The position numbers and the translations under genes are program-made. Source: Verrucomicrobiia bacterium (GTDB lineage: Bacteria > Verrucomicrobiota > Verrucomicrobiia > Limisphaerales > UBA1319). Taken from it: a stretch of 64,000 nt of DNA. Shown here one piece after another: positions 1 through 64,000 of this stretch. The stretch is taken from the NCBI GenBank assembly GCA_963664225.1, contig OY760937.1, forward strand, positions 4,448,001-4,512,000, in the 5' to 3' direction. The first letter of the stretch is position 1. Each line of letters starts with the position of its first letter. The notes beneath the pieces were generated by a model. That model had not been told where the DNA came from and did no database searches. It worked only from the letters and a program-made list of their open reading frames with translations.

Positions 1-182
1 TTGGGTTCATGGGATGCCGGGAGTGCAAAAGTTTTGGATGCGTGATAGAATTCTTTTGTGAAAAAGCAATATAACTCGGAGACCTGCTGTATCCTTGGTT
101 TCCAACTGGTTTGCGAGGCGGATTTCGAACCAGTGGAATTGGAGCGGTGGCGAATGAAAACCGTCTGAGTATTCCCTCGAAT

Positions 183-228
183 GCGGATTGGAAATCCGCG
201 ATACGGCAGGCTGGAAGCCTGCGCTACG
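183..228 (-). repeat. REP-like palindromic element (GTAG type), copy 1
   Basis: GCGGATTGGAAATCCGCGATACGGCAGGCTGGAAGCCTGCGCTACG forms two hairpins; the minus strand begins CGTAGCGCAG; a related copy lies at 8880-8925. Confidence 0.75.
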
Positions 229-308
229 AGGGGGGGAGAGGCAGCGCGACTACGTTTCATGCTGTCATCCTCTCGAATTCTGTTCTGCGTCCACATGTTT
301 TAGGGGTA

Positions 309-1427
309 TCACTTTTGCCCGGATTCCTTCAAAAGCGCGTGATAGAGACCGTGAATGAAGGCGATATTGTCGATGCAGGCATAGTGCATTGCGCCGCCCA
401 TGCGCGAATAGCTTTTGCAGAACCTCAAGTAGTAGGCTGGGTTGGTCTTTGGCGGTTCGCCCTGGGCCCAATCCCACTGGCCGCCGTCCTGGAGGTCCAC
501 CACGTAAATGGAATGATCATGGAGCGTGGGGCGATTCTCCTGCAGACGCAGGTTGTTGACGCAGCTCACGCTTTTTTCAAATACCTGCGGCCCCATGATG
601 GCGCTGCCCACGGAGAGAACCACCCCATGGTCCAATTGCTCCACAGCCGAGGCGAAATAGCGGAAATCCAGACCGGCGGCGCGCCCGATGACGGCGCCAT
701 TAAACATGGGATGGTTGGTGATGATGTCGTAACCGATCCCGGGATGGACGGTGAGCGGCACACCATGACGGTAGGCGCTGGCGAGGACAGAGGCGTGTTT
801 CCAGGGGTGAGATACGGTGTGGTGTCCGGCTTCCAACTGGTGCGCGAGCATGGCCTGGAGGAGGTCCGCCAGGGCGGGCGCGAGTGGATGACCGGGGTTT
901 GTGCGCAGGTTTTGCTCGAGGGATTCAATGGTGGGCAGGTTGGCGCCGTCCTCGAATATAAACCGGCCCAAGGCTCTGCCGTAACCTTCCTCACGCATTC
1001 CGCCGACGAGCAACGCCAGGTGGATGTTGCGCCCGGTTTCGTTCCAGGTGCCGAAGGTGCCGTTGGCCACGTTGTCGCGAACGCTCTCGGTCGATTTGCC
1101 CTGGAAAGCGTATTCCCAGTCGTGAATGGTTCCCGCGCCATTGGTGGCCAGATGCGTGATCCAGCCACGAACCATCATTTGCTCCAAAATCAACGCGGCG
1201 CCATTGCGCAGGAGATGCGCGCCGTAAATCAGCATCACGGTGGCCTGACGGGTGCGGGCCTCGAGAATCTGGCGGGCGCATTGCGTGATCAACGGACGGA
1301 TTGCGTCAGGGCAGGGCGGGGGTTGGGCGGCGGGAACGCGCAGGACATCCTCGAGTCGGCACAAGCTATGGCGTTGCGCCAGAGGCAGAACGTTCAATCG
1401 GTCCATTGGAAACGGCGAGCTGTTCAT
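309..1427 (-). CDS. Deoxyhypusine synthase-like (DHS/GSU2086-like) protein
   Basis: 372-aa ORF with YGAHLL, THLATNGAGTIHD, LTVHPGIGYDII and SVGSAIMGPQVFEK motifs typical of bacterial DHS-like proteins. Confidence 0.6.
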   Translation of the reverse strand: MNSSPFPMDRLNVLPLAQRHSLCRLEDVLRVPAAQPPPCPDAIRPLITQCARQILEARTRQATVMLIYGAHLLRNGAALILEQMMVRGWITHLATNGAGTIHDWEYAFQGKSTESVRDNVANGTFGTWNETGRNIHLALLVGGMREEGYGRALGRFIFEDGANLPTIESLEQNLRTNPGHPLAPALADLLQAMLAHQLEAGHHTVSHPWKHASVLASAYRHGVPLTVHPGIGYDIITNHPMFNGAVIGRAAGLDFRYFASAVEQLDHGVVLSVGSAIMGPQVFEKSVSCVNNLRLQENRPTLHDHSIYVVDLQDGGQWDWAQGEPPKTNPAYYLRFCKSYSRMGGAMHYACIDNIAFIHGLYHALLKESGQK

Positions 1428-1728
1428 GGCAAATAAAGTGTCCCGGCAAATGGGTTGGCCGGATGCCCAATAATGAAGTCGGGCCGAAAAATCACAAGCC
1501 CCTTCGTGCAGGCGGTTCTTGTGAGGGCGAAAGCTAATTTCAAAGCTGTTTTATCGTCCAATGGCATGAATAATGCTATTTTTCAAGGTCGGGAACAATG
1601 GACCCGACGGAGGGCATGGTCGCCAATGCAACGGGCAGTTGAGAGGTTTGGGCGGGTTGGCTGGGTACGTTCGCCAGAGACTTCTTCATTGCACTGCATT
1701 CGGTTTAACAATGGAGCCGTTCAACATT

Positions 1729-2916
1729 ATGAACAGAACACTCGCGGTTATCCTGGGGAAGCCATCACGTTCGGACACCTGCAAAATTGATCGACGCCAA
1801 CCCATCTCGCGATGGAACCTCTTCCCGGCAATACTTGTTTTGCTGGGGGTGGTAGTCGTGGGGAAGGCTGAGACGAACGACTCTTATATTTACTCGATAT
1901 GGAACGGAACCGTAACCATCAATAAATATATCGGTTCCGGAGGCAATGTTACCATTCCAGATAAGATATTGGACATCTCTGTCACGAGGATTTCGCCCGG
2001 GGTTTTCTTTCAAAATACAAACCTCACGAGTGTCACGCTGCCTGATAGCGTTACAAACGTCATGGACCTGGCGTTTGCAAGGTGTACATCGCTGACGAAC
2101 ATTATCTTCGGCAACAGCGTGACCGCCCTCGGGAATGAGATATGTGCAGGTTGCAGTCGTCTCACATCTGTCGCGATTCCAAGTAATGTCATCAGCCTGG
2201 GCTATGGTGCGTTTACCAACTGCAGCAGCCTTACCAATATCATCCTTCCCAATACGCTCGCGAGCATCGGAAGTGGAGCATTCTCACGGTGCGCGAGTCT
2301 GACACGGATCACGCTACCCGGCAGCATCACCAGTTTTGGATCGCGCATTTTCGACAGCAGCAGCAATCTGACGAGCGTCTATTTTGAAGGAAATGCCCCA
2401 ATCCCAGTCCCCTCGCTGCTGTTTACAAACGCAAACCAGGTCACGGTGTATTACCATCCCGAGACTTTCGACTGGGAATCCACCTACGCGGGTCGGCCAA
2501 CGGCAATCTGGTGGATTCATCCACCCTCCTACTTGGAATGGTCCCGGGCCTGGTATCTGCCATGCAAGTATCCAGACACCACTGCAGAGACGGACGATCC
2601 AGATCATGACGGCATGAACAACCTCCAGGAAATGCAGGCGGGCACCGATCCCACCAAACCGAAATCAGTGCTAAAAATGGAACGTGAGCCACGCCCCAAT
2701 GACTTGTTTGATTCTGATAAAACGCCCATGCGCCTGGATGCATTTGCCCTTTACCTGCAAACCGTCCCGGGCAAACAATACCTGGTCCAGAGCGTGAATG
2801 CGTTTGGGGGCGAATGGCAGAACGTGACCAATGTCATCGCCACCACCACGCAAAAGCGGGTCGTGGTCCATAAACCGGTCGATCAGGCATTTTACCGGGT
2901 GATACTGGTTCCTTAA
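1729..2916 (+). CDS. BspA-type leucine-rich repeat (LRR_5) surface protein with C-terminal FYR domain
   Basis: Repeats of AFxxCxSLTxIxLPxSxTxIG; DDPDHDGMNNLQEMQAGTDP Ca-binding-like motif; ends QAFYRVILVP; start uncertain (1711 or 1729). Confidence 0.85.
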   Translation: MNRTLAVILGKPSRSDTCKIDRRQPISRWNLFPAILVLLGVVVVGKAETNDSYIYSIWNGTVTINKYIGSGGNVTIPDKILDISVTRISPGVFFQNTNLTSVTLPDSVTNVMDLAFARCTSLTNIIFGNSVTALGNEICAGCSRLTSVAIPSNVISLGYGAFTNCSSLTNIILPNTLASIGSGAFSRCASLTRITLPGSITSFGSRIFDSSSNLTSVYFEGNAPIPVPSLLFTNANQVTVYYHPETFDWESTYAGRPTAIWWIHPPSYLEWSRAWYLPCKYPDTTAETDDPDHDGMNNLQEMQAGTDPTKPKSVLKMEREPRPNDLFDSDKTPMRLDAFALYLQTVPGKQYLVQSVNAFGGEWQNVTNVIATTTQKRVVVHKPVDQAFYRVILVP

Positions 2917-3040
2917 GAATCCCGTTTTCAACGTTCTGAGTGTTCTCTATTCAGCGGGTTTTGTCAGAATGCCGCCACGTCCCGCAGGGTGGCGGGAATT
3001 TTAGGTGGATCATTCCGGGTGGCGCTGTTAAAGTGCGCCC

Positions 3041-3856
3041 ATGTCTTCTGGAATCAAGATTGGCTTTTTGGGAGCCGGGAAAATGGCCACCGCATTGGCC
3101 AAAGGTTTTATCCGAGCCGGATTGGTATCCGCGGAAAATGTAATGGCCGGAGATCTCTCGCCCGCCGCGCGTGAAGCGTTTGCGAAAGAGACCGGCGCTC
3201 AAGTGGCGGCCTCCAACACCGATGTGGCGCGTTTCGCGCAAATCCTGGTTCTGGCGGTCAAGCCCGCGCATGTTGCCGAGGCGCTCAGCCAGATTCGCGC
3301 TTTCTTTACCGACCAGCATCTGCTGATTTCCATCGCCGCCGGGGTTAGCATCAAAACCGTTACCGACGCGCTCTTTGAAACCGCCCGCGTCATTCGCGTG
3401 ATGCCCAACACGCCGGCTTTGGTGGGCGCATCGGCCACGGGTTACGCCCTGGGCGCATCGGCCACGCCGCTGGACGCCACCCTGGCGCAGAGGCTTTTTT
3501 CCTCCGTCGGCATTGCCTTCGAACTCAAGGAAAACCTGTTGGACGCCGTGACCGGTTTGAGCGGAAGCGGCCCGGCCTACGTGTATCTGATGATCGAGGC
3601 CTTGAGCGACGGTGGTGTGGCGGCGGGGTTGCCGCGGGACATTGCCACGCGACTGGCCGCGCAAACTCTGCTGGGCAGCGCCCGCATGGTGTTGGAGACG
3701 GGGCTGCACCCGGGCGTATTGAAAGACATGGTGACCAGTCCCGGCGGCACCACCATTGAGGGCGTCCATGAATTGGAACTGGCCGGAGTGCGGGGGGCGT
3801 TGATCACTGCCGTGCGCGCCGCAGCGGAAAAATCCCAGAAACTGGGCCGCAAATAA
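3041..3856 (+). CDS. proC: Pyrroline-5-carboxylate reductase
   Basis: GFLGAGKMA, LAVKP, RVMPNTP, GLSGSGPAY and VTSPGGTT signature motifs. Confidence 0.97.
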   Translation: MSSGIKIGFLGAGKMATALAKGFIRAGLVSAENVMAGDLSPAAREAFAKETGAQVAASNTDVARFAQILVLAVKPAHVAEALSQIRAFFTDQHLLISIAAGVSIKTVTDALFETARVIRVMPNTPALVGASATGYALGASATPLDATLAQRLFSSVGIAFELKENLLDAVTGLSGSGPAYVYLMIEALSDGGVAAGLPRDIATRLAAQTLLGSARMVLETGLHPGVLKDMVTSPGGTTIEGVHELELAGVRGALITAVRAAAEKSQKLGRK

Positions 3857-4986
3857 TGGAATTTCCATCCCCATCCCCCAAGCAGGGGCGCATCCTTTGG
3901 GCCTGCGTGACCGCGCTTTCGATCGCCATATTGGCGACATTGGTGGTGATGCTGTTCTGGGGATTCGGCTGGGTATTGAACCGCCTATCCTCCGTTCTGC
4001 TGCCGTTGGCCGTGGCTGGCATTCTGGCCTACCTGATCGACCCCATCGTCGATTTTTTCGAGAATCGCCACGTTCCACGACCGCGGGCCATTTTGCTGGT
4101 GTTCTTTTTGGGTCTCATGGCGGTGATGATTCTCCTGGGCACCGTGGTTCCAAAGCTGATGGTGGAGACCGGCCAATTGATTGACCAATTCCCCGAGTAT
4201 TCCAAAAAAATCAACCTCCAGATTAGCGAGAAACTGGCCACCACACACTGGGGCATGCGAGCCCGGGAAGTCTGGGAAGGGCAGTTCGGCGAGACCGCAC
4301 GCCAGTGGTTGACCAAGGTGGCGCCGGCCGTTTCGACCTGGACTCTGACGCAGTTGACCAAGGTCGCATCCTGGGCGGGATTGGTCGTGGGCTTTGCGCT
4401 GGTGCCGGTCTATCTGTTTTATTTTCTTTTGGAAAAAACCGGCATTTCAAAACATTGGACCGATTACCTGCCCATCCGGGAATCGGGCATCAAGCAGGAA
4501 GTCGTCTTTGTCCTTAACGCGATCAACGATTGCATGATCGTTTTCTTTCGCGGCCAGATCCTTGTGGCGTTGTGCGACGGCGTATTGTTGACCATTGGTT
4601 TCATGGCGCTGGGTCTCAATTACGCGTTGCTGCTCGGACTGGGCGCGGGCCTGCTTTCCGTGATCCCCTATCTGGGCATCATGGTCAGCATCATACCCGC
4701 TGTTCTGCTGGCCGCGGTGGAATTCGGCGATTGGCTCCATCCCTTGCTGGTGGTGGCGGTATTCGTCGTGGTACAGATGCTCGAGGGCCTCTTCATTTCA
4801 CCCAAGATCATGGGGGACCGTGTGGGGCTGCATCCGCTGACGATCATTGTGGCGGTGATGGTGGGCACCACTTTGTTGGGCGGAATTCTGGGGGGCGTGC
4901 TCGCGATTCCTTTGACCGCCGCATTGCGGGTGTTGATGTTTCGCTACGTCTGGACCGATCGAACCACAACCATCCCGGGACACTGA
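3856..4986 (+). CDS. AI-2E family transporter
   Basis: Polytopic membrane protein with LAYLIDPIV, FFRGQ, IPYLG and PKIMGDRVGLHP motifs; translationally coupled to proC (TAATG). Confidence 0.9.
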   Translation: MEFPSPSPKQGRILWACVTALSIAILATLVVMLFWGFGWVLNRLSSVLLPLAVAGILAYLIDPIVDFFENRHVPRPRAILLVFFLGLMAVMILLGTVVPKLMVETGQLIDQFPEYSKKINLQISEKLATTHWGMRAREVWEGQFGETARQWLTKVAPAVSTWTLTQLTKVASWAGLVVGFALVPVYLFYFLLEKTGISKHWTDYLPIRESGIKQEVVFVLNAINDCMIVFFRGQILVALCDGVLLTIGFMALGLNYALLLGLGAGLLSVIPYLGIMVSIIPAVLLAAVEFGDWLHPLLVVAVFVVVQMLEGLFISPKIMGDRVGLHPLTIIVAVMVGTTLLGGILGGVLAIPLTAALRVLMFRYVWTDRTTTIPGH

Positions 4987-4999
4987 TCCTTAAAGCTGC

Positions 5000-5980
5000 A
5001 TGAGAACGCAACGCCTCCATTCCAAAATTACTTGGACCGGCCGTTGCGCGGCATTCGCAGTTTGGGCGCTGGCGCTATGGCTGGTCGTCGCCCAGGCGAC
5101 CGCGGCTGACACCTTCACCGTGGCGACCTACAATCTGGAGAATTACCTGATCGCGCCGCAGGAAACGAGGGAGGCCAAACCGATCGAAGCGCGCGCGCGG
5201 ATTCAGGAGACCCTCAAGGCGCTCAATGCGGATGTGCTCGCCTTGCAGGAAGTGGGAGGGACGGCGGCCCTGGCTGAACTGCGCGCCGCTCTGGAAAAGG
5301 AGGGTCTCCATTATCCGCAGTGGGAAATCATCCAGGGGCCGGATCCGCTCATAAACATCGCCGTTCTGAGCCGGTATCCCATTATTGCGCGCCGACCGCA
5401 TCCTGATGAATCCTTTCTCTTGAATGGCCGTCGATTTAAGGTCAGCCGTGGCTTTGCCGAAGTGGACATCCGCGTCAACGCCCACTACGCCTTCACCTTG
5501 ATCACAGCGCACTTGAAATCACGCCGACCCGTGCCACAAGCCGATGAAGGCGATCTTCGTGAACAGGAAGGGCTGCGCCTGCGCGAGATCATCGACGCCC
5601 GTCTCGCCGCCAATCCCGAGCTTAACCTTCTGGTTGCGGGCGATCTCAACGATGTGAAATCCGCGCCCTCCACCCATGCGGTGCTGGGAAAAGGCAAAAC
5701 GGCGTTGATCGATCTGCGCCCGACGGAACATGAAGAAGACACGGCGGAATACCGCGCCAGAAACCGGTCCTTGCGGCATGTGACATGGACCTACTTCTAC
5801 GCCAAGGAAGACACCTATAGCCGGATCGATTTCATCCTCACCAGTCGTGGCATGGCGCGGGACTGCTACCGCAAGGAAACACAGGTGCTGGCCCTGCCAT
5901 ATTGGGGTGAGGCCTCGGATCACAGGCCCGTCATCGCCAGCTTCTTCGCCGGGAGCCGCTCGAAGGCTGCCGCAGAATGA
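5000..5980 (+). CDS. Secreted endonuclease/exonuclease/phosphatase family protein
   Basis: Signal peptide; ATYNLEN, LALQEV, HLKS, GDLND, RIDFIL and SDHRPV EEP motifs. Confidence 0.9.
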   Translation: MRTQRLHSKITWTGRCAAFAVWALALWLVVAQATAADTFTVATYNLENYLIAPQETREAKPIEARARIQETLKALNADVLALQEVGGTAALAELRAALEKEGLHYPQWEIIQGPDPLINIAVLSRYPIIARRPHPDESFLLNGRRFKVSRGFAEVDIRVNAHYAFTLITAHLKSRRPVPQADEGDLREQEGLRLREIIDARLAANPELNLLVAGDLNDVKSAPSTHAVLGKGKTALIDLRPTEHEEDTAEYRARNRSLRHVTWTYFYAKEDTYSRIDFILTSRGMARDCYRKETQVLALPYWGEASDHRPVIASFFAGSRSKAAAE

Positions 5981-6363
5981 TGTCCGCAACCTCGCAACAA
6001 CCCGCCCTGAACTTGCGCATGACTGCAATCGCCCTCCTGGGAATGGCACTTGCGCTGGTTTTGGCGCGGCTGACGGTGCAGGGTTGGGTGGCGCTGCCGG
6101 TTTGCGGCTGGCGCTGGCTGACGGGGATTCCTTGCCCCTTGTGCGGCGGCGTCCGCTGCCTCGATGCCCTGAGCCACGGGCAACTTCTTCGGGCGCTTGC
6201 TCTCAATCCCATGGTGTTTTTGGGATGCGTCGGCGGGCTGGCCTGGGCCTTCAATTCAGGGCTGCGGCATTGGCTGCAAACAAAATCTCCCGCGCGTTGG
6301 GGTCGCTGGATCGTCCTGGCCGCTGTAATCAACTGGGTTTATTTGATTGCTGTTTCGCGATGA
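5977..6363 (+). CDS. DUF2752-like membrane protein
   Basis: C....TGIPCPLCGGVR...ALALNP motif plus hydrophobic helices; ATGA overlap with the upstream gene. Confidence 0.75.
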   Translation: MMSATSQQPALNLRMTAIALLGMALALVLARLTVQGWVALPVCGWRWLTGIPCPLCGGVRCLDALSHGQLLRALALNPMVFLGCVGGLAWAFNSGLRHWLQTKSPARWGRWIVLAAVINWVYLIAVSR

Positions 6364-6467
6364 AGACCTTTGCAGGAATTCTTGCGTGTGGATTTGGAGT
6401 TTGATTCATAGCCGGTTTACGTATAGGAATAAGCTTCGGGCTGGACGATTTCACCGATTATTCGCTC

Positions 6468-7418
6468 ATGAATTTTAACTGCAAATGGGTTTTGTGGCTG
6501 CCGATCCTGGCGCTTTGCATGGGGTCAGGCTGTTCCGCGCGCAAATTCGCCGTGAACAAATTGGGCGACGCCCTGTCCCAGGGCGGGTCGTCCTATGCGA
6601 GCGATGACGATCCGGAGTTGGTGAAGCAGGCCATTCCTTTCAGTCTGAAACTGGTCGAAAGCCTTCTGTCGGAAAGTCCAAAGCATCAAGGGCTATTGCT
6701 GGCGGCCTGCCAGGGTTTCACCCAATACGGTTACGCGTTTGTCCAGGAGGATGCCGACGAGTTGGAAAGCCAGAACCTGACCGCTTCCACCGCAATGCGT
6801 GAACGCGCCCGCCGACTCTATGCGCGAGCGACGCGCTATGGTATGCGAGGTCTGGAAGGGCGGTATCCAGGTTTCGAGAAGGCGCTCCGGGCGGATGCAA
6901 AGACGGCCGTGGCCCGGCTGAACCGGCGTGACGTTCCCTTGGTTTACTGGACCACCGTCTCGTGGGCCGCGGGGATCGCCCTCTCGAAGGACAGGCCGGA
7001 AACCATTGCGGATGTGCCGATTGTCCAGACATTGGCGGACCGAGCCGAGGCCCTCGATGCCGATTATGACCACGGTTCCCTCGAGTCCTTTTTGATCAGC
7101 TTCGAATCTGCCCGCACGGATCGTACCGGCAATCTGGACGCGCGCATCAAAAAGCACTTCGACCGGGCGATGGCGTTGAGCCAGAATCAACTGGCGGGAC
7201 CGCTGGTCTCGTATGCCGAAGCCGTTTCTGTGAAAAACCAGAACGTCAAAGAGTTTCAATCCCTGCTCCAACAGGCCCTGCAAATCAACCCGGACTCCAA
7301 ACCAGAGTGGCGCTTGATGAATCTGGTGACGCAGCGGCGGGCCCGCTGGCTGCTGTCCCGCACCGATGATCTGTTTTTGATTTCCGATGTTCCTGATGAA
7401 AAACCAGAGGTAAAATAA
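6468..7418 (+). CDS. TRAP transporter TatT component (lipoprotein)
   Basis: Lipobox-like GSGC; DDDPELVKQAIPFSLKLVESLL and GFTQYGYAFV; helical protein adjacent to a DctP gene. Confidence 0.85.
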   Translation: MNFNCKWVLWLPILALCMGSGCSARKFAVNKLGDALSQGGSSYASDDDPELVKQAIPFSLKLVESLLSESPKHQGLLLAACQGFTQYGYAFVQEDADELESQNLTASTAMRERARRLYARATRYGMRGLEGRYPGFEKALRADAKTAVARLNRRDVPLVYWTTVSWAAGIALSKDRPETIADVPIVQTLADRAEALDADYDHGSLESFLISFESARTDRTGNLDARIKKHFDRAMALSQNQLAGPLVSYAEAVSVKNQNVKEFQSLLQQALQINPDSKPEWRLMNLVTQRRARWLLSRTDDLFLISDVPDEKPEVK

Positions 7419-8476
7419 TGCGCACAAATTTCTTTCATACGGTGAATTCCTGTCTGGGACGCCTGGCCTGCATCGCTGGCGTGGCACTTGCCCTAGGGCT
7501 GGTGACATCGCAGCCCGCCCAGGCGGAAACCAAAGTCCGGCTGGCCACGCTTGCGCCCAAGGACACCTCCTACCATAAGAGCCTCCAGATGATGGGGGAC
7601 AAGTGGCGCCAGGCGTCCGGCGGAGCCGTCACGATGACGATTTACACCGACGGCACAATGGGGGGCGAGGCGGACATGGTTCGCCGCATGCGCGTGGGGC
7701 AGATCCAGGCGGCCATGCTCACGGTCAACGGGCTGATGCAGATCGACTCATCGGTCAGCAGCTTCCAAAACCTCCCGATGATGTTTCATGACATGGACGA
7801 AGCGGATTACGTTCGCGGGAAGCTGCAAGCCGGCATTGAGAAAAAGTTTTTCGATAAAGGTTTTGTGGTGCTCTTTTGGGGCGATGCGGGATGGATCAGT
7901 TTCTTTACGAGAAAAGAGGCCATTCGTCCGGAAGATTTTAAGAACCTGAAGATGTTCGTGGGGTCGGGAGACACCCCCACGGCGGACATCATCAAGGGTT
8001 TGGGGATCACTCCGGTGCCGCTGGAGCAGACGGATATTCTCACCGGCCTGCAAACCGGGCTCATCGACACCGTGCCGACCGTTCCATTTTACGCATTGGC
8101 GGGCCAGTTTTATCTGCCGGCCAGCCACATGGTCGAGGTGAAATGGGCTCCCCTGATTGGCGGCACCGTGATCACGAAAAAGGCGTGGGAATCCATTCCG
8201 GCCAATCAGCGCGAGGAGTTCAAGAAGGCGGCTGCGGAAGCCGGCGCGCAGATCAAGAACAGCAGCCGCATCGAGGAAGCCGAGTCCATCGCGGCGATGA
8301 AAAAACGGGGTTTGACGGTGCATCCCCTGACGCCCGAGGTGGCGGTGGAATGGCAGAACCTGGCCGAAAAGGTGTATCCGATGATCCGGGGCAAAATCGT
8401 GCCTGCCGACCTGTTCGATGAGGTGCAAAGCCTGCTCAAGGATTACCGCGCGGCGCATCCCGTGGCCAAAAAGTAA
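7418..8476 (+). CDS. dctP: TRAP transporter substrate-binding protein (DctP/TatP)
   Basis: RLATLAPK, GTMGGEADMVRRMRVGQIQAA and LQTGLID motifs; signal peptide. Confidence 0.88.
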   Translation: MRTNFFHTVNSCLGRLACIAGVALALGLVTSQPAQAETKVRLATLAPKDTSYHKSLQMMGDKWRQASGGAVTMTIYTDGTMGGEADMVRRMRVGQIQAAMLTVNGLMQIDSSVSSFQNLPMMFHDMDEADYVRGKLQAGIEKKFFDKGFVVLFWGDAGWISFFTRKEAIRPEDFKNLKMFVGSGDTPTADIIKGLGITPVPLEQTDILTGLQTGLIDTVPTVPFYALAGQFYLPASHMVEVKWAPLIGGTVITKKAWESIPANQREEFKKAAAEAGAQIKNSSRIEEAESIAAMKKRGLTVHPLTPEVAVEWQNLAEKVYPMIRGKIVPADLFDEVQSLLKDYRAAHPVAKK

Positions 8477-8879
8477 ACGACCGTAAACCGCAGCCTGGCC
8501 TGGATGCGGCCGGTGTTCCGTTTGTGAGGTCCGAACGCCTGGGCCGCGCAATCCATTCACGCGCCCTGAATGTTTTTGCTCACGCCCATTTGTTTCTCCT
8601 GCTGGCGGGTTGCCTGATGGACATTTTCTTCGCCATCGTGCGGGGACGTCCGGATAACCCGCAGAGGAGGCTGCCCGCGATACTAAAGGTGCTCCGGGTG
8701 GTGCATACCCGGCCTACAATGTGAAACTCGAACGACGCGCAGGGGTGCGCCCACAGTGTGGTTGGTTTTACGAAAGCGCACGGTCGGTTCATTCGGTTGG
8801 GTGAATCTCCAATGGCGTTTTAAGCCGTTTCCGCGAACTGGAGAAATTTGTGCGGCGCTCTGGGAATTTGAGACGGTTT

Positions 8880-8925
8880 GCGGATTGGAAATCCGCGATA
8901 CGGCAGCAACGGTGTCTGCGCTACG
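8880..8925 (-). repeat. REP-like palindromic element, copy 2
   Basis: GCGGATTGGAAATCCGCGATACGGCAG...CTGCGCTACG; matches 183-228 except inside the second hairpin. Confidence 0.75.
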
Positions 8926-9232
8926 GATCGGCCCGGATCGGCGGGCAGATGAGTGGCGCGAACTGAGTGGTTCATTGGCACCAGTAACAGCCTCGAGCCT
9001 GTTGGCTTTTGCGCAGGGGGTCGCCTTCGGCATTGTCCCCGTCATTCCGGTTGTTGTGCGCAAAAACCCTTGCTCCCGTCCATGAGACGGGGCAGGCTGG
9101 ATTCATGGCACCACTGAGAAACCGTTGTTTCATTGACCGCCCCGCCTTGGTCATCCTGCGCGGCCCAATAAACACCTTCCCATTCGCAGGATGCCTTTGT
9201 CCTTTCCGCAGGTTTCAAAACGATCGACGCGT

Positions 9233-10432
9233 ATGAAAAACTATTTTAAGACCTTTCCAAACCCGGCCGGCTTCTTTGGGGAATATGGCGGACGCTTCAT
9301 CCCCGAGGTGCTCGAAGTGGAGATGGAGAAGATCACCAACGCTTATTATTCCATCAGCAAATCGCATGAGTTCATTTCGGAATTGCGCAGCATCCGAAAG
9401 CACTTCCAGGGCAGGCCCACGCCGGTCTTCTTCTGCCGCAATTTATCCAACAAATACGGCGGGCGCATTTACCTCAAACGCGAGGACCTGAACCACACCG
9501 GCGCGCACAAGCTCAATCACTGCATGGGAGAGGCGCTGCTGGCCAAATACCTGGGCAAAAAGAAGCTCATCGCGGAAACCGGCGCGGGCCAGCATGGCGT
9601 GGCGTTGGCAACCGCCGCCGCCTATTTCGGCCTCAAATGCGAAATCCACATGGGCGAGGTGGATATCATCAAGGAACATCCCAACGTCATTCGGATGAAA
9701 ATATTGGGCGCAACAGTGGTTCCCGTGTCCCACGGTCTTAAGACCTTGAAGGAGGCCGTGGACTCCGCCTTCGGCGCCTATTTGCAGGATCCGGTCAACA
9801 GCATTTACTGCATCGGTTCCGTGGTGGGCCCGCATCCATTCCCGATGATGGTCCGGGACTTTCAACGCGTCGTCGGCATTGAAGCCAAAGAGCAGTTTCA
9901 GGAAATGACCGGCGAACTGCCCGATAATGTTGTGGCCTGCGTGGGCGGCGGCAGTAATGCAGCCGGGATATTCTCGGCGTTCATCGAAGACGAGGAGTGC
10001 GCGTTGTATGGAGTCGAGCCAGGCGGCCGCTCCATGAATCTGGGCGATCACGCGGCGACCATGTCGAAGGGCACGCCCGGCATCATCCACGGATTTAAAT
10101 GCTACACCTTGCAGGACGCCAAGGGCGAACCGGCCCCGGTCTATTCAGTCGCCAGCGGCCTCGATTACCCGGGCGTGGGTCCCGAACATTCCATGTGGAA
10201 GGACACCGGACGCGTCAACTATGTGGTTGCGAACGACAAGGAATCCATCGACGCCTTTTATGAACTGAGCCGCAGGGAGGGCATCATTCCCGCGCTCGAA
10301 AGCGCTCATGCCGTCGCTTACGCGTTTAAACTCGCGGCCAAAAATCCACGCCAGTCCATCCTCGTCAACCTGAGCGGTCGCGGGGATAAAGACATCGACT
10401 TCATTGTGGACCATTACGGCCTGCCCGAATAA
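9233..10432 (+). CDS. trpB: Tryptophan synthase beta chain
   Basis: [13 protein letters not shown] (PLP lysine), [27 protein letters not shown] and NLSGRGDKD. Confidence 0.97.
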
Positions 10433-10655
10433 TCGCGTTTACAGCGCGGTGTTCATGGTCCGAACGGCCATCGGATCTACACGGGAGCATTTGCGTTAAT
10501 AAACGACCGTTCGGGCCCTAAGACAAGGCCTTTGACGGCGGAATGTGTGGCGGATGTGTTGGTTCTTTTGTTGGTTTTTGTCGTGGATCATCCCCCATAT
10601 TTCACGATGTGGCAGGAAAACGGGCGGAAATCGACGAAGTGCAAAATACCCAATG

Positions 10656-10688
10656 AAAAAGGCCCTGAAACGAGTGTCTCAGGGCCTT
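10656..10688 (-). terminator. Rho-independent terminator downstream of tRNA-Met
   Basis: AAGGCCCTGA...TCAGGGCCTT inverted repeat followed by a U tract on the minus strand. Confidence 0.7.
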
Positions 10689-10692
10689 AAAT

Positions 10693-10769
<77 letters not shown>

Positions 10770-11042
10770 ATTAAGCGCAATGGAGAGCCTACAGAGGCGG
10801 TGGGGTGAGTGCAAGTTGTTTCGCAATTATTTTGAGACTCTTTCTCAGACGATGCGCGCTGGATCGGTTTTTGTGAGGTAACATGTTGCGCTGGTGGTCT
10901 TCCGGTCCCTGACAGGTTGAAATTTACAGCCCGTTACGCCAAAAGTAGCTGTTACCCGAAAGTGGGCTGGTTCGTTGAAAGGAATCTTGCGATTCATAGG
11001 CAATAGAGCATGATGCGCGGCGAACCACGTGATGAATAAACC

Positions 11043-12464
11043 ATGATTTTCGATAACCGTAACGCAGGGATTCCGACCGCCCATCCCGTTTTTAACATGG
11101 GCTTTATTTGGGCCATTTCCCTAGCGGCGGCGCTGGGCGGACTGCTGTTTGGGTATGATTGGGTGGTGATCGGCGGGGCGAAGCCGTTTTTCGAGAGGTT
11201 CTTCGGTCTGACGGAGGCGTCGCAGAAGGGGTGGGCGAATAGTTGTGCGTTAGTGGGGTGTTTGCTGGGGGCGCTGATGGCGGGGGGATTGAGTGATCGG
11301 TACGGGCGGAAACGGCTGTTACTCTTTGCGGCGCTGTTGTTTGCGGGGACATCGATCGGCAACGGACTGGCCCAAAATTTCAATGTTTTCGTGTTTTGGC
11401 GAATTTTGGGCGGCGTGGCCATCGGTCTGGCCTCAAATCTGTCTCCGATGTATATCGCGGAGGTGGCTCCGGCGGGGATGCGGGGTCGGCTGGTGGCGGT
11501 GAACCAGCTCACGATTGTGATCGGGATTTTGCTGGCGCAGATCGTCAATTATTTCGTGGCGGAACGCCTGCCCGCAGGCGCCACGGAGGAGATGATCCGC
11601 AATTCCTGGAATTGCCGTGTGGGCTGGCGGTGGATGTTTGCGGCCACGGCGGTGCCGTCGCTGTTATTTTTGGTCAGTATGGCCTTCGCGCCGGAAAGCC
11701 CGCGCTGGCTGGTGCGCAAGGGGCGGGCGGAGCAGGCCCGGGGTATCCTGGCGCGGATTGGCGGGGCGGCTTATGCGGGGCAGGCGGTGCGGGAGATCGA
11801 GGCCACGCTGGCGCAGGAGTCGGGGCGCGTGAATTTCCGGGAGTTGCTGGACCCGAAGATGAAGAAGGTGCTGGTTCTGGGTGTGGCGCTGGCGGTGTTT
11901 CAGCAATGGTGCGGCATCAATGTGATTTTCAATTACGCGGAGGAGATCTTTGCAGCGGCCGGGTACAACATTTCGGACACGATGATGAACATCGCGTGGA
12001 CGGGTTCCGTGAACCTGGTGTTCACGTTTGTGGCGCTGGGGGTGGTGGACCGGGGTGGGCGACGGGTGCTGATGCTGTTCGGGAGCCTTGGGCTGGCGGT
12101 GATTTACTTCATCATGGGCTATTGCTACCAGTCCGGGGTGAAGGGGTTGCCCATGCTGCTGCTGGTGCTGGCTGCAATCGGCTGCTACGCGATGTCCCTG
12201 GCACCGGTGACCTGGGTGGTGATTTCGGAAATCTTCCCCAATCGCATTCGCGGGGCGGCAATGTCCGTGGCGGTCATGTCGCTCTGGATCGCATGTTTTG
12301 TTCTGACCTATACCTTTCCGCAGTTGAACCGGAGCGTGGGACCGGCGCTGACCTTCTGGATTTACGGGGCGATCTGCCTCTTCGGTTTTGTGTATATCAA
12401 GTATCGGCTGCCGGAGACCAAGGGCAAGACGCTTGAAGAGATCGAGAAGGACTTGGTGGACTGA
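11043..12464 (+). CDS. Sugar porter family MFS transporter (XylE-like)
   Basis: GGLLFGYD, DRYGRK, YIAEVAP, PESPRWL, QQWCGIN and PETKGKTLEEIE; alternative start at 11097. Confidence 0.93.
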   Translation: MIFDNRNAGIPTAHPVFNMGFIWAISLAAALGGLLFGYDWVVIGGAKPFFERFFGLTEASQKGWANSCALVGCLLGALMAGGLSDRYGRKRLLLFAALLFAGTSIGNGLAQNFNVFVFWRILGGVAIGLASNLSPMYIAEVAPAGMRGRLVAVNQLTIVIGILLAQIVNYFVAERLPAGATEEMIRNSWNCRVGWRWMFAATAVPSLLFLVSMAFAPESPRWLVRKGRAEQARGILARIGGAAYAGQAVREIEATLAQESGRVNFRELLDPKMKKVLVLGVALAVFQQWCGINVIFNYAEEIFAAAGYNISDTMMNIAWTGSVNLVFTFVALGVVDRGGRRVLMLFGSLGLAVIYFIMGYCYQSGVKGLPMLLLVLAAIGCYAMSLAPVTWVVISEIFPNRIRGAAMSVAVMSLWIACFVLTYTFPQLNRSVGPALTFWIYGAICLFGFVYIKYRLPETKGKTLEEIEKDLVD

Positions 12465-12479
12465 GGGCAGGGGGCAAAC

Positions 12480-12730
12480 CAGAGGTCAGAAGTCAGAGGT
12501 CAGAAGTCAGAGGTCAGAGGTCAGAGGTCAGAGGTCAGCTAAAAAACGTCCGTAGTCCCTGGTCCGTAGTCCTTGGTCGGGAAAAAGGCAAAGCGGGCGG
12601 AGGGCTGAGAGCTGAGAGCAAAGGGCGGAGGGCAAAAGACAGAGATCAGATGTCAAAGGTCAGAGGTCAGCTAAAAAACGTCCTTGGTCGGGTAAAGGCA
12701 AAGAGGGCGGAGGGCGGAGGGCGGAAAAAA
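12480..12730. repeat. Heptamer tandem repeat tract (AGAGGTC, AGAGCTG and GGAGGGC units)
   Basis: About 8 tandem CAGAGGT/CAGAAGT units, then a duplicated block CAGAGGTCAGCTAAAAAACGTCC...TTGGTCGGG.AAAGGCAAAG. Confidence 0.85.
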
Positions 12731-12805
12731 AGCGCGGTGTAGATCGGCGCAGTGACAGGACTGCGTAACGATTGCGGGGAGGTGGATGAACAACCAAAAC
12801 AGACC

Positions 12806-15800
12806 ATGATGAAAATGCGAATCAAACACTGGATGCTCGTCGCCGGGCTTTTGCTGGGCGTTTTAACGCAGGCACACAGCATGGAAAATTCACTGCCACT
12901 ATCGGGAACGTGGCGGTTCGAGATCGACCGGAAGGACGCCGGTGTGCAGGAGGAGTGGTTCCAGAGCAATCTGACGCAGCGGATTCGGCTGCCGGGCTCC
13001 ATGCCGGAGCAGAACTTCGGGGATGACATCAGGCTGGAGACGCCGTGGACCGGGCAGATTGTCGATCGCTCTTTTTTTACTTTGCCTGAATACGCGCCGT
13101 ATCGGCAGCCCGGCAAAATCAAAGTGCCGTTCTGGCTCCAGCCGGAGAAGTATTACGTGGGCGCGGCCTGGTATCAGCGCGACGTGGAGGTGCCGTCCAA
13201 GTGGCTCGGGAAGCGCGTGGTGCTTTCGCTGGAGCGTCCGCACTGGGAGACACGCGTCTGGCTGGATGACCGGGAGATTGGCGCCAACAACAGCCTCTCC
13301 ACCGCGCATGAATACGATCTGGGCACCAATGTGGCGCCGGGACGGCATCGGCTGAGCATCCGCGTGGATAACCGGATGGTGGTGGATGTGGGAATCAATT
13401 CCCACAGCGTGACGGACCACACGCAGGGCAATTGGAACGGGATCGTGGGGCGGTTGTTTCTGAATGCAACGGATCCCGTTTGGATTGACGATTTGCAGGC
13501 CTATCCACATGTGGAGGCGCACTCGGTGACTCTCAAGGGACGGATTGGCAACGCGACGAAGCAAGCGGGCAAGAGTCTGATGGAGGTTAAAGCGCGGCTG
13601 TTTAACAATAGTATAAAGACGCAACTACCTCCAAAAACCGTGGAGGTTACCTGGGACGCGGCGGGGGGTGCTTTCGAGGCCGAATATGACCTCGGGGAGA
13701 AGGCGGTGTGCTGGGACGAATTCCAGCCGGCGCTTTACCAGTTGACGGCGACATTGGCGGAATCCCAGGCCACGCGGTCAGTGGTGTTCGGGCTGCGAGA
13801 GATTGGGACACAGGGGACGCAGTTTGTGCTCAACGGGCATCCTATCTTCATCAGGGGAACGTTGGAGTGCTGCATTTTTCCAAAAACCGGGCATCCGCCC
13901 ACGGAGGTCGAGGCATGGAAACGCATTGTGCGCATCGCGAAGGCGCATGGGTTGAACAGCATCCGGTTTCATTCCTGGTGCCCACCGGAGGCGGCGTTTG
14001 AGGCGGCGGACGAACTGGGCTTTTATTACCAGGTGGAATGCGCGTCGTGGGCGAACACCACCACAAGCCTGGGCGAAGGCAAGCCGATCGATGCCTGGCT
14101 CTATGCGGAGACGGATCGGATACTCAAGGCGTATGGGAGCCATCCCTCGTTTCTGCTGATGCCCTATGGCAATGAACCGGCGGGAAAAGACAAGGAATAC
14201 CTTGGCGCCTGGGTGAACCACTATAAACAAATGGATTCGCGGCGTCTGTTTACGAGCGCCTCGGGGTGGCCGCAAATCCCGGAAAACCAGTTTCATGTCA
14301 CGCCGGACCCGCGCATTCAGTCGTGGGGCGGGGGATTGAACTCGCGGATCAACGCCCGGACGCCGGAAACCCGCACGGACTACCGGGAGTATATCAGCCA
14401 GCGCACCGTGCCCGTGATCAGTCACGAGATCGGCCAATGGTGTGTGTATCCGAACTTCGAGGAGATTCCGAAGTATTCAGGTTACTTGAAGGCGAAGAAT
14501 TTTGAGATCTTCCGGGACTCGCTCAAGGCGCATAAAATGGGCGATCAGGCCCATGCGTTTCTACTGGCCTCGGGCAAGTTGCAGACCCTGTGCTACAAGG
14601 AGGAGATCGAATCGGCGTTGCGCACCCCCGGCATGGGCGGTTTTCAACTGCTCGACCTGCATGATTTCCCGGGGCAGGGGACGGCGCTGGTGGGGGTGCT
14701 GGATCCGTTCTGGGATTACAAGGGGTATGTGACCGCGGCGGAATACAGCCGCTTCTGCAACAGCACCGTGCCGTTGGCGCGATTGGACAAGCGGGTCTTT
14801 ACTTCCGAAGAAACCTTGAAGGCGGACCTCGAGGTCGCCCATTTCGGGGCGCGTCCGAAGACCAATGCCACCGTGTATTGGAAACTTCTTGGTGACAACA
14901 GGCATGTCTATTTCAGTGGAAAGCTTTCCCCACAAACCATTCCGATCGGCAACGGACTGACCTTGGGGAATGTGGTTATCGACTTGAAAACCCTGCCCGC
15001 ACCGGCCCGATACAAACTGGTGGCTGGCGTGGAAGGGACGCGCTTTGAGAATGACTGGGACGTGTGGGTCTATCCGGCCACTATCGACGCACAACCGGCC
15101 CGGGATGTCCTTGTCACGGACACATTGAACGAAGAGGCGCTGGCGCAATTGAAGAGCGGAGGGAAGGTTTTGTTGACGGTCGGCGAAGGGCGTTTGCGCA
15201 ATGACGGCAAGGCCCGGGTGGCGCTCGGGTTTTCGAGCATCTTCTGGAACACGGCCTGGACCGCCCGTCAGGCCCCCACGACGCTGGGGATTCTGTGCGA
15301 TCCCAGGCATCCGGCGCTGGCTCAGTTTCCGACCGACAGCCACAGCAACTGGCAATGGTGGTATTTGATCCACCAGGCGCAACCGATCCTCATGGATGAG
15401 ATGCCTGCGAGCCTGAGGCCGGTGGTGCAGGTCGTTGACGACTGGGTGACCAACCATCGGCTGGGACTGGTTATCGAGGCCAAAGTCGAACACGGCAGCC
15501 TGGTGATGTGCGGCATTGATTTGAAGAAAAATGCGGACACTAATCCCGTGGCGCGTCAGATGTTGCACAGCCTGCTGGCCTACATGGGCGGCAGCCAATT
15601 CAAACCCCTGCACTCCCTGAGCGTGGAGCAGGTGCAGGGACTTTTCGCGGCGCCGTCGGCCATGCAAAAGCTAGGCGCGCACGTTCTCCGGGCCAGCAGC
15701 TTTGAAACGGGCTATGAGGCGACAAAGACCATCGATGGTGACCCTGCCACGTTCTGGCACACACGCTGGACCGGCCAGAAGTCGGGCTATCCGCACGAAT

Positions 15801-16081
15801 TGGTGCTCGAACTGGATCATCCCAGCCCATTAAAAGGGTTCACGCTGCTGCCGCGCCAGGATGGCAATCCAAACGGCGAGATCGAGAATTGCGCCTTGTA
15901 TGTGACTGACGATCCCGATCGTTGGGGGAACGCCGTGTTCCAAGGCACCTTATCCAAGGACGATTCCCTGAAGGAACTGCGCTTTAACCGCGTGGTCAAA
16001 GGCCGCTACGTCCGCCTGGAAATCTTCTCAAGCCATCAGGGCTTCGCCTCGCTGGCGGAATTGAACCTGGTGGAGGAATAG
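12806..16081 (+). CDS. Glycoside hydrolase family 2 with C-terminal F5/8 type C (discoidin/CBM32) domain
   Basis: Signal peptide; LSGTWRF, GAAWYQRD, FGLREI, GLNSIRFHSWCPP, GNE and SHEIGQW; C-terminal IDGDPATFWHT...LPRQD...AELNL. Confidence 0.9.
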   Translation: MMKMRIKHWMLVAGLLLGVLTQAHSMENSLPLSGTWRFEIDRKDAGVQEEWFQSNLTQRIRLPGSMPEQNFGDDIRLETPWTGQIVDRSFFTLPEYAPYRQPGKIKVPFWLQPEKYYVGAAWYQRDVEVPSKWLGKRVVLSLERPHWETRVWLDDREIGANNSLSTAHEYDLGTNVAPGRHRLSIRVDNRMVVDVGINSHSVTDHTQGNWNGIVGRLFLNATDPVWIDDLQAYPHVEAHSVTLKGRIGNATKQAGKSLMEVKARLFNNSIKTQLPPKTVEVTWDAAGGAFEAEYDLGEKAVCWDEFQPALYQLTATLAESQATRSVVFGLREIGTQGTQFVLNGHPIFIRGTLECCIFPKTGHPPTEVEAWKRIVRIAKAHGLNSIRFHSWCPPEAAFEAADELGFYYQVECASWANTTTSLGEGKPIDAWLYAETDRILKAYGSHPSFLLMPYGNEPAGKDKEYLGAWVNHYKQMDSRRLFTSASGWPQIPENQFHVTPDPRIQSWGGGLNSRINARTPETRTDYREYISQRTVPVISHEIGQWCVYPNFEEIPKYSGYLKAKNFEIFRDSLKAHKMGDQAHAFLLASGKLQTLCYKEEIESALRTPGMGGFQLLDLHDFPGQGTALVGVLDPFWDYKGYVTAAEYSRFCNSTVPLARLDKRVFTSEETLKADLEVAHFGARPKTNATVYWKLLGDNRHVYFSGKLSPQTIPIGNGLTLGNVVIDLKTLPAPARYKLVAGVEGTRFENDWDVWVYPATIDAQPARDVLVTDTLNEEALAQLKSGGKVLLTVGEGRLRNDGKARVALGFSSIFWNTAWTARQAPTTLGILCDPRHPALAQFPTDSHSNWQWWYLIHQAQPILMDEMPASLRPVVQVVDDWVTNHRLGLVIEAKVEHGSLVMCGIDLKKNADTNPVARQMLHSLLAYMGGSQFKPLHSLSVEQVQGLFAAPSAMQKLGAHVLRASSFETGYEATKTIDGDPATFWHTRWTGQKSGYPHELVLELDHPSPLKGFTLLPRQDGNPNGEIENCALYVTDDPDRWGNAVFQGTLSKDDSLKELRFNRVVKGRYVRLEIFSSHQGFASLAELNLVEE

Positions 16082-16277
16082 GGGAAGCAGGCTGCAGGGA
16101 AAGGAAGGATTTAACCGCAAAGAGCGCATAGAACACAAAAATACTTGTGTAAACAGTAAAGAATGCAAACCGGTTAATCATCGAATTAAGAAAGTCCCTG
16201 GTCTTTGGTCGAGTGACAAAGGCCGGAGGACAGAGGGCGGGGGGCGGTCCCTGGTCAAAAAAAGAGGGCTGCGGGTC

Positions 16278-16381
16278 GAGGGGCGATTGTTGAGAATTGA
16301 GCCTGCCAAGCGGAGGAAATTCACGTGGATGGGCAGGATTGACAGGATGTGAATGGATCCTGTGAATGTGTTTCTCAATGT
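16278..16381. repeat. Dispersed ~104-bp intergenic element, copy 1
   Basis: Collinear similarity to 43790-43894. Confidence 0.7.
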
Positions 16382-16690
16382 CAGGGGTTCGCCGAATCTG
16401 TGGACGCCGCCCGATAAAAATGAAAAAGCGGTGCTTCTTCACGGATCACCCAAACTGAACCTGTCCTGATAAGCCAACAGCAAAACATTCCTGGTTTGAA
16501 AACTACACGACAGGGAAACAGAATATGGTTGCCTTGTGACACTGGATGTGTTCTTTTCAAACAAACGACACGTGTAACAAAAGGTGTCGTTCCTATTCTT
16601 GCCGCTTGGAATACAGTCAATTGGGTTGTTCAGAACGTGAGGTGGGATTCACGGTAACTGCTTTGGAAAAAATATACTTTGGGAGTCTCC

Positions 16691-19600
16691 ATGAATAATA
16701 TGATGCGCCAATCTTCCCGGTTATTGTCGTCCACTCTTTTCGCCATGCTCACCCTGCTTCTGTGCCATGGGACCATGAACGCATCGGTACTCGGACTGAC
16801 CGACACCTCAACTAATCCCCCACCATCTGCCGTTCAGGCGCCAGAAGGCATGGTCGCGTGGTGGAAAGGGGAGAGTAATGTCGTGGATGTCATCGGCGGT
16901 CCCAGCGGATTTGTGACAAACGGCGCGGGATACGGGCCGGGAAAGGTGGGGACTGGCATAAGCTTCGACGGTGTGTATGGTCGTGTGTGTATTCCTGATT
17001 CTCCCGCCCTGCACTTTGGCTCCAATCAGAACTTTTCGGTGGAGGCCTGGATTCAAGCCCAATCTAATCCTGGAAATGACAATGGGATAACCGTCATCGT
17101 GGACAAGTCTGAGTCGCTCGGGCCCAACTGGATATTGGGATGGCAGCTTTATCTGGAAAACGGAAAGCTCGGTTTCAAAGTCATGCACGGGCCCACGGCG
17201 GAGCACCGTTATTGGACAACGTCAGCTCCCAATCTTTGCGATGGAGGGTTTCATCACGTCGCTGCCACATTGGATCGAAATTCGACCAACGGCGGCAAGC
17301 TCTATGTGGATGGGGCGCCGATCATGACCTTTGATCCGACTTTGGAACCAGGCAATCTTTCATCAACGGCCATACTGTTGTTTGGAAACGGCAGCGATCC
17401 AGAGATTCATGATTATTTTAAGGGCATCATTGACGAGGTTTCACTGTATAACCGGCCATTGACGGATGCAGAGATTCTGTCTGTTTACAGTGCCGGAGGC
17501 AGTGGCAAGTATCTCGCTCCGGTCGCACCTTTCATTTCGATGCAGCCTGCGGATCAGTCGGTGAAGGTGGGAGATGATGCCGTCTTCAGTGTTGCAGCCA
17601 GCGGCGGCATACCACTGACCTATCAGTGGAATATCAATGGAACCAACATTGCTGGAGCGACCAATAGTTCACTGGTTTTGCCCAATGTCCAACTCGCAGA
17701 CGCAGGGGTTTATACCGTTGTCATCAGTAATGACATCGGTTCGATCACCAGTTCCAATGCGGTGTTGACGGTCAGCACTCCGACACCAACAGCCGTTCAG
17801 CCGCCAGCGGGCATGGTTGCGTGGTGGAAGGGGGAGAACTATGTGGTGGACGCTTTCGGCCTGGCGACAGGGGGAGTGACAGAAGGGGCAGGTTTCACGA
17901 CCGGCAAGGTGGGGACCGGCTTCAGCCTCGATGGATTGACTGGCCAGGTGGTGATTCACAATGCTCCAACCTTGAATTTTGGTTCCAATCAGAACTTTTC
18001 GGTGGAGGCCTGGATTCAAGCCCAACCCAACCCAGCAAATGTGAGCGGGATTGCCGTCATTGCGGATAAGACGGCCACTTACATTCCTGCCAGTACCGTT
18101 GGATGGCAATTTTATCTGGATAACGGCCGACTGGGTTTTAAGTTGATGCAAGGACCCATGCCCCAGGAGAAACATTGGACCGCTTCAGGCCCTGATCTTC
18201 GGGATGGACAGTTTCACCATGTGGCCGCTGTGTTGGATCGAAAACTGGCAAACAGTGGCAAACTGTATGTCGATGGCAGCCCGTTATTGACCTTTGACGC
18301 GACTCAACTACCGGGCGATCTCTCCACGGAGGGATTGTTTTTGATCGGAAGCGGAAACATTCCTGGCGTTGGTGAGTATTTCAAAGGCGTTATTGACGAG
18401 GTTTCACTATATAACCGGGCTTTGACGGATGCAGACATTCTGTCTGTATATGGGGCCGGGAGTAATGGCAAAATATCAACTCCAATCCCTCCATTTATTT
18501 TGACACAACCTGTGGACCAGTCAGGGACCGTGGGGGGAGGTGCCTCCTTCCATGTCATGGCTGGCGGGGAATATCCATTAAGATTTCAGTGGAGTATTAA
18601 TGGTACCAATATCCCCGGTGCGAATGGCAGCCAACTTGTGTTAACCAACGTTCAACTCACCGACGCAGGCAGCTATGCCGTGGTCGTCACCAATGGCGTT
18701 GGTTCTGTTACCAGTTCCAATGCGGTGCTTTCATTCACTTTACCCTATCAAGTTCCGCCAGGCCTGATCGGTTGGTGGCGGGGCGAGAGTAATGTGTTGG
18801 ACGTTGTCACCCATACGAGCGGTTCTGCGGCCAATGGATTGGGCTATGGGCCTGCGGTGGTGGGGAGCGGTTTCAATCTCGACGGCATCAACGATCAGGT
18901 GATCGTTTCCAATGCTCCGGCGTTGAACTTCAGCCACAACCAGAACTTTTCCGTCGAGACCTGGATTCAAGCCCTGCCCACTCCTGGAAACCATTCCGGG
19001 GTTGCTGAAATCGTGTCCAAGGCTTTCACGCCCGACGGCAGTCAATCTGTGGGATGGTCGTTCATCATAAACCAAGGCAACCTTGGCTTGCTGATGTCCC
19101 AGACGCCCATGTTGCCTTACAATTCCTCCATATGGACCGCGCCCGGTCCCTATTTGCAGGATGGCTCGTTCCATCATGTGGGCGTCACCGTGGATCGCAC
19201 ATCCAGCACGGGCGGCAGATTATATGTGGATGGAGTGCGTGTTCTGACCTTTGATCCGACTCAGGAAGCTGGCGATCTTTCCACGTCCGGTCCCCTGTAT
19301 ATTGGATGCCATGACAATCCGGCGATGAATTGCAACTTCAAAGGTATTATTGACGAGCTCTCTATATACAGCCGGGCACTGACTGCCGAGGAAATCAACT
19401 CCATAGTTCTGGATGGCAACCATGGCAAGTTGGTGCCACCTTTTGCTCCCGTCATCACAGCACAACCTGCAAATCGAAATGCCGCGCAGGGAGTCAACGT
19501 GAGCATCGGTCTCGAAGTCGATGGAACCCCGCCGTTGACCTATCAGTGGACTTTTAACGGAACCAACATCGCGGGTGCGACGAATAATCCCATGGTGTTG

Positions 19601-22096
19601 AATAATGTCCAATCCACGAACGCGGGCGAATATGCCGTGGTGGTCAGTAATGCCCTCGGCTCGGTGACGAGTTCCAACGCAGTGCTGACCATTGTTTCGC
19701 CAATTGCAGCGCCCAGCGGCCTGATCGGGTGGTGGCGGGGTGCGAGTAACGTGGTGGACGCATTCAGCGGTTTGGTCGGATATGAAACCAACGGAGCCGG
19801 TTACGGACCCGGGGAGGTGGGTAGCGGTTTCAGCCTCGATGGGGTGGATGATCGGGTGATTATTCCCAATTGTCCGACCTTGAATTTTGGCTCCAATCAG
19901 AACTTCTCGGTCGAGGCCTGGATTCAAGCCCAAGCCACCCCTGGAAATTTTGTGGGCGCTGCTCAGATTGTGTCCAAAGCCTATACACCTGATTCCAACG
20001 AGTCTGTGGGATGGTCGCTATTCTTGAACCAGGGCAATCTCGGCTTCCTGATGTCCCAAGCGCCCATGACCGGCTTCAACTCCTCAATCTGGGCTTCGTC
20101 GGGCCCTAATTTGCAGGACGGCCTGTTCCATCATGTCGGAGTCACTGTGGATCGTGCCTCAAATGCGGGCGGCAGATTATATGTGGATGGAGTTCTCATC
20201 TTGACGTTTGACCCGACTCAGGAATCTGGTGATCTCTCCACAGCCGGGCCATTGTATATTGGGTGCCATGATAACCCGTCGATCAATTCCAATTTCAAAG
20301 GCGTTGTTGACGAGGTTTCGATTTATAATCGCGTGCTGACCTCCAATGAAATCACGGCCATAAACCTGATAGGGGTGGCCGGGAAGTATCTAGAACCAAT
20401 CGCCCCGATCCTGGTCAGCCAGCCTGCGGGCCAGCGGGTCGAGCGTGGCAGCAACGTGACTCTCGAGGTGGGAGCCGGGGGAGGCCAACCTCTGTCCTAC
20501 CAGTGGCTGTTCAACGAAGGCGATATCGTGGGCGGCACCAACTTCTCACTGGTCCTGACCAATGTTCAGTTCGCTCAGTCCGGCGTTTATTCCGTTAAAG
20601 TGTCCAATGGGCTTGGCTCGGTGACCAGTAGTAACGCATTGCTGAGGGTGGACTTTCCGCCTGCCACGGTTCGCCTGGCCAATGCCAGCGGGTCTCCAAG
20701 CAATCCCATCGCCATTCCAGTTTTGTTGATGGCCAACGGGAATGAAAACGCCTTGAGCTTGAGTGTGAACTTTGACCCGTCGGTTCTGGCCTTTGCGGAT
20801 GTTGTCGCTGGTTCCGGAGCGTCGGGAGGTTTATTGTATGCAAACACCAATCTGCTGAGCAGTGGCCGAATCGGATTGATTGTGGCATTGCCTGCGGATG
20901 CGGTGTTCAGCGAGGGGACGCAGGAAGTGGCCCGATTGATCTTCAAGGCCGCCTCCGTTCTGACACCTGTCACAACCTTTGTGACTTTCGGCAACCAGCC
21001 GACCTTGTCTCAATTGTCGGACGTCGATGTCATGAGCCTGCCCGCAAATTATGTGAACGGCACGGTCAGCATCGCCGCAGCCGACTTCGAGGGGGATGTC
21101 ACTCCCAGTCCGGCGGGTGATAAAGTCCTTACCATGATGGATTGGGTGCTGGAGGGCCGCTTTGTCGCGGGGCTGGATTCCCCCAACAGCGCCATCGAGT
21201 ATCAGCGCGCCGACTGCGCGCCACAATACACCCGGGGCGATGGAGCCATTACCGTGATCGATTGGGTGCAAGTGGGACGCTACGCGGTCGGATTGGATCC
21301 GTATGTTCCGGTTGGCGGCCCAATGGATGAATTGGGTGGATTGGGTGAAGTTTATCCCATGAGCGCCCTGGACAAGGCTTTTGAGACCGTTGTTCCTCCG
21401 GGCAGCTCTGGCAGCGAGGTCAAAATATTGGAAACGACTCTGGTTCAAGGCGAGTCAGGCGCCGTGACTGTGATGTTGGAGGCACAGGGAACTGAGAACG
21501 CGGTGGGCTTCAGTCTGGCCTTTAATCCAATGACGATGAGTTTTGTCAACGCGAGTCTGGGCGCGGGCGCCGCGAGCGCGCTGCTCAACGTCAATACCAA
21601 TCAATCCGCGATGGGGCGCGTCGGTTTTGCGCTGGCCCTTTCGCCAGGCCACACGTTTGGCACAGGCGGCAAGGAGATCCTGAAGTTAAATTTCCGGGTC
21701 GCCGCTGCCGCTTTGGAGGGTCCGTCCGTATTCAAATTTACAGATTTACCCGTGACCCGTGAAGTGGCTGACGCTGTCGCCATGCCGGTCCTCGCCACCT
21801 TCACTCATGGCATCGTGGATATTCGCGCTTCCACACCCACGCTGCAAATCAGGCGCTTGAACGATCAGGTCGTTTTGTCATGGCCGGATTGGGCCACCAA
21901 TTACACGCTGCAGGTCTGCGAAAGCTCCGGCACAAATTTAAATTGGGTAAGCGCGATGGCCACAACCAGCATTATACACAGCGAATGCGTGGTTGCGCTG
22001 CCCTTGTCGGTTCCAAACGAGATGTATCGCCTGATCCAATTTGGGGCGTCCATCCCAACCAATCCAGTCACAACGAACACGTTGTCTGGAAACTAA
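16691..22096 (+). CDS. Large secreted protein: 4x (LamG-like jellyroll + Ig), cohesin-like, dockerin-like, cohesin-like, C-terminal domain
   Basis: Four WW(K/R)G...FSVExWI...FHHV...LYVDG...FKG.IDE.S.YNR units each followed by QP...YQW..NG...Y.V.VSN..GSVTSSNA; duplicated GD..P...D..W...GR...GLD motif flanked by two GxENA..S..FxP domains. Confidence 0.85.
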   Translation: MNNMMRQSSRLLSSTLFAMLTLLLCHGTMNASVLGLTDTSTNPPPSAVQAPEGMVAWWKGESNVVDVIGGPSGFVTNGAGYGPGKVGTGISFDGVYGRVCIPDSPALHFGSNQNFSVEAWIQAQSNPGNDNGITVIVDKSESLGPNWILGWQLYLENGKLGFKVMHGPTAEHRYWTTSAPNLCDGGFHHVAATLDRNSTNGGKLYVDGAPIMTFDPTLEPGNLSSTAILLFGNGSDPEIHDYFKGIIDEVSLYNRPLTDAEILSVYSAGGSGKYLAPVAPFISMQPADQSVKVGDDAVFSVAASGGIPLTYQWNINGTNIAGATNSSLVLPNVQLADAGVYTVVISNDIGSITSSNAVLTVSTPTPTAVQPPAGMVAWWKGENYVVDAFGLATGGVTEGAGFTTGKVGTGFSLDGLTGQVVIHNAPTLNFGSNQNFSVEAWIQAQPNPANVSGIAVIADKTATYIPASTVGWQFYLDNGRLGFKLMQGPMPQEKHWTASGPDLRDGQFHHVAAVLDRKLANSGKLYVDGSPLLTFDATQLPGDLSTEGLFLIGSGNIPGVGEYFKGVIDEVSLYNRALTDADILSVYGAGSNGKISTPIPPFILTQPVDQSGTVGGGASFHVMAGGEYPLRFQWSINGTNIPGANGSQLVLTNVQLTDAGSYAVVVTNGVGSVTSSNAVLSFTLPYQVPPGLIGWWRGESNVLDVVTHTSGSAANGLGYGPAVVGSGFNLDGINDQVIVSNAPALNFSHNQNFSVETWIQALPTPGNHSGVAEIVSKAFTPDGSQSVGWSFIINQGNLGLLMSQTPMLPYNSSIWTAPGPYLQDGSFHHVGVTVDRTSSTGGRLYVDGVRVLTFDPTQEAGDLSTSGPLYIGCHDNPAMNCNFKGIIDELSIYSRALTAEEINSIVLDGNHGKLVPPFAPVITAQPANRNAAQGVNVSIGLEVDGTPPLTYQWTFNGTNIAGATNNPMVLNNVQSTNAGEYAVVVSNALGSVTSSNAVLTIVSPIAAPSGLIGWWRGASNVVDAFSGLVGYETNGAGYGPGEVGSGFSLDGVDDRVIIPNCPTLNFGSNQNFSVEAWIQAQATPGNFVGAAQIVSKAYTPDSNESVGWSLFLNQGNLGFLMSQAPMTGFNSSIWASSGPNLQDGLFHHVGVTVDRASNAGGRLYVDGVLILTFDPTQESGDLSTAGPLYIGCHDNPSINSNFKGVVDEVSIYNRVLTSNEITAINLIGVAGKYLEPIAPILVSQPAGQRVERGSNVTLEVGAGGGQPLSYQWLFNEGDIVGGTNFSLVLTNVQFAQSGVYSVKVSNGLGSVTSSNALLRVDFPPATVRLANASGSPSNPIAIPVLLMANGNENALSLSVNFDPSVLAFADVVAGSGASGGLLYANTNLLSSGRIGLIVALPADAVFSEGTQEVARLIFKAASVLTPVTTFVTFGNQPTLSQLSDVDVMSLPANYVNGTVSIAAADFEGDVTPSPAGDKVLTMMDWVLEGRFVAGLDSPNSAIEYQRADCAPQYTRGDGAITVIDWVQVGRYAVGLDPYVPVGGPMDELGGLGEVYPMSALDKAFETVVPPGSSGSEVKILETTLVQGESGAVTVMLEAQGTENAVGFSLAFNPMTMSFVNASLGAGAASALLNVNTNQSAMGRVGFALALSPGHTFGTGGKEILKLNFRVAAAALEGPSVFKFTDLPVTREVADAVAMPVLATFTHGIVDIRASTPTLQIRRLNDQVVLSWPDWATNYTLQVCESSGTNLNWVSAMATTSIIHSECVVALPLSVPNEMYRLIQFGASIPTNPVTTNTLSGN

Positions 22097-22724
22097 AGGT
22101 AACTCGCAGGGATGGACAGGGATGGGAGCGGACCCTGTGATTGGTGTTCATGAATGCTGGAATCCGAATGAAACCACGAATGACGCGAAACAAGCGAAAG
22201 TGGGACGGGCAGAACCGTTAATGGACTCATAAACACTAATTCGGCTTGGTCTCTGGTCAAATAGATGAGAGCAAAGCGAGGCTGTCTTCAATAATGGAGG
22301 CGAAGCCATGGGCCTTAACCTCAATACGTCCATTCCTCTGAAACCCTTTCATGCAAGCGCGTTGCGTGTAAAAGTAATTTGGGATTGCTGCTTGCGCCAA
22401 TATTGCTGATCTTCTAATTTACGAAATAAGAGCTCGTAAATTGACTTTGAGTGGAATATCGCCGAAATTTAGCGAGCGGCTAGATTCAATTGTCATCATA
22501 TTCGGAACTTTCTGGAAGCCTTCCCTGACTCCAGCCGGGTGCAAAAGTCAAAACCATCAGTTATTGATTCAAAGGCGAGAAGGTTTTCTAGCTGAATAAG
22601 CCTGGTGTGTTTGCCCCCAGGGACGACAAGACCGAGCGCGGGCCTTTCGTGGTCAGGCAGCGCGCTGACGACGGCTCAACTCAATATGGGGCAGGACCAC
22701 TCGCTGTTGATGATCGGATTTAAA

Positions 22725-24767
22725 ATGACACAAAAAGCTGTAATTGATGGCGACCCCGCGGCGGCGCAGATCGTCACCGAAGTCCGGCGCGAAGAGGCTC
22801 TGCTGAAAGCGGGCGCCTTGCAGAGCGCCATTTTCAACAGCGCCAACTTCTCGAGCATCGCCACTGACGCCAAGGGGGTCATTCAGATCTTCAATGTCGG
22901 CGCTGAGCGGATGCTGGGTTATACGGCCGCCGAGGTGATGAACAAGATCACGCCTGCGGATATTTCCGATCCGCAGGAAGTGATCGCGCGTGCCAAGGCG
23001 TTGAGTGTCGAGCTTGGAACGCCGATCACCCCGGGCTTTGAGGCTCTGGTGTTCAAGGCCTCGCGCGGGATCGAGGACATCTACGAGCTGACCTACTTCC
23101 GCAAGGATGGGAGCCGCTTTCCGGCGGTGGTGTCCGTCACGGCGCTGCGCGACGCGCAGGACGCCATCATCGGCTATTTGTTGATCGGCACAGACAATAC
23201 GGCCCGCAAGCAGGCCGAGGAGGCTCTGCTGAAAGCGGGCGCCTTGCAGAGCGCCATTTTCAACAGCGCCAACTTCTCGAGCATCGCCACCGACGCCAAG
23301 GGGGTCATTCAGATCTTCAATGTCGGCGCCGAGCGGATGCTGGGTTATACCGCCGCCGAGGTGATGAACAAGATCACGCCGGCGGATATTTCCGATCCGC
23401 AGGAAGTGATCGCGCGCGCCGAAGAATTGAGCCTCGAACTCGGAACCCCGATTACCCCGGGTTTCGAGGCATTAGTGTTCAAGGCTTCGCGCGGGATTGA
23501 GGACATTTACGAGCTGACCTACATCCGCAAGGATGGGAGCCGCTTCCCGGCGGTGGTGTCCGTCACGGCGCTGCGGGACGAGCTGGGCGCCATCATCGGC
23601 TACCTGCTGATCGGCACGGATAATACCGCGCGCAAGCAGATCGAGGCGGAGCAAAAGCAGCTCAGTCAGCGGCTGCGCGACCATCAGTTTTACACCCGCT
23701 CCCTGTTTGAATCCAACATCGACGCGATCATGACCACCGATCCGTCCGGCATCATCACCGATGTCAATAAACAGATGGAGGTGCTCACCGGCTGCACGCG
23801 CGATGAGCTGATCGGCGCGCCTTTCAAGAACTACTTCACTGATCCGGATGGGGCCGAGACGAGCATCAAACAGGTGCTCAGAGAGAAGAAGGTCACGAAC
23901 TATGAACTCACCGCACGCGCCAGGGATGGCAAGGAAACGGTGGTCTCCTTCAACGCGACCACCTTCTACGACCGGGACAGGAAGTTGCAGGGCGTGTTCG
24001 CCGCCGCGCGCGATGTGACCGAGCACAAGCGCTTTGAACAATCGCTACAGGAAGCCAATCGGATGAAGAGCGAGTTTCTCGCGAACATGTCCCACGAGTT
24101 GCGCACCCCGCTCAACGGCATCATCGGCTTCACCGAGTTCCTGATTGATGAGAAGCCAGGCCCGCTGATGCCCAAGCAAAAAGAATATCTGGGTGACGTG
24201 CTCAGCAGCGCGCGCCACCTGCTCCAGTTGATCAACGACGTGCTTGACCTCGCGAAAGTCGAGGCGGGCAAAATGGAGCTGCACCCGGAGACCTTTCCTG
24301 TGCAGAAGGCCGTCGAGGAAGTCGTCGCCGTCATCAAGGGTATTGCTCAAAAAAAACGCATCGCCATCGCCATCGAAATCGGGGCGGGGATCGACGCCGT
24401 CCTGCTCGACCAGCACAAATTCAAGCAGGTCCTCTACAATCTTCTTTCCAACGCGGTCAAGTTCTCCGACGAGGGCGGGCAGGTCGGCATCGACGCCCAT
24501 CGGCTCGACCTGAATCAGCTCGAAGTGAAGGTGCGCGACACCGGCATCGGCATCAAAGCCGAGGATATCAACCGGCTCTTCACCGAATTTGAACAACTGG
24601 ATTCCGGCACCGCGCGCCGTTTTGAAGGCACGGGACTCGGCCTGGCGCTGACGAAGAAGATCGTCGAGTTCCAGGGCGGGCGCATCAGCGTGGAAAGCGA
24701 ACCCGGCAAAGGCAGTGTCTTCACGGTCGTGCTGCCGGTGATGACGGGAGAAGGGAAGGCGGTATGA
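22725..24767 (+). CDS. Cytoplasmic PAS-domain sensor histidine kinase (3 PAS + HisKA + HATPase)
   Basis: FLANMSHELRTPLN H-box, NLLSNAVKF, DTGIGI and GTGLGL; no obvious transmembrane helix. Confidence 0.93.
   Translation: MTQKAVIDGDPAAAQIVTEVRREEALLKAGALQSAIFNSANFSSIATDAKGVIQIFNVGAERMLGYTAAEVMNKITPADISDPQEVIARAKALSVELGTPITPGFEALVFKASRGIEDIYELTYFRKDGSRFPAVVSVTALRDAQDAIIGYLLIGTDNTARKQAEEALLKAGALQSAIFNSANFSSIATDAKGVIQIFNVGAERMLGYTAAEVMNKITPADISDPQEVIARAEELSLELGTPITPGFEALVFKASRGIEDIYELTYIRKDGSRFPAVVSVTALRDELGAIIGYLLIGTDNTARKQIEAEQKQLSQRLRDHQFYTRSLFESNIDAIMTTDPSGIITDVNKQMEVLTGCTRDELIGAPFKNYFTDPDGAETSIKQVLREKKVTNYELTARARDGKETVVSFNATTFYDRDRKLQGVFAAARDVTEHKRFEQSLQEANRMKSEFLANMSHELRTPLNGIIGFTEFLIDEKPGPLMPKQKEYLGDVLSSARHLLQLINDVLDLAKVEAGKMELHPETFPVQKAVEEVVAVIKGIAQKKRIAIAIEIGAGIDAVLLDQHKFKQVLYNLLSNAVKFSDEGGQVGIDAHRLDLNQLEVKVRDTGIGIKAEDINRLFTEFEQLDSGTARRFEGTGLGLALTKKIVEFQGGRISVESEPGKGSVFTVVLPVMTGEGKAV
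22794..23639 (+). repeat. Intragenic direct repeat with a 426-bp period (duplicated PAS/PAC)
   Basis: 22794-23213 and 23220-23639 encode near-identical units EALLKAGALQSAIFNSANF...DNTARKQ. Confidence 0.92.
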
Positions 24768-25135
24768 GCGCGAAAATCCTGGTCATTGACGATAACCCCA
24801 CCAATCTCAAACTGGTCTCCGAACTGCTCGAATTCGAGGGCCACAAGATCCTCAAGGCTGTGGACGCCGAGGAGGCGCAGGTCGTCCTCGCGGACACTCT
24901 GCCGGAATTGATTCTCATGGACATCGCCCTGCCTGGCATGGACGGACTCACGCTCACTCGCAAGCTCAAGGCCGATGAACGCACCCGCCACATCTGCATC
25001 GTCGCCCTCACCGCCTTTGCCATGAAGGGCGACGACCAGAAGGCGTTCGACGCCGGTTGCGACGGCTACATCGCCAAGCCCATCGACACGCGCAAATTGC
25101 CGGAGCAAGTGGCTGATTGGCTGGCGAAGCGATGA
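24764..25135 (+). CDS. Single-domain response regulator (DivK-like)
   Basis: ILVIDDNPTN, LMDIALPGMDG, LTAFAMKGD and YIAKPID. Confidence 0.93.
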   Translation: MSAKILVIDDNPTNLKLVSELLEFEGHKILKAVDAEEAQVVLADTLPELILMDIALPGMDGLTLTRKLKADERTRHICIVALTAFAMKGDDQKAFDAGCDGYIAKPIDTRKLPEQVADWLAKR

Positions 25136-26325
25136 CCAAAGCCATGAACATCCTCATCGTTGACGACATTGCCATCAACCGGAAACTCCTGCGCGTAACG
25201 CTCGAGGCGGAGGGTCATGCCACTTTTGAAGCCACCGACGGCGTCGAAGCCCTGCAAATCCTCGGCCGCGAAACGGTGGACTCCGTCATCTCGGACATCC
25301 TCATGCCGAACATGGACGGCTTCCGGCTCTGCCACGAGATTCGGAAGAGCGAGCGGCTTCGCGCCCTTCCATTCATCATCTACACCAGCACCTATACTTC
25401 GCCCGAGGACATGAAGCTGGCGCTGACCGTTGGCGCAGACAAATATCTCACCAAACCCGCGCCTACTGCGGACGTGCTGAAGGCGCTGCGGGAAGTGATG
25501 GACAAAAAGACTGAGCGCCCTGCGCCATCCGGACCCGCCGTGGCGGAAACCTACGTGCTCCAGCAATACAGCCAGACGCTGGTGAACAAGCTGGAGGAGA
25601 AGAATGCCGATCTGGCGCAAGCAAATGAGGCATTGAAAAGGACCGAGGACCTGCTGCGGGCCCTGGCGCAACGCGTGGTTCAAGCGCAGGAAGATGAGCG
25701 CAGCCGCGTGGCCCTCGAGTTGCACGACACCATCACCCAAATGCTCTGCGCGGTTCTGTATCGCAGCCAGGTGCTGGCGGAAAAACTTCCGGCGCGCAAC
25801 ACGCTGGCGAAGGAGGAGGCGATAAAACTCCGCGAGGTGATAGCCAGGACAGTCGAGGAGGTGGAGCGTATTTCGCGTAATCTGCGGCCCATCGTATTGG
25901 ACCAACTGGGTCTGGTCGCCGGTCTGGGCGACACCAGCACGGAGTTCACGAACCGGACGGGAGTGGCAGTGGATCTGGTCTGTGTGGAACCGGCTCACCG
26001 GCTGCCTGCCGACACCGAGTTGGCGCTCTACCGTATTCTCCAGGAAACCCTGAAAAACATCGAGAAACACGCACACGCCCGTCATGTGAGTGTGCGCCTG
26101 ACGAACCCGGGCAACATCGTGCAATTAACGATCAAGGACGATGGGATCGGTTTCGACCGGGCCGGGCGGCCGGCCCGGCGAAACGGCCAGGGAGGTCTTG
26201 GTCTGCTCGGGATGCGCGAACGGGCGACCTATGTGGGCGGCGCCCTCACGGTCAAATCCGTTCCCCGCATGGGCACTGAAATCGAGATCCGCATTCCCTT
26301 GCCGCCAGAATCCAATGGCGGCTGA
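25132..26325 (+). CDS. REC-fused NarX-type (HisKA_3) sensor kinase
   Basis: N-terminal REC; QEDERSRVALELHD, LRPIVLDQLGL, NIEKHA, DDGIGF and GLGLLGMRER. Confidence 0.9.
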   Translation: MTKAMNILIVDDIAINRKLLRVTLEAEGHATFEATDGVEALQILGRETVDSVISDILMPNMDGFRLCHEIRKSERLRALPFIIYTSTYTSPEDMKLALTVGADKYLTKPAPTADVLKALREVMDKKTERPAPSGPAVAETYVLQQYSQTLVNKLEEKNADLAQANEALKRTEDLLRALAQRVVQAQEDERSRVALELHDTITQMLCAVLYRSQVLAEKLPARNTLAKEEAIKLREVIARTVEEVERISRNLRPIVLDQLGLVAGLGDTSTEFTNRTGVAVDLVCVEPAHRLPADTELALYRILQETLKNIEKHAHARHVSVRLTNPGNIVQLTIKDDGIGFDRAGRPARRNGQGGLGLLGMRERATYVGGALTVKSVPRMGTEIEIRIPLPPESNGG

Positions 26326-26337
26326 TTGAACTGACTT

Positions 26338-27015
26338 GTGAAACGAATTACTGTCTTACTGGCGGATGACCACATGATGATGCGCGAGGGGCTGCGCATG
26401 GTGCTGGAGTTGGAAAAGGATATTCAAATAGTGGGCGAAGCGGAAGATGGCCGCCAGGCTGTTGCCATGGTAAAAGAACTTCAACCCGCCGTTGTGTTGA
26501 TGGACATCGCAATGCCACTGCTCAACGGTGTGGAAGCGACCCGCCAAATTCTCAAAAACTTTCCTGGCACCAGGGTGCTCATTCTCTCGGCCAATGGTCA
26601 TGCCGCTTTCGTCAACCAAGTCATCGAATTGGGCGCGGCCGGATTTCTACTCAAGCAAACCTCCTCAGCCGTTGTCGCCCAGGCGATTCGCGAAGTCCTT
26701 AAAGGAAAGACATTTTTCAGCCCTTCCGTTGCCAAGAGCCTTTCCACTGGCGATGCCAGGTCCCTGTCCCGGGATGGACTGCCCAGGAAGAAGGGCAACC
26801 AATTGAGTTCGCGCGAAGTCGAAGTCCTGCAATTGATTGCCGAGGGCCAGGCCAACAAGCAAGTCGCCGCCGAACTGGGCCTTAGCTTCAAAACAGTGGA
26901 CAAATATCGGCAGCATATCATGAGCAAGCTCAACATCCATGATGTCGCCAGCCTCACCCGCTACGCCATGGAGGCGGGAATCATCGAGAGCAAAGACCGG
27001 GGCGCCTCCAGCTAG
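26338..27015 (+). CDS. NarL/LuxR family response regulator
   Basis: LADDH, LMDIAMPLLNG; LSSREVEVLQLIAEG..NKQVA HTH. Confidence 0.93.
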   Translation: MKRITVLLADDHMMMREGLRMVLELEKDIQIVGEAEDGRQAVAMVKELQPAVVLMDIAMPLLNGVEATRQILKNFPGTRVLILSANGHAAFVNQVIELGAAGFLLKQTSSAVVAQAIREVLKGKTFFSPSVAKSLSTGDARSLSRDGLPRKKGNQLSSREVEVLQLIAEGQANKQVAAELGLSFKTVDKYRQHIMSKLNIHDVASLTRYAMEAGIIESKDRGASS

Positions 27016-27100
27016 CCCATCACCTGGCATCGCGGTTTTCTCTCTCTTCCGGCCTCCTCAAGGCCAACTCACGCTCCACTGGCTTCAGAAATCACCTCCG

Positions 27101-27130
27101 AGGGGGATATCCCCATGGGTGAACCCCCGA
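27101..27130 (+). promoter_or_regulatory. Putative operator (palindrome GGGGATATCCCC plus a second degenerate box)
   Basis: Perfect 12-bp palindrome at 27103-27114 followed by GGGTGAACCCCC, between the NarL gene and the DUF3494 gene. Confidence 0.35.
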
Positions 27131-27198
27131 ATAGAGTCCGCACGCCTCCCGTTCTATTTTATAACCCAGAGCGGTAGATATATAACCATCAAAACAAA

Positions 27199-28164
27199 AT
27201 GAAAATCAGCGCGTCAGCACCTGGGATGACCCCAACGAAACACTTTAAAATGGGCCTCTTCCTCGCCATTACCGGGATCTTCCTGCATCAGAATGCGATG
27301 GCCGACCAACTGCCCGTAAACCTTGGATCGACCAGCCGGTTCGCGGTGCTGGGGGCGAGTGAGATCACCAGCGTTCCAACCTCGGTTATCAAAGGAGATG
27401 TCGGATTGAGCCCGTCGGCCCGGTCAAATATAGCGGGGCTGACGCCAGCAGAAGTGGTGGGAACAATGTTCGCTGCGGACGATGGTGGCGCGGTTGCCGT
27501 CATGTTGACCCAGGCCCAAGGCGATTTGACCATCGCGTACAACGACGCTGCGGGACGAACACCGGTGCCCACGGGTCCTTTTTTGAATCCCGGCAGCGGA
27601 AATTTAGGCGGGCTGACCCTCGTCCCTGGTCTATACAAATTCACGGGCGCGGCTTTGATATCGGGATCAGACCTCACGCTTACGGGTGGCGCAAATGATG
27701 TTTGGATATTTCAGATCGGATCCTCACTCGACGTGGCCAATGGGATCCATGTGGTCCTCGCCGGGGGCGCCCAGGCGGCCAACATTTATTGGCAGGTCGG
27801 CACTTCTGCCACACTGGGGACAACCGTGGTCTTCAAGGGCAACATCCTTGCGGATCAGTCCATCGCGATGCAGACCCTCGCAACGCTCGACGGCAGGGCA
27901 TTGGCGCGGATTGCAGCGGTTACATTGGACTCCAATACCATTACCGTTCCCGAACCCATGACAACCACCATAACCCTGGTCTCGGCAGCCGCCGTTGCCG
28001 GTTCATACACGGTCGCCGCAGGACAGTCCGTTAATCTTGCGACCAAGACCATAACGGCTCCCGTGTCAGGTGACCGGCAGTTCTATCGCATCCAGGCAGG
28101 CACATCGATTCCGATTACAAGCCTCACCGTTTCCGGCGCCAACGTGGTGGTAATCTACAAGTAA
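27199..28164 (+). CDS. Ice-binding family (DUF3494) secreted protein
   Basis: VNLGSTSRFAVLGAS, GDVGLSP, AYNDAAGR, LGGLTLVPGLYK, WIFQI, NIYWQVGTSATLGT, GNILA and GRALA; signal peptide; RQFYRI tail. Confidence 0.9.
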   Translation: MKISASAPGMTPTKHFKMGLFLAITGIFLHQNAMADQLPVNLGSTSRFAVLGASEITSVPTSVIKGDVGLSPSARSNIAGLTPAEVVGTMFAADDGGAVAVMLTQAQGDLTIAYNDAAGRTPVPTGPFLNPGSGNLGGLTLVPGLYKFTGAALISGSDLTLTGGANDVWIFQIGSSLDVANGIHVVLAGGAQAANIYWQVGTSATLGTTVVFKGNILADQSIAMQTLATLDGRALARIAAVTLDSNTITVPEPMTTTITLVSAAAVAGSYTVAAGQSVNLATKTITAPVSGDRQFYRIQAGTSIPITSLTVSGANVVVIYK

Positions 28165-28208
28165 TACAATGCCATGAATGGGTCCGTCCGACAATATCGC
28201 AATATCTT

Positions 28209-28368
28209 ATGCCCTGTCCAAAAAACCGCAGAGAAAATGGCCACCGTTATCAAGGACAGGGCGCAAAAAGAGCGAATTGCCGTTGGCATCAGAATTGGGC
28301 CGGGGGGCAAAGGCAGTGTGTTCACGGTGGTTTTGCCGGTGATGACGGGGGAAGGGATGGAAGAATGA
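28209..28368 (+). pseudogene. Internally deleted remnant of the PAS kinase C-terminus
   Basis: PVQKTAEKMATVIKDRAQKERIAVGIRIGPG-GKGSVFTVVLPVMTGEG matches the kinase PVQKAVEEVVAVIKGIAQKKRIAIAIEIGAG...GKGSVFTVVLPVMTGEG. Confidence 0.75.
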
Positions 28369-28757
28369 GCGCGAAAATCCTGGTCGTTGACGACAACCCG
28401 ATCAATCTCAAACTGGTCTCCGAACTGCTCGAATTCGAGGGCCACAAGATACTCAAGGCCGTGGACGCCGAGGAGGCGCAGATCGTCCTGGCCGGCACTC
28501 TGCCGGAATTGATCCTGATGGACATCGCCCTGCCCGGCATGGACGGACTCACGCTCACACGCAAACTCAAGGCTGATGGACGCACCCGCCATATCCGCAT
28601 CGTCGCCCTCACCGCCTTCGCGATGAAGGGCGACGACCAGAAGGCGTTCGACGCCGGTTGCGACGGCTACATCACCAAGCCCATCGACACGCGCAAATTG
28701 CCGGAGCAAGTAGCCTATTTGCTGGCGATGCTGGCGAAGGAAAGGCCAAAGCAATGA
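28365..28757 (+). CDS. Single-domain response regulator, paralog of 24764-25135
   Basis: MSAKILVVDDNPINLKLVSELLEFEG..., nearly identical to the first copy in DNA and protein. Confidence 0.92.
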   Translation: MSAKILVVDDNPINLKLVSELLEFEGHKILKAVDAEEAQIVLAGTLPELILMDIALPGMDGLTLTRKLKADGRTRHIRIVALTAFAMKGDDQKAFDAGCDGYITKPIDTRKLPEQVAYLLAMLAKERPKQ

Positions 28758-29569
28758 ATCTCCTGATCGTTGACGACATTGCCACCAACCGGAAACTCCT
28801 GCGCGTAACGCTCGAGGTGGTGGGTCACACCACGTTTGAAGCCGCCGATGGCCTCGAAGCCTTGCAAATCCTCTCCCGCGAAACGGTGGACGCCGTCATC
28901 TCGGACATCTTCATGCCGAACATGGACGGCTTCCGGCTCTGCTACGAGATTCGGAGGAGCAAGCGGCTCCACGCCCTTCCATACATCATTTACACCAGCA
29001 CCTATACTTCACCCGGCGACATGAAGCTGGCGAAGACTGTGGGCGCGGATAAATATCTAACCAAACCCGCATCAACTGCAGACGTGCTCGAGGCGCTGCG
29101 GGAGGTGATGCATAAAAAGAATACGCGCCCAGCGCCACCCGCGCGCGCCGTGGCGGAAACCTACGTCCTCGAGCAATACAGCCAGACGCTAGTTTGCAAG
29201 CTGGAGGAAAAGAACACCGATCTCAAAGACGCGCTGGACAAGCTTCAACGCGCGCACTCACGCATCGTGGATTTAAATTCCGATCTGGAGCGCCGCGTCC
29301 GGGAGCGCACTACGGAGCTTGAAGCAGCCAACTGGAATCTGTCCTGCACCCTCTCAAAAGTGAAGCAATTGAATGCGTTGCTGCCCATCTGCAGCTATTG
29401 CAAAAAAATCCGTGATGACAAAAATTACTGGCAATCCGTCGAGGGCTACCTCAGCCAGCACACCGACGCGCAGTTCACTCACGGCATCTGCCCGGATTGC
29501 TATGAGAAGGTCATCGAATCCGAATTGGAATCATGTCTTTCCGATGTCATCGGACGGGAGAGCTGCTAA
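28754..29569 (+). CDS. Response regulator with coiled coil and C-terminal PICxxC...HGICPxC domain
   Basis: REC closely similar to that of 25132-26325; LERRVRERT coil; LPICSYCKKIRDD...THGICPDC. Confidence 0.88.
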   Translation: MNLLIVDDIATNRKLLRVTLEVVGHTTFEAADGLEALQILSRETVDAVISDIFMPNMDGFRLCYEIRRSKRLHALPYIIYTSTYTSPGDMKLAKTVGADKYLTKPASTADVLEALREVMHKKNTRPAPPARAVAETYVLEQYSQTLVCKLEEKNTDLKDALDKLQRAHSRIVDLNSDLERRVRERTTELEAANWNLSCTLSKVKQLNALLPICSYCKKIRDDKNYWQSVEGYLSQHTDAQFTHGICPDCYEKVIESELESCLSDVIGRESC

Positions 29570-29699
29570 CTCGCCGGCAATCCCATGAACATCCTCCTCG
29601 TTTACGACATAGCCCCCCTCTGGAGACCACGCCTGCTCAGGCGCGAACCGGGGCAGTCGCTTCGCGATAATCCGCGAGCCGCGCGGCCATCACGGGGGA

Positions 29700-30215
29700 T
29701 CAAAGAGGCTTCGCATCCCCGAGGAAGTCAGGCCAGTCGGTGGCGGAGGCGAGAAGGCGGACAATGCTTTCGAGCCCCGCGCGGTCCTTGTCGCCAAATC
29801 GGGCCAGGCGCGGTGAGTCCAGGTCGAGGACTCCTATCTGGCGACCAGGAATTTCGATGGGCACCACGATCTCGCTGGCTGATGCGGTGTCGCATGCGAT
29901 ATGGCCGGGGAATTGATGTACATCGGGCACCACGATGGTGGCATACCGCGCCGCGGCTGTGCCGCAGACGCCACGTCCACGCGCGATCCGGGTGCATGCG
30001 GGTTTGCCTTGAAATGGCCCCAAAACCAATTGGCCGTCGCGCCAGAGATAGAACCCCACCCAGTTGAGGTCCGTGAGCCGTTGGTTCAGGAAGGCGGAGG
30101 TATTCGCGAGGTTCACGAGCCAGTCGCGCTCCGAAGTCAACAAGCCGGCCAGTTCAACCAACCAGGAGGCGTAGTCGGCCTCCTGTTCAGGATTCAACGT
30201 TTTCGGATTCGGCAT
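29700..30215 (-). CDS. msrC: GAF-domain free methionine-(R)-sulfoxide reductase (MsrC/YebR family)
   Basis: NWVGFYL, LGPFQGKPAC, GRGVCGTA, FPGHIACD, SEIVVP and LDLDS. Confidence 0.88.
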   Translation of the reverse strand: MPNPKTLNPEQEADYASWLVELAGLLTSERDWLVNLANTSAFLNQRLTDLNWVGFYLWRDGQLVLGPFQGKPACTRIARGRGVCGTAAARYATIVVPDVHQFPGHIACDTASASEIVVPIEIPGRQIGVLDLDSPRLARFGDKDRAGLESIVRLLASATDWPDFLGDAKPL

Positions 30216-30217
30216 TT

Positions 30218-31165
30218 TTAGGAGATTTTCGCCCGCAGAGCCTTCCATGCCGCGAGACAACGTTGCGCAGACTCGAATTCCGAAAAGCGGCTCCCTTCCT
30301 GTTCCATCAAATACACTTCAACGCCACCCGTCGTTTCGAGCGCCTGTATGATTTCCTTCCACGGCGAGATGCCTTCGCCAAAGAGAACCCGATAGCCCTT
30401 CTGATCCTCCTCCTTGCCCGGGGCCCAATCCTTGAGATGAACGACTTTGATCCGTCCCGGATTCGCCTTGATCCAGGCGACGGGATCCTGACCCGCTTCC
30501 ATGCAGGTGCCGACATCGAACTGGAGCACGAATTCCTTGGGCGTGTTGGCGGCAAGAACGTCCAGGATGCGCAAGTCGCCATCGATCTTCGCCCATTCGG
30601 CCTGATGGTTATGGAAACCGGCGGTCAGACCATGCGGCTTGAGCTGTTCCGTGGCCTGGGTGAGCTGGCCGCACAACTTTTTCCAACCATCCAGCCCCTG
30701 GGTTCCGCCCGGAGCGCTGGCCAGAATGAGATAACGCGTGCCGAGAATCTGGTTGATCTCAATGGCCTTCGTCATCGACTCGCCCGGCAGGAACGACTCC
30801 ACCGGATTATGGGTTGAGTAACAGCGGAGCCCGCAATCCTCCGTAATGGTGCGCACCTCTTTGGCGTAGGGAATCGTCCAATTCACATAGGGCGCGTAGA
30901 ACTCCACCGATTCGTAACCCATCCCGGCAACGGTGCGCAGGGTGTTGGGAAGATCGCGGGCGAGCTCGGTCCGCACGGCGTAAAGTTCCAATCCGATCGA
31001 CAGTTTTTTCATGGTTTTACCTGGAGAATTTGGCGGCGTTGTGTTGTCAGCGGCGAGGGCGGCAAGCGCGGTTCCCGTGGTGGCGTGCGCGGCGATGACC
31101 GAAGCCGCGGCTCCAGAGACAGTGAGGAAACCCCGGCGGGAAAGGTGTTGAGTATTGCTTTTCAT
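30218..31165 (-). CDS. Tat-exported sugar phosphate isomerase/epimerase (xylose isomerase-like TIM barrel)
   Basis: SRRGFL Tat motif; GYESVEF, FHNH, QFDVG, HLKD and MEQE; start at 31165 or 31189. Confidence 0.85.
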   Translation of the reverse strand: MKSNTQHLSRRGFLTVSGAAASVIAAHATTGTALAALAADNTTPPNSPGKTMKKLSIGLELYAVRTELARDLPNTLRTVAGMGYESVEFYAPYVNWTIPYAKEVRTITEDCGLRCYSTHNPVESFLPGESMTKAIEINQILGTRYLILASAPGGTQGLDGWKKLCGQLTQATEQLKPHGLTAGFHNHQAEWAKIDGDLRILDVLAANTPKEFVLQFDVGTCMEAGQDPVAWIKANPGRIKVVHLKDWAPGKEEDQKGYRVLFGEGISPWKEIIQALETTGGVEVYLMEQEGSRFSEFESAQRCLAAWKALRAKIS

Positions 31166-31628
31166 AAGTAACCGGTTCGATGAGGCCATATTGACCGATT
31201 CACGGCTTGGAATAAAGGCTAATCCATCATGCAGGGAAAAACAAAACGCATGGAGCAGGCAAGGCATCTGGATGCACTGGATGAACAGGATGGGGACTGG
31301 CCTGCAAAACAGGGAACCATTGATGAATTGGGTGCATGACAAAATTCTTCGCCAAGCGAAAAAGTCCTTATAAAGGGCATGTGAGTATATACGAAACGAA
31401 TGCAGCAAGAGTTTCGGGAATGGCCGGGGGCGATTGAGGGTCCGGCAAAAGTCAGATATGAAAGGACGACCGCCCTCATCCCCACCTTCTCCCCCAGGAG
31501 AAGGAGGAGTATTGCGAGCCCTGGATTTTTTGCACGCTTTAGGAGCTGCCACCGCGCCGGACTTAATGCTCCACACCGCCGACTGGCGTTCTGGCTGGGT
31601 TCATACGGTTTAGGCTTTTAGCAGATTC

Positions 31629-31676
31629 CTGAATTTTGTCCTGCACCCTTTGCGACGGGTGCAGGACAAAATTCAG
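31629..31676. repeat. Perfect 20-bp inverted repeat (hairpin)
   Basis: CTGAATTTTGTCCTGCACCC-tttgcgac-GGGTGCAGGACAAAATTCAG. Confidence 0.8.
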
Positions 31677-31767
31677 CAGGTGGAAAAAGCGGCCCGCTTG
31701 CTCCCGTCCAGGAGGCACCGCGCGTATTGAGCGCTGCGCGGGTGTAGGGCTAAATGTTGATCGAAGA

Positions 31768-34179
31768 TCAGTGTTTAATTCGCTGCGAGGGAGTTCGATT
31801 GATTCGTCCTTGCCTCTGGTCCTGAGTTAAATTGAGATACTTGATGAGCGCCTCCAAATTGGTTCCACATTCAAAGGCGCGCAAGTTGTGGACAGGGCTG
31901 TGAGCATCCCAGTATTGCTGGCCGCCTTTTGGGCCGTAGCTTAAACCATCGCTTGTATAGGATTCTGACCAGGTGCCCCAGCAGCCGACTGGGCCGCCAA
32001 AGATTAGGGCGTCAAAGATGCGGTCTTTCAGCGGGTCATTCATGTCCGCCAAAGCCCAAAGCAAATACCCCGGATTATGCCCGCAAAAGTCGCCATGAGG
32101 CATGCCGGGCTGGTTGGGAATAAACCCTCGTTCATTCACATGCTGTTTCATTTTCTTCGCGCACTGGATTGCCAACCGAGGATTATTTCCAAGGCTATGG
32201 AAGTAAACCGGCATGAAAAGAAAATTGGAAATAGGAAACCGGGGCCTTTCCCCGTGCTCGCCTCGATACCAATCGTACATTCCTGTCTCTGCATTCCAGA
32301 AATTGGAATACAGGGAGCCACGGATGGATTTAAGCATCTCCTTGTAGCGGGCTATTTTCTCGTTTTCACCGCGCTGCTCCAGATAGCGGATGAAGAAATC
32401 CAGTGAGGCTTCGCATAACAACAAAGAGGGCATAGACCATTTTCCAGGCAGGTCCCAGAGTTTGATTCCCGCCCCGCCGGATTCTGTTTCATCCCTGTTA
32501 AAGGGCAATTTCCAACCATTGGTCCGAGCGCAATCCAACTGGCATTTCATGGAAAACCGAAGGGATTCGTCGATGCTCTTCAGGGTTTCCATGTCGCCGG
32601 TTGCTTTGAAATAGTTTTCTGCAATCAACATATACAAGGCAGGTGTTTCCGAGGACCAGTTCGCCTCGTCTCCAAAGCCCGGGAATTGCCCATCGCATCC
32701 AATATTTGCTGCATTGGGTATGGGGAATTTCCCCTGAGACTTGAGCAGCTTGTATTTGTTATGCACCCATAACAAATAGCCTTTTGCCTCGGCGCTATGC
32801 CCTGCGGCCAGCATTCCGCGCAGCGCGCTGTGAGTGTCCCGGATGTAGGAGGTTGTATAAAACCGGGGGGTGCACATAATCCCCCCATCTTCTCCCTGGA
32901 GCATTTTAATCAGGCAGGAATTGGCCTCGACGATGTCGCGAACCCGAAGATCAGAAATCTGCTCCAAGGATATGCCTTCCGCCAACCACTTGCTCCACTG
33001 CTTGATGCAGTTTTCAAGGTCCGTGGAAACATCATGCGCGTGGATTTGTTCAATGATGCCCTTGCTGTCATCCTTGGTTCGGTGAGCATAGTGATAAAAA
33101 CCGGTTTGATAGGTCTTCCCGGGCTCGATGGTTGCCCCTTTTGTTCTCATGCTATACCTGCCATCAGAAATTTCAGTTAAAGACTGCGGTTCAGACGCGG
33201 CAATCGTCACTCCCAAATCGCCCTCTTGAATCATGCGCAGACCAACTTTCTCTATTATGGTGGGTTTCGTATTTACTGCAGACCCGCCGCTATCCCTGGC
33301 GACCGCGGGCTTGATGCTTGCTTTTATGACGCAAACATGAGGATTGGCCGTCTCATTCTTCACAAACACGGCTCTTATCACGAGAGGCGTGCCCTGAAGC
33401 GCGAAATCGATTAAATGCACGGTGATGCCCCCAATATTGGTCACACTCGCGAATGCTCCGGTTCCTCTGACTCGCTTCAAATCTTTGCCAAGAGAATATT
33501 CCTTGCCATCCAGGCTTATTGAAACCTTTTCCTCTTCAACATAGCTGACCGATGAATAGGCAGGCCCTATCAAATAATCCCAAACCCCATCGGGGCTGCC
33601 GCCAGCGCCAGCAATGCCATTTCCAAAGAAATTCTTCTCGAGCGGGCCCAAGTAGGGTGTCTGTGGCGGCAATGGTGTGCTTCCCAAAAGCAGTTTGCTG
33701 TGCGAATCCCTTTTAGTGAATGAAAACCATTCGATCACAGGACTAAATGTTCCATTGGCTCCCAGCAAGGCCAAATATACAGAATGCACACCCTCCACGT
33801 CATAAATTCCGGCTTGGGCGATATACCAATCCGTGCCGCCATCCCTCTGGGAAATCAGACACTTGCCGATTTGTTTGCCGGAAGGGCTGTCCAGCCGAAT
33901 ATCGATCCAGCCGGTGGGCAAATAGATCGCGCGGACATTCGCAATGAAACCGGAAACCTGGTTCCCTTGACCAAAGTCCACATTCTGAAATTCGTAAGTT
34001 CCAGACGACGGAATGCGATCAAATGCCGTCATTTGAATCTTATCAAAGGCACTCTTGGTCGGCTGCGATGCCAATTTTGATCCTTTGCCTGTTTTAGCGC
34101 TGCCGTGCGCCAATGGCGCTAATGACAAACAGATAAGAATCAATGAGGCGCAAATGAACCGTGCGGCGCTGCATTTCAT
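31768..34179 (-). CDS. Secreted CBM6 plus six-hairpin (GH15-like) glycoside hydrolase
   Basis: Signal peptide; CBM6-like NVDFG...IRLDSPSGKQIG...GVHSVYL; YTTSYIRD resembles the GH15 YxxxWxRD motif; visibly lower GC than flanks. Confidence 0.6.
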   Translation of the reverse strand: MKCSAARFICASLILICLSLAPLAHGSAKTGKGSKLASQPTKSAFDKIQMTAFDRIPSSGTYEFQNVDFGQGNQVSGFIANVRAIYLPTGWIDIRLDSPSGKQIGKCLISQRDGGTDWYIAQAGIYDVEGVHSVYLALLGANGTFSPVIEWFSFTKRDSHSKLLLGSTPLPPQTPYLGPLEKNFFGNGIAGAGGSPDGVWDYLIGPAYSSVSYVEEEKVSISLDGKEYSLGKDLKRVRGTGAFASVTNIGGITVHLIDFALQGTPLVIRAVFVKNETANPHVCVIKASIKPAVARDSGGSAVNTKPTIIEKVGLRMIQEGDLGVTIAASEPQSLTEISDGRYSMRTKGATIEPGKTYQTGFYHYAHRTKDDSKGIIEQIHAHDVSTDLENCIKQWSKWLAEGISLEQISDLRVRDIVEANSCLIKMLQGEDGGIMCTPRFYTTSYIRDTHSALRGMLAAGHSAEAKGYLLWVHNKYKLLKSQGKFPIPNAANIGCDGQFPGFGDEANWSSETPALYMLIAENYFKATGDMETLKSIDESLRFSMKCQLDCARTNGWKLPFNRDETESGGAGIKLWDLPGKWSMPSLLLCEASLDFFIRYLEQRGENEKIARYKEMLKSIRGSLYSNFWNAETGMYDWYRGEHGERPRFPISNFLFMPVYFHSLGNNPRLAIQCAKKMKQHVNERGFIPNQPGMPHGDFCGHNPGYLLWALADMNDPLKDRIFDALIFGGPVGCWGTWSESYTSDGLSYGPKGGQQYWDAHSPVHNLRAFECGTNLEALIKYLNLTQDQRQGRINRTPSQRIKH

Positions 34180-34243
34180 GGTGTTAAACGCAAAAGGGTC
34201 GGTCCCGGAATTCGGATTATTGTATATTGTATTGTTCATGAAA

Positions 34244-34740
34244 GTGAAAGTGGTCAGATCATGGAAACGTTCATTTATTATATACTTATACCATTCATCT
34301 AATTCCCTATTGAGCCTGCGGCTGCTTTTGATTTTGCATTCATTTATGCACGTTCGCGTTGGCCGCGGTCACCTGCTTGCGGAAGTAATCCTCACGGCTG
34401 GCAGAACGTGAAAGGGGTCAGACCATGAAAACGTTCATTTATTATTTACTTATACCATTCATTTTATTCCCTATTGAGCCTGCAGCTGCTTTTGATTTTG
34501 CATCCACTTATGCACGTTCGCGTTGGTCACGGTCACCTGCTTGCGGAAGTCTTCCTCACGGCGATCATCCACGACGGCACTGTTGACTGCCACAGAGGCG
34601 CTTGTATTGGCAATGCCCAACACATCCAATCCTCCCCGCACATCCCGGCTGATGTATTTGTTAACTGTATTGGCGGGGGACCTGTCCCGTTCAAGACAAA
34701 CGGTGATTCCTAGCCGCCGCTCCTGACGGCTGCCAGAACG
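34244..34740. repeat. Imperfect tandem duplication (164-bp short copy plus a long copy with a 168-bp extra segment)
   Basis: 34244-34398 resembles 34408-34562; the short copy then continues like 34731-34740. Confidence 0.85.
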
Positions 34741-35160
34741 GGAAGATGTCTGCGCAGAACATTTCACACGAACCGATTGTGCGCCCATTCGAGCCGTTGG
34801 ACAACCTTCGTTTTGTCGCTGTTTTCCGACGGGCGCATGACAAAAATCAGCAAGTGGAAAAAACGGCTCACGCGCTCTTACCGTAACGCGGGATGCCTCG
34901 CCTGCGGGTTCCAAGGGCGGCCTCGCCCCAGGACCTCACCGTATATACTCCAATGGCCTTTATTGGGGCTTTTTCCCATCGCCGAAGAATTTTGTTCCAC
35001 GCCCCTCGCAGCCTTTTTTCGGATTTGACGATTTGGCCTTTGCGTCCAAAGATAAAGCATGAGCCCGATCTTTAATCTACCCATCATTAACCGCGTAGTG
35101 TCCAAAGCCAGTTGTCGATCCGCGGCAGGGCGGAATCAGAATGAACAGCGCATCCTGGTT

Positions 35161-36312
35161 ATGGCTGCTTCCCTTATCTTTTGCGCGCTTTTGGTGACGC
35201 CGCTTGTCGCAGCTCCGACACCGGTCGCCGCGCCCGGCAAGAAGCTCATCGAATATGGCTGGGACGTGCCAACGCCCGTCCAGATGCGCGATGAACTTTC
35301 CGCCATGGAAAAACGTCCGTTCGATGGGCTTATCTTCCGGTTGAGCGCCGGCCACAACGCATTCGTCACGAAACCACTGGAGGCGGCCAATTTCGCGGAG
35401 GACGAACGCATCCTCCGGGACTTGCCCTTCACGCGCTTCAGCGACAACTTTGTGTTGGTCTGGGGCTCGCCGCCGGCCGACTTCGATTGGTTCAATGACA
35501 CCCAGTGGAGTGCGATCGAGGCGAACGCCAGGTTGCTCGTGGGCATTGCCCAAGCCGGTCGCGTGCGGGGCATCTGCTTTGATCCTGAGCCGTATGACTT
35601 CAGCTTGTGGGACTATGCCAAACAGTCTGCGACTAATTCCCACACCTTCGCCGAGTACCGGGCCAAAGTGCGGCAGCGCGGCGCCCAGCTCATGCGCGCG
35701 TTTGAGAAGCCCATGCCCGGTGCCACCATCCTGACATTCTTTCACGTGAGCCTCTTTGATCGATTTGCGACGCTGTCCGAGGCCCAGCGCACGGAGCGGT
35801 TGGCGAAGGATGGCTGGGGGCTCATGCCCGATTTCTTCGTGGGCATGTTGGAAGGCGCCAGCCCCAAGGCGCGGTTCATCGATGGCAACGAGAACGCCTA
35901 CTATTACACCTCACGCGAGCAATATTTCCGAGGGTATCATGCCATGCGCGAACGCGCGCGGGGCCTGGTGCCCGCCGATCTTCGCGAGAAATACGACCGG
36001 CAGGTTCAGGCGGGGCAGGCGCTCTACGTGGACCAGAACTTTGCTCTGCGGCAGCCCAACACGGAGCAGTATGTGAGCTTTCGCATGACGCCGGAGGAGC
36101 GAGCCAGATGGTTTGAGCACAACACCTACTGGGCTCTTTACACCACGGACGAATATGTCTGGTGCTACAGCGAACGGATGAACTGGTGGAAAAACCAGGT
36201 GCCGCCCGGTCTGGAGTCGGCTATCGTGAGCGCGCGGCAGAAAATCGCCGAGGGCAAGCCCTTTGGTTTCGACATTGAGCCGCTCATTGAAGCCGTCGGC
36301 AAGCGAAAGTAA
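35161..36312 (+). CDS. Secreted hypothetical protein, possible TIM-barrel glycoside hydrolase
   Basis: Signal peptide; KKLIEYGWD, PFDG, GICFDPEPY, FIDGNE and DEYVWCYSE. Confidence 0.6.
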   Translation: MAASLIFCALLVTPLVAAPTPVAAPGKKLIEYGWDVPTPVQMRDELSAMEKRPFDGLIFRLSAGHNAFVTKPLEAANFAEDERILRDLPFTRFSDNFVLVWGSPPADFDWFNDTQWSAIEANARLLVGIAQAGRVRGICFDPEPYDFSLWDYAKQSATNSHTFAEYRAKVRQRGAQLMRAFEKPMPGATILTFFHVSLFDRFATLSEAQRTERLAKDGWGLMPDFFVGMLEGASPKARFIDGNENAYYYTSREQYFRGYHAMRERARGLVPADLREKYDRQVQAGQALYVDQNFALRQPNTEQYVSFRMTPEERARWFEHNTYWALYTTDEYVWCYSERMNWWKNQVPPGLESAIVSARQKIAEGKPFGFDIEPLIEAVGKRK

Positions 36313-36367
36313 GCGATAGTCGTGCCGCGGGCCATCGACCCAGCCCGAATGATCCATGACGGAAAGC

Positions 36368-37534
36368 TTACTGCACCCGTCCGTGCCTTTCCAATGGGGG
36401 CAGCGCGGGGAATGGAGCATGCGGCTCGGCCTGATACCAATAGGCGACCGAGGCGATATCGTCCGAGAGTAACTTGTATTTGCCGTCGTCACCCCAGCCC
36501 AGGGCCTGAATGGTGACCTTCAAATCGTGGTTGAAGCAGATGGGGTCCAGGATGTGCCATCGATAGAGGCTCCAATAATTCGGCGGCTGATGGTTGTCGC
36601 TGGCGGGAAGAGTGGTTCCACAGTAGGCGGTTGTGAAGGACTCTGGGAAACCGTAACTCCCGCCAAAATAATCCTCTGTGCCCGTGCCGCAAATGGTGGG
36701 GAACTGGCCGTCGCCGTCCATGAAGAATTTGATTTCACCTTCTCCGAACCAGCCCTTGCGGCGTTGCGTATAGGCCAGAAAGGTGCCGACATAGCGACCT
36801 TTACCCTTCACGCCATCCAGGATCACGTAGGGATTCTGCTGCGCGGTGTCTGCCCGGCGCCATTGGGCGTGGAAGTAGCCTGTATGCGCAGGCACCGGCG
36901 CCAGGGCATAATTGATCTGGAAGGCCAGCAACTCGAGGTCCTTGCCGGCTTCGTTCGAGAAGGTCACGCGGGCATGGCGCTTGAAGGGCATGGGCCAATA
37001 GCAATTCATGGCGTTGGCGGGGTTCACGACCACGACCTGGGAATTGACACGGGCAAACGACTCGTGCCCCACCGCGAAGAAATCCGGCGCGGGAACCTCG
37101 ACGGATGGGGTGGCCTCGTTGTCCCAGTAAATACGCACAATATTGGCCCGGCTCAGGCCTTCCACCATCCAGATATGCTGAATCACGCCGGGACCGTCCA
37201 CGTCCATCAGCGTAACGGTTTGGCCTGCGTTCACCCGGAGAAAGGGTTTAACCTTCCAACCCTGGCCGAGATTGTCGGCGGCCCGTGCACTGGCCGCAGG
37301 CTTGGATTCGCCCGGATTGGGAATCGCCATGCCACCCTGACCCTTGGCGCCGGTCAGGTTTTCGGCCGAGATCGAACGCGTCTGCGCATCGGTCAGCACG
37401 GGCAAACTGGCCAGGCCGCCGCTCAGAGCGGGCGATGAAAACGAGGCGGTTGGTTTTTGGCAGGGAGTGCCACAACCTGTCAACCAGGCGAACAGCGAGG
37501 CTGATAGAACCAGAGCGAAATTACGGGGATTCAT
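36368..37534 (-). CDS. DUF2961 / GH172 family glycoside hydrolase lipoprotein
   Basis: LTGC lipobox; RSISAEN, GPGVIQHIW, NCYWPMPF, WFGEGE, GTGTEDYF and SVAYWYQAEP. Confidence 0.88.
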   Translation of the reverse strand: MNPRNFALVLSASLFAWLTGCGTPCQKPTASFSSPALSGGLASLPVLTDAQTRSISAENLTGAKGQGGMAIPNPGESKPAASARAADNLGQGWKVKPFLRVNAGQTVTLMDVDGPGVIQHIWMVEGLSRANIVRIYWDNEATPSVEVPAPDFFAVGHESFARVNSQVVVVNPANAMNCYWPMPFKRHARVTFSNEAGKDLELLAFQINYALAPVPAHTGYFHAQWRRADTAQQNPYVILDGVKGKGRYVGTFLAYTQRRKGWFGEGEIKFFMDGDGQFPTICGTGTEDYFGGSYGFPESFTTAYCGTTLPASDNHQPPNYWSLYRWHILDPICFNHDLKVTIQALGWGDDGKYKLLSDDIASVAYWYQAEPHAPFPALPPLERHGRVQ

Positions 37535-37751
37535 GCGTCCAATATTCCGTGGCCGATGGCTTCACGCAACGATAATGAAAGGGCTAATTCGGCATGGAAT
37601 TAACCGCAAAGCACATTCCCGAGCAGCGACCGCGCGTCAACGACCTGCGTGTCGAGTTCCTTCGGACCCGCGCTCTTGGCCTCCTCCGCAGTCAACGACA
37701 GAGCGGCAAGAAGCACGGGCAAAATGGAGGAAATTGGCTGGAGCGTTCTGG

Positions 37752-38396
37752 TCATGCGACTGGTGATTTGGCGTGGTCATTGAAATAACCATATGCGCAC
37801 TCCACGGACTTGACTGTGAGCCACCAATCCAGTGCAAGAATCATGGCGCCGCCGCCCAAAATAATGCCGAGAATCATCCCGGTGGTCACCTGAAACGGAA
37901 GGCCGAACATTCCCTGGAGATTGTGGGCTGTTGAATGATCAACCAGGGCGATTGAGGCGGATGCAATACACACCAATCCCAGGATGCTCGTTGTAAAAAC
38001 AGCGACTTGCCGCGCAGCCTTTCGCATGCGGGCGGAGTCCGCGCCGCTGTGGGCCAGCCAACAGCCGATAAAAAGTCCGGCAGGCAAGGCAAGCATGACA
38101 TTGAACACCGGAACTCCCATGAAAAATCCGAACATCCCGATGGAATAAAACAGGTAAACGGCCATCCAGACCCAGGACTTCATCGAATAGGCGCGACGAA
38201 CCCAACCTCCAAGGAAAATCACATCAACGAGGATCCCCAAAAGAATCCCGCCCAGGGCAAAAAGAACAATCCGGGATTCTGGAACGAAAGGGATGCTGAT
38301 CCACCACCCCGCCAGAAAGCAGGCGATGACAGGCACCGCTCCAAATATAATGCCTATCCCTGCATTTTCGATTTTTCGCATCGCATTTGTTTTCAT
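37752..38396 (-). CDS. Hypothetical integral membrane protein
   Basis: About 6 hydrophobic segments; GMFGFFMGVPVFN. Confidence 0.7.
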   Translation of the reverse strand: MKTNAMRKIENAGIGIIFGAVPVIACFLAGWWISIPFVPESRIVLFALGGILLGILVDVIFLGGWVRRAYSMKSWVWMAVYLFYSIGMFGFFMGVPVFNVMLALPAGLFIGCWLAHSGADSARMRKAARQVAVFTTSILGLVCIASASIALVDHSTAHNLQGMFGLPFQVTTGMILGIILGGGAMILALDWWLTVKSVECAYGYFNDHAKSPVA

Positions 38397-38764
38397 AATT
38401 GATCAGGACTGATGTGAAAGTGCCTGACGATCAATCCACCACCGGAGGTCTCTCCGCGGCGACGATATTCAGTATGGTCCGATGGAGTGATCGAGTCAAG
38501 TAGAATAACATGTATGAAAAAGCTGAAATGAGGACATTGCCTTGCAAGAATACGGGGATCGGCGGTGGCAGAATGGACGGATGCCAGGCTTGGGCAATGG
38601 AGAGAACAGGATTTAAATCAACGCGCACAGCGTCGGGAATTCTGGAGAGCGATCACACCGGGTGGAACTCTGCGTTCAACCCGGTGTTGAGAGATTGAAA
38701 CCAGTTCCGCGTTGCCGAAGCGTATTGGCATTTCGTTTTCGTCAACCATTCTGCCCAATGATCC

Positions 38765-41700
38765 TTACTTCTTGAGCCGGTAAAAGCGCGCGACGGAGTT
38801 GGTGTCGAGTGACGCTTGTGTGCCGCTGACGTTGGGCACGGCTGACCATTGCGGTTGTGAGAGGCTGTCGGTGAATTCCAGGGTGTAGCCCGTGGCAGTA
38901 TCGGGCCAGGTAATGAGGATGCTCGATCCGGAGATTTGCACCGAAAGCGAGGGAGGAGCGGTATTCGTGAAGGTGGCTGCCGTCAGCGCGCTCCAGACGC
39001 CGGATTTGAGGGTGCGGGCCAGAACGGTCTGGCTGGTGCCGATGGTGATCGGTCCCTGATAAGTTTTCGCTCCAGAATAAATAGCGCCGCCCACAACTCG
39101 GGGATCCACGCCGTTGGTGGTGTAATAAGTCACGCCGGAGGCAGAGCTTATGGAAAGCTGGACCGGCGCGGTGAATTCGCCGCCCTGGGCGCTGAATTCG
39201 GGGGCGGCCAATCGTGGATACAAGTCGGCGTTGATGAGTTGGTTGATGAGCAGACTGGTGCGCTGCGGGAAGAAGTCCGTGAGCAGCCGTTGTTTTTCCG
39301 TGAGCCATTCCGCGTTGCGCGTGTAGGGCTTGGAGGTGCGGACGACATCGCCCCAGCGGGCGGATTCGCCGACGATGGCGCTGTCGATGGAGTCGCAGAG
39401 GGAGAGAAAGCGCGGGATCGTCTGGTTGGTGGTGAGGGCGCCATTGTTGAATAATTGGAGGTGCGCGCGGTCCGCAAAGAGCTGCCGCCATTCGGCGTTT
39501 TGCCGGAGCTGGTTGTAAAGGTAGGCGGGCGAATTGGCCTCGCTGGAATCCGCGCCCACAGTGGTGCGATCAGCGGGGACCCATGGGGGCGTTTCCAGGG
39601 TGTATTCGGCATCCCAGGCAAAGAAGTGGAACAGGGCATTGGTTTCGCGTTTGCGGGCGGCGTTCCAATTCTGCCAGGGCCAGTCCACGGTGGCGCAATA
39701 GAAATTGAGCATCATGTAATCGGCCAGGTTGGTCACATTGGCGTATTGCTGGATTTTCGCGTAGGAAGTTGCGTCTGTGACGCCGCCCCTTGCAATGGCG
39801 AACATTTGATTCCACGCGATGGTGTTGCCGTCGGTGGCCACGGGCACGGTGCTGGGATCGCTGAAGATCGCGTCGTAATCCTCCTTGAGACCGCCGAGAT
39901 AGGCGGCAGCGAAGGAGGCATCGGTGCGTTCGCTGGGATTGTAGAGCCCCCAATAGAGGCCGTCGATGTAGAGGTGGACGAACCGCTCGTGCGCGCTCGG
40001 ACTGCCCATGGCCCGCTGGCTGTCCTTGGTGAACTGGTCGCGCACGTAGATGGCGTGCGTGCGCTCCGCGCCGTCGGCGTTGCCGTTGTTCAGCGGCCCG
40101 GAATAGTCGGTGCGCACCCAGGACATGTTGAAGTTGGGGCGGAACGCCAGGGAGTCAAACTCGGTCAGGTCGGAATTGTCGAAAAACTTGTATTTCAGTT
40201 TGCCGCTGCCGTATTTCGCGCGGAAGAACAAGCCAACCCCGTGCTTGGGCGACATGCTGCGGCTGGCGGAGCCGACGATATGCGTGCCGCAGTTGATCTG
40301 GAATCCCGGTTGCGAGCCGTCCGGGAAGAACATTTCCGCCGAGCATGGTTTTTCGTAATCCTCACCCCGCGAAGAGGCCTGGGTATAGATGCCCGCGGGG
40401 CCCCAAAAATCGTCCGGGTTCAACACAATGCTGACCACGGGCAGCGATTTGAGATCATTGCGAATACGGCCGGCATAGGCGGCATTGGTGACCACGCGGG
40501 GGTCCATCTGCCAATCGTTACCCCAGGCGGTGGGCATGCCCGCACCGGTTTGGGCGAGCACCTGGTCCATAAACAAGTAAGTGCAGGTCACCGAGCCGGG
40601 GACCAGCCAGCCGTCCAGAAACGCGTTTGCGCGCACGCAGGTGGTGCCCGTGATGGCAATCGGGCCGGTGTAGCGCGTGCCGGTGGTCACGGTGGGTTCG
40701 ACGCCGTTGGTGGTGTAATAAATCGCGGCTTGCGCGGTGGCACAGGCCAGCGCCAGTGTGAACGGGGCGTCATAGAATCCACGCGCACGATCGAACTGGA
40801 CGGTTTCGATGACGCCCAGATATCCGGCGCCATTGGCGGCCCCGGGCGTCGGTTCAGGAAAGTAACGCGCACCCAGGCTGGTTTCCGCGACTCCGGCCAG
40901 TGCGGGCAAAATGAGAAAATCCGAATCGCCGGGGCTCAGGTTAAGGCCGTGGATGGCGAGCACGTTTGAACCGGTTTGCAGCGCGCCCAATGCGGCGGAC
41001 ACGTCCATCTTCTCCCATGTGGTGGCCAAAGCCAGCGGATGTTCCGCGGTGGCGGCGGAGTTCCACACGAGGGGGTCCGGGGCATTGAGGGCCGCCACGG
41101 GCGTTCCGTTGAGATAGGCGGCGAAGCCATCGTCATACTGGAGGCTCAATTCGAGCGAGGTGAACGACGCGCCCTCCGGCACGGTAAAGGGCACGCGCAG
41201 CCAGGCGCTGGAGTTGACCCCGCGCATGGCTTTGCCGATATCGGTGGCCACCGCGCCGCCCACACCCGTGAGCGCGGCGGGGGAAACGCCCTGATAAAGC
41301 CGCTGGATTTGGTCCGCGGTCAGCGCAGAGGTCCAGAGGGAGATGTCATCGAGCAGGCCATCGGCATTTTCGCCCGGAGCCCCGGGATCGCCGCCCCAAT
41401 AAAATGGATTTTGCGCAATGTCGCTGCTGGCGATAGAGTTGCCCACCACGACGCCATTTTCGTAATACTGCATTTCGGCCCCGTTTTTCACCACCGCCAG
41501 ATGCAGCCATTGGTCGGAAGGGAGGATGTGCGAAATGAAACCCACGTTGCCGTCGCGGTAATATTCGAAATTGCTGGGTGTGAACTTGATGAATTGGACC
41601 GCGTCGGGGCCGCCGCCGGAGCGGTTGCCCAGCACGACGCAATTCCCGTTCGGCACCGAGCGCTGCCGGTACCAGAACGACCAGGTGAAATTGCTGGTGG

Positions 41701-42511
41701 ACTGGCCCATCATGGGAATGGCGCCGGCCTCCACATAGCTGGTTTGGCCGTTGAAACTCAGGACCGTGCCCCGCTCGGGATCGTTGGTCCACACCGCGTC
41801 ATGCAGGATGCCGCTGGCTCCACTGGCCACCCAATTGGAGGCCACATTTCCCGTGCCTTCGGCCATTGGCCAATACGCATAAAGCCCGGTGCTGGCGGCG
41901 GCGGCCTGGGTGTCGAAGCCGATGCCTGTGGGGCCATTACTCCAGCCGGTAGAGTCAAACGACGGCTGCATCCAAAGCGTGTCCAGCACTCCATTGGTGG
42001 GGACATGGTACCAGGCGGTCGCGCCACTGGCCACAAGTTGGCTGCTGGTGATCGTTCTGGCGCCGCCATAGGAGATGTTTTTGTATTGCTGGGGGTACGG
42101 ATTAAACTCCGTCGCCACGGTCACCCCATCCGGCTCGATCAGCGCCAGATAGCCGCCCTTGGCGTCCATTTGAAAACTGGTGTGAAGCGGCAACCCGGGC
42201 ACGGCCTGGTTGGTGCCGGAGGCGAACACAATCATATAGCCATTGGCGGCAATGTTCGTCGCAGGGAAGGTCCACCATTTCGCCTTGTTGGCTGAACCGG
42301 CCAGGAACCAGCCCTCCAGGTTCACCGGAGCGCTGGTGACATTGCGCAATTCAATCCAGTCCCGGTAAATGCCATTCTCGTCAACCAGTCCCGACGTATT
42401 TTTGGCCATGAACTCGCTGATGACCAGTGGCGCGCTGACGGCGGCGGCGGCCCAATTCAGGCCCGCAACAAATAGACAAAACAGCAACCACAAGGCTGAC
42501 TTTCGTAACAT
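38765..42511 (-). CDS. CotH kinase family surface protein (lamin-tail + LamG + Fn3-associated + CotH + C-terminal FYR domain)
   Basis: VISEFMAKN...DWIEL lamin-tail domain; RGFY...IYYTTNG; VHLYIDGLYWGLYNPSER, DWPWQNW and WDAE CotH motifs; ends RFYRLKK. Confidence 0.88.
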   Translation of the reverse strand: MLRKSALWLLFCLFVAGLNWAAAAVSAPLVISEFMAKNTSGLVDENGIYRDWIELRNVTSAPVNLEGWFLAGSANKAKWWTFPATNIAANGYMIVFASGTNQAVPGLPLHTSFQMDAKGGYLALIEPDGVTVATEFNPYPQQYKNISYGGARTITSSQLVASGATAWYHVPTNGVLDTLWMQPSFDSTGWSNGPTGIGFDTQAAAASTGLYAYWPMAEGTGNVASNWVASGASGILHDAVWTNDPERGTVLSFNGQTSYVEAGAIPMMGQSTSNFTWSFWYRQRSVPNGNCVVLGNRSGGGPDAVQFIKFTPSNFEYYRDGNVGFISHILPSDQWLHLAVVKNGAEMQYYENGVVVGNSIASSDIAQNPFYWGGDPGAPGENADGLLDDISLWTSALTADQIQRLYQGVSPAALTGVGGAVATDIGKAMRGVNSSAWLRVPFTVPEGASFTSLELSLQYDDGFAAYLNGTPVAALNAPDPLVWNSAATAEHPLALATTWEKMDVSAALGALQTGSNVLAIHGLNLSPGDSDFLILPALAGVAETSLGARYFPEPTPGAANGAGYLGVIETVQFDRARGFYDAPFTLALACATAQAAIYYTTNGVEPTVTTGTRYTGPIAITGTTCVRANAFLDGWLVPGSVTCTYLFMDQVLAQTGAGMPTAWGNDWQMDPRVVTNAAYAGRIRNDLKSLPVVSIVLNPDDFWGPAGIYTQASSRGEDYEKPCSAEMFFPDGSQPGFQINCGTHIVGSASRSMSPKHGVGLFFRAKYGSGKLKYKFFDNSDLTEFDSLAFRPNFNMSWVRTDYSGPLNNGNADGAERTHAIYVRDQFTKDSQRAMGSPSAHERFVHLYIDGLYWGLYNPSERTDASFAAAYLGGLKEDYDAIFSDPSTVPVATDGNTIAWNQMFAIARGGVTDATSYAKIQQYANVTNLADYMMLNFYCATVDWPWQNWNAARKRETNALFHFFAWDAEYTLETPPWVPADRTTVGADSSEANSPAYLYNQLRQNAEWRQLFADRAHLQLFNNGALTTNQTIPRFLSLCDSIDSAIVGESARWGDVVRTSKPYTRNAEWLTEKQRLLTDFFPQRTSLLINQLINADLYPRLAAPEFSAQGGEFTAPVQLSISSASGVTYYTTNGVDPRVVGGAIYSGAKTYQGPITIGTSQTVLARTLKSGVWSALTAATFTNTAPPSLSVQISGSSILITWPDTATGYTLEFTDSLSQPQWSAVPNVSGTQASLDTNSVARFYRLKK

Positions 42512-42658
42512 GGCATTCTCATTAGCAAATCCTGTGCCCGTTGTCATCGTGCGAATCAACGGCCCCACGGCCTATTCAGGCCATGGAGACCGCAGATCGG
42601 GATTTCCGTGCTGCCCGTGAGGGAGCTGAAAATGACTCACTAGCAGCGCCACTGGCGC

Positions 42659-43672
42659 CTACGCTCGGGCCAGCTCGCGCAAAAAGGCCGTTTCACGCTT
42701 GAGCACCGCCGCATGCTCGGCCGCTGGATAATGCCCCAAACACTCGTTTTCAAGACATAAATCCCCCTGATAATGGCCCTTCTTCAATAGAGTGAGAATG
42801 CGCCGGTAATCCAGGTCTCCGTCAGCCAGCGTGATGCTGTATTTGTCATACTCCCAGCCGATCGCCCGGGTCGTCTCGCGTTTGTCCGCGGGATACTTGA
42901 TGTTCTTGCAGTGCGTGTGAAAGCAGCGATCCGCAAATTGCCCGATGATGACATACACTTTCTCCAGCGGATGGCCGTACCAATAGAAATTGTTCGGATC
43001 CAGCGTCAGTCCCAGCCGGTCCGATCCCACCCCTGTGAACAATGCCTCCAGAAACACCGGATCATTGGTCGTATTGCCATGGTTCTCGATGCCGTAACGC
43101 ACCTCCGTGCCTTCCGCCAGCTTGCATAGACTCCGGCACGCGCTCACCGCGAAAGGCAGGAACTTGTCCCTGGCAATCGCGTGCGGCACCACATCCAGGC
43201 GGATGGCTTTGACCCCCAGCGCCTGGGCGGCGGGCAGCAGCGCCCTGGTCCACGCCAATTCCTGTTCCAGCCGCTCGTCGAAACGGTTATTCATGCAAAA
43301 CGCAGTAATCCGGATGTTTTGCGCGCTGAGTTCTTTGCGCAGCGCATCGATGCCCGCCGCGTCCGCCACCGAGTATTTCTTGCCCGGATGATAGAGCAAA
43401 TGACAGTCGAGCTTCTCGTTCACGGCCACTTCCACGCCCGTCGCCCCCAGCGCCTTAAGGGCCGACCAGCAATCCGCTTCGCCAGTCGTTTTTAAATGCG
43501 AATCCCGGCACGCGACCGTTAACACGGGCTGCGCCTCCGCCGCGCTGGCGGCTGGAACCAACGCCGGGAGAGCCCCTGCGGCGTAAAGGCAGCCACTGGC
43601 AAGCGTGGCGGTTTTGATGAAGGCACGGCGGGACAAAGCCGCACTGCGAAGTTTGGTAAGTCTTGAGTTCAT
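42659..43672 (-). CDS. Tat-exported sugar phosphate isomerase/epimerase
   Basis: SRRAFIK Tat motif; IENHG, TLDPNN, HTHCKN and LCLENE. Confidence 0.85.
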   Translation of the reverse strand: MNSRLTKLRSAALSRRAFIKTATLASGCLYAAGALPALVPAASAAEAQPVLTVACRDSHLKTTGEADCWSALKALGATGVEVAVNEKLDCHLLYHPGKKYSVADAAGIDALRKELSAQNIRITAFCMNNRFDERLEQELAWTRALLPAAQALGVKAIRLDVVPHAIARDKFLPFAVSACRSLCKLAEGTEVRYGIENHGNTTNDPVFLEALFTGVGSDRLGLTLDPNNFYWYGHPLEKVYVIIGQFADRCFHTHCKNIKYPADKRETTRAIGWEYDKYSITLADGDLDYRRILTLLKKGHYQGDLCLENECLGHYPAAEHAAVLKRETAFLRELARA

Positions 43673-43789
43673 GGGCCAATCATGCCGCATGAATTGGATT
43701 TTGCCAACGCACATTTGGGCAGCCCATTTTTCAGGTAGGGCAGGCAATAATGCATAGCGCAGAGAGCTGAGAGCGGAGGGCAAAGAGCT

Positions 43790-43894
43790 GAGGGGTGATG
43801 GTTAAGAGTTGAGCTCGGCAGACGGTGGAAGATCACATGGATGGACACGATTAACAGGATGGAAATGGATCCTGCGAATCTTGTTCATCGATGT
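43790..43894. repeat. Dispersed ~104-bp intergenic element, copy 2, with a long imperfect hairpin
   Basis: Collinear with 16278-16381; ACATGGATGGACACGATTAACAGGAT pairs imperfectly with ATCCTGCGAATCTTGTTCATCGATGT. Confidence 0.7.
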
Positions 43895-44168
43895 TTGAAA
43901 TCCGGATTGGACTGCCAGAAACGTGAATCAAGCGACATGAGAAACACCCGGCATGCCAAAGCCCCAACCACCGTTTCGTTCACGCCTGCGCCTGTGCAAT
44001 ACCGAGTGCATCCTTGATCATTTGAATGCACGTCGCGCCACGTCTGGCCAGGTCGTGCGTGATTAGCCCAGGCGTGAGGTCAGCTTGATGCTGAAAACCC
44101 AAGCCAAAGAAAGAATCATGGGCGACTCCTTCTCGCCTGTAATCGGATTCAATCGCGAAACTGCGGTA

Positions 44169-47100
44169 TTATCCGCCGCGTCGGTTCTCCTCAAACATTT
44201 CGACTGGCATCGGATGCTCCAGAAGCCAAACCATCTGGATCGGTCGCTCGGATTGGTGGCTGACGTAATCGGATGGTCCGAGGTATGTGAACGGAGCCGT
44301 GACCCCATTCACTTTCTTCAGTGATCGAACGAAGAAAAGCATCGTGTAGCCGCGTTCCTTGTGGTGGACAAGATTCTGACCAGTCTCGCTTGCGAGGCTC
44401 GTTTGCGATTGGCTTTCCCAATGCAACAACTCGCGACTGATAGGGTAGTCTTGATACATTGTGCTTGGAGAGAACTCTTTCTCCGTTTTCTGAAAGGTAA
44501 CCAATGAGACGATGGTTTTTATGTTTGGGAAGTGAAGCCAGCCAACGCCCGTGACACCCGCAGTCTCAAAGGTTGCTCCACCAAGCGCTGCTTTAATTTC
44601 ATCACTCCCGTAAGTGGCATGCAGTTCCAGCGGACATGGAAACGGGAGGTCAAGAGGTTTGCTTCCAACACAGGACTCATCGGCTGACCATTCCAACACT
44701 TCTTCAAGATCGCGTAGCACTGATGGATTCCGGGCAGCCCTCTGGAAGGATTCCTCGATATTCGCAATTCCCAACTTATGGCCCGGTTGTCCCCAGAGTC
44801 GATAGTGGGTGAGAACTGCAGAGTCTCCGGCCTCTGCGAGCGCTGCTTCCGGGTTTCCTGCTCTCAGATAAGTGACGACCTTCCGTAATCGAGCGATCTC
44901 GCGTGGTCCGGAAGTCTGCGCTGCGCTGATGAGTGAGTCCTTCAAGCGACCGATATCGGGGTCGGCCGGGATTTCGGTGAGACGGGCGCTAGCTTTCCAC
45001 TGAGACCAAGTCTTTCTGGAGAGGAGCGTTTCAGGTTCGTAGTCGTGAAAACGGACAAAGTTTCCGAATGTCAGTTGCTGCTGAGCTTCACTTTCAAACG
45101 ATTCCAATCGGTCAGGAACTTGATCAGCCAGATTGCGTAGGTTCTCGCGGATATTGGCCAACACATAATCACGTGCTAACCGGTCGAGTTGAATGCTGCA
45201 ACCGGCAGGTAGGTGTGGAAATTCCATTTCCACCTCCCGCAGGATATTGAACCGCCGCTTGCTTAGCAGAGCTTTAAGCTTGCGGTCTATTCGGTATTTG
45301 CGATGCGCCTGTCCAACGAAGTCCAGGACTGTCAGGCAATCCTTCTCGGGTGAATGACGCAGACCGCGGCCTAATTGCTGAAGGAACACAGTCAGACTTT
45401 CCGTGGGCCGAAGAAACAGAACGGTATTGACCTCCGGAACGTCGAGACCCTCGTTGAGCACATCCCGAGTAAAGAGGAAGCGGATCTTGCCGGCGCGAAA
45501 ATCATTCATTAAAGCCGTTCGGTCATCCGTGAGTGTTTCGCCAACCAACACTGCGGAAGTAATCCCACGCTCATTGAACTTTTCGGCCATGAATTCCGCG
45601 TGACGTACGGATACGCAAAATCCAATGCCGCGAACTCGGTCTAAATATGGCTCGTATCGGAGCAAAGAGCTGAGGACAACATCCACGCGCTGGAGAGCGA
45701 CAGCATGTGCGCCTGTGAAAACTTTCTCCAACTCTGCAACATCGTATTTTCCACTCCGCCAGAACTGGTCTCCTGCCAATGAAACGGGATCTGCAACGCC
45801 GAAGTAGTGGAATGGGCATAGGAGCTTTTCTTCCAACGCCTCGGGCAGTCGGATTTCGGCAGCGAAATGATTGTCAAAATCTGCTGCAACACTCGCACCA
45901 TCCATACGTTCTGGAGTTGCCGTTAATCCAAGAAGAATACGTGGATTGAATTGATCAAATATCGCTCGATAACTGGCAGCGGGACCGTGATGCACCTCAT
46001 CCACAATAATGAAGTCGAAAAAATCGGCTCCGACTTGCTCCCACAAGCGCCGAGTTCCGAGCATGTCCACCGAGCAAAATAGATGGTCGAAACGCGTAGC
46101 GACGTGGGGACCGCCCAGCAGTTCACCGAAATCTGGCGTTCGAAGCACCATGCGGAACATTGCGGCTGCTTGTTCCAAAATTTCGCGTCGATGCGCTACA
46201 AACAACAACCGGGCTTGGCGTTGATTGCTCAAATAGAACCGTTTGAAGTCGAATGCCGCGACGACCGTTTTTCCAGTTCCAGTTGCCGCAACGATGAGGT
46301 TCCTCCATCGGTTATGAACGCTGCGTTCAATTGCCAAAGCGTCGAGAATACGTTCCTGAAATGGATGGGGCGTCATGTCCACCAACAACGTGGAAATGAA
46401 GCCATTCTTACGACCCTGCTGAATCGCATCCCTCAGCACCATGGGTTCATCTGGATTGAATGGAATGAACTCGCGGCTGTTCCAGTACGTTTCAAACTCC
46501 GCTTTGAATTTCTCCAGAATGTGGGGCAGATCCTGATTTGTGATTTTCAGATTCCATTCCAACCCACTGGTCATCGCCGCATGTGACATGTTGGCAGAGC
46601 CAATGTATGCAGTCGAGAAACCGCTGTTGCGTTTGAAATGATATGCCTTTGCATGGAGGCGTGTTCGTGTGGTGTCGTAGGAAATGCGAATCGATACATT
46701 TGGAAGACGGGCCAGCCATTCGATAGCTTCTGGATCCGATGCGCCCATGTAGGAAGTCGTGATGATTCGTACAGGGACACCGCGACCAGCAGCTTCCTCA
46801 AACGCTGGCATCAAAAGTCGAAGCCCGGACCATTTAATGAAGGACACGAGCAAATCCACATAGTCCGCCGAGTGCATCTCGCTACCCAATTCATGGACGA
46901 GCTGTGGGTCGGATGGCGAGCCAGTGAACAAACTGCTTTCTGTGAGAGGCGTTTCAGGCCGTGGCAAGGCTCCTTGCGCGTAATGCGGAGGAGTAATTTC
47001 AAGGAGCACAGGTTTGTCAGAGGAAACGAGACGTCTGTTTTGAAGAAAAGCCGACGACGGACTACCTGCAATTCGCTCAATAATGTCATTGCACAGCCGC

Positions 47101-47294
47101 ATCCGTGTGGCTGTATCACTTTCAAGACGCAGAGCCTTCACTAACAGCTTCGATAGAAAAGCGGCATAGCGTGCCGGTTCTTCCTCTGAGTCGAGTTTAC
47201 CAAAAACCGAACGTAACTCCGGGTGTCGATCAAGAATGGATTGTAGATCCTCGTCAAGGAGCGCTTCATAGATGCCTTGGGCAGGGATTGTCAT
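44169..47294 (-). CDS. PLD nuclease-SF2 helicase-DUF3427 protein (SauUSI-like type IV restriction enzyme candidate)
   Basis: LHAKAY...IGSANMS PLD motif; ATGTGKT, DEVHH, GLTATPERMDG, NEGLDVP and QQLGRGLR; C-terminal YQDYPIS..LHWESQS. Confidence 0.88.
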   Translation of the reverse strand: MTIPAQGIYEALLDEDLQSILDRHPELRSVFGKLDSEEEPARYAAFLSKLLVKALRLESDTATRMRLCNDIIERIAGSPSSAFLQNRRLVSSDKPVLLEITPPHYAQGALPRPETPLTESSLFTGSPSDPQLVHELGSEMHSADYVDLLVSFIKWSGLRLLMPAFEEAAGRGVPVRIITTSYMGASDPEAIEWLARLPNVSIRISYDTTRTRLHAKAYHFKRNSGFSTAYIGSANMSHAAMTSGLEWNLKITNQDLPHILEKFKAEFETYWNSREFIPFNPDEPMVLRDAIQQGRKNGFISTLLVDMTPHPFQERILDALAIERSVHNRWRNLIVAATGTGKTVVAAFDFKRFYLSNQRQARLLFVAHRREILEQAAAMFRMVLRTPDFGELLGGPHVATRFDHLFCSVDMLGTRRLWEQVGADFFDFIIVDEVHHGPAASYRAIFDQFNPRILLGLTATPERMDGASVAADFDNHFAAEIRLPEALEEKLLCPFHYFGVADPVSLAGDQFWRSGKYDVAELEKVFTGAHAVALQRVDVVLSSLLRYEPYLDRVRGIGFCVSVRHAEFMAEKFNERGITSAVLVGETLTDDRTALMNDFRAGKIRFLFTRDVLNEGLDVPEVNTVLFLRPTESLTVFLQQLGRGLRHSPEKDCLTVLDFVGQAHRKYRIDRKLKALLSKRRFNILREVEMEFPHLPAGCSIQLDRLARDYVLANIRENLRNLADQVPDRLESFESEAQQQLTFGNFVRFHDYEPETLLSRKTWSQWKASARLTEIPADPDIGRLKDSLISAAQTSGPREIARLRKVVTYLRAGNPEAALAEAGDSAVLTHYRLWGQPGHKLGIANIEESFQRAARNPSVLRDLEEVLEWSADESCVGSKPLDLPFPCPLELHATYGSDEIKAALGGATFETAGVTGVGWLHFPNIKTIVSLVTFQKTEKEFSPSTMYQDYPISRELLHWESQSQTSLASETGQNLVHHKERGYTMLFFVRSLKKVNGVTAPFTYLGPSDYVSHQSERPIQMVWLLEHPMPVEMFEENRRGG

Positions 47295-47649
47295 CGCACT
47301 CCAATCTCAGAGTGAGGCCATGCACAGACCCGTTGTTGAACACACCACTCTGCTTCCACTGGAAGTCGAGGTTGGGTGATGGGCCTACCAATCCTGAATA
47401 AAAATCGCGCCATACCAATTATCCGAACCGATTGGATGTAATGTAAATACTTAGATGCCAAACAGATCAATAATATTTAATAACAATGTTTCGCACTTCG
47501 CCTTTTAAGTGGCCTTTTGCCCATCACCGAAACTTTTTGGCTAACACTCAGTCCGATAGGGCGTGCAGTCCTCTGCGCGCCGATCTTGGGGCTCCCATTC
47601 ATTCCCGCCGCGTGGATCATCCTTGGCACCTTCCATCCGTCCGTGTCCT

Positions 47650-47751
47650 CAACCCGGAACGGGTTGAAATCTTTCAGCCCCGGGTCGCGAGGAACGAGCC
47701 ACCCGGGGTCATCGTGCACCCTCCATAATTTCCCCAACGCTGTAGGCGTTG
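47650..47751. repeat. REP-like multi-hairpin cluster
   Basis: CAACCCG-gaa-CGGGTTG; CCCCGGGT...ACCCGGGG enclosing GCGAGGAACGAG; CAACGC-tgtag-GCGTTG. Confidence 0.65.
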
Positions 47752-48028
47752 CATCGAATCCTGTTACCTAAAAACTCCAATAAGTTTGCTGGTATTCATG
47801 AATGCCACGGTCTCGCACCGTCCCGCGCGGGAAATGCTATCCTCGCTTGGTAGGGTGAGGCTCTCGCCGAGCCATCCTGGTTTCGCGCTAAATCGTTCAC
47901 GACCTATATACTCGCATGGCCGTTTAGTGGCTTTTTCCGCTCGTTGAGCATTTTTGGCTTTCGCTCTAATTGTGCCCAGGCGCACTGCGTCTCATTGACA
48001 CCGGGATCGTGATGGATAAAATCCGGGC

Positions 48029-49981
48029 ATGAAAACACCCCATCTGCTGTGCCTGGCCATCGCTGCGGCTGCCGTCAGCGCCTCGGCCACGGAATTTCAT
48101 GTCGCTCCCACAGGCAACGATGCCAGCCGGGGAACCCGGAAAGCTCCCTGGCGCACCATCCAGCACGCCGCCGATCTCGCGCAACCCGGCGATGTCATCA
48201 CCGTGCATGCGGGCGTTTATCGCGAGCGCATCAATCCACCGCGCGGCGGCACGTCCGAGCGCAAGCGCATCGTCTATCAGGCGGCCCCGGGCGAGAAGGT
48301 CGAGATCAAGGGTTCCGAAGTCGTCACGAACTGGACGAAGGTGCAGGAGGATGTCTGGAAGGTGACGCTGCCCAATTCATTTTTTGGAAACTTCAATCCC
48401 TTCAACGACCTGATCCATGGCGACTGGTTTGCGCGCCGTGACCGCGATCATCACACAGGCGCGGTCTATCTGAACGGCGAGTGGTTGATCGAATCGGCGA
48501 CGATGGACGAAGTCCTGAGGCCCCTCGGACCAATCCCGCCCTCGGTGAGCCAGGGAAACGTGGCCGCCATGCCCGATCCACGGCTCTGGTTTGCCAAGGT
48601 GGATGCGAACAACACCACCATCTGGGCGCAGTTCAAGGACGTCGATCCCAACACGCAGTTGACCGAGATCAATGTGCGTCGCACCGTTTTTTATCCCGAT
48701 CAACCCGGCCGGAATTACATCACCGTGCGCGGTTTCATCCTGCGGCAGGCCGCCACACCCTGGGCGCCGCCGACCGCCGAACAGATCGGCTTGATCGGCA
48801 CGCATTGGAGCAGGGGATGGATCATTGAGAACAACGTGGTGAGCCACTCGACGTGCTCAGGCATCTCGCTCGGCAAACACGGCGACGCACATGACAACAC
48901 CTCCGCTGACACCGCTGAGGGATACGTCAAAACCATCGAGCGCGCCCATGCCCATGCCATCGCCTGGACCCCCGTAAACATCGGCCATCACATCGTGCGC
49001 AACAACACCATCTCCCATTGCGAACAGGCCGGCATCGTCGGCAGCCTGGGGGCGATGTTCAGCACCGTCACCGGCAATGACATCTACGACATCCATTATC
49101 GGCGGCTCTTCACCGGCGCGGAAATGGCCGGCATCAAGATTCACGCGGCGATTGACACCCTCATCCAGGGTAACCATATCCATCGCACCTGCCGCGGCCT
49201 CTGGCTCGACTGGATGGCGCAGGGAACGCGCGTCACGGGCAATCTCTTCCATGACAACGCCTATGAAGACCTCTTCGTGGAAGTCAACCACGGGCCGTTC
49301 ATGGTGGATAACAACCTGTTCCTTTCCGGCACGAGCCTTACGGATATGTCCGAGGGCGGCGCCTACGTGCACAACCTGTTCACCGGCGTGATTTCGAGCA
49401 CCCAGGAGGCCGAGCGGCAAACGCCTTACCACCCCGCGCATCAGACTTCCATTGCGGGAATGAGCGACCTCAAGGGCGGCGACAATCGTTTCTATAACAA
49501 CCTTTTTGTCGGCAATGGCAACGGCCCTGGCGAAGTGGTCAAGGGTGACAAGCGCCACTACCGCGTCAATGGCTATGGACTCTGGGTCTATGACACCCGG
49601 GCCTACCCGCTCGAGACCGGCGGCAACGTCTCCCTCCATCACGCCCAGGCCTATGCCAGGGAAACCACCCCGCTCGTGCTCATGGATTACGATCCGCAGG
49701 TCAAACTGGTGGAGCAGGGCGATCAGTTTATTTTGAACCTGACCTCCTGCCCGGAGTTAAAGCAGGCCCGCACGACCGTTGTCACCACCGCATTGCTCGG
49801 CAAAGCCCGGATACCCTACCTGCCTTACGAGAGCGTGACCGGTTCCCGCTTGAAAATCAGCACCGACTACCTCGGCCGGAAACGCAGCACAACGCATCCC
49901 ACCCCCGGCCCCTTCGAGAATCCCGGAACGGAGGCGTTTGCCCCGGTGGTCTGGGGGCCACACGGAGTGGTTGCGCCGTAA
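48029..49981 (+). CDS. Beta-helix glycoside hydrolase, GH120 beta-xylosidase-like
   Basis: EFHVAPTGND...PWRTIQHAA, GVYRE, NSFFGNFNP, GAVYLNG, WAPPTAEQIG, AGIKIH, LWLDWMAQG and FVEVNHGP; signal peptide. Confidence 0.85.
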   Translation: MKTPHLLCLAIAAAAVSASATEFHVAPTGNDASRGTRKAPWRTIQHAADLAQPGDVITVHAGVYRERINPPRGGTSERKRIVYQAAPGEKVEIKGSEVVTNWTKVQEDVWKVTLPNSFFGNFNPFNDLIHGDWFARRDRDHHTGAVYLNGEWLIESATMDEVLRPLGPIPPSVSQGNVAAMPDPRLWFAKVDANNTTIWAQFKDVDPNTQLTEINVRRTVFYPDQPGRNYITVRGFILRQAATPWAPPTAEQIGLIGTHWSRGWIIENNVVSHSTCSGISLGKHGDAHDNTSADTAEGYVKTIERAHAHAIAWTPVNIGHHIVRNNTISHCEQAGIVGSLGAMFSTVTGNDIYDIHYRRLFTGAEMAGIKIHAAIDTLIQGNHIHRTCRGLWLDWMAQGTRVTGNLFHDNAYEDLFVEVNHGPFMVDNNLFLSGTSLTDMSEGGAYVHNLFTGVISSTQEAERQTPYHPAHQTSIAGMSDLKGGDNRFYNNLFVGNGNGPGEVVKGDKRHYRVNGYGLWVYDTRAYPLETGGNVSLHHAQAYARETTPLVLMDYDPQVKLVEQGDQFILNLTSCPELKQARTTVVTTALLGKARIPYLPYESVTGSRLKISTDYLGRKRSTTHPTPGPFENPGTEAFAPVVWGPHGVVAP

Positions 49982-50539
49982 GGTCGTTTGAGAATTCCGA
50001 ATAGGTTCTGCGGTGAGGGGATGTCGTGGCCTGGACTTGCGCTAGCCGGCCCACTCCAGCCCGTGCTGTCGCATTACGGCCCTACGGGTCTTGGAATCGT
50101 TGTTCCCTTTGAATTAATCCCGGCAACTCACGCTTCAGGATATCAATGGGATCAAGGCGGATCGCATTATGCTGCCGGGGTTTCCGTGCTTTGCAAGCGC
50201 CGTGCTGAAGATTCGTGGTAAACGGTGGCGTCTCATTCATCCCTTCCAGTCGCGTGTGGAGAGATGTCGGGATGCAACAATGTTTCAGGGCAAAAAAAAG
50301 TCCCCCAGCCCATCGAAGTTCTGAATGGGCGGGTGCGCCTTCTTGGAACCATGCATTTTCAGGGTTGGCGACCGTTCATCCTTTTGAGCAAAGTTTTTCA
50401 TTGCGGACAGGCGTTGTCGAAGGGAAAAGCGTCAGATTAAAGGATCAGAGCAATAACTCGCAAGTCGATGCTGCGAAGGGAGGAAACGTGGGAAGACCTC
50501 CGATGGTTTGACAGGCAACCCGCCAAGACCGGCTTTCAT

Positions 50540-50860
50540 TTAAAATCGCCACTTTTAACAACACGTTTGCATTGCCAATACAATAAGAAAACATAATGAC
50601 AATATATGCCATACTATTGGCACGATACGTGTAGCGCATCAGAAGGTGAAAAAAGTAGTCTGGCGCGCATGTATATAAATCGCATAAAAGCCTGCTATTA
50701 CTGGCCAATAGCAGCATCATGGCAGCATGACGAGAATGATGATACATACAAAATAAAAGTTTTAAAAAGCAATATAAAATAAAAAATTAAAAAACAAATA
50801 TGTCCCGTTTTGAAGCGTAATATTCCAACAATAAGACACTATAATGTTACAGTTACCATT
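50540..50860 (+). promoter_or_regulatory. AT-rich upstream region of the hydrogenase operon
   Basis: Sharp AT enrichment with A tracts in a GC-rich genome; TATAAT near 50840. Confidence 0.45.
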
Positions 50861-50988
50861 AATCGGTGTCTGGCTGAAGGCTGTCTTTGCTTATGCGTGA
50901 TATTACAAAGTCTGCTTCCAGATGACTCATTTCCGGCTCCTGTGATTGAACAACCGATAACCACCCATAACTCTTCAACACCACTGTT

Positions 50989-51960
50989 ATGAATATAACC
51001 CGACGAAGTTTTCTAAGTTACTGCACCCTGTCCGCAGCGGCGCTTGGCCTGGATGCGCACAAATTGCGTTTCCTTTCAGAGGCCCTGGCCAATCCCAGCG
51101 CGCCAACGGTCATCTGGCTCATTGGGGCCTCCTGCAACGGCTGCTCAGTGTCGTTGCTCAATCGTTTTTCCGACAAGGCCGGCGAGCCTGCGGATGTGGC
51201 GGGAGTGCTGACCGGCGCGATCAACCTGGTTTATCATCCAGTCATCATGGCGGCGGCGGGTGAAACTGCCGTGTCGGCTCTCAAGCAGGCCTATAACCGG
51301 GGCAACTATGTTCTGGTGGTCGAAGGGGCGATACCCACGGCTTTCGGCGGCTACACTTGCGGAGTCTGGAACTACAACGGCCAGGACGTCACAATGCAGC
51401 AGGCGGTCCAGGAATTGACCGCCCGGGCTCTGGCCACCGTATGCGTGGGCACCTGCGCGAGTTTCGGCGGCATTCCGGCCTCAGGTTCGAATCCCACGGC
51501 CGCAATGGGCGTGCATCAATTTACGGGTCGGCCCACCATCAATCTCTCAGGGTGTCCGGTCAATCCCGATTGGATCGTCTGGGCGGTGGTGCAATTGTTG
51601 ACGGGCACCCCGGTCACGCTGGATGCGGATGGCCGTCCCTCCGCGCTTTACACCACGAGCTTCAGCGGGGCCGCCGAAGCTGCCATCATCCATGACAAGT
51701 GTCCCCGCAATCCGGCCAACACCGGCACGCTTGAGGCGGTCAATTTCGGGGAAAACGGCCATTGTTTGAAGGCCCTGGGCTGCCGTGGACCGGCCACCAA
51801 GTCGCGCTGTCAGGCGGCCTGGAATGGAATCGGAGGCCATGTGGCCCCGCAACTGCACCCGGGCCACTGGTGCATTGAGGCCAACGCCCCCTGCCAGGGC
51901 TGCGTTGAAAAGACCTTCCCGGGATCCCAACCGTTCCACGAGCCCTACATCCCGGCCTAA
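50989..51960 (+). CDS. [NiFe]-hydrogenase small subunit, Tat-exported, group 1a-like
   Basis: TRRSFL Tat motif; SCNGC, GTCASFGG, GCP, HDKCPR, CLKALGCRGP and WCIEANAPCQGC; no C-terminal transmembrane helix. Confidence 0.93.
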   Translation: MNITRRSFLSYCTLSAAALGLDAHKLRFLSEALANPSAPTVIWLIGASCNGCSVSLLNRFSDKAGEPADVAGVLTGAINLVYHPVIMAAAGETAVSALKQAYNRGNYVLVVEGAIPTAFGGYTCGVWNYNGQDVTMQQAVQELTARALATVCVGTCASFGGIPASGSNPTAAMGVHQFTGRPTINLSGCPVNPDWIVWAVVQLLTGTPVTLDADGRPSALYTTSFSGAAEAAIIHDKCPRNPANTGTLEAVNFGENGHCLKALGCRGPATKSRCQAAWNGIGGHVAPQLHPGHWCIEANAPCQGCVEKTFPGSQPFHEPYIPA

Positions 51961-52023
51961 ACACCGCCATCGCAAATCAATTCATCCAACACCAACACAT
52001 TTAACCGCAATACAGGAATTACC

Positions 52024-53487
52024 ATGCCAGTCATTACTGCCGCAATAGACCCGATCACCCGCATCGAAGGGCACATGAAGGTCGAGGTCAAAATCGACAC
52101 CATAAACGGCGTTCAACAAGTCGTTGACGCCAGCGCCATCGGAACGCTGTTTCGCGGTTTCGAGAAACTGCTCGAGGGCCGTGCGCCCCGGGACGCCACA
52201 ATCATCACCTCCCGCATCTGTGGAGTGTGCCCCACTTCACACGCCATGGCTTCCGCGCTGGCGCTGGATAGCGCCTATGGTGTCAATGGGGACACACCCA
52301 GCAGAACGGCCTCCCGTTTGCTGAGAAATCTGGTGCATGGCGCATGCTTCCTGGAGTCGCACATCCTGCACTTCTATCTTCTATCGTTGCCGGACTATAT
52401 CTCCGGGGTGCCGATGGCGCCCTGGCTGCCCGGTTGGGAAGTGGGAAAACGATTTGATACCGCGACGGTGAATCGGTTCACAGGCAATTTCCTGGCCGCG
52501 ATCACCGCGCGTCGAAACGCCCATGAAATGGGCGCCATCTATGGCGGCAAACTGCCGCATTCCCCCGCCTATATCGGTGGTGGCGGTTTTACCTCCATTG
52601 CCTCGAACGCCAGCACCACCGCCTTTCAGGCCTATCTGACCGACCTGCTGAACTTCATTCAAACCAAATACATTCCGGATGCGGAGTTGCTGGCCAATCT
52701 CTACAGCGATTATTTTCTGCTGGGCAGGGGCTATGGAAGCCTCATGGCTTATGGCGTGTTCGAACAGGACAACTCCACCAGCCCACAACTGCTCCTGAAA
52801 CGGGGCCGTGTGGTGAACGGTACCTCCACAGTCCAGGCGGTCGATGTCTCACAAATCACGGAGCAACTTCGCTATTCCTGGTATGCCAGTGCCGATAATC
52901 AGAATCCCGCCGTCGAAGACACGGTGGCCCAATACCCGAAAGCCGAGGCCTATTCCTGGCTCAAGGCGCCCCGGTATGGTGGCGCGCCCTATGAAGTGGG
53001 TCCGCTGGCCCGCATGACCGTCAATGGCGATTACACCAACGGCGTTTCCGTGATGGACCGGCATCTGGCCCGGGCTCGTGAGGCGCTCAAGATCGCCCAG
53101 GCCATGCAGGCGTGGCTCAACGCGCTGACATCGGGCCAAAGCGCGTACACGGATGCACCCAAACCGGCGAGTGCCACCGCCATGGGTTTAACCGAGGCGC
53201 CGCGCGGGGCCTTGGGCCACTGGCTCCAGGTATCCAACAGCACGATCTCCAAATATCAGATCGTCACCCCAACCTGCTGGAATGTCTCGCCCAAGGACAG
53301 CTCCAACCAGCATGGGCCTCTGGAGCAGGCACTCATCGGCCTGCCCGTGGTCAACATCGACAAGCCCATCGAGGTATTGCGCGTGGTGCACTCATTCGAC
53401 CCGTGTCTGGACTGTGCGACGCACGTAACCCGGGCGGAGCCGGGCGCCAGGGTGTTCGTTCCAGGTGGATTGCCGGTGAAAAACTGA
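52024..53487 (+). CDS. [NiFe]-hydrogenase large subunit
   Basis: DPITRIEGH, RGFE, L1 RICGVCPTSH, YSWLKAPRY, EAPRGALGHW and L2 DPCLDCATH followed by a 20-aa cleavable tail. Confidence 0.96.
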   Translation: MPVITAAIDPITRIEGHMKVEVKIDTINGVQQVVDASAIGTLFRGFEKLLEGRAPRDATIITSRICGVCPTSHAMASALALDSAYGVNGDTPSRTASRLLRNLVHGACFLESHILHFYLLSLPDYISGVPMAPWLPGWEVGKRFDTATVNRFTGNFLAAITARRNAHEMGAIYGGKLPHSPAYIGGGGFTSIASNASTTAFQAYLTDLLNFIQTKYIPDAELLANLYSDYFLLGRGYGSLMAYGVFEQDNSTSPQLLLKRGRVVNGTSTVQAVDVSQITEQLRYSWYASADNQNPAVEDTVAQYPKAEAYSWLKAPRYGGAPYEVGPLARMTVNGDYTNGVSVMDRHLARAREALKIAQAMQAWLNALTSGQSAYTDAPKPASATAMGLTEAPRGALGHWLQVSNSTISKYQIVTPTCWNVSPKDSSNQHGPLEQALIGLPVVNIDKPIEVLRVVHSFDPCLDCATHVTRAEPGARVFVPGGLPVKN

Positions 53488-53508
53488 TTAATCACCAGGA
53501 ATCACCCT

Positions 53509-54051
53509 ATGAAGCAAGAAATGGCGAATCAGTTCATGCCTCAACACTCCCGAAAGGGGGAGCCGTCTCGTTTCCTGATTGCCGGCGTGGGAAACGAATT
53601 GCTTTGCGACGATGGCGTGGGAATCCATGCGATCCGGGAATTGCAGCGTGAACCCATTCCCGGAGTGACGATGGTGGATTTGGGCACGGCCATCCTCCAC
53701 GGTCTCGGCTTCCTGGAAGCGGCCGACCGGGTGCTGGTCATCGACGCAGCCAAAGGGGGCCAGGCTCCGGGCACCATTTACCTCTTTGAAGCGGGCGTGA
53801 ATACTCAGGCCCAACCCATGACCTCTGTCCATTCAATGGGCCTGCGCGAAGCCGCCGGCTTGTTGATGGCGGGTCAGGCTCCCCCGATGACCGTGCTGGG
53901 CGTTGAACCGGAATCCTTCAAATACTCCATGTCCCTGTCGGATCCGGTGCAGGCGGCCGTGGCACGCGTGGTTTCCCTGGCCCGGGAGACCATCACGGCA
54001 TGGCGACAGGCCGAACGAAATGAAGAAATGGCTGTTCCAGCCGAAGTATAA
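53509..54051 (+). CDS. Hydrogenase maturation protease (HyaD/HybD family)
   Basis: GVGNELLCDDGVG, DLGT, IDAA..G..PGTIY, SVHSMGL and LGVEP. Confidence 0.92.
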   Translation: MKQEMANQFMPQHSRKGEPSRFLIAGVGNELLCDDGVGIHAIRELQREPIPGVTMVDLGTAILHGLGFLEAADRVLVIDAAKGGQAPGTIYLFEAGVNTQAQPMTSVHSMGLREAAGLLMAGQAPPMTVLGVEPESFKYSMSLSDPVQAAVARVVSLARETITAWRQAERNEEMAVPAEV

Positions 54052-54095
54052 AACGAACTAAAAACCACTCCAATCCCTTTAACCCAAGACCTACT

Positions 54096-57000
54096 GTGAA
54101 AAATATTCTGAAACTGATGGGCGCCATATTACTCGGCGCAATACTGACCCAGGGGGTCAGTGCGGCAACGACCGATGGCACTGCCACCCTCAATGTGACG
54201 CTGACGGATCCTGCGGGCAATTACAACCGGCGTGTCGATGCGTTTTGGATCACCGATGGCACGGGCCGATTCATTGTGACCGTGCGCAAAGACGCGGCGT
54301 CTGAGCAGGCCTACCTCTACCAATGGAACACCGCCCGCGGGACATCCACGGTGGTGGATGGCTACAGCGGCGCCACAATCACCACCTGGACGCCGATGTC
54401 CGTGCCTTGGAATGGCCGGGACGCCAACAATGTGCTGGTGCCCGATGGCAACTACCGGTTTTACGCTGAGTTTACCGATCATAACGGACAAGGTTGGTGG
54501 ACCACCAACGGGCTAGCCTTCACCAAAGGCGCCAGCGCCTACACCACCAACTATCCCGCGCTGCAATACCTGACCGCCATGTCCGTCACTTATGCCCCGG
54601 TGGCCGTGGTGCATGACATTGCGGTGACCAGCATGACTCCCAGCACGGCTGTGGCCAACACCACCGTGGCAGTACAGGTTGGAGTGACCAATCGAACCGC
54701 CAATGCGGAAACCTTTAGCGTGATCCTGAGCAACGCCACCAGCGGGGTTGTCGTCGGCACACAGACGGTCACCTCTCTGGCTGGCAACGCGGCCTCCAGC
54801 GTAACCTTCCAATGGAATACCGCCGGTTTGCAGGGCAATTACGCCTTGCGGGCAACGGCGGGTCCTGTGACTGGCGAAACCAGCACTGCGGATAATAGCT
54901 ACACCAACACCGTTGCCGTGCAACCCCTGGTCCACGATATCGCCGTCACCAGCATGGCTCCCAATACGGCCCAGGCGAACACCACTGTTTCGGTTCAAGT
55001 TGGCGTAACGAATAAGACCGCCAATGCGGAGTCTTTTAGCGTGACACTGAGCAACGTCACCACCGCAACCCTCATCGGCACACAGACCGTCGGCGCGTTG
55101 GCGGGAAATGCAACCACAAGCGCCGCATTCGCATGGAATACCGCTGGTTTGCAGGGTAATTACGTTCTGCGTGCGGTGGCCGGGCCCGTGACTGGCGAAA
55201 CGATTACTGCGAACAACAGTTTCACGAACACTGTCGCTGTGCAGTCTGTGGCTCATGATATCGCGGTGACCAGCCTATCGCCCAGCCTGGCGCTTCCAGG
55301 CACAAACGTCACCATCACTGTAGGGGTCACCAACCTCACAATAAACACCGAAACCTTCTCGGTAGTGCTGAGCAATCTCACCTCCGCCTCAAGGATCGGC
55401 ACGCAGCAGATTACCGCTCTGGCCGGCAACAGGACTACCAGTGCAACCTTCCAGTGGAGCACCACCAACCTGTCTGGCAATTATGTCCTGCAGGCCAGCG
55501 CCGGTCCAGTGACCGGGGAAACCGCCACGACTGACAATACGCGCACCAGTACGGTGGCTGTAAGGAGCTTGATTCATGATGTGGCCATCGCCGCCATAAA
55601 CGTCCCGGCCCTGGTTTCACCCAACAGCACGGCCACTATTTCGGTGCTGGCAACCAATGCCGGGGAAACCGCCGAGTCGTTTGGGGTGCAATTATTTGAC
55701 GACACCGACGCACGCGCCATCGGCGGGACCTACCAGGTCAGCAATCTGGCAGTGGCAGCCACCCTGAACGTGCCTTTCACCTGGAGCACCACCAACAGTT
55801 CGCTCGGCGTCCACACCCTGAGGGCCGTGGCCGTCGCGGTCACTGGTGAAACCGCTCTTGCCAACAATACCAAATCCGCAGCCGTGACCGTGCAGACGGT
55901 CAACCATGATGTGGCGATTGCCACAATTCTTGCGCCAACGTTCGTGGCACCCAATGGGACCGCCACAATTTCCGTGGTGGCCACAAACCTCGGCGCGGTG
56001 GCCGAATCCTTTGGTGTTCAACTGCTCGACGACACCGATGCGCGCACCATTGGCGCCACTTACCAAGTCACCAATCTGGCCGTCGCTGCGGCAGTCAATA
56101 TACCCTTCACCTGGAAGGCCACCAACAGTTCCCTCGGCTATCACATGTTGCGCGCCGTGGCCAATCCCGTGTCTGGCGAAACGACCCTGGCCAATAACAC
56201 CAATACCGTCAGGGTTGCGGTCGCGACAGGCTTGGGCACCAACACCTACATCGCCAAAGCCAGTCCCTGGCGCTATAATGACCAGGGACTGGACCTGACA
56301 CAGACCCCGTGGCGCCTACCCGATTATTATGACGCCACCTGGAGCCTGGGTGCCGCGCCATTGGGTTACAGCGCGAACAGCAGCTTAACCAATCTCACCA
56401 CCCGGCTGAGCTGGGGACCGGTCGCGACAAACAAATACCCCACCTATTATCTGCGGCGGGAATTCTATGCGGACGTTTTGCCCGCTGCGATGACCCTTAA
56501 CATGCGATGCGTGGACGGAGCCATCCTCTACCTCAACGGTGTTGAGCTGACCCGTCAAAATATCGCCTGGTCCATGGGCTATTCGGACCTTGCGGATGCG
56601 CCGGTGACGGGAACAAACCGTTATACTTACGTCTCGACGAGCCTGGTTCCCACCAATGTGGTTCTGGGCCGAAACGTCCTGGCGGTGGAATTGCATCGGG
56701 CGGACCTGACGGGTTCAGGCCTGGCGTTTGACCTCGAAATGATTGGAACCGCGCCTCAAGCCACTGCCAAACACCTGGTGGACACGATTAGCATGACCAC
56801 CTCCGGGAGCGCGATTCTGGGCGACCAACTGCCGGTATCGGTCACCGTGACCAACCGTGGAAATGTCACAGAGTCCGTGCAAGTGTTTCTCAAGAACAAT
56901 ACGACAGGCCAGATTATTGGTTCTCAAACCATTACCAGCCTGGTTCCGGGAGGCACCACTTCGATCAATTTCGACTGGGGCACTCTGGGGGCCAATAATG

Positions 57001-59243
57001 GCGCAAACAGCCTGACGGCCTACACGGTCGTGGGTGGGGTCACCAACATGGCTGGTTCCTATACCAACACCGCACTCATCAGCGGTACGGGTTTTGTCAC
57101 CAATCCCGTCAACACAACTGCAACCATCGGGGGCCGGTGTTTCGCGATGGCAACCGCTTCCGGCCACTTGCTCGTTGGTTCCGGAGCGACACTCGAAATA
57201 TGGGATGTCAGCCATCCATCCTCACCCGTCCGGCAAGGGGCCGTGCGTTTGCCAGGATTGATTCAGGATATTGCCGCCACCGAGTCTTACGCTTACGTCG
57301 CCTGCGGCTCGGCCGGCGTCCAGTTCGTGGATCTGCATTCGTCCTCCCAGCCCATTCATCGACGCACGCTCAATACCGCCGGCAATGCCTACTCAGTGGC
57401 GGTGAGCGGAAGCTATTTGTATGTGGCTGACGGCAATGCGGGCCTGCGCATCGTCAACATTTCGAGTCCCTCCAGTCCCTCGATGGCTGGAGTGTATTAC
57501 ACCTCGGGACCGGCCCGGGCCGTTGCCGTTTCCAACAGCCGTGCCTACCTCCTCGACCAGCAGCAGGGTTTGTTGATTCTTGATGTGTCGAGCCCAAGAA
57601 CTCCGTCGCTCCTGGGTGTTTACCCCAACTTCGATGCGGGCGTGGCCCTGGCGGTTTCCAGTTCGTATGCATACCTGCTGGATGCCAATAATCACTTCGC
57701 CATCGTCAACGTCTCCACTCCGGCGAGTCCGACATTAAGCGGTTCGCTCATTTTGACGAACATGATCGGTCAGAGCATTGCCGTGAATGGTTCACGAGCT
57801 TATGTTTCGGCCGGAGTCAGCGGTTTGGTGACCATCAATGTCTCCACACCCTCGGCTCCCACGATCGTTTCAACCACTGCCATGCCGGGTGAAGCGGGGG
57901 AAATAGCGCGTTCCAGCTCGACCCTCTATGTGGCTGACGGCTTTGCCGGATTCCAGGTGTTCAATGTCTCTTCATCGTCGGCACCATCGCTCCAGGCGGA
58001 TTACCCGACTGCGTTGCGGGCAACCGATGTGGCCATCACCAACAATCTGGCGTATGTGGCTGCGGGTGAAAGCGGTTTGCGAATCTTCTCGCTGACCAAT
58101 GCCGGTTCGCCAGCGCTCCTCGGCCGGTTCACCGGAGCGGCCAACGCCCGCGCGGTGGCCGTTTCAGGTTCCCGCGCTTATGTGGGTGACGGGCCCAATG
58201 GTTTGAAAATTGTCAATGTCGCCAACCCGGCGGCCCCCACGTTATTGGGCAGCTATACGAACTCGAAGCTGGGCAGCATCCGTGATGTCGGAGTATCTGG
58301 TTCGCTGGTGGTGGTGAGCGATGGACGAACCATGCTCCTGCTGGACGCTTCCACCTCATCGAGGCCAACCCTGGTGGGCACGTATAACACACCGGCCTTC
58401 GCGTTCGCGATGACCGTAAACAACAACCGCGCCTATGTGGCTTGCGGCAAGGCCGGCCTGGTGATTCTCAATGTTTCTCGCAGTTCATTCGCCACCCTGG
58501 GCAGCCTGGTCATGCCTTCGCTGGTAAACGACGTTTCCGTTGCCGGCACCTCAGCCTATCTTTCAGGACCCGTCGGAGGCTGGTGGACCGTCGATGTTTC
58601 GACTCCGTCGGCGCCCCATCTGGTGCAGAGCGCCACCGGTCAGGGAGCCATCATGGGTCTGGCCGCTCTGGGCACCAACGTCGCAGTCCTGACCACGACC
58701 AATTATCTGGTTACAATGAACGCTTCGGTGCCATTGAGGCCGGTATCCATGAAATCCTTCGGACCGTTGGTTGGCGCGATCCGGCTGGCCGTCAGCTCGA
58801 ACTTCGTGGCCTCTGCAGAAGATGAAGCAGGCTTGGGCCTGTTTGCCGTGGCTTTTGGCGGCGGATCGAGCCGGAGCCTGGAACTGGATTCGTTCGTGGC
58901 AAAGAGTGTGGGTGCTGAAAGCGGCCCAGTGCTGCTCGGCGCATCACTGGCTGTAGCTAATCCTGCGGCGGGCACTTTAACGCCTGCCGCGCAGGTTTCG
59001 CCAGCCTCGACTGCCACGGATGCCGCATCGACGAATGCGAACTTCACACTGCACTGGCAGAGCGTGGCTGGTCAGACTTACACCGTCTATCGTTCGACAG
59101 ATCTCAAGGGTGGATTCACCCCATTGCAGACTCACATACCGGCGACGCCGCCAACGAACGTCTTTATCGATCCTGTCGCGCATGATGCGGCCTTCTATAT
59201 GATCGTGATCGAGGAAACGGGTGCCGCGCCAGCGAATCAATAA
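54096..59243 (+). CDS. Giant secreted protein: DUF2271-like flavinylation domain, CARDB-like repeats, LVIVD repeats, C-terminal domain
   Basis: GTG start and signal peptide; AFWITD..GRFIVTV...DGYSGAT...WNGRD..PDGNY; five HD(I/V)A repeats of 107-110 aa; many AYVA....GL.I.NVS.P..P LVIVD units; W.SVAGQTYTVYRSTDL...FY tail. Confidence 0.85.
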   Translation: MKNILKLMGAILLGAILTQGVSAATTDGTATLNVTLTDPAGNYNRRVDAFWITDGTGRFIVTVRKDAASEQAYLYQWNTARGTSTVVDGYSGATITTWTPMSVPWNGRDANNVLVPDGNYRFYAEFTDHNGQGWWTTNGLAFTKGASAYTTNYPALQYLTAMSVTYAPVAVVHDIAVTSMTPSTAVANTTVAVQVGVTNRTANAETFSVILSNATSGVVVGTQTVTSLAGNAASSVTFQWNTAGLQGNYALRATAGPVTGETSTADNSYTNTVAVQPLVHDIAVTSMAPNTAQANTTVSVQVGVTNKTANAESFSVTLSNVTTATLIGTQTVGALAGNATTSAAFAWNTAGLQGNYVLRAVAGPVTGETITANNSFTNTVAVQSVAHDIAVTSLSPSLALPGTNVTITVGVTNLTINTETFSVVLSNLTSASRIGTQQITALAGNRTTSATFQWSTTNLSGNYVLQASAGPVTGETATTDNTRTSTVAVRSLIHDVAIAAINVPALVSPNSTATISVLATNAGETAESFGVQLFDDTDARAIGGTYQVSNLAVAATLNVPFTWSTTNSSLGVHTLRAVAVAVTGETALANNTKSAAVTVQTVNHDVAIATILAPTFVAPNGTATISVVATNLGAVAESFGVQLLDDTDARTIGATYQVTNLAVAAAVNIPFTWKATNSSLGYHMLRAVANPVSGETTLANNTNTVRVAVATGLGTNTYIAKASPWRYNDQGLDLTQTPWRLPDYYDATWSLGAAPLGYSANSSLTNLTTRLSWGPVATNKYPTYYLRREFYADVLPAAMTLNMRCVDGAILYLNGVELTRQNIAWSMGYSDLADAPVTGTNRYTYVSTSLVPTNVVLGRNVLAVELHRADLTGSGLAFDLEMIGTAPQATAKHLVDTISMTTSGSAILGDQLPVSVTVTNRGNVTESVQVFLKNNTTGQIIGSQTITSLVPGGTTSINFDWGTLGANNGANSLTAYTVVGGVTNMAGSYTNTALISGTGFVTNPVNTTATIGGRCFAMATASGHLLVGSGATLEIWDVSHPSSPVRQGAVRLPGLIQDIAATESYAYVACGSAGVQFVDLHSSSQPIHRRTLNTAGNAYSVAVSGSYLYVADGNAGLRIVNISSPSSPSMAGVYYTSGPARAVAVSNSRAYLLDQQQGLLILDVSSPRTPSLLGVYPNFDAGVALAVSSSYAYLLDANNHFAIVNVSTPASPTLSGSLILTNMIGQSIAVNGSRAYVSAGVSGLVTINVSTPSAPTIVSTTAMPGEAGEIARSSSTLYVADGFAGFQVFNVSSSSAPSLQADYPTALRATDVAITNNLAYVAAGESGLRIFSLTNAGSPALLGRFTGAANARAVAVSGSRAYVGDGPNGLKIVNVANPAAPTLLGSYTNSKLGSIRDVGVSGSLVVVSDGRTMLLLDASTSSRPTLVGTYNTPAFAFAMTVNNNRAYVACGKAGLVILNVSRSSFATLGSLVMPSLVNDVSVAGTSAYLSGPVGGWWTVDVSTPSAPHLVQSATGQGAIMGLAALGTNVAVLTTTNYLVTMNASVPLRPVSMKSFGPLVGAIRLAVSSNFVASAEDEAGLGLFAVAFGGGSSRSLELDSFVAKSVGAESGPVLLGASLAVANPAAGTLTPAAQVSPASTATDAASTNANFTLHWQSVAGQTYTVYRSTDLKGGFTPLQTHIPATPPTNVFIDPVAHDAAFYMIVIEETGAAPANQ

Positions 59244-59280
59244 AACTTGCGACGCACGAATAACACGTTGAACCTGTAGC

Positions 59281-60396
59281 ATGCGAGCTTCAGGTCTCAA
59301 CATGAACCGGTGTACACGGAGCGCGGGACGCATGACCCGCAGCTCCGTTCAATTCATCCTCCTGCTTGGATGGGTGTCAATTCTGGCACCCATCCTTTCC
59401 CTCCCGGTACGTGGTGCCGATTTTCCGCTCATTTCCTGGCAGGGCCAGACCATGGGGTCCACGTACACCGTGAAAATCGTGGACGCCCAACTTGCCGAAC
59501 CGACAGTGGAGGCCTTAAAGCTTGAAATCGAGCGGTGCCTGAAGGAAGTCAATCGTCAGGTGTCGCATTACCAACCGGAGAGTGAATTATCACGGTTCAA
59601 CCGTTCACCTGCGAACACCCCTTTTAAAGCCTCCCCGGGTTTCTTCCGCGTCCTCCAGCATAGCCTCGAATTGAACCGTCAATCGCAAGGCGCCTTTGAT
59701 CCCACGCTGGGACCACTCATCGACCTGTGGGGATTTGGCGCGAAGACTAACAACAAGGCAGTGCCGACCGACGCGCAAATCTCGGAGGCGAAGAAACTCT
59801 ACGGTTGCCAGCACCTCTCTCTGACCGCCAACGGGGAAATCCTCAAAGACATTCCGGAACTGCGCCTAAACCTCAGTTCCGCCGGCAAAGGTTTTGGCAC
59901 CGATGAAATGGCGCGCGTTCTTCGAGCACATGGCTTGACGAACATTTACGTCTCCATCAGTGGCGATGTCTTCACCCAGGGACACAATGCCCAAGGCAAA
60001 AAATGGCAGGTGGGCATTTCAGCTCCAATGCCCGATTGGAGTCCCGGAGATCCACTGGTCACGGTGCTCTCTGTATCGGGACAGGCCGTTTCCACATCGG
60101 GCGATTATCAGAAATATTTGATCGACGCCCAGGGACGGCGTCTTGGCCATATCTTCGATCCGAAAACCGGCTGGCCTGTTCAGCATAATCTGGCGGGCGT
60201 CTCGGTGGTGGCCGGGGATTGCATGACTTCCAGTTCCCTGGCCACGACACTCTTTGTGCTTGGGCCGGATGAAGGACTTCGATTCATTGAATCCCGGACC
60301 AATGCCGCCGCACTATTCGTGGTCCAGGATGCCGATCATAAATTCCAATCGATCCCCAGTTCTCGGTTTAAGGTCATGACCGGATATCAGCCGTGA
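59281..60396 (+). CDS. apbE: FAD:protein FMN transferase
   Basis: TMGS, SELSRFN, GAFDPTLGPL..LWGF, KG..TD, WQVGI, STSGDY and HIFDPKTG; start may be at 59332. Confidence 0.92.
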   Translation: MRASGLNMNRCTRSAGRMTRSSVQFILLLGWVSILAPILSLPVRGADFPLISWQGQTMGSTYTVKIVDAQLAEPTVEALKLEIERCLKEVNRQVSHYQPESELSRFNRSPANTPFKASPGFFRVLQHSLELNRQSQGAFDPTLGPLIDLWGFGAKTNNKAVPTDAQISEAKKLYGCQHLSLTANGEILKDIPELRLNLSSAGKGFGTDEMARVLRAHGLTNIYVSISGDVFTQGHNAQGKKWQVGISAPMPDWSPGDPLVTVLSVSGQAVSTSGDYQKYLIDAQGRRLGHIFDPKTGWPVQHNLAGVSVVAGDCMTSSSLATTLFVLGPDEGLRFIESRTNAAALFVVQDADHKFQSIPSSRFKVMTGYQP

Positions 60397-60479
60397 AGTT
60401 TGGAACTGCGTTGGCCACCTGATTCACATTCTGATTCAACTTGTGCGCATCGGGAGGATGAGGCACGTTTTAGGAAAGC

Positions 60480-61445
60480 ATGAATCGCCGTGAATTTATC
60501 CAAAGCGTTGCGGCTGGACTGGCCGTTGCACCCCTGCTGACCTCTGCCGCACCCGTTGGCATCCCCACACGCTCGCTGGGCCGCACCGGCATCAAAGTTC
60601 CCATTATTGGCTTCGGCTCCGGGAGCCGTTTCCTGATGTATCAAAAGGACGAAGACGCCTGGGAGGCGCTCAACCGGGCCATCGACCTGGGCATAACTTA
60701 CATCGACACCGCGCATGCCTATGGGAATGGCAAGAGCGAGGAGCGCGTTGGACATGTGATGGCCACGCGGCGCAAGGAAGTGGTTCTGGCCACGAAAATT
60801 CCCGGGCGCACGGCGGACCAGGCCCGGCGGCAAATTGAGCTGAGCCTGAAGCGTCTTCAAACCGACCATCTGGATGTGCTGCATATTCACGACCTGAAAG
60901 GCGATAAAGACATTGAGGCCATTGAGGCGCGCGGCGGTGTGCTCGAGGCGTTGCATGAGGCCCGTGATCAGAAAATCACCCGCGCCATTGGGATCACCTG
61001 TCACGCCAATCCCGCCGGTCTGAAGACCATGCTCGAACGCCATGATTTCGATTGCACACAGATGGCCTTGAATGCGGGATTGGCCCGCATGGCGGATCTT
61101 CCGGGCGGCATGAAGGCGACACTGGCCGGGGAGGGAAGTTTCGAGCGACTCGCCTTGCCGGTGGCCACGCGAAAGCACATGGGTGTCATCGCCATGAAAG
61201 TATTCGGTCAGGAGCAACTCCTGGGGGCGGCATCGGTGGAAAACCTGCTGGCGTATGTGCTTTCCCTGCCGATCAGCCTTGCGAGCCTGGGCATGCCCCG
61301 ATTGGAGCATATCGAGAAAAACGCCTCCCTTGCATGCACCAGCAAACGCATGTCCGGCAGCCAGCGTCGGAAGCTTTCGGAAACCATCGAATCAGAGAAA
61401 AAGCTGGCCATGATGCGCTTCTTTGAGGCCCATCAGGATTGCTGA
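60480..61445 (+). CDS. Tat-exported aldo/keto reductase
   Basis: NRREFI Tat motif; LGRTG, IDTAHAYG..SE, LATK, SLKRLQTDHLD and IAMKVFG. Confidence 0.9.
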   Translation: MNRREFIQSVAAGLAVAPLLTSAAPVGIPTRSLGRTGIKVPIIGFGSGSRFLMYQKDEDAWEALNRAIDLGITYIDTAHAYGNGKSEERVGHVMATRRKEVVLATKIPGRTADQARRQIELSLKRLQTDHLDVLHIHDLKGDKDIEAIEARGGVLEALHEARDQKITRAIGITCHANPAGLKTMLERHDFDCTQMALNAGLARMADLPGGMKATLAGEGSFERLALPVATRKHMGVIAMKVFGQEQLLGAASVENLLAYVLSLPISLASLGMPRLEHIEKNASLACTSKRMSGSQRRKLSETIESEKKLAMMRFFEAHQDC

Positions 61446-61670
61446 TCGTACTCTGCTGAATTTGGCAAATTGGTTAATGTGCCAGAGCTAAAGGGCCAAA
61501 CTCGATGCGGCCCTGTTCGCTTGGAAATGACCTTGATCCTGAAACAGAACAGGCACCCGGCTGACTGTTGAAAGGATTGGTCAAGTGCTTCCTGAGGCGC
61601 GCTTTTCGTCCACGAATTGCACTTGCCATGTGCGTCATGGCCCGATTCAATCAACGGACCCATCCAACAA

Positions 61671-62975
61671 ATGACTGCCGAATCGAGTTTTGAAGCCAGG
61701 ACCTATGCCAAAGTCGATTGGCGCCTGATTCCGTTTCTGTTCCTTTGTTACATCCTGGCTTATCTGGACCGGGTGAACATCGGATTCGCCAAGCTGCAAA
61801 TGCTCAAGGATCTCGAATTGAGCGATGCGGCGTTTGCCACGGGCGCGGGGATTTTCTTCATCGGATATTTTGTTTTCGAGGTTCCGAGCAACGTGCTTTT
61901 GAGACGATTTGGCGCCCGAACATGGATAGCCCGGATCATGATTTCCTGGGGGATCATCTCCTCGGCGATGATGTTTGTGCGCGGCGAGACCGCCTTTTAC
62001 GCCATGCGCATGCTGCTCGGATTTGCGGAGGCGGGCTTTTTCCCGGGAATCATTTTTTATCTGACGTTGTGGTATCCTTCCCGGTTGCGCTCGACCCGGA
62101 CGGCGCTCTTTGTTTCGGCCATCGCCGTTTCAGGCGTGCTGGGCAATCCCATTTCGGGGCTGATCATGGACAAGCTTTCGGGAACAGCGGGGCTGGCTGG
62201 CTGGCAATGGCTGTTCCTGGCCGAGGGCATTCCCTCGATCCTCGTGGGAATCTGTGTCTTGTTCTATCTGGATAGCAGCATTGTGGAAGCCAGATGGTTG
62301 AGCGCGGATGAAAAGGCGCTGCTGGCCAAAAACCTCGAGATCGAAGATCGCCATAAGGACCAGGTCCGGTTGTTGGACGCCTTGAAGTCAGGAAAAGTTT
62401 ACGCCCTGGCGGCCATTTATTTCACGCTGATGATCGGGCTTTATGGTATTTCATTCTGGCTTCCGACACTGGTCAAGGCCTTTGGCGTGAAGGGCTATCT
62501 GAATACCGGCCTGATCATCGCCATTCCTTACGCGGTGGCGGTGGTGGGGATGATCCTCTTGAGCCGCAATTCCGACCGAACTGGAGAGCGGCGGATGCAT
62601 TACGTTCTTAACGTGACCGCCGGTGGGATCGGGCTGATTCTCAGCGGCGTTTTTGCGGCACAGCCAGTTCTGGCCATTATTTTTCTGTCGATGGGAACGT
62701 TGGGAGTGGTTGGTTCCATGCCATTGTTCTGGCCTGTGCCTTCCACGTTCCTTGCCGGAACTGCAGCGGCGGCGGGCATTGGGGTGGTTAATTCCGTTGG
62801 CAACCTTGGTGGCTACATCGGTCCGAACGTTCCCATCTGGGTCAGGCATTGGACGTCTGATCCTTCGGGAGCTCTCTACGTCTTTGCGGTATCGCTCTTT
62901 GTGGGGGCTGCCATGGCCTATTTTGTTTTTCCCCGGAGTCCTGGGATTCAATCCAGCCGAGCCGAGCCGGAATGA
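61671..62975 (+). CDS. MFS transporter, anion:cation symporter family (TtuB-like)
   Basis: LAYLDRVNIGFA, FEVPSN, EAGFFPG, GWQWLF..EG and NSVGNLGG. Confidence 0.92.
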   Translation: MTAESSFEARTYAKVDWRLIPFLFLCYILAYLDRVNIGFAKLQMLKDLELSDAAFATGAGIFFIGYFVFEVPSNVLLRRFGARTWIARIMISWGIISSAMMFVRGETAFYAMRMLLGFAEAGFFPGIIFYLTLWYPSRLRSTRTALFVSAIAVSGVLGNPISGLIMDKLSGTAGLAGWQWLFLAEGIPSILVGICVLFYLDSSIVEARWLSADEKALLAKNLEIEDRHKDQVRLLDALKSGKVYALAAIYFTLMIGLYGISFWLPTLVKAFGVKGYLNTGLIIAIPYAVAVVGMILLSRNSDRTGERRMHYVLNVTAGGIGLILSGVFAAQPVLAIIFLSMGTLGVVGSMPLFWPVPSTFLAGTAAAAGIGVVNSVGNLGGYIGPNVPIWVRHWTSDPSGALYVFAVSLFVGAAMAYFVFPRSPGIQSSRAEPE

Positions 62976-62979
62976 TTTT

Positions 62980-64000
62980 ATGCAATGGATGTTGATTATA
63001 CTTGGGTTGTCCCTGTCACCACTTTTCGCACAGGAGCATGTTCCGGCGAGGGTGGGGGACAGGGAAAAACAAGCGGTGACTGAGGTTAAATCCGGCACGA
63101 TAAATCGCGCCGCTCCATTGACGCGAGATGATGTGCTGTCGATCAAGGACGGGCGGTTCTTCCTGGACGGGAAGCCCTTTGCCGAAATCAGTTTCAACAA
63201 GTTCGACCTGTTGTGGCAGTTGTATGATTAGTTGGCCGCAGGCCAGAAACTGGATGACACGAACCTGATGGTTAAGGCTCAGGACAAGGCCTTGCGCAAT
63301 CTTCACGAATTGGGATTCCAATCCATCCGTATCTTTGCCCTGCCATGGGGCCCGGAGGGTCCGGGGTCTTATGCTGATCCGGCGAAGCGCAAGAACCTCT
63401 ACGCCGCCCTCGACAAGACACTGGAACTGTGCGACGCGCACGACATCCGCGTCGTCTGGTCCCTGGGTGTCCTAACCTTTACCGACACGAAACTGGAGCC
63501 TGGCAAGGGCTGGGTGTTTGGCGAGGAACAGGAGCGCGAACTGGTCTCCAACCCGGAATCCCGCAGCCGCAAGTTTCTCTATCGCTATATCGATGAAACT
63601 GTGGCGCGTTACAAACAGCGCAAAGCCGTGCTGATGTGGGAACTCTCCAACGAAATCACGCTGGATGCGGACATCGGCGATGGCAACCGCGTTTACGAAG
63701 GACAACGCATGCCCACGCTCAAGGACGTTGCCGGGTTCTTTGACGATGTCGCCAGGCGAATCAAGTCTTCCGATCCCCTGCGCCTGGTCAACAGCGGCGG
63801 CTCGAACATGCGCGAAAGCCAGTGGCATCTTTACCTCGGTCAGGGCTGGAAAAAGGACACTTTTGAGGAGCAATTTAAATGCTTCGAGCTGCTCTATGCG
63901 AAATCCGCCATCGACATCATAGATATCCATTCGTATCCAAACACCAAGCCCGGCTACGCCATCCTGGGCGAGGACGGCAAGGAAATGTGGTTGGACAACA
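62980..64000 (+). pseudogene. GH5-like (clan GH-A) glycoside hydrolase with an in-frame TAG at 63229-63231; runs off the window end
   Basis: The frame stays open after the TAG: LGFQSIRIFALPW...VARYKQRKAVLMWELSNE...IIDIHSYP; signal peptide at the start. Confidence 0.75.

Follow-up and report, generated by a model that had tools for sequence, protein, structure and literature searches.

A group 1a-like [NiFe]-hydrogenase with a Tat signal is encoded beside a giant, putatively flavinylated stalk protein and ApbE in Verrucomicrobiota

The stretch of DNA analysed here (the window, 64,000 nucleotides of a Verrucomicrobiia genome) contains five forward-strand genes (50989..60396) that run from the small subunit of a [NiFe]-hydrogenase to the flavin transferase ApbE and include the gene for a giant secreted protein with a flavinylation motif. 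Group 1 hydrogenases are held to feed cytochromes or quinones. With a confidence that falls just short of even, we interpret the operon as a cell-surface H2-oxidising module whose electrons would pass by way of bound FMN, and not a cytochrome, to external acceptors. If true, such a conserved operon, carried by uncultured fermenters that abound in anoxic lakes, groundwater and soils, would add a route by which fermentation H2 goes to Fe(III) or humics instead of methanogens, and attention is drawn to an overlooked hydrogenase clade that may be located at the surface.

The genes encode a hydrogenase small subunit with a Tat signal (50989..51960; 323 aa; PF01058 and PF14720), the large subunit (52024..53487; 487 aa; PF00374), a HycI-type maturation protease (53509..54051; 180 aa; PF01750, and TIGR00072 above its cut-off), the giant multidomain protein (54096..59243; 1715 aa; GTG start, Sec-type signal peptide by eye) and an ApbE FAD:protein FMN transferase (59281..60396; 371 aa; PF02424, 276 bits). 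The intergenic gaps are 63, 21, 44 and 37 bp, the last becoming 58 or 88 bp with later ApbE starts, as the start codon of this protein is uncertain (59281, 59302 or 59332); ApbE has a signal peptide and no lipobox was seen. A first-pass annotation had described five co-oriented, tightly spaced genes of these identities without a gene for cytochrome b, HybA/HybB or a c-type cytochrome among them. The recomputed ORF coordinates and gaps, the Pfam and NCBIfam matches, and an examination of the ORFs and Pfam matches of the cluster, in which no cytochrome b, HybA/HybB or CxxCH gene was found, all agree with that description. The AT-rich region that it placed upstream is likewise real (50500..50988, forward strand; 489 bp at 38% GC compared with 59% in the genes) and is a probable promoter or regulatory region. 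A sigma-70-like site at 50555-50584 (10/12 match) is unestablished as the promoter because the scan of this region gave nine matches where 5.5 were expected; the terminator scan gave 10 against 12.2 expected. The next gene in this orientation, 83 bp 3' of ApbE, encodes an aldo-keto reductase and is not conserved in related loci. One 31.8-kb contig (three contig sets) spans the stretch without differences; it may itself be the source of this DNA and is not independent.

We found 23 related loci in 22 Verrucomicrobiota genomes, and the giant gene is present in all 22 that have enough DNA. These loci span Verrucomicrobiae, Kiritimatiellia-type and Lentisphaerae genomes, and the linkage persists at large-subunit identities down to 60% and giant-protein identities down to 38%. 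In a 400-genome sample the link is reciprocal, with 11/11 giant-type DUF2271 matches adjoining a hydrogenase and 10/10 large-subunit places above 800 bits having the giant gene. Occurrence beyond one genome had been set beforehand as a test of the linkage, and it was found in every informative locus. The giant-bearing loci constitute a single clade and so represent one long-kept evolutionary event, not independent cases.

An RRxF motif lies near the N-terminus of the small subunit and in all 15 N-termini inspected. The last Cys of the subunit is followed by just 17 hydrophilic residues (tails of 16–18 residues in the set compared), so that it has no membrane anchor, as the annotation had stated. 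The ligand sets for three Fe-S clusters, with four Cys at the medial site, are conserved in 24 rows, and the best NCBIfam match is the NiFeSe small subunit (209 bits, under the cut-off of 470). In [NiFe] large subunits two CxxC motifs bind the metals and a Glu and an Arg are catalytic. RICGVC, DPCLDC, RIEGH and APRG are present and invariant in our 22-row alignment, DPCLDCATH is typical of the clade, and there is a cleavable C-terminal extension. Identity as a [NiFeSe]-hydrogenase was ruled out, since the frame is open through DPCLDC with the Cys codon TGT and there is no selenocysteine in the C-terminal motif. The nearest solved structures to the large subunit are periplasmic [NiFeSe] enzymes (E 6e-110), and it belongs to a 22-row clade with support of 100/100 in a tree built without named reference enzymes. 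As its best PDB and NCBIfam matches are of [NiFeSe]/1a type and score below the NCBIfam cut-offs, we describe it as group 1a-like. The trees and the large-subunit alignment omit the frameshifted large subunits, namely those of L028 and four sister loci, and L028 is still included in the linkage count. Known group 1a [NiFe]/[NiFeSe] enzymes (PDB 5JSU and 1CC1; HydDB class 1a) are likewise soluble, Tat-exported, anchor-less dimers with a four-Cys medial site; in contrast to these, the present enzyme has Cys for Sec, an Asp inside the C-terminal CxxC, scores under the NCBIfam cut-offs, and as operon partner a stalk protein with a flavinylation motif rather than cytochrome c3 or b.

The giant protein, whose orthologues are 1.4–2.1 kaa in length, begins with a DUF2271-type domain (residues 26-168; 54171..54599) that is a predicted ApbE substrate. 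The model of this domain is a confident beta-sandwich (pLDDT 85) with a poorly ordered motif loop, and a Foldseek search with it gave no match at E <= 0.001. There follow a stalk of five tandem CARDB (Ig-like) repeats (54609..56228; starts at residues 173, 280, 387, 494 and 604), an all-beta sandwich domain with a sixth CARDB match (56229..57104), LVIVD repeats modelled as a tandem double beta-propeller (57105..58865; PF08309 in 12 stretches; pLDDT 87; Foldseek matches to tandem WD propellers, E 1e-18) and a C-terminal domain that recurs in many of the genome's large secreted proteins and is recognised by an iterated HMM (59028..59213). PF07705 (CARDB) matches six stretches across the entire protein. 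Stalk repeat number differs between orthologues, and the jelly-roll begins anywhere from residue 420 to 1143. The label "jelly-roll/CBM-like" for the beta-sandwich is ours, as the domain has no Pfam match; it resembles domains in other large ORFs of the same genome.

PF10029 (DUF2271) scores 18.3 bits on the giant protein, under its cut-off of 27.3, and a DUF2271 family search of the protein's own genome gave no match; we assign it to the family because its orthologues exceed the cut-off in 4/5 genomes (29–36 bits). The motif DGYSGAT, which had been noted previously and lies at residues 88-94 (54357..54377, forward strand), fits the flavinylation consensus D-x-x-[S/T]-G-A-[S/T] (PMC12052999). 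Asp88 and the acceptor Thr94 are invariant in 24/24 domains and the full motif is found in 18; the remaining six have a non-canonical form (TSAT, SSAT or AGST), and five of those adjoin ApbE. Flavinylation of DUF2271 at the motif Thr has been shown (Meheust et al., 2021; PMC8238504), and Thr94 is predicted to carry covalent FMN attached by the co-encoded ApbE. A second SGAT, at residue 1029, was rejected as a chance match because it has no Asp and Ser/Thr is kept in just 6/20 orthologues. The apbE gene adjoins the giant gene in 12 of the 18 loci with room for it, and the other six loci lie in five genomes that all have ApbE elsewhere. The 143-residue DUF2271 domain and ApbE make a small, directly testable construct. 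The DUF2271 PepSY-like clusters of PMC8238504 share the domain family, the motif and an adjacent ApbE; here, however, PepSY and other membrane conduits are absent, a hydrogenase is the neighbour, and the domain forms the N-terminal part of an exported protein of 1715 aa. A PepSY-like flavinylation system was rejected for this cluster, which has no PepSY-like membrane protein. ApbE flavinylation has been mapped to about ten systems, none with a hydrogenase in the literature searched, and the word "hydrogen" has no occurrence in the main text of PMC8238504 or in its 2024 follow-up. We found no paper on a hydrogenase combined with a flavinylated giant protein and ApbE, and no such locus in the supplement text of PMC8238504, although its gene-cluster tables may list such loci unremarked.

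The annotation's central proposal, in which the FMN protein stands in for the cytochrome partner, is partly supported: it gains two independent supports, with a qualification. The first support comes from sister hydrogenases, which have a secreted haem-c stalk protein in the giant-gene slot; at the next relative, L159, this slot is occupied by a monohaem cytochrome bearing PKD repeats. In the sister locus L179 a DUF2271 domain (37.7 bits, DGFTGAT) sits on an unrelated body, so that it is the redox domain and not the body that tracks the enzyme. In a Desulfobacterota-rich sister clade, which includes Syntrophobacteraceae and Desulfobulbales records, 13/44 small subunits have CxxCH haem motifs at the C-terminus, many of the rest have Ig-like tails, and the neighbours are secreted mono- or multihaem Ig/PKD proteins. 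Among related extracytosolic reductases the electron link can be a cytochrome or an FMN domain (PMC8238504), and the same swap is seen in this hydrogenase clade; those cases are fumarate-reductase-like enzymes and an alcohol oxidase linked to the membrane chain, whereas the present case concerns a hydrogenase, with a link proposed to run outward. The second support is that four operon genomes (G124, G313, G361 and G130; 94–97% complete) have no match to PF01578, PF01292, PF03916 or PF16357, that is, to cytochrome c assembly, hydrogenase cytochrome b, NrfD or PepSY-like families. The qualification concerns the source genome, in which a cytochrome could still be the partner because many c-type and multihaem cytochromes, and two tetrahaem proteins, are encoded elsewhere.

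These data bear on a simpler explanation, in which an ordinary soluble periplasmic group 1a enzyme has its partner elsewhere (a small c-type cytochrome or Rnf) and the giant protein is a co-regulated adhesin with its FMN put to other use. Desulfovibrio group 1a/1b enzymes do use a separately encoded cytochrome c3, and the two tetrahaem proteins, Rnf/Nqr matches in 7/20 operon genomes and three close relatives (L158, L160 and L010/L011) with no redox partner in view would all fit. We nevertheless consider this explanation improbable. No one alternative partner spans the clade, as cytochrome c assembly is unmatched in 4/20 operon genomes and RnfD/NqrB in 13/20, with G313 lacking matches to cytochrome c assembly, RnfD/NqrB and FMN_bind alike. 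Moreover, the giant type never occurs without the hydrogenase in the 400-genome sample, and it is the redox head alone that is kept in L179. Two sets of candidate partners were discarded: the large ORFs that follow the protease gene in L010, L011 and L040 (a GTPase or shadow frames), and S-layer RCC1 proteins 5' of Geosporobacter-type hydrogenases, which have neither haem nor flavinylation motif.

Where the hydrogenase resides is central to our interpretation. The iterated HMM of the giant-protein tail matches 112 ORFs of the genome, 103 of them within 30 aa of the C-terminus, and at two loci inspected tail-bearing genes sit after PilM...secretin operons. The tail is a putative export or sorting signal on which we found no paper, and it would indicate a common, undescribed secretion tail in Verrucomicrobiota. 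Both hydrogenase subunits are without it, which counts against their export past the periplasm and in favour of a periplasmic hydrogenase that would connect with the FMN protein at the surface, or with a pool of it in the periplasm, via a conduit encoded elsewhere and act as an H2-driven reductase, for example in iron assimilation. The definition of group 1a places its members in the periplasm and has them supply electrons to anaerobic respiration (PMC5037454, Table 1), DUF2271 is linked to PepSY-like iron-reduction clusters (PMC8238504), and the source genome is rich in multihaem cytochromes. Further, stalked DUF2271 proteins occur without a hydrogenase in L135 and L136, beside a DUF5777 barrel, a PepSY-like protein and ApbE, and the domain thus has further uses. 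Against this, the surroundings of the related loci share no conserved barrel, cytochrome or membrane protein, and no iron-uptake gene recurs beside the operon in loci read by eye. The L135 barrel and PepSY protein have no homologue in the source genome by phmmer, the loci contain no PepSY-like protein, PF16357 is unmatched in 5/5 genomes searched, and four genomes lack a cytochrome c assembly match. On balance we judge the periplasmic arrangement unlikely, if by no means negligible. Composition was dropped as a sign of an outside location: among 50 ORFs of the source genome with a Tat motif, the small subunit is lowest in Lys+Glu, but the signal was lost with within-operon controls (across operons, protease 0.064 and ApbE 0.075 compared with 0.055 and 0.070 for the subunits). 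N-glycosylation sequons are not enriched in the subunits (2 vs 2.2 and 5 vs 2.6 expected). A complex prediction for both subunits and the DUF2271 domain scored 0.00 against a mark of 0.32 and has no bearing either way.

In the surface module that we favour, the Hyp machinery and the operon protease would mature the large subunit and the dimer would exit by Tat, as expected from family knowledge and the genes present. The giant protein would reach the periplasm by Sec and be flavinylated there at Thr94, after which its tail may route it through a secretin-type channel to the surface. The Ig stalk could then position the FMN domain off the cell and the double propeller attach to, or scaffold on, surfaces. 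The weakest step is that the tail-less hydrogenase would also have to be exported, perhaps carried by the giant protein. H2 made by cytoplasmic fermentative hydrogenases would diffuse out and be oxidised at the surface, with electrons passing along the Fe-S chain to FMN and on to Fe(III) minerals, humic quinones or similar. With H2 as the envelope-crossing carrier a porin-cytochrome wire would be unnecessary, and the cell would benefit from low local H2 and easier NADH disposal in fermentation. In G124, G313 and G130 the operon's large subunit is the sole [NiFe] large subunit found and there are 2–4 [FeFe]-hydrogenase matches. [FeFe]-hydrogenase is unmatched in 10/20 operon genomes, including the source genome, where the H2 source would therefore be group 3 enzymes; two are encoded there, together with a Hyb-type uptake hydrogenase. 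Further points against the surface module are the cytochrome c assembly matches in 16/20 operon genomes, the six loci where ApbE is not adjacent, the six non-canonical motifs, and the close relatives L158, L160 and L010/L011 with no redox partner in view.

The H+/H2 couple lies at -414 mV, and at very low H2 pressure it climbs towards flavin potentials (Nernst). [NiFeSe] enzymes are good H2 producers. Electrons might flow in reverse, the FMN taking them from reduced solids (FeS, Fe(II) minerals, Fe0 or reduced humics) and the evolved H2 being taken up by the cell. The four-Cys medial cluster, as in [NiFeSe] enzymes, and the Hyb-type and two group 3 hydrogenases of the source genome are in keeping with this. 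So is the archaeal MIC hydrogenase FohAB of corrosive methanogens (PMC6181927, PMC12667266), likewise a Tat-secreted, anchor-less [NiFe] dimer with its own protease, which is proposed to act extracellularly on solids and to make H2 from Fe0. FohAB, compared here by description and not by sequence, differs in having one membrane to cross, in lying outside the four groups according to its discoverers, and in a core of TatAC, FohE and a glycosylation tail without flavoprotein or ApbE. The operon was rejected as an MIC core, having no tatA/tatC or fohE and a 17-residue small-subunit tail with no sequon. Reverse flow is in our view quite unlikely: no second [NiFe] large subunit to recapture H2 was found in G124, G313 and G130, a description of Kiritimatiellia has them fermenting and disposing of electrons as H2 (10.64898/2026.10.06.756941), and the potential measured for one flavinylated protein, -184 mV (PMC12052999), is well above H+/H2, which favours H2 oxidation.

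The adhesin-like build, the variable stalk length and the Syntrophobacteraceae and Desulfobulbales records could also suggest that the stalk passes H2 electrons directly to a partner cell whose surface the propeller recognises. We regard this as very improbable, in that the benefit is doubtful when the partner could consume H2 itself, a single FMN would be no wire along the stalk, and no result is specific to intercellular transfer.

Generalising from the surface module, we raise, as a possibility that we ourselves find doubtful, a wire-free extracellular electron transfer in diderms. A surface group 1a-like lineage would use H2 to carry electrons across both membranes and an exchangeable stalk cofactor, which would be FMN in Verrucomicrobiota and haem c in Desulfobacterota and other groups, to deliver them to minerals, humics or neighbours, with the giant protein also serving as export carrier for the tail-less hydrogenase via an undescribed C-terminal sorting pathway. 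The porin-multihaem clusters of peat Verrucomicrobiota (10.64898/2026.05.27.727921), in whose text "flavin" has no occurrence, belong to the same phylum, and external acceptors with H2 as a possible donor are proposed for them; they differ in relying on haem-porin wires and cytoplasmic group 3c/3d/4e hydrogenases.

On re-reading of the sequence, the five genes reported by the first-pass annotation on the plus strand (window 50989-60396), their gaps and the AT-rich leader were all borne out, and Pfam and NCBIfam identified a hydrogenase small subunit, large subunit, maturation protease and ApbE among the operon products. The small subunit begins with a twin-arginine signal, carries the ligands of three clusters, with four Cys that we assign to the medial site, and finishes in a hydrophilic tail of 17 residues. 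Among solved structures, the large subunit is nearest to periplasmic [NiFeSe] enzymes, unlike which it has a Cys in the motif DPCLDCATH. The hydrogenase is called group 1a-like here (group 1a as defined in PMC5037454) on the basis of its sequence and structure relatives rather than a HydDB class. The Asp within the C-terminal CxxC of the large subunit (DPCLDC, window 53407-53415) adjoins the NiFe site and could tune its properties; the clade and its nearest relatives have it without exception, and Ala, Ser or Gly takes its position in other loci. The host genome (96% complete) is a single contig of 5.78 Mb, and the closest relatives of its hydrogenase are Verrucomicrobia records. Upstream of the operon are a 1041-aa ORF on the minus strand that by eye is PLD-nuclease/helicase-like (window 44169-47294) and a gene for a secreted GH120-like beta-helix protein (window 48029-49981), a counterpart of which also lies near the operon in locus L020.

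From N- to C-terminus, the giant protein comprises a signal peptide, a head domain of 143 residues that contains DGYSGAT, a run of five CARDB repeats, a beta-sandwich and a sixth CARDB, followed in its C-terminal half by LVIVD repeats, which model as a double beta-propeller, and then by a linker and a short domain at the terminus. The head domain falls below the DUF2271 cut-off in the window protein and above it in the orthologues of 4/5 genomes. Its profile found 2364 representatives (E <= 0.001), and many of the 30 scanned fit DUF2271; four of the 30 have a type IX secretion tail at their end. Asp88 and Thr94, the predicted FMN acceptor, are invariant in 24/24 operon head domains, with the full motif in 18 and TSAT, SSAT or AGST variants in six. 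A further SGAT, located in the propeller, varies among orthologues and was rejected as a motif. Among single proteins, P0001 has CARDB and LVIVD regions along with three copies of the DUF2271 domain, and P0014 has a hydrogenase protease in frame with a DUF2271-CARDB protein, a putative fusion that could also represent read-through.

The operon was found in one (G028) of 60 relatives and had no match in a same-genus genome that is 93% complete, and its distribution is thus patchy. A scan of species genomes (80 of 92 loci kept, 14 of them at 65-81% identity), enlarged by a 400-genome phylum sample, gave 23 loci in 22 genomes after removal of duplicates, the host not counted. The giant gene is present in 22/22 loci with sequence beyond the large subunit (the remaining locus ends inside it), directly 3' of the protease or, in L025, which has no protease, of the large subunit. 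ApbE comes next in 12/18 loci with room for it, the other six being in five genomes that encode ApbE elsewhere, and no further gene recurs beside the operon across the clade among the neighbours listed. The co-localisation of hydrogenase, DUF2271 protein and ApbE put forward in the first-pass annotation therefore extends beyond this genome, and the 22 alignable large subunits, the window's included, form a single clade with 100/100 support. One locus (L129:6670-17424) has two giant DUF2271 paralogues in tandem behind one hydrogenase, together with hyp genes; another hydrogenase of group 1a-like type is encoded 9 kb further along.

The association is reciprocal. Within that 400-genome sample, the profile of the head domain matched 25 places in 21 genomes; of the 21 places fetched (the other four sit in frames of 172-208 aa), giant-type matches were beside a hydrogenase in 11/11 cases and other matches in 0/10. 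The large-subunit profile matched 15 places in 13 genomes, the ten above 800 bits being the giant-bearing loci and the five at 604-686 bits having no giant. In a metagenome set (80 loci kept of 589), DPCLDC occurs in seven of the 80. The giant or its head is present in three of these and another DUF2271 protein in L179; the sequence stops within some 700 bp in two, and no partner is visible in the seventh. The operon is real and conserved.

It is apparently also undescribed, as no paper on DUF2271, ApbE and hydrogenase together was found among the matches listed, in a search that most subscription journals lay outside. "Hydrogen" occurs 0 times in the searched text of PMC8238504 (its large supplements lay outside the search) and in the searchable part of 10.1101/2024.03.13.584918, as does "hydrogenase" in that of PMC12052999; the one paper listed for DUF2271 with hydrogenase concerned iron transport in Alteromonas. 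The operon's parts are of known kinds, and flavin-for-cytochrome swaps and extracellular hydrogenases each have precedent.

We tentatively favor the operon as a surface module passing the electrons of H2 outward, a proposal built on the genes, linkage, motif and architecture seen. The matured hydrogenase dimer would be exported by Tat, FMN would be attached to the giant in the periplasm, and the giant would leave through a secretin and come into contact with the enzyme; electrons would then pass from H2 through Fe-S clusters and FMN to an external acceptor. Delivery to partner cells strikes us as highly improbable, an ordinary periplasmic hydrogenase with the giant as a co-regulated adhesin as very unlikely, and reverse electron flow, by analogy with the MIC hydrogenase (FohAB) of corrosive methanogens (PMC6181927, PMC12667266), as quite unlikely. 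H2 itself would cross the envelope by diffusion, so that no wire would be needed, which would also explain the lack of a conserved membrane partner. If the hydrogenase does sit on the surface, extracellular electron transfer would gain a new route.

The iterated terminal-domain profile matched 112 ORFs of the host genome, 103 of them within 30 residues of the C-terminus, and at two loci read, terminal-domain genes come after PilM-N-O-P-secretin operons. Secretins are present in 20/20 operon genomes tested. We infer that the giant's terminal domain is an export tail, possibly an undescribed Verrucomicrobiota secretion signal. The shared domain (e.g., L164:10261-17535, L165:318-6659), about 60 residues long and WxSxxGxxYxV ... 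FYRV-like in the alignment, forms the C-terminus of at least 103 large secreted proteins of the host; a nine-haem cytochrome outside the HMM matches (G000:C1:2475140-2477659) has a tail that is similar by eye. Because the hydrogenase has no export tail, its location is the weakest step of the surface model. Amino-acid composition as a sign of an outside hydrogenase failed its own control and was dropped. It is feasible, but unlikely, that the hydrogenase is periplasmic, with a conduit encoded elsewhere or a role in iron assimilation; in favor, stalked DUF2271 proteins adjoin barrel, PepSY and ApbE genes without a hydrogenase in two loci (L135:8124-14837, L136:5912-16973). The order there is ApbE, a ferredoxin/FAD/NAD/PepSY fusion, a small DUF2271 protein, a DUF5777 beta-barrel and a cadherin-stalked DUF2271 protein, and the cluster has the look of an entire flavin-based conduit across the envelope.

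The host genome also encodes a Hyb-type enzyme, two group 3 enzymes (classes by gene context, by eye) and many multihaem proteins, and because of the latter may hold a cytochrome partner. Among the 20 operon genomes, four had no match for cytochrome c assembly and 13 none for RnfD/NqrB. Those four (G124, G313, G361, G130) likewise lacked matches for hydrogenase cytochrome b, NrfD and PepSY-like proteins; they are 94-97% complete, and absence in incomplete genomes is not proof. In three of them the operon's is the sole [NiFe] large subunit found, beside [FeFe] enzymes. The latter had no match in 10/20 operon genomes and, according to 10.64898/2026.10.06.756941, are common in Kiritimatiellia generally (78%).

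The partner slot varies among sister hydrogenases. A quick tree places L179 beside the clade as its sister (SH-aLRT 85), and the partner in L179 has a DUF2271 head with DGFTGAT on a body unrelated to the giant's. In L159, in the next branch, a secreted monohaem protein with PKD repeats follows the protease; its relatives L158 and L160 have no partner in view. In a Desulfobacterota-rich sister clade (44 loci, several cut or frameshifted), the C-terminus carries one or two CxxCH motifs in 13 of 44 small subunits and is a beta-rich tail in some 20, of which three were confirmed as ASH or Big_6 Ig domains. Neighbors include monohaem PKD proteins, monohaem MopE-repeat proteins and 8-10-haem cytochromes, one of which shares C-terminal Ig domains with small-subunit tails. 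To judge by these sequences, the pattern is a putative single redox cofactor on an Ig stalk, flavin in the window's lineage and haem in some others; PMC8238504 describes such swapping for other enzymes.

Across the Desulfobacterota-rich group 1a-like loci L033-L077, L082 and L083, small-subunit C-termini carry haem-c motifs, Ig/ASH domains, dockerin-like repeats or poly-Asp tails, and the hydrogenases, which may be surface enzymes, are often encoded beside secreted cytochromes with PKD or Ig stalks. In Geosporobacter-type clostridia, large RCC1-repeat S-layer proteins, with no redox motif seen, are encoded directly upstream of group 1a-like hydrogenases (L030:657-3779, L031:4386-8984, L075:3908-8983). 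At three further loci (L161:7390-9654, L162:10226-12478, L200:4874-6541), a gene for a secreted FGE-sulfatase-like domain with a cadherin/Ig stalk lies between a group 1a-like large subunit and the protease, adjoined by hyp genes.

What the first reader, a model, noticed from the sequence alone, without database searches (positions are those of the whole stretch)
50989..60396. Candidate new system: exported [NiFe]-hydrogenase co-encoded with a flavinylated giant surface protein and ApbE
Seen: five co-oriented genes with gaps of only 63, 21, 44 and 37-88 bp, behind one AT-rich upstream region. They encode a Tat small subunit, large subunit, maturation protease, a 1715-aa secreted protein with DGYSGAT, and ApbE. 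No cytochrome b, HybA/HybB or c-type cytochrome gene is in the cluster, and the small subunit has no membrane anchor. Established: ApbE attaches FMN to Thr/Ser in [S/T]GA[S/T] motifs, DUF2271 domains are known ApbE substrates, and group 1 hydrogenases normally pass electrons through cytochrome b or c partners. Inference: the FMN-bearing surface protein takes the place of the usual redox partner and links H2 oxidation or evolution to extracytoplasmic or intercellular electron transfer. I do not know of this combination being described.
Basis: partly seen in the sequence, partly recalled or inferred. Interest (0 to 1): 0.92.

Follow-up and report, generated by a model that had tools for sequence, protein, structure and literature searches.

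The report
Hydrogenase with giant flavin-carrying partner
A Verrucomicrobial gene cluster joins an exported nickel-iron hydrogenase to a 1,715-residue secreted protein whose first domain looks built to carry covalently attached flavin, a pairing kept in related bacteria and sitting where relatives carry a haem partner.

Summary
Five co-oriented genes (50989-60396) encode a Tat-signal [NiFe]-hydrogenase small subunit, its large subunit, a maturation protease, a 1,715-aa secreted protein and ApbE. They are separated by gaps of 63, 21, 44 and 37 bp and sit behind an AT-rich leader.

The giant protein's N-terminal domain (residues 26-168) is a divergent DUF2271 relative. Its flavinylation threonine (T94 in DGYSGAT) is invariant in all 13 copies aligned.

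Among 80 related hydrogenase loci, the domain follows the protease gene in 11. These 11, plus one locus that keeps only the LVIVD part, form one 100/100-supported hydrogenase clade in Verrucomicrobiota, Lentisphaerota and Kiritimatiellota. No other neighbour is conserved, and ApbE follows in 5 of the 7 loci with enough flank.

Outside this clade the same family carries c-type haem motifs instead: fused to the small-subunit tail in 16 loci, or at the N-terminus of a secreted protein in the same gene position in 7. The clade's small subunits also have insertions around the distal-cluster ligands.

Best reading: the flavin domain replaces a cytochrome as the hydrogenase's electron acceptor. Electron transfer, flavinylation, surface location and the final acceptor are not shown. 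I found no description in print. I rate it a new variant of a known kind, of high interest.

The parts
50540..50988 (+). AT-rich leader with a sigma-70-like promoter match at 50555-50584
   Evidence: GC is 0.378 in 50500-50999. The sequence was read. The promoter-like site matches 10 of 12 positions. No Rfam family matched at E<=1.
50989..51960 (+). [NiFe]-hydrogenase small subunit, 323 aa. Twin-arginine signal TRRSFL at nt 50998-51015. No C-terminal anchor and no haem motif.
   Evidence: Pfam and NCBIfam. The best solved relative is the D. vulgaris Hildenborough [NiFeSe] small subunit 2wpn_A (1.8e-47). His/Cys columns H235, C238, C259, C265, C295, C302 and C305 are invariant in 75 sequences, and C274 is conserved in at least 90%.
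51640..51690 (+). Clade-specific insertion in the small subunit (residues 218-234), just before the distal-cluster His235-x2-Cys238
   Evidence: The P217..H235 segment is 16-17 residues in 12 of 13 clade sequences (10 in L004). In other sequences it is 8 residues in 59 of 62 and 11 in 3 of 62.
51811..51870 (+). Second clade-specific insertion in the small subunit (residues 275-294), between C274 and C295
   Evidence: The segment is 13-23 residues in 13 of 13 clade sequences and 11 residues in 62 of 62 others.
52024..53487 (+). [NiFe]-hydrogenase large subunit, 487 aa. Ni-binding RICGVCPTSH and DPCLDCATH, with Cys rather than Sec. The C-terminal extension after His467 (nt 53425-53484) would be removed by the protease.
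   Evidence: C66, C69, C461 and C464 invariant in 25 sequences. The best solved relative is the [NiFeSe] large subunit 5jsu_B (5.9e-110). Cleavage after the His is established knowledge, not tested here.
53509..54051 (+). Hydrogenase maturation endopeptidase (HycI/HyaD family), 180 aa
   Evidence: Pfam HycI 3.3e-17. TIGR00072 scores 121.7 bits against a cut-off of 47.45.
54096..54170 (+). Sec-type signal peptide of the giant protein (VKNILKLMGAILLGAILTQGVSAAT)
   Evidence: Read from the translation. The public protein set starts at Met8.
54171..54599 (+). N-terminal DUF2271-like beta-sandwich domain (residues 26-168). Predicted flavinylation motif DGYSGAT at nt 54357-54377; T94 codon at 54375-54377.
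   Evidence: All 13 aligned copies match DUF2271 at E<=1, best 4.7e-10. D63 and T69 of the domain (D88 and T94 of the protein) are invariant. The AF2 model has pLDDT 91.8.
54612..56240 (+). Five tandem CARDB (Ig-like) repeats, about 108 aa each
   Evidence: Pfam CARDB with 5 stretches. The repeated HD[IV]A[VI] starts are visible in the translation.
56241..57200 (+). Middle domain of unknown family (about residues 716-893), then a sixth CARDB (nt 56799-57023)
   Evidence: Pfam finds only CARDB in 56190-57200. The Atlas search gave only unnamed clusters.
57201..58700 (+). LVIVD repeats, modelled as tandem beta-propellers (46 strands)
   Evidence: Pfam LVIVD. The AF2 model has pLDDT 89.2. Foldseek gives only generic tandem-propeller matches.
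58701..59243 (+). C-terminal region of the giant protein, with no family assigned; conserved in 9 related loci
   Evidence: No Pfam match at E<=1. tblastn hits in 9 loci. Atlas neighbours are Verrucomicrobial propeller proteins, a lead only.
59281..60396 (+). ApbE-family FAD:protein FMN transferase, 371 aa, with a hydrophobic N-terminal segment (export signal or anchor)
   Evidence: Pfam ApbE 3.3e-82 covering profile positions 1-266 of 266. NCBIfam PRK10461 scores 229 bits, below its equivalog cut-off of 498. Translation.

Best explanation
The five genes form one module, probably one transcript.

(1) The small and large subunits make a soluble [NiFe] hydrogenase of the [NiFeSe]-like kind, but with Cys instead of Sec. 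The protease matures it in the cytoplasm and the small subunit's Tat signal carries it across the membrane. This step rests on homology.

(2) The 1,715-aa protein is exported by its own Sec signal. ApbE, which also has an N-terminal export or anchor segment, attaches FMN by a phosphoester bond to Thr94 of the N-terminal DUF2271-like domain. This step is inferred from the motif, the family and the neighbouring gene.

(3) That FMN domain takes electrons from the distal [4Fe-4S] cluster of the small subunit. It plays the role that a c-type cytochrome plays for related hydrogenases. This step is inferred from conserved synteny and from the haem modules in the same place in relatives.

(4) The rest of the protein is six Ig-like CARDB domains, an unassigned domain, tandem beta-propellers and a C-terminal domain. 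It holds or positions the flavin domain and perhaps the enzyme. The final acceptor is unknown. This step is speculative.
For: Gene order and spacing are as described.

Conservation and phylogeny:
- Of the 80 best loci around relatives of the large subunit, the N-terminal domain lies directly after the protease gene in 11 and nowhere else in any locus (tblastn; profile search of all ORFs of at least 60 aa).
- Those 11, the window and L008 form one clade with 100/100 support in a 77-row tree (L014, L019, L045 and L076 were dropped as fragments).
- Across the 12 clade loci the only conserved neighbours are the small subunit, large subunit, protease and giant protein (12 of 12). ApbE is the fifth, present in 5 of the 7 loci with at least 1.2 kb of downstream flank.

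The flavin domain:
- Thr94 and Asp88 are invariant in 13 of 13 domain copies.
- All 13 copies match Pfam DUF2271 at E<=1, best 4.7e-10.
- A profile of the domain finds 2,702 cluster representatives at E<=0.001. In the best 150, 133 of 166 full-length domain copies keep D-x-x-[STA]-[GSTA]-[AS]-[ST], and 98 keep the strict [ST]GA[ST].
- DUF2271 with this motif was shown to be flavinylated by its neighbouring ApbE (PMC8238504, passages read).

Comparative argument:
- In non-clade loci, 16 small subunits carry 1, 2 or 4 CxxCH motifs in a C-terminal tail.
- Seven loci encode, right after the protease, a secreted protein with a single N-terminal CxxCH followed by PKD, TSP3 or MopE-type domains. Two of these seven (L042, L051) are among the four sister-clade loci.
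- Clade small subunits have tails of 0-4 residues and no CxxCH.
- Clade small subunits carry insertions on both sides of the distal-cluster ligands.

One metagenomic ORF (P0152) runs from the protease straight into signal peptide, flavin domain and CARDB. This is another instance of the adjacency.
Against: - No experiment or model here shows contact or electron transfer.
- The window's own domain is below Pfam's DUF2271 cut-off (18.3 against 27.3 bits).
- L008 keeps the hydrogenase and protease with a 654-aa LVIVD protein that has no flavin domain. The propeller part, not the flavin, is therefore the most constant companion.
- L004 and L010 have about 5 kb of downstream flank and no ApbE.
- One copy, in the second module of L009, has a degenerate motif (DGVATST), although the Thr column is kept.
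- The small-subunit insertions are present in L008 and shortest in L004, which has two flavin domains. They mark the clade, not the flavin domain.
- Shorter relatives of the flavin domain end in T9SS sorting domains, a dockerin, a PEP-CTERM-like tail or SLH. The family is therefore often displayed outside the cell, whereas a Tat-exported hydrogenase of a diderm should be periplasmic. The two may not share a compartment.
- No route from the flavin to the membrane or to an acceptor was found.
- A cytochrome partner elsewhere in the genome cannot be excluded.
Confidence: 0.5

Rival explanations
1. Scaffold reading. The giant protein's propellers and Ig-like stalk dock or tether the otherwise anchorless hydrogenase in the envelope. 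The enzyme's real electron acceptor is a soluble cytochrome or a membrane complex encoded elsewhere, and the flavin domain is an accessory with another job.
For: - L008 keeps an LVIVD-only protein, without the flavin domain, after the hydrogenase genes.
- The small-subunit insertions track the clade, L008 included, rather than the flavin domain.
- The LVIVD region models as tandem beta-propellers, a common protein-binding fold.
- An Armatimonadota locus (L013) has an LVIVD protein about 5 kb from its hydrogenase.
Against: - The flavin domain is present in 11 of 12 clade loci, with its Thr invariant.
- ApbE is part of the module in 5 of 7 informative loci.
- In relatives, the same gene position holds proteins whose only obvious cofactor site is an N-terminal haem motif. 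That points to a redox role for the N-terminal module, not only a structural one.
Confidence: 0.2
2. Neighbours only. The giant flavoprotein and ApbE form a self-standing extracytoplasmic reductase, for instance for iron or another external oxidant as proposed for other DUF2271 systems. It is inherited and perhaps co-regulated with the hydrogenase, but takes its electrons from another source.
For: - DUF2271 with ApbE occurs widely without hydrogenases, mostly with PepSY-like membrane proteins (PMC8238504, passages read).
- The domain profile finds 2,702 representatives, many of them short proteins with surface-sorting tails.
- No membrane electron donor is encoded in this module, so a donor elsewhere is needed under any reading except the hydrogenase one.
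Against: - Across 12 loci from three phyla nothing else is conserved around these genes. The giant gene always follows the protease gene directly, and once lies in the same ORF.
- No PepSY-like, NapH-like or other transmembrane electron-transfer gene is in the module, which leaves the hydrogenase as the only encoded electron source.
Confidence: 0.15
3. Reverse direction. The flavin domain feeds electrons to the hydrogenase, which evolves H2 outside the cytoplasm as an electron sink for fermentative PVC bacteria.
For: The closest solved relatives are [NiFeSe] hydrogenases, which are known from the literature (recalled, not read here) for high H2-production activity. Many PVC members are fermenters (recalled).
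Against: FMN is a weak reductant for proton reduction at ordinary H2 pressures (established thermodynamics). No donor to the flavin is encoded in the module. Exported group 1 enzymes are generally uptake enzymes (established knowledge).
Confidence: 0.07

Closest known systems
Periplasmic [NiFeSe] hydrogenase HysAB of Desulfovibrio vulgaris Hildenborough (PDB 2wpn, 5jsu) and Desulfomicrobium baculatum (1cc1, 4kl8), with their tetrahaem cytochrome c3 partner
   Same: These are the best solved relatives of both subunits (large 5.9e-110, small 1.8e-47). Shared features are the short large subunit, the Tat-signal small subunit without a membrane anchor, and a fourth Cys at the medial cluster (WC aligned with the [NiFeSe] WC, where a standard [NiFe] enzyme has WP). 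A dedicated maturation protease gene follows the subunits.
   Different: Cys replaces selenocysteine (DPCLDCATH). Scores fall below the NCBIfam cut-offs for the [NiFeSe] models. There are insertions around the distal-cluster ligands. No cytochrome c3 gene is in the cluster, and a flavin-domain protein plus ApbE follow instead. That c3 is the partner of the Desulfovibrio enzymes is recalled knowledge.
DUF2271 / ApbE flavinylation systems (Meheust et al. 2021, eLife, PMC8238504)
   Same: A small exported beta-sandwich domain carries a D-x-x-[S/T]-G-A-[S/T] site and is encoded next to an extracytoplasmic ApbE. All 13 copies match PF10029, and relatives score well above its cut-off (for example 86.8 bits for P0125).
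   Different: Described DUF2271 proteins are mostly single-domain proteins of about 135 aa in PepSY-like/DUF4198 clusters, thought to act in iron reduction. Here the domain heads a 1,400-1,900-aa CARDB-LVIVD protein and is linked to a hydrogenase. The word 'hydrogenase' occurs 0 times in that paper's main text. Its cluster table (Supplementary file 1) was not held, so I could not check it.
Haem-carrying partners within the same hydrogenase family (found here)
   Same: The position and layout are the same. A redox cofactor site is either fused to the small-subunit tail (16 loci) or placed at the N-terminus of a secreted multi-domain protein encoded right after the protease (7 loci: L026, L042, L047, L049, L051, L062, L070).
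   Different: The cofactor is c-type haem (CxxCH) rather than covalently bound FMN, so no ApbE is needed. The downstream domains are PKD, TSP3 or MopE-type rather than CARDB and LVIVD.
Flavin-based extracellular electron transfer of Listeria (PplA, flavinylated by the ApbE homologue FmnB)
   Same: An ApbE-flavinylated protein outside the membrane acts as the last protein-bound carrier. This comparison is recalled knowledge and is a lead only.
   Different: PplA uses FMN_bind domains, is a small lipoprotein and is fed from the quinone pool through EetA/EetB and Ndh2. Here the domain is DUF2271-like and the encoded donor is a hydrogenase.

Membership tests
Exported group 1 [NiFe] hydrogenase (group 1a-like) | Large-subunit Ni-binding motifs: N-terminal RxCGxCxxxH and C-terminal DPCxxCxxH | tested here: met
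   RICGVCPTSH and DPCLDCATH are present. C66, C69, C461 and C464 are invariant in 25 relatives.
Exported group 1 [NiFe] hydrogenase (group 1a-like) | Twin-arginine signal on the small subunit | tested here: met
   TRRSFL is at residues 4-9. R5, R6 and F8 are invariant in 75 sequences.
Exported group 1 [NiFe] hydrogenase (group 1a-like) | Ligands for three Fe-S clusters in the small subunit | tested here: met
   The His/Cys columns align with 2wpn_A. H235, C238, C259, C265, C295, C302 and C305 are invariant, and C274 is conserved in at least 90% of 75 sequences.
Exported group 1 [NiFe] hydrogenase (group 1a-like) | Formal subgroup assignment by HydDB | not tested
   HydDB is not among the tools. 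The placement rests on the nearest solved structures and on co-clustering with Desulfosporosinus, Geobacter and Clostridium enzymes.
[NiFeSe] hydrogenase (HysAB) | Selenocysteine in the C-terminal Ni-binding motif | tested here: not met
   The frame reads DPCLDCATH with Cys and has no in-frame TGA. NCBIfam NF033181 scores 536.7 against a cut-off of 600, and NF045518 scores 471.5 against 780.
DUF2271 (PF10029), ApbE substrate domain | Match to the Pfam model above its gathering score | tested here: inconclusive
   The window copy scores 18.3 bits against a cut-off of 27.3 (E 0.0019). All 13 aligned copies match at E<=1, best 4.7e-10. Relatives found with the domain profile score 25-88 bits.
DUF2271 (PF10029), ApbE substrate domain | Conserved [S/T]GA[S/T] flavinylation motif with the acceptor Thr/Ser | tested here: met
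   SGAT is at residues 91-94. The Asp and the acceptor Thr are invariant in 13 of 13 copies and the Ala is kept in 12 of 13. The motif lies inside the stretch matched to the Pfam model.
DUF2271 (PF10029), ApbE substrate domain | Exported, and encoded near an extracytoplasmic ApbE | tested here: met
   The signal peptide is visible in the translation. ApbE is the next gene, and also in 5 of 7 related loci with enough flank.
DUF2271 (PF10029), ApbE substrate domain | Covalent FMN actually attached | not testable with these tools
   This needs co-expression followed by in-gel fluorescence or mass spectrometry.
ApbE FAD:protein FMN transferase (PF02424) | Full-length match to the family model | tested here: met
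   276.4 bits, covering profile positions 1-266 of 266. PRK10461 scores 229 bits, below its equivalog cut-off of 498, so it is not an orthologue of the E. coli enzyme by that rule.
HycI/HyaD hydrogenase maturation endopeptidase | Match above the curated cut-off | tested here: met
   TIGR00072 scores 121.7 bits against a cut-off of 47.45. Pfam HycI scores 63 bits against a cut-off of 23.

The most novel reading that the evidence does not exclude
A cytochrome-free wire for H2. In a PVC clade the hydrogenase hands electrons to a single covalently bound FMN at the tip of a protein of about 1,700 aa, built of Ig-like domains and propellers. That protein reaches the cell surface, as its shorter relatives with T9SS, PEP-CTERM, dockerin or SLH tails do. 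H2 oxidation would then be coupled directly to extracellular acceptors or partner cells. Variants with two to four flavin domains (L004, P0125, P0127) would form short flavin relays.
Probability: 0.15. Interest if true: 0.92.

Novelty: new variant of a known kind. Interest (0 to 1): 0.76.

Why it matters
Exported [NiFe] hydrogenases are textbook partners of cytochromes b or c. A conserved clade whose operon-encoded partner is an ApbE-flavinylated domain would add a new class of hydrogenase electron acceptor. It would also give ApbE-dependent flavinylation a new physiological donor, H2.

It would offer a handle on how abundant but poorly studied Verrucomicrobiota, Lentisphaerota and Kiritimatiellota use H2 in soils, sediments and guts. 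The comparison across the family suggests a further point: the acceptor module of this hydrogenase lineage has been swapped repeatedly, appearing as a haem fused to the small subunit, an N-terminal monohaem on a secreted protein, or a flavin domain.

The central claim is directly testable with two recombinant proteins and H2.

Tried and rejected
- Complex prediction (small subunit 35-323, large subunit 1-467, three 4Fe-4S clusters, flavin domain): no verdict. ipSAE was 0.00 in both runs and the controls were not run. It is not used as evidence either way.
- Foldseek of the flavin-domain model against the PDB: no match at E<=0.001. The best matches are FlgD Ig-like domains at E of about 0.02, so no solved homologue places the flavin site.
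- Foldseek of the LVIVD model: only generic tandem propellers (WD40, YWTD, PorZ). No functional lead.
- ESM Atlas on residues 705-895 and 1560-1715: unnamed clusters, or other Verrucomicrobial propeller proteins. Leads only.
- Rfam on 49900-61000 at E<=1: nothing.
- Terminator scan: 10 sites against 11.2 expected from shuffles, so it says nothing about operon boundaries.
- Supplement search of PMC8238504 for PF00374, hydrogenase, PF08309 and PF07705: only 3 small text files (5,406 characters) are held, and the cluster table is not among them.
- Literature searches. None found a paper linking a hydrogenase to DUF2271 or ApbE. The term sets were: DUF2271+ApbE; flavinylation+hydrogenase+ApbE; Verrucomicrobia+periplasmic+NiFe+hydrogenase+'group 1a'; Kiritimatiellales+hydrogenase+periplasmic; LVIVD+hydrogenase; DUF2271 alone (15 papers, 10 listed); flavinylated+hydrogenase+periplasmic.
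- Considered and rejected: that the giant ORF is a chance open frame. It has Pfam domains along its length and 111 database relatives.
- Considered and rejected: that the extra SGAT, TSAS and TSAT strings at residues 429, 448 and 1029 are further flavin sites. They lie in CARDB and LVIVD repeats rich in S, T and A, outside any DUF2271-like domain.

Full report
**What is in the window**

Their gaps are 63, 21, 44 and 37 bp. Upstream lies a stretch of about 450 bp with GC 0.378, against 0.54-0.62 around it. It holds one good sigma-70-like match at 50555-50584. No Rfam family matches the region.

Pfam and NCBIfam name the products as follows:
- a [NiFe]-hydrogenase small subunit;
- a large subunit;
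- a HycI/HyaD-type maturation endopeptidase;
- a protein with CARDB and LVIVD repeats;
- ApbE, matched over the whole family model at 3.3e-82.

The small subunit starts with a twin-arginine motif (TRRSFL) and ends at residue 323 with no hydrophobic tail. The large subunit has both Ni-binding motifs, with Cys rather than Sec in the second (DPCLDCATH). The giant protein has a Sec-type signal peptide, DGYSGAT at residues 88-94, only four Cys and no CxxCH. No cytochrome, HybA/HybB or hyp gene lies in the cluster or anywhere in the 64-kb window. The rest of the window looks like a polysaccharide-degrading Verrucomicrobium.

**What kind of hydrogenase it is**

The closest solved structures are the periplasmic [NiFeSe] hydrogenases of Desulfovibrio vulgaris Hildenborough and Desulfomicrobium baculatum (large subunit 5.9e-110, small subunit 1.8e-47). 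The small subunit shares their fourth Cys at the medial cluster. All columns aligned with cluster ligands are conserved across 75 relatives.

It is nevertheless a Cys enzyme and falls below the NCBIfam cut-offs for the [NiFeSe] models. I call it a group-1a-like exported [NiFe] hydrogenase. HydDB could not be run. The nearest database relatives of the large subunit are from Verrucomicrobiota, then Kiritimatiellales, at 83-61% identity.

**The N-terminal domain of the giant protein**

On its own, the window's copy (residues 26-168) matches Pfam DUF2271 only weakly: 18.3 bits against a cut-off of 27.3, E 0.0019. It also matches FlgD_ig weakly.

I took 12 further copies from related loci and aligned all 13. 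Every one matches DUF2271 at E<=1, with a best E-value of 4.7e-10. The Asp and the acceptor Thr of the flavinylation motif are invariant, and the Ala is kept in 12 of 13. The variants are SGAT, TGAT, TSAT, SSAT and, in one copy, a degenerate ATST.

With this alignment AlphaFold2 gives a confident beta-sandwich with one helix (pLDDT 91.8). No solved structure matches it at E<=0.001.

A profile of the 13 copies finds 2,702 cluster representatives at E<=0.001 among 1.84 billion proteins. In the best 150, 133 of 166 full-length domain copies keep the relaxed motif and 98 keep the strict [ST]GA[ST]. Many of these relatives pass Pfam's DUF2271 cut-off.

Méheust et al. showed that a DUF2271 protein with this motif is flavinylated by its neighbouring ApbE, and that changing the Thr abolishes it (PMC8238504, passages read). 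So the domain is a divergent DUF2271 and a very plausible ApbE substrate. Flavinylation itself is not shown here.

**Is the linkage conserved?**

I scanned one genome per species (GTDB set) with an alignment of the large subunit and kept the best 80 of 592 confirmed loci, each with 10 kb on either side.

- The flavin domain lies directly after the protease gene in 11 loci: L001-L007, L009-L011 and L023. It occurs nowhere else in any of the 80, by tblastn or by a profile search of every ORF of at least 60 aa.
- L008 (Kiritimatiellales) has, in the same position, a 654-aa LVIVD protein with the same C-terminal region but no flavin domain.
- L014 is cut by its contig end.
- In a maximum-likelihood tree of 77 large subunits (four fragments dropped), the window, the 11 loci and L008 form one clade with 100/100 support. 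The clade spans Verrucomicrobiota, Lentisphaerota and Kiritimatiellota.
- Across the 12 clade loci the only conserved neighbours are the small subunit, large subunit, protease and giant protein. The upstream genes all differ.
- ApbE follows the giant gene in L001, L002, L003, L006 and L023. That is 5 of the 7 loci with at least 1.2 kb of downstream flank. L004 and L010 lack it, and four loci are truncated.
- L009 holds two copies of the whole module.
- One metagenomic ORF (P0152) runs from the protease through a signal peptide into the flavin domain and CARDB.

**What relatives carry in the same place**

This comparison bears most directly on function.

- In the non-clade loci, 16 small subunits have a C-terminal tail with one, two or four CxxCH motifs.
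- Seven loci encode, right after the protease, a secreted protein with a single CxxCH a few dozen residues behind its signal peptide, followed by PKD, TSP3 or MopE-type domains (L026, L042, L047, L049, L051, L062, L070).
- Two of those seven, L042 and L051, are among the four loci of the sister clade.
- Two other loci have multihaem cytochromes upstream (L025, L039).
- Clade small subunits have tails of 0-4 residues and no haem motif.

So this hydrogenase lineage repeatedly has its acceptor module fused or adjacent. The common layout is a redox site at the N-terminus of a secreted multi-domain protein. The PVC clade has that layout with a flavin domain instead of a haem.

Clade small subunits also have longer segments on both sides of the distal-cluster ligands:
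- P217..H235 is 16-17 residues in 12 of 13 clade sequences, against 8 in 59 of 62 others.
- C274..C295 is 13-23 residues in 13 of 13, against 11 in 62 of 62 others.

The distal cluster is where c3 docks on the Desulfovibrio enzymes (recalled knowledge). These insertions are also present in L008 and are shortest in L004. They mark the clade rather than the flavin domain.

**The rest of the giant protein**

After the flavin domain come five tandem CARDB repeats, an unassigned domain of about 180 aa, a sixth CARDB, LVIVD repeats and a C-terminal region conserved in nine loci. The LVIVD repeats model as tandem beta-propellers (pLDDT 89.2, 46 strands).

Fold and Atlas searches give only generic propeller matches. 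Of the 47 proteins of at least 1,000 aa among the best 150 domain hits, 30 share the whole CARDB-LVIVD-C-terminal architecture. All 111 database relatives of residues 20-420 come from MAGs or metagenomes, and those that carry a name are called hypothetical or CARDB proteins.

Shorter relatives of the flavin domain end in T9SS sorting domains, a dockerin, a PEP-CTERM-like tail or SLH repeats. The domain family is therefore often displayed outside the cell. For this protein, surface display is not shown. A Tat-exported hydrogenase in a diderm should be periplasmic, so whether the two meet is an open point.

**How it most likely works**

I give about 0.5 to the following chain of steps.
1. The hydrogenase is matured by the protease and exported by Tat. 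This rests on homology.
2. ApbE puts FMN on Thr94 of the exported giant protein. This is inferred, and I think it likely.
3. The FMN domain takes electrons from the distal cluster in place of a cytochrome. This is inferred from synteny, phylogeny and the haem modules in relatives.
4. The Ig-like stalk and the propellers position the flavin and perhaps bind the enzyme, and the final acceptor is unknown. This is speculative.

The main rivals are these:
- The giant protein is chiefly a scaffold and the true acceptor lies elsewhere (0.2). L008 and the distribution of the insertions favour this.
- The flavoprotein and ApbE form an independent reductase that merely travels with the hydrogenase (0.15).
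- Electrons flow the other way, towards H2 evolution (0.07).

A complex prediction gave no verdict and is not used.

**Novelty**

Seven full-text searches found no paper linking a hydrogenase with DUF2271 or ApbE.
- The key flavinylation survey does not mention hydrogenase in its main text. Its cluster table could not be read.
- The 2024 follow-up preprint has 0 occurrences of 'hydrogenase' (passages read).
- The Effluviviacota paper mentions ApbE only for Rnf and Nqr (passages read).
- The single paper holding both 'LVIVD' and 'hydrogenase' concerns a Methanosarcina surface protein (passage read).

Each part is a known kind. The combination, and a flavinylated domain as the operon-encoded partner of an exported [NiFe] hydrogenase, appears undescribed. 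I rate it a new variant of a known kind, with interest 0.76.

**What stayed unchecked**
- The rest of this genome and of the related genomes, including any cytochrome c3 or other ApbE substrates.
- Metagenome and viral contig collections, which were closed.
- HydDB classification.
- Transcription, flavinylation, localisation and electron transfer.

Noticed in passing
L009:1-4428 (- strand) and L009:8962-17103 (+ strand): One Lentisphaeraceae contig carries two full copies of the module (small subunit, large subunit, protease, giant protein) in divergent orientation. The second copy's flavin motif is degenerate (DGVATST).
   Followed up: partly
L004:11934-16568; proteins P0125, P0126, P0127, P0129: Some giant proteins carry two to four DUF2271-like domains, most with intact motifs. 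For example, P0125 has three copies with DA[IV]TGAT plus CARDB and LVIVD. These are multi-flavin variants of the same architecture.
   Followed up: partly
L037, L038, L065, L070 and 12 further loci (small-subunit C-terminal tails): In 16 of the 80 loci the hydrogenase small subunit has a C-terminal tail with 1, 2 or 4 CxxCH motifs, which looks like a cytochrome c fused to the small subunit. Ten others have long tails of 100-420 aa without haem motifs (L028, L039, L044, L046, L047, L049, L053, L054, L068, L071).
   Followed up: partly
L026, L042, L047, L049, L051, L062, L070 (gene after the protease): These are secreted proteins with a single N-terminal CxxCH followed by PKD, TSP3 or MopE-type domains, a recurrent and apparently undescribed class of hydrogenase-linked monohaem proteins.
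   Followed up: partly
L008:1023-2354: Two tandem DUF2202 (ferritin-like) genes lie just upstream of the hydrogenase in the Kiritimatiellales locus that lacks the flavin domain.
   Followed up: no
window 54096 versus 54117: The public protein set starts the giant protein at Met8 (1708 aa). The GTG start 7 codons upstream adds two Lys residues and gives a more typical signal peptide, and relatives extend upstream too.
   Followed up: partly
protein P0152: A single 580-aa ORF from a metagenome joins the maturation protease, a signal-peptide-like segment, the flavin domain and CARDB. It could be a read-through, a lost stop codon or a true fusion.
   Followed up: partly
window 44169-47294 (- strand): This 1041-aa protein has PLD-like nuclease, ResIII helicase, Helicase_C and DUF3427 domains. 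It is probably a restriction or defence-type helicase-nuclease and unrelated to the finding.
   Followed up: no
window 16679-22096 and 38765-42568: Two other very large secreted proteins are encoded here: 1805 aa with Laminin_G_3 and Ig domains, and 1267 aa with LTD, Laminin_G_3 and CotH. The window also holds glycoside-hydrolase-like genes, several two-component regulators and an ice-binding-like protein (27199-28164).
   Followed up: no
L013:16878-21119 (- strand): An Armatimonadota locus outside the clade has a 1413-aa LVIVD protein about 5 kb from its hydrogenase, beyond the hyp genes and on the opposite strand. It may be coincidence, or a looser form of the same association.
   Followed up: no

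Follow-up and report, generated by a model that had tools for sequence, protein, structure and literature searches.

In uncultured Verrucomicrobiota, an exported hydrogenase without a membrane or cytochrome partner consistently adjoins a gene encoding a secreted stalk protein, which carries a predicted flavin site at its N-terminal tip. This cassette suggests an undescribed route for electrons between H2 and something outside the cytoplasm. We put at about even the chances that the FMN-bearing tip is the dedicated extracytoplasmic electron partner of the hydrogenase, probably displayed on the cell surface.

Organization of the cassette

In the window, by which we mean the whole 64,000-nt stretch of DNA that was analyzed, the cassette genes follow one another on one strand in the order hydS-hydL-protease-stalk-apbE, with intergenic gaps of 21-63 nt and with apbE starting 37 nt downstream of the stalk gene (Table 1). 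This context, with the hydrogenase upstream and apbE downstream of the stalk gene, was absent from the preliminary description of the DNA and constitutes the main finding. A scan for promoters and terminators returned chance levels (9 versus 5.2 ± 2.6 promoters and 10 versus 11.7 ± 3.8 terminators), and no island was visible in GC content.

Table 1. Features of the cassette, in positions of the whole 64,000-nt window.
Feature	Position	Strand	Details
[NiFe] hydrogenase small subunit	50989..51960	+	323 aa; Tat signal TRRSF
[NiFe] hydrogenase large subunit	52024..53487	+	487 aa; L1 RICGVC, L2 DPCLDCATH
Hydrogenase maturation protease (HycI family)	53509..54051	+	180 aa
Secreted stalk protein DUF2271-CARDB-LVIVD	54096..59243	+	1715 aa; GTG start
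Predicted Sec signal peptide of stalk protein	54096..54164	+	residues 1-23; no lipobox Cys; read by eye
Divergent DUF2271 domain	54165..54602	+	residues 24-169
DGYSGAT, predicted ApbE flavinylation motif	54357..54377	+	acceptor T94 codon 54375-54377
Five CARDB Ig-like repeats	54612..56216	+	about 107-110 aa each
Conserved middle domain of stalk protein	56223..56750	+	no Pfam or NCBIfam match
Sixth CARDB-like repeat	56772..57092	+	between middle domain and LVIVD part
LVIVD repeats (beta-propeller type)	57093..58865	+	about 590 aa
C-terminal domain of stalk protein	59028..59213	+	62 aa, five-strand; candidate export/sorting domain
ApbE (FAD:protein FMN transferase)	59281..60396	+	371 aa; PF02424 276 bits

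Linkage of hydrogenase and stalk genes

Across two samples of 401 genomes each, the link between hydrogenase and stalk is one-to-one in both directions, and 19 further loci were recovered. In the order sample, 9 of the 29 fetched non-self matches belonged to cassettes, no hydrogenase being present within the DNA fetched around the other 20, and the reverse search returned 10 small subunits with at least 61% identity, located exactly in those genomes plus G000. The phylum sample yielded 10 cassette loci, spread over 9 genomes, and its 10 non-self small subunits with at least 59% identity were exactly those of the cassette loci. A single-protein scan provided 2 more loci, and a metagenome scan found the L2 motif DPCLDCATH in 3 of 80 loci, all 3 with a DUF2271 gene; in all, 25 cassette loci are known.

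The cassette large subunits (20 full-length) form a single clade with a FastTree support of 100, in a tree that contains no named reference sequences. The genomes harboring the cassette are kin rather than independent trials, and shared ancestry alone can hold genes together. A correlation between hydrogenase and tip identities (r of 0.5-0.6) was set aside as evidence of contact, since shared descent yields the same r. An apparent protease-DUF2271 fusion (P0037) was likewise discarded; it presents a signal-like stretch in mid-protein and is probably a read-through or a frameshift.

A group-1a-like hydrogenase without a membrane anchor

Judging from its sequence, the hydrogenase is group-1a-like, and its signal motif predicts export via Tat. 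Three Fe-S clusters find their ligands in the small subunit; the medial site reads W-C, like that of NiFeSe-type enzymes, and this pair aligns with 2wpn_A. The subunit stops 18 aa past the last CxxC and therefore has no membrane tail; this stretch spans 12-19 aa in 22 of 22 small subunits. Several features of group 1a [NiFe] enzymes are present: a Tat signal and no anchor on the small subunit, the L1 and L2 nickel motifs, and NiFeSe-like cluster ligands. The large subunit has Cys, not Sec, in L2 and a 20-aa cleavable extension, and the motif DPCLDCATH recurs in 114 of its best 120 relatives. The best solved-structure matches are the periplasmic NiFeSe enzymes 5jsu, 2wpn and 1cc1 (E of 6e-110 for the large and 2e-47 for the small subunit), and the NCBIfam NiFeSe models NF033181, NF045518 and NF045520 scored below their cut-offs (536.7 < 600, 471.5 < 780 and 209 < 470, respectively).

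Neither a cytochrome b nor a HybA/B gene is part of the cassette, and its small subunit has no membrane tail; such a gene and such a tail, which mark the operons of membrane-bound uptake hydrogenases, are present at the separate Hyb-type locus of the same genome (L044). No match to the cytochrome c3 family was obtained in the genome, which is 96% complete, and no PepSY-like membrane protein occurs among the cassette genes of the window or the scanned neighbors; in L113, a PepSY-like cluster does accompany DUF2271 proteins of other forms. Elsewhere the genome encodes multiheme cytochromes, a NapH-like/FMN_bind pair and a member of the cytochrome b family, and the presence of these other possible electron partners counts against the tip as a dedicated one. 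A prediction of the complex between both subunits and the DUF2271 tip, for which controls were not folded, scored 0.00 and counts neither for nor against a contact.

A predicted flavinylation site at the tip of the stalk

The preliminary description had recognized the motif VVDGYSGAT at 54351-54377, with T94 as predicted acceptor, in a DUF2271-like domain right behind the signal peptide. Its coordinates are correct and the motif is encoded in the ORF 54096-59243(+); the numbering of the acceptor holds (S91-G92-A93-T94), and the segments AFWITD, WNGRD and PDGNY all fall inside residues 24-169, directly behind the N-terminal signal. This signal is uncharged and ends, by eye, in VSA followed by A; a KD of 1.6 is reached only in windows that begin at residue 4 or 7. 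The proposed Pfam check did match DUF2271, but below the cut-off (E = 0.002, 18.3 bits versus 27.3), and only with residues 24-168 alone; the full-length protein gave no match to Pfam DUF2271 (PF10029). The assignment is clearer among relatives. Of 100 scanned proteins, picked from 146 new matches of the tip search, DUF2271 is listed for 95 with an E of at most 0.001, and 84 exceed the gathering score. Two cassette members, L097 (33.6) and L104 (48.7), lie above the Pfam cut-off, and the best Atlas matches of the tip are DUF2271 clusters at 0.91/0.90. At the level of sequence, these results support a repeat stalk that starts, at its N-terminus, with a DUF2271-like acceptor domain for ApbE, in which T94 is the likely site.

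Taken alone, the flavinylation motif [S/T]GA[S/T], as defined in PMC8238504, is at chance level, occurring 0.98 times per composition-shuffled copy of the stalk protein, and a second SGAT is found at residue 1029; D-x2-[ST]GA[ST] is expected 0.026 times in the shuffled protein. We count the tip motif as real, and reject a chance match, because of its position-specific conservation and not because of the four letters alone. The conservation of SGAT in homologs, on which the preliminary description had made its claim depend, was borne out, with [ST]GA[ST] at the same position in 14 of 14 long homologs. Moreover, neither D88 nor T94 varies in any of the 20 cassette domains compared, although their mean identity is about 45%. 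The variants in these domains are [ST]GAT (14), [ST]SAT (5) and AGST (1), the L069 copy (DGTAGST) being degenerate.

The structural model of the tip is a predicted beta-sandwich in which a helix-plus-strand insert bears the motif (pLDDT 94). Fold searches with this model did not single out a clear relative: FlgD comes first both in Foldseek (E = 0.017, TM about 0.4) and in VIA (3osv, Z of 7.2, rmsd 2.3, 82 aligned), where C2 domains and the C-terminus of PorU score equally, and the matches that either program listed for the model do not include any solved structure of a DUF2271 or FMN-binding fold. An identity with FlgD was rejected, since the match spans only the WNGRD-PDG segment; the long FlgD-repeat matches returned by the tip search were also dismissed, the full domain being missing from them.

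An apbE gene in the cluster and an [S/T]GA[S/T] motif, two features that mark ApbE-flavinylated DUF2271 proteins, are both present and predict flavinylation of the tip. Among the 19 loci with readable downstream DNA, apbE lies directly after the stalk gene in 12 and is missing from that place in 7; in 4 of the genomes where it does not adjoin the cassette, a copy occurs elsewhere. The cassette ApbE retains the His of HIFDP and has Ser in place of Asp in the C-terminal metal-binding motif. By an indirect mapping, this Ser occupies the position of T. pallidum ApbE D284, mutation of which abolished FMN transfer (PMC4436053). The same change is seen in L096 and L052, that is, in 3 of 11 aligned cassette ApbEs when that of this genome is included, and the two other ApbEs of the genome retain the metal-site Asp. 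The metal-site Ser, the degenerate motif of L069 and the loci with non-adjacent apbE all count against the preferred reading of the tip as electron partner.

Stalk architecture and probable location

The fusion of the tip to long surface-type repeats, another element of the preliminary description, was confirmed by strong Pfam matches to CARDB (6 stretches) and LVIVD behind the DUF2271 domain. Its view that DUF2271 proteins are mostly small or ApbE-fused was overstated. DUF2271 on surface-type proteins is no rarity in this subfamily: a T9SS sorting domain is present in 35 of the 100 scanned tip relatives, PEP-CTERM, dockerin or Ig stalks occur in others, and one protein (P0016) combines three motif-bearing DUF2271 copies. 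Across cassette forms the stalk measures 1400-2100 aa, and homologs have between 1 and 9 CARDB repeats ahead of the middle domain, which may be jelly-roll-like. The stalk protein contains no CxxCH and no hydrophobic stretch past the signal. A multi-cofactor wire was rejected, given the lack of CxxCH and the single conserved motif; a stalk without cofactors and with 1 to 9 repeats argues for a tether or spacer rather than a wire.

The C-terminal domain of the stalk protein is common to about 100 secreted-looking ORFs of the genome and sits at the C-terminus in 102 of its 111 carriers there, which are mostly large surface-type repeat proteins. It has no Pfam or NCBIfam match, the literature search returned nothing on it, and the best match of its structural model, an fn3-like one with a Z of 6.0, falls short of an assignment. 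Provided that the rest of the reading holds, this domain most likely places the stalk protein on the outer surface, a location to which we give somewhat better than even chances and which is drawn only from the domain shared with about 100 secreted-looking proteins. The placing of the flavin away from the envelope, put forward in the preliminary description, is likewise putative. A search for SprA gave no match here, and likewise none in any control genome. The N-glycosylation sequon ratio was dropped as a surface marker, its values being uninformative (1.38 for the stalk, 1.39 and 0.81 for the cassette large and small subunits, 1.1-1.8 for other large subunits).

Location is also where a fully periplasmic relay would differ. 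Tat delivers proteins no farther than the periplasm, and the FMN could there serve as a swinging arm by which electrons of an uptake hydrogenase reach membrane carriers from other loci (NapH-like complex, multiheme cytochromes, cytochrome b), in the manner of the H2 respiration usual for group 1a. Such carriers are present in the genome. HydDB describes group 1a as periplasmic electron input for respiration (PMC5037454), and the clusters characterized in PMC8238504 mostly pair DUF2271 with a PepSY-like membrane partner. We nonetheless deem this relay distinctly unlikely: the C-terminal domain is of the kind borne by large surface-type repeat proteins, relatives of the tip end in T9SS, PEP-CTERM or dockerin tails, up to 9 repeats stand ahead of the middle domain, and, with flanking genes that vary between loci, no membrane component is conserved beside the cassette.

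Other tips at related anchor-less hydrogenases

In four related loci (L118, L172, L175 and L192), an anchor-less hydrogenase is followed by a secreted protein with a single CxxCH. These heme-motif tips echo the flavin/cytochrome swaps presented in section 17 of PMC8238504. Tips with no evident cofactor, either propeller-like (L077, L081, L083) or FGE-like (L121, L122, L164, L168), also occur, and other anchor-less relatives (L078-L080, L084, L119, L120) have no such stalked protein. Tips with no evident cofactor and missing stalked proteins both count against the electron-partner reading, and the former are what would be seen if the stalk were a scaffold or adhesin first, docking, displaying or helping to export the hydrogenase, or gluing the cell to nearby particles, with the flavin secondary and not an electron partner. 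That several related hydrogenase lineages precede unrelated stalked secreted proteins, that Ig-like or propeller repeats make up about 90% of the stalk protein, and that the L069 motif and three ApbE metal sites have changed all agree with such a role. It is made unlikely by the invariance of the acceptor Thr and Asp, by the frequency with which apbE comes next and by the four heme-motif tips.

Proposed electron route

In the preferred reading, with the FMN tip as electron partner, the hydrogenase dimer would be matured by its own protease and then exported folded via Tat, and the stalk protein would leave via Sec. An ApbE would place FMN on T94 of the N-terminal DUF2271 domain, by analogy with the tested DUF2271 of PMC8238504, and the FMN tip would stand where other group 1 enzymes have a cytochrome. 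Electrons may then pass from the distal [4Fe-4S] cluster to the FMN tip and on to an extracytoplasmic acceptor or, in the reverse direction, the tip may feed H2 evolution, the stalk acting as a tether or spacer. A circuit of H2, hydrogenase, FMN and acceptor would therefore need no membrane conduit of its own. Its tie to the cell could be H2 that diffuses to other hydrogenases of the same cell, or multiheme cytochromes encoded separately, and its likely use, speculatively, an H2 sink or electron outlet of a fermenting anaerobe or microaerobe. That a single flavin is unable to wire a stalk devoid of cofactors counts against this reading.

The same components could instead consume H2 in the reduction of O2 or other oxidants at the cell boundary, by way of an autoxidizable flavin and with no energy conserved. 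Reduced flavins react with O2 and the cassette has no coupling subunit, which suits such a shield; however, the Fe-S clusters follow the pattern of NiFeSe-like enzymes, which are typical of anaerobes, and no catalase or peroxidase is evident among the neighboring ORFs, judged by their N-termini. Even with the protective role that HydDB gives as possible for group 1f (PMC5037454), we find a shield highly improbable.

A bolder form of the preferred reading, which we advance as doubtful, is a diderm whose outer surface hosts a redox circuit based on H2. The Tat-exported hydrogenase would cross the outer membrane, work with the stalk-tip FMN and trade electrons with minerals, humic matter or neighboring cells, with H2 itself connecting the circuit to the cell. 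The stalk would be exported through a Verrucomicrobiota C-terminal sorting domain, and the flavin would be a tip that can be exchanged for heme or others within a general hydrogenase-plus-stalk design. Verrucomicrobiota express extracellular electron transfer machinery and cycle H2 in peat, according to bioRxiv 10.64898/2026.05.27.727921, in whose main text the word "flavin" is absent. If real, a surface flavin outlet or inlet for H2 would bear on the fate of fermentation H2 in habitats of this kind and on competition with methanogens.

Comparison with known systems

No description of the cassette was found in the literature searched, although the supplementary cluster tables of PMC8238504 may list such clusters. 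The word "hydrogenase" is absent from the main text of PMC8238504 and from PMC11334425, the parts of PMC11323493 consulted do not link hydrogenases to ApbE flavinylation, and the only match for DUF2271 with hydrogenase concerns Alteromonas iron uptake. If the preferred reading is correct, the flavinylation systems known so far are joined by one linked to a hydrogenase. A candidate electron partner would then also be available for exported hydrogenases without cytochrome b or c3 that form a large clade, of at least 120 clusters at 90% identity.

With the PepSY-like/DUF2271 ApbE-substrate systems described in PMC8238504, the cassette shares a DUF2271-type domain, the [S/T]GA[S/T] motif, a signal peptide and apbE in the cluster. 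It differs from them in that the domain belongs to a divergent subfamily and caps a stalk of 1400-2100 aa where theirs sits in a small protein, in the lack of a PepSY-like, NapH-like, MsrQ-like, DsbD or NQR/RNF-like membrane partner, and in its tie to a hydrogenase. Group 1a periplasmic [NiFe]/[NiFeSe] enzymes (5jsu, 2wpn, 1cc1) have in common with it the Tat signal, the missing membrane tail, the medial-cluster Cys and the short large subunit. In contrast to these, the cassette enzyme has Cys instead of Sec, sub-cut-off NCBIfam NiFeSe scores and its own L2 motif; the genome yielded no cytochrome c3, cytochrome b is missing from the cassette, and a flavin-site stalk is co-encoded.

The extracellular [NiFe] hydrogenase MIC/Foh of Methanococcus maripaludis (PMC6181927, PMC11452385), likened here by description only, is also encoded in a compact island of small subunit, large subunit and maturation protease, is Tat-exported, has no membrane electron partner and has been proposed to be anchored through neighboring surface proteins. 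Unlike the cassette, it is archaeal, has no outer membrane to cross and comes with its own TatA/TatC, and the passages of both papers that describe it mention no flavinylated partner or apbE. Finally, the flavinylated respiratory modules of PMC8238504 such as Listeria FrdA, in which an FMN domain replaces a cytochrome, and the multi-flavinylated cell-wall proteins of the same paper share the use of a covalent FMN domain where relatives use heme c. Those systems have FMN_bind domains fed by a membrane carrier, whereas the cassette would combine a hydrogenase with a DUF2271 flavin domain and, usually, a single predicted site on a cofactor-free stalk.

Stalk protein and its DUF2271 tip

The flavin-acceptor motif of the preliminary description, VVDGYSGAT, lies where it was placed, at residues 86-94 of a 1715-aa stalk protein with six CARDB stretches and LVIVD repeats (Pfam, full length). 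The proposed DUF2271 assignment held in part: residues 24-168 alone returned a match (E = 0.002, 18.3 bits), but the cut-off of 27.3 was not reached. Searching 1.84 billion representatives with this N-terminal tip gave 1019 matches at E ≤ 0.001, and a Pfam scan of 100 of the 146 new relatives (a set excluding FlgD-repeat false matches, fragments and some long forms) listed DUF2271 for 95, 84 above its cut-off and 11 under; three were without DUF2271 among the matches listed, and two had no match. The tip's Atlas neighbours are DUF2271 clusters (0.91, 201 shared features), and its model (pLDDT 94) is a beta-sandwich with the motif on a helix and strand insert. By sequence comparison, the tip is a divergent DUF2271 domain.

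In a protein as rich in Thr, Ser, Gly and Ala as this one, chance would produce the bare four-letter motif about once; for the form with Asp at -6 the expectation is 0.026. A search among longer proteins returned 14, all with CARDB and LVIVD, and all 14 carry [ST]GA[ST] at the same position. Asp and Thr are invariant across 20 tips of the hydrogenase cassette described below (14 [ST]GAT, 5 [ST]SAT, 1 AGST). For one DUF2271 protein, the cognate ApbE is reported to attach the flavin to the Thr of the same motif (PMC8238504), and the site predicted here, T94, is very probably genuine.

CARDB repeats ahead of the unnamed middle domain number from 1 to 9 across cassette homologs. Among database proteins, P0016 (955 aa) carries three motif-bearing DUF2271 tips at intervals on an Ig stalk and P0044 two such copies along an Ig stalk; both look like multi-flavin versions of this architecture. 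A T9SS sorting domain was present on 35 of the 100 scanned relatives, alongside PEP-CTERM, dockerin, PKD and Ig tails or repeats, and export tails often accompany this DUF2271 subfamily. The stalk protein's own last 62 residues were recovered by iterated search in 111 ORFs of the same genome, in 102 of them at most 30 aa from the C-terminus. Most carriers are large and look secreted, a few of them containing CxxCH, and the modelled domain has five strands and no membrane helix. It has no Pfam or NCBIfam model and matches Verrucomicrobiota clusters without a name. These features suggest a sorting domain, a candidate Verrucomicrobiota C-terminal export signal.

A hydrogenase cassette

The stalk gene stands in a cassette with both subunit genes of a [NiFe] hydrogenase (hydS, hydL), a protease gene and apbE, separated by gaps of 63, 21, 44 and 37 nt. 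Neither cytochrome b nor any other membrane gene occurs in the window's cassette, and the small subunit ends 18 residues past its last CxxC. The closest solved structures are periplasmic NiFeSe enzymes; the window's hydrogenase does not reach the NCBIfam NiFeSe cut-offs and has Cys at the Sec position. HydDB describes group 1a as periplasmic and including NiFeSe variants. Promoter consensus matches upstream of hydS were no commoner than by chance, and the three upstream genes in the table showed no conserved adjacency to the cassette at other loci.

Features of the window in and around the cassette
Feature	Position	Strand	Remark
LTD/LamG/CotH protein	38765-42568		upstream
1041-aa protein	44169-47294		upstream; nuclease- and helicase-like motifs by eye
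GH120-like beta-helix protein	48029-49981		upstream
AT-rich non-coding DNA	50500-50988		directly upstream of hydS; likely promoter region
Hydrogenase small subunit	50989-51960	+	Tat motif
Hydrogenase large subunit	52024-53487	+	
Maturation protease	53509-54051	+	
Stalk protein	54096-59243	+	
VVDGYSGAT motif	54351-54377		
C-terminal domain	59028-59213		last 62 residues
apbE	59281-60396	+	downstream of stalk gene

Linkage of stalk gene and hydrogenase

In the order sample the tip was matched in 26 of 401 genomes, and the cassette was present at 9 of the 29 fetched non-self matches. The other 20 encode shorter or differently built proteins, 15 adjoining apbE, with no hydrogenase in the DNA fetched there. 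The reverse search matched the small subunit in 33/401 genomes; the ten sequences with at least 61% identity belong to the window's own genome and the same nine cassette genomes. In the phylum sample (27/401 genomes with a tip match), 23 of 32 non-self places were fetched, the nine excluded being ORFs of 171-239 aa, and yielded 10 cassette loci in 9 genomes, exactly the 10 non-self small subunits with at least 59% identity. Stalk gene and hydrogenase are thus linked one-to-one in both samples.

Cassette loci total 25, including L096, L097 and three of 80 metagenome loci. One (G157) is spread over two contigs (L047, L123), five end with their contig before the LVIVD part (L048, L099, L102, L131, L155), L098 lacks the protease, and L100 has two stalk genes. 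The large-subunit gene of G124 (L050:5870-7335) is frameshifted and split over three frames, through assembly error or decay. All 20 full-length large subunits from the cassette fall in a single clade with support 100 (FastTree, 44 rows without named references; partial rows and L121/L122 excluded), and share the nickel motif L2 = DPCLDCATH, found in 114 of the best 120 database relatives. Flanking genes differ among loci. Because the cassette genomes are kin, the linkage reflects co-inheritance over a long time, not independent trials. The finding is this genomic context rather than the motif alone, and a functional link between tip and hydrogenase is probable.

The ApbE partner

Of the 19 loci whose downstream DNA could be read, 12 have apbE directly after the stalk gene, and four genomes lacking an adjacent copy encode ApbE elsewhere (a check covering genomes other than G124). 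The window ApbE reads TSSSLAT for the TADGLAT of solved ApbEs; the ApbEs of L096 and L052, the two nearest relatives in the tree, share this Ser in place of the metal-binding Asp, and eight other cassette ApbEs keep Asp. This Ser appears to match D284 of the T. pallidum enzyme, mutation of which is reported to have abolished FMN transfer (PMC4436053). The window ApbE scores the D284A entry slightly higher than wild type; an Asp-bearing ApbE scores it 3.6 bits lower. Since the genome encodes two further ApbEs, flavinylation could still occur. The Ser-variant genes (in the window, L096:17627-18712 and L052:6137-7219) are intact in all three genomes, and with co-varying changes near the KG motif this sub-lineage may have altered activity.

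Related loci and the role of the tip

Sister anchor-less hydrogenases differ in the gene that comes next. Tat enzymes precede unrelated secreted stalk proteins with propeller-like repeats plus MBG (L077, L081, L083), with an FGE-like domain plus Big_9 (L121, L122, L164, L168) or with a single CxxCH (L118, L172, L175, L192); others have no such stalk gene (L078-L080, L084, L119, L120). Those sister loci whose tips are cofactor-free favour a stalk protein serving as scaffold for the hydrogenase; heme-motif tips at others favour a redox function of the tip. A neighbouring lineage (L141, L185) has L2 = DPCLDCAAH and a differently built DUF2271 protein.

In the order sample, L085-L093 form a separate hydrogenase clade, ordered hydL-hydS, whose large subunit lacks a C-terminal extension and whose next gene bears CxxCH, with an MCPsignal match in the two scanned (L092, L093); L094 and L095 have Ser/Thr kinase and/or DUF4405 genes in its place. 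The L085-L093 hydrogenases are possibly H2-sensing chemotaxis enzymes. Shorter DUF2271-like proteins with DGY[ST][ST]AT lie beside a related apbE, with no hydrogenase adjacent, at L053, L057, L059, L061-L068 and L070-L072; at L057 the protein is a fusion with a multiheme cytochrome. At L113, as scanned, the PepSY-type apbE cluster includes a beta-barrel and a small DUF2271 protein, and L114 has the same gene order; in each a stalked DUF2271 protein comes next (5 and 20 Big_9 repeats), without a match to the motif pattern.

Given the observed gene set, motifs, linkage and absence of anchors, we propose that the mature hydrogenase dimer would be exported by Tat (hypD is present in the genome), that FMN would be attached to T94 and exchange electrons with the distal cluster, and that the stalk protein would be displayed at the surface. 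The tip as direct electron partner of the hydrogenase, in this surface-leaning form, has roughly even chances; a scaffold role is unlikely, a periplasmic relay rather doubtful, and a shield against oxidants quite improbable. As there is one flavin and the stalk is without cofactors, conduction along it is not possible, and therefore a local circuit is likely, in which electrons would run in one direction or the other between H2 and an acceptor outside, by way of enzyme and flavin. Coupling to the cell could run via H2 and other hydrogenases (a Hyb-type and three further large-subunit loci in the genome) or via separately encoded multiheme cytochromes, among them the DmsE-like and MtrC-like proteins described next.

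The same genome encodes, at L209:365-5323, a 9-heme protein, a DmsE-like 7-heme protein and a 758-aa ORF ending YRF, a possible porin, the three together possibly making up a porin-cytochrome conduit; an MtrC-like 10-heme protein (L213:279-2762); and multiheme proteins with Ig stalks (L209, L210, L212, L213 group). The cytochrome c3 family gave no match in this genome (96% complete); seven matches to secretins point to a possible way across the outer membrane.

Comparison with known systems

Parts of the cassette are already known; the whole was not found in print. The word hydrogenase is absent from the main text of both flavinylation surveys, and no DUF2271-hydrogenase link was found in the literature searched, which for the surveys means their main text. 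In working, and with no membership in either implied, the cassette would most resemble the extracellular MIC hydrogenase of Methanococcus combined with the flavin-for-cytochrome swap of the PMC8238504 systems.
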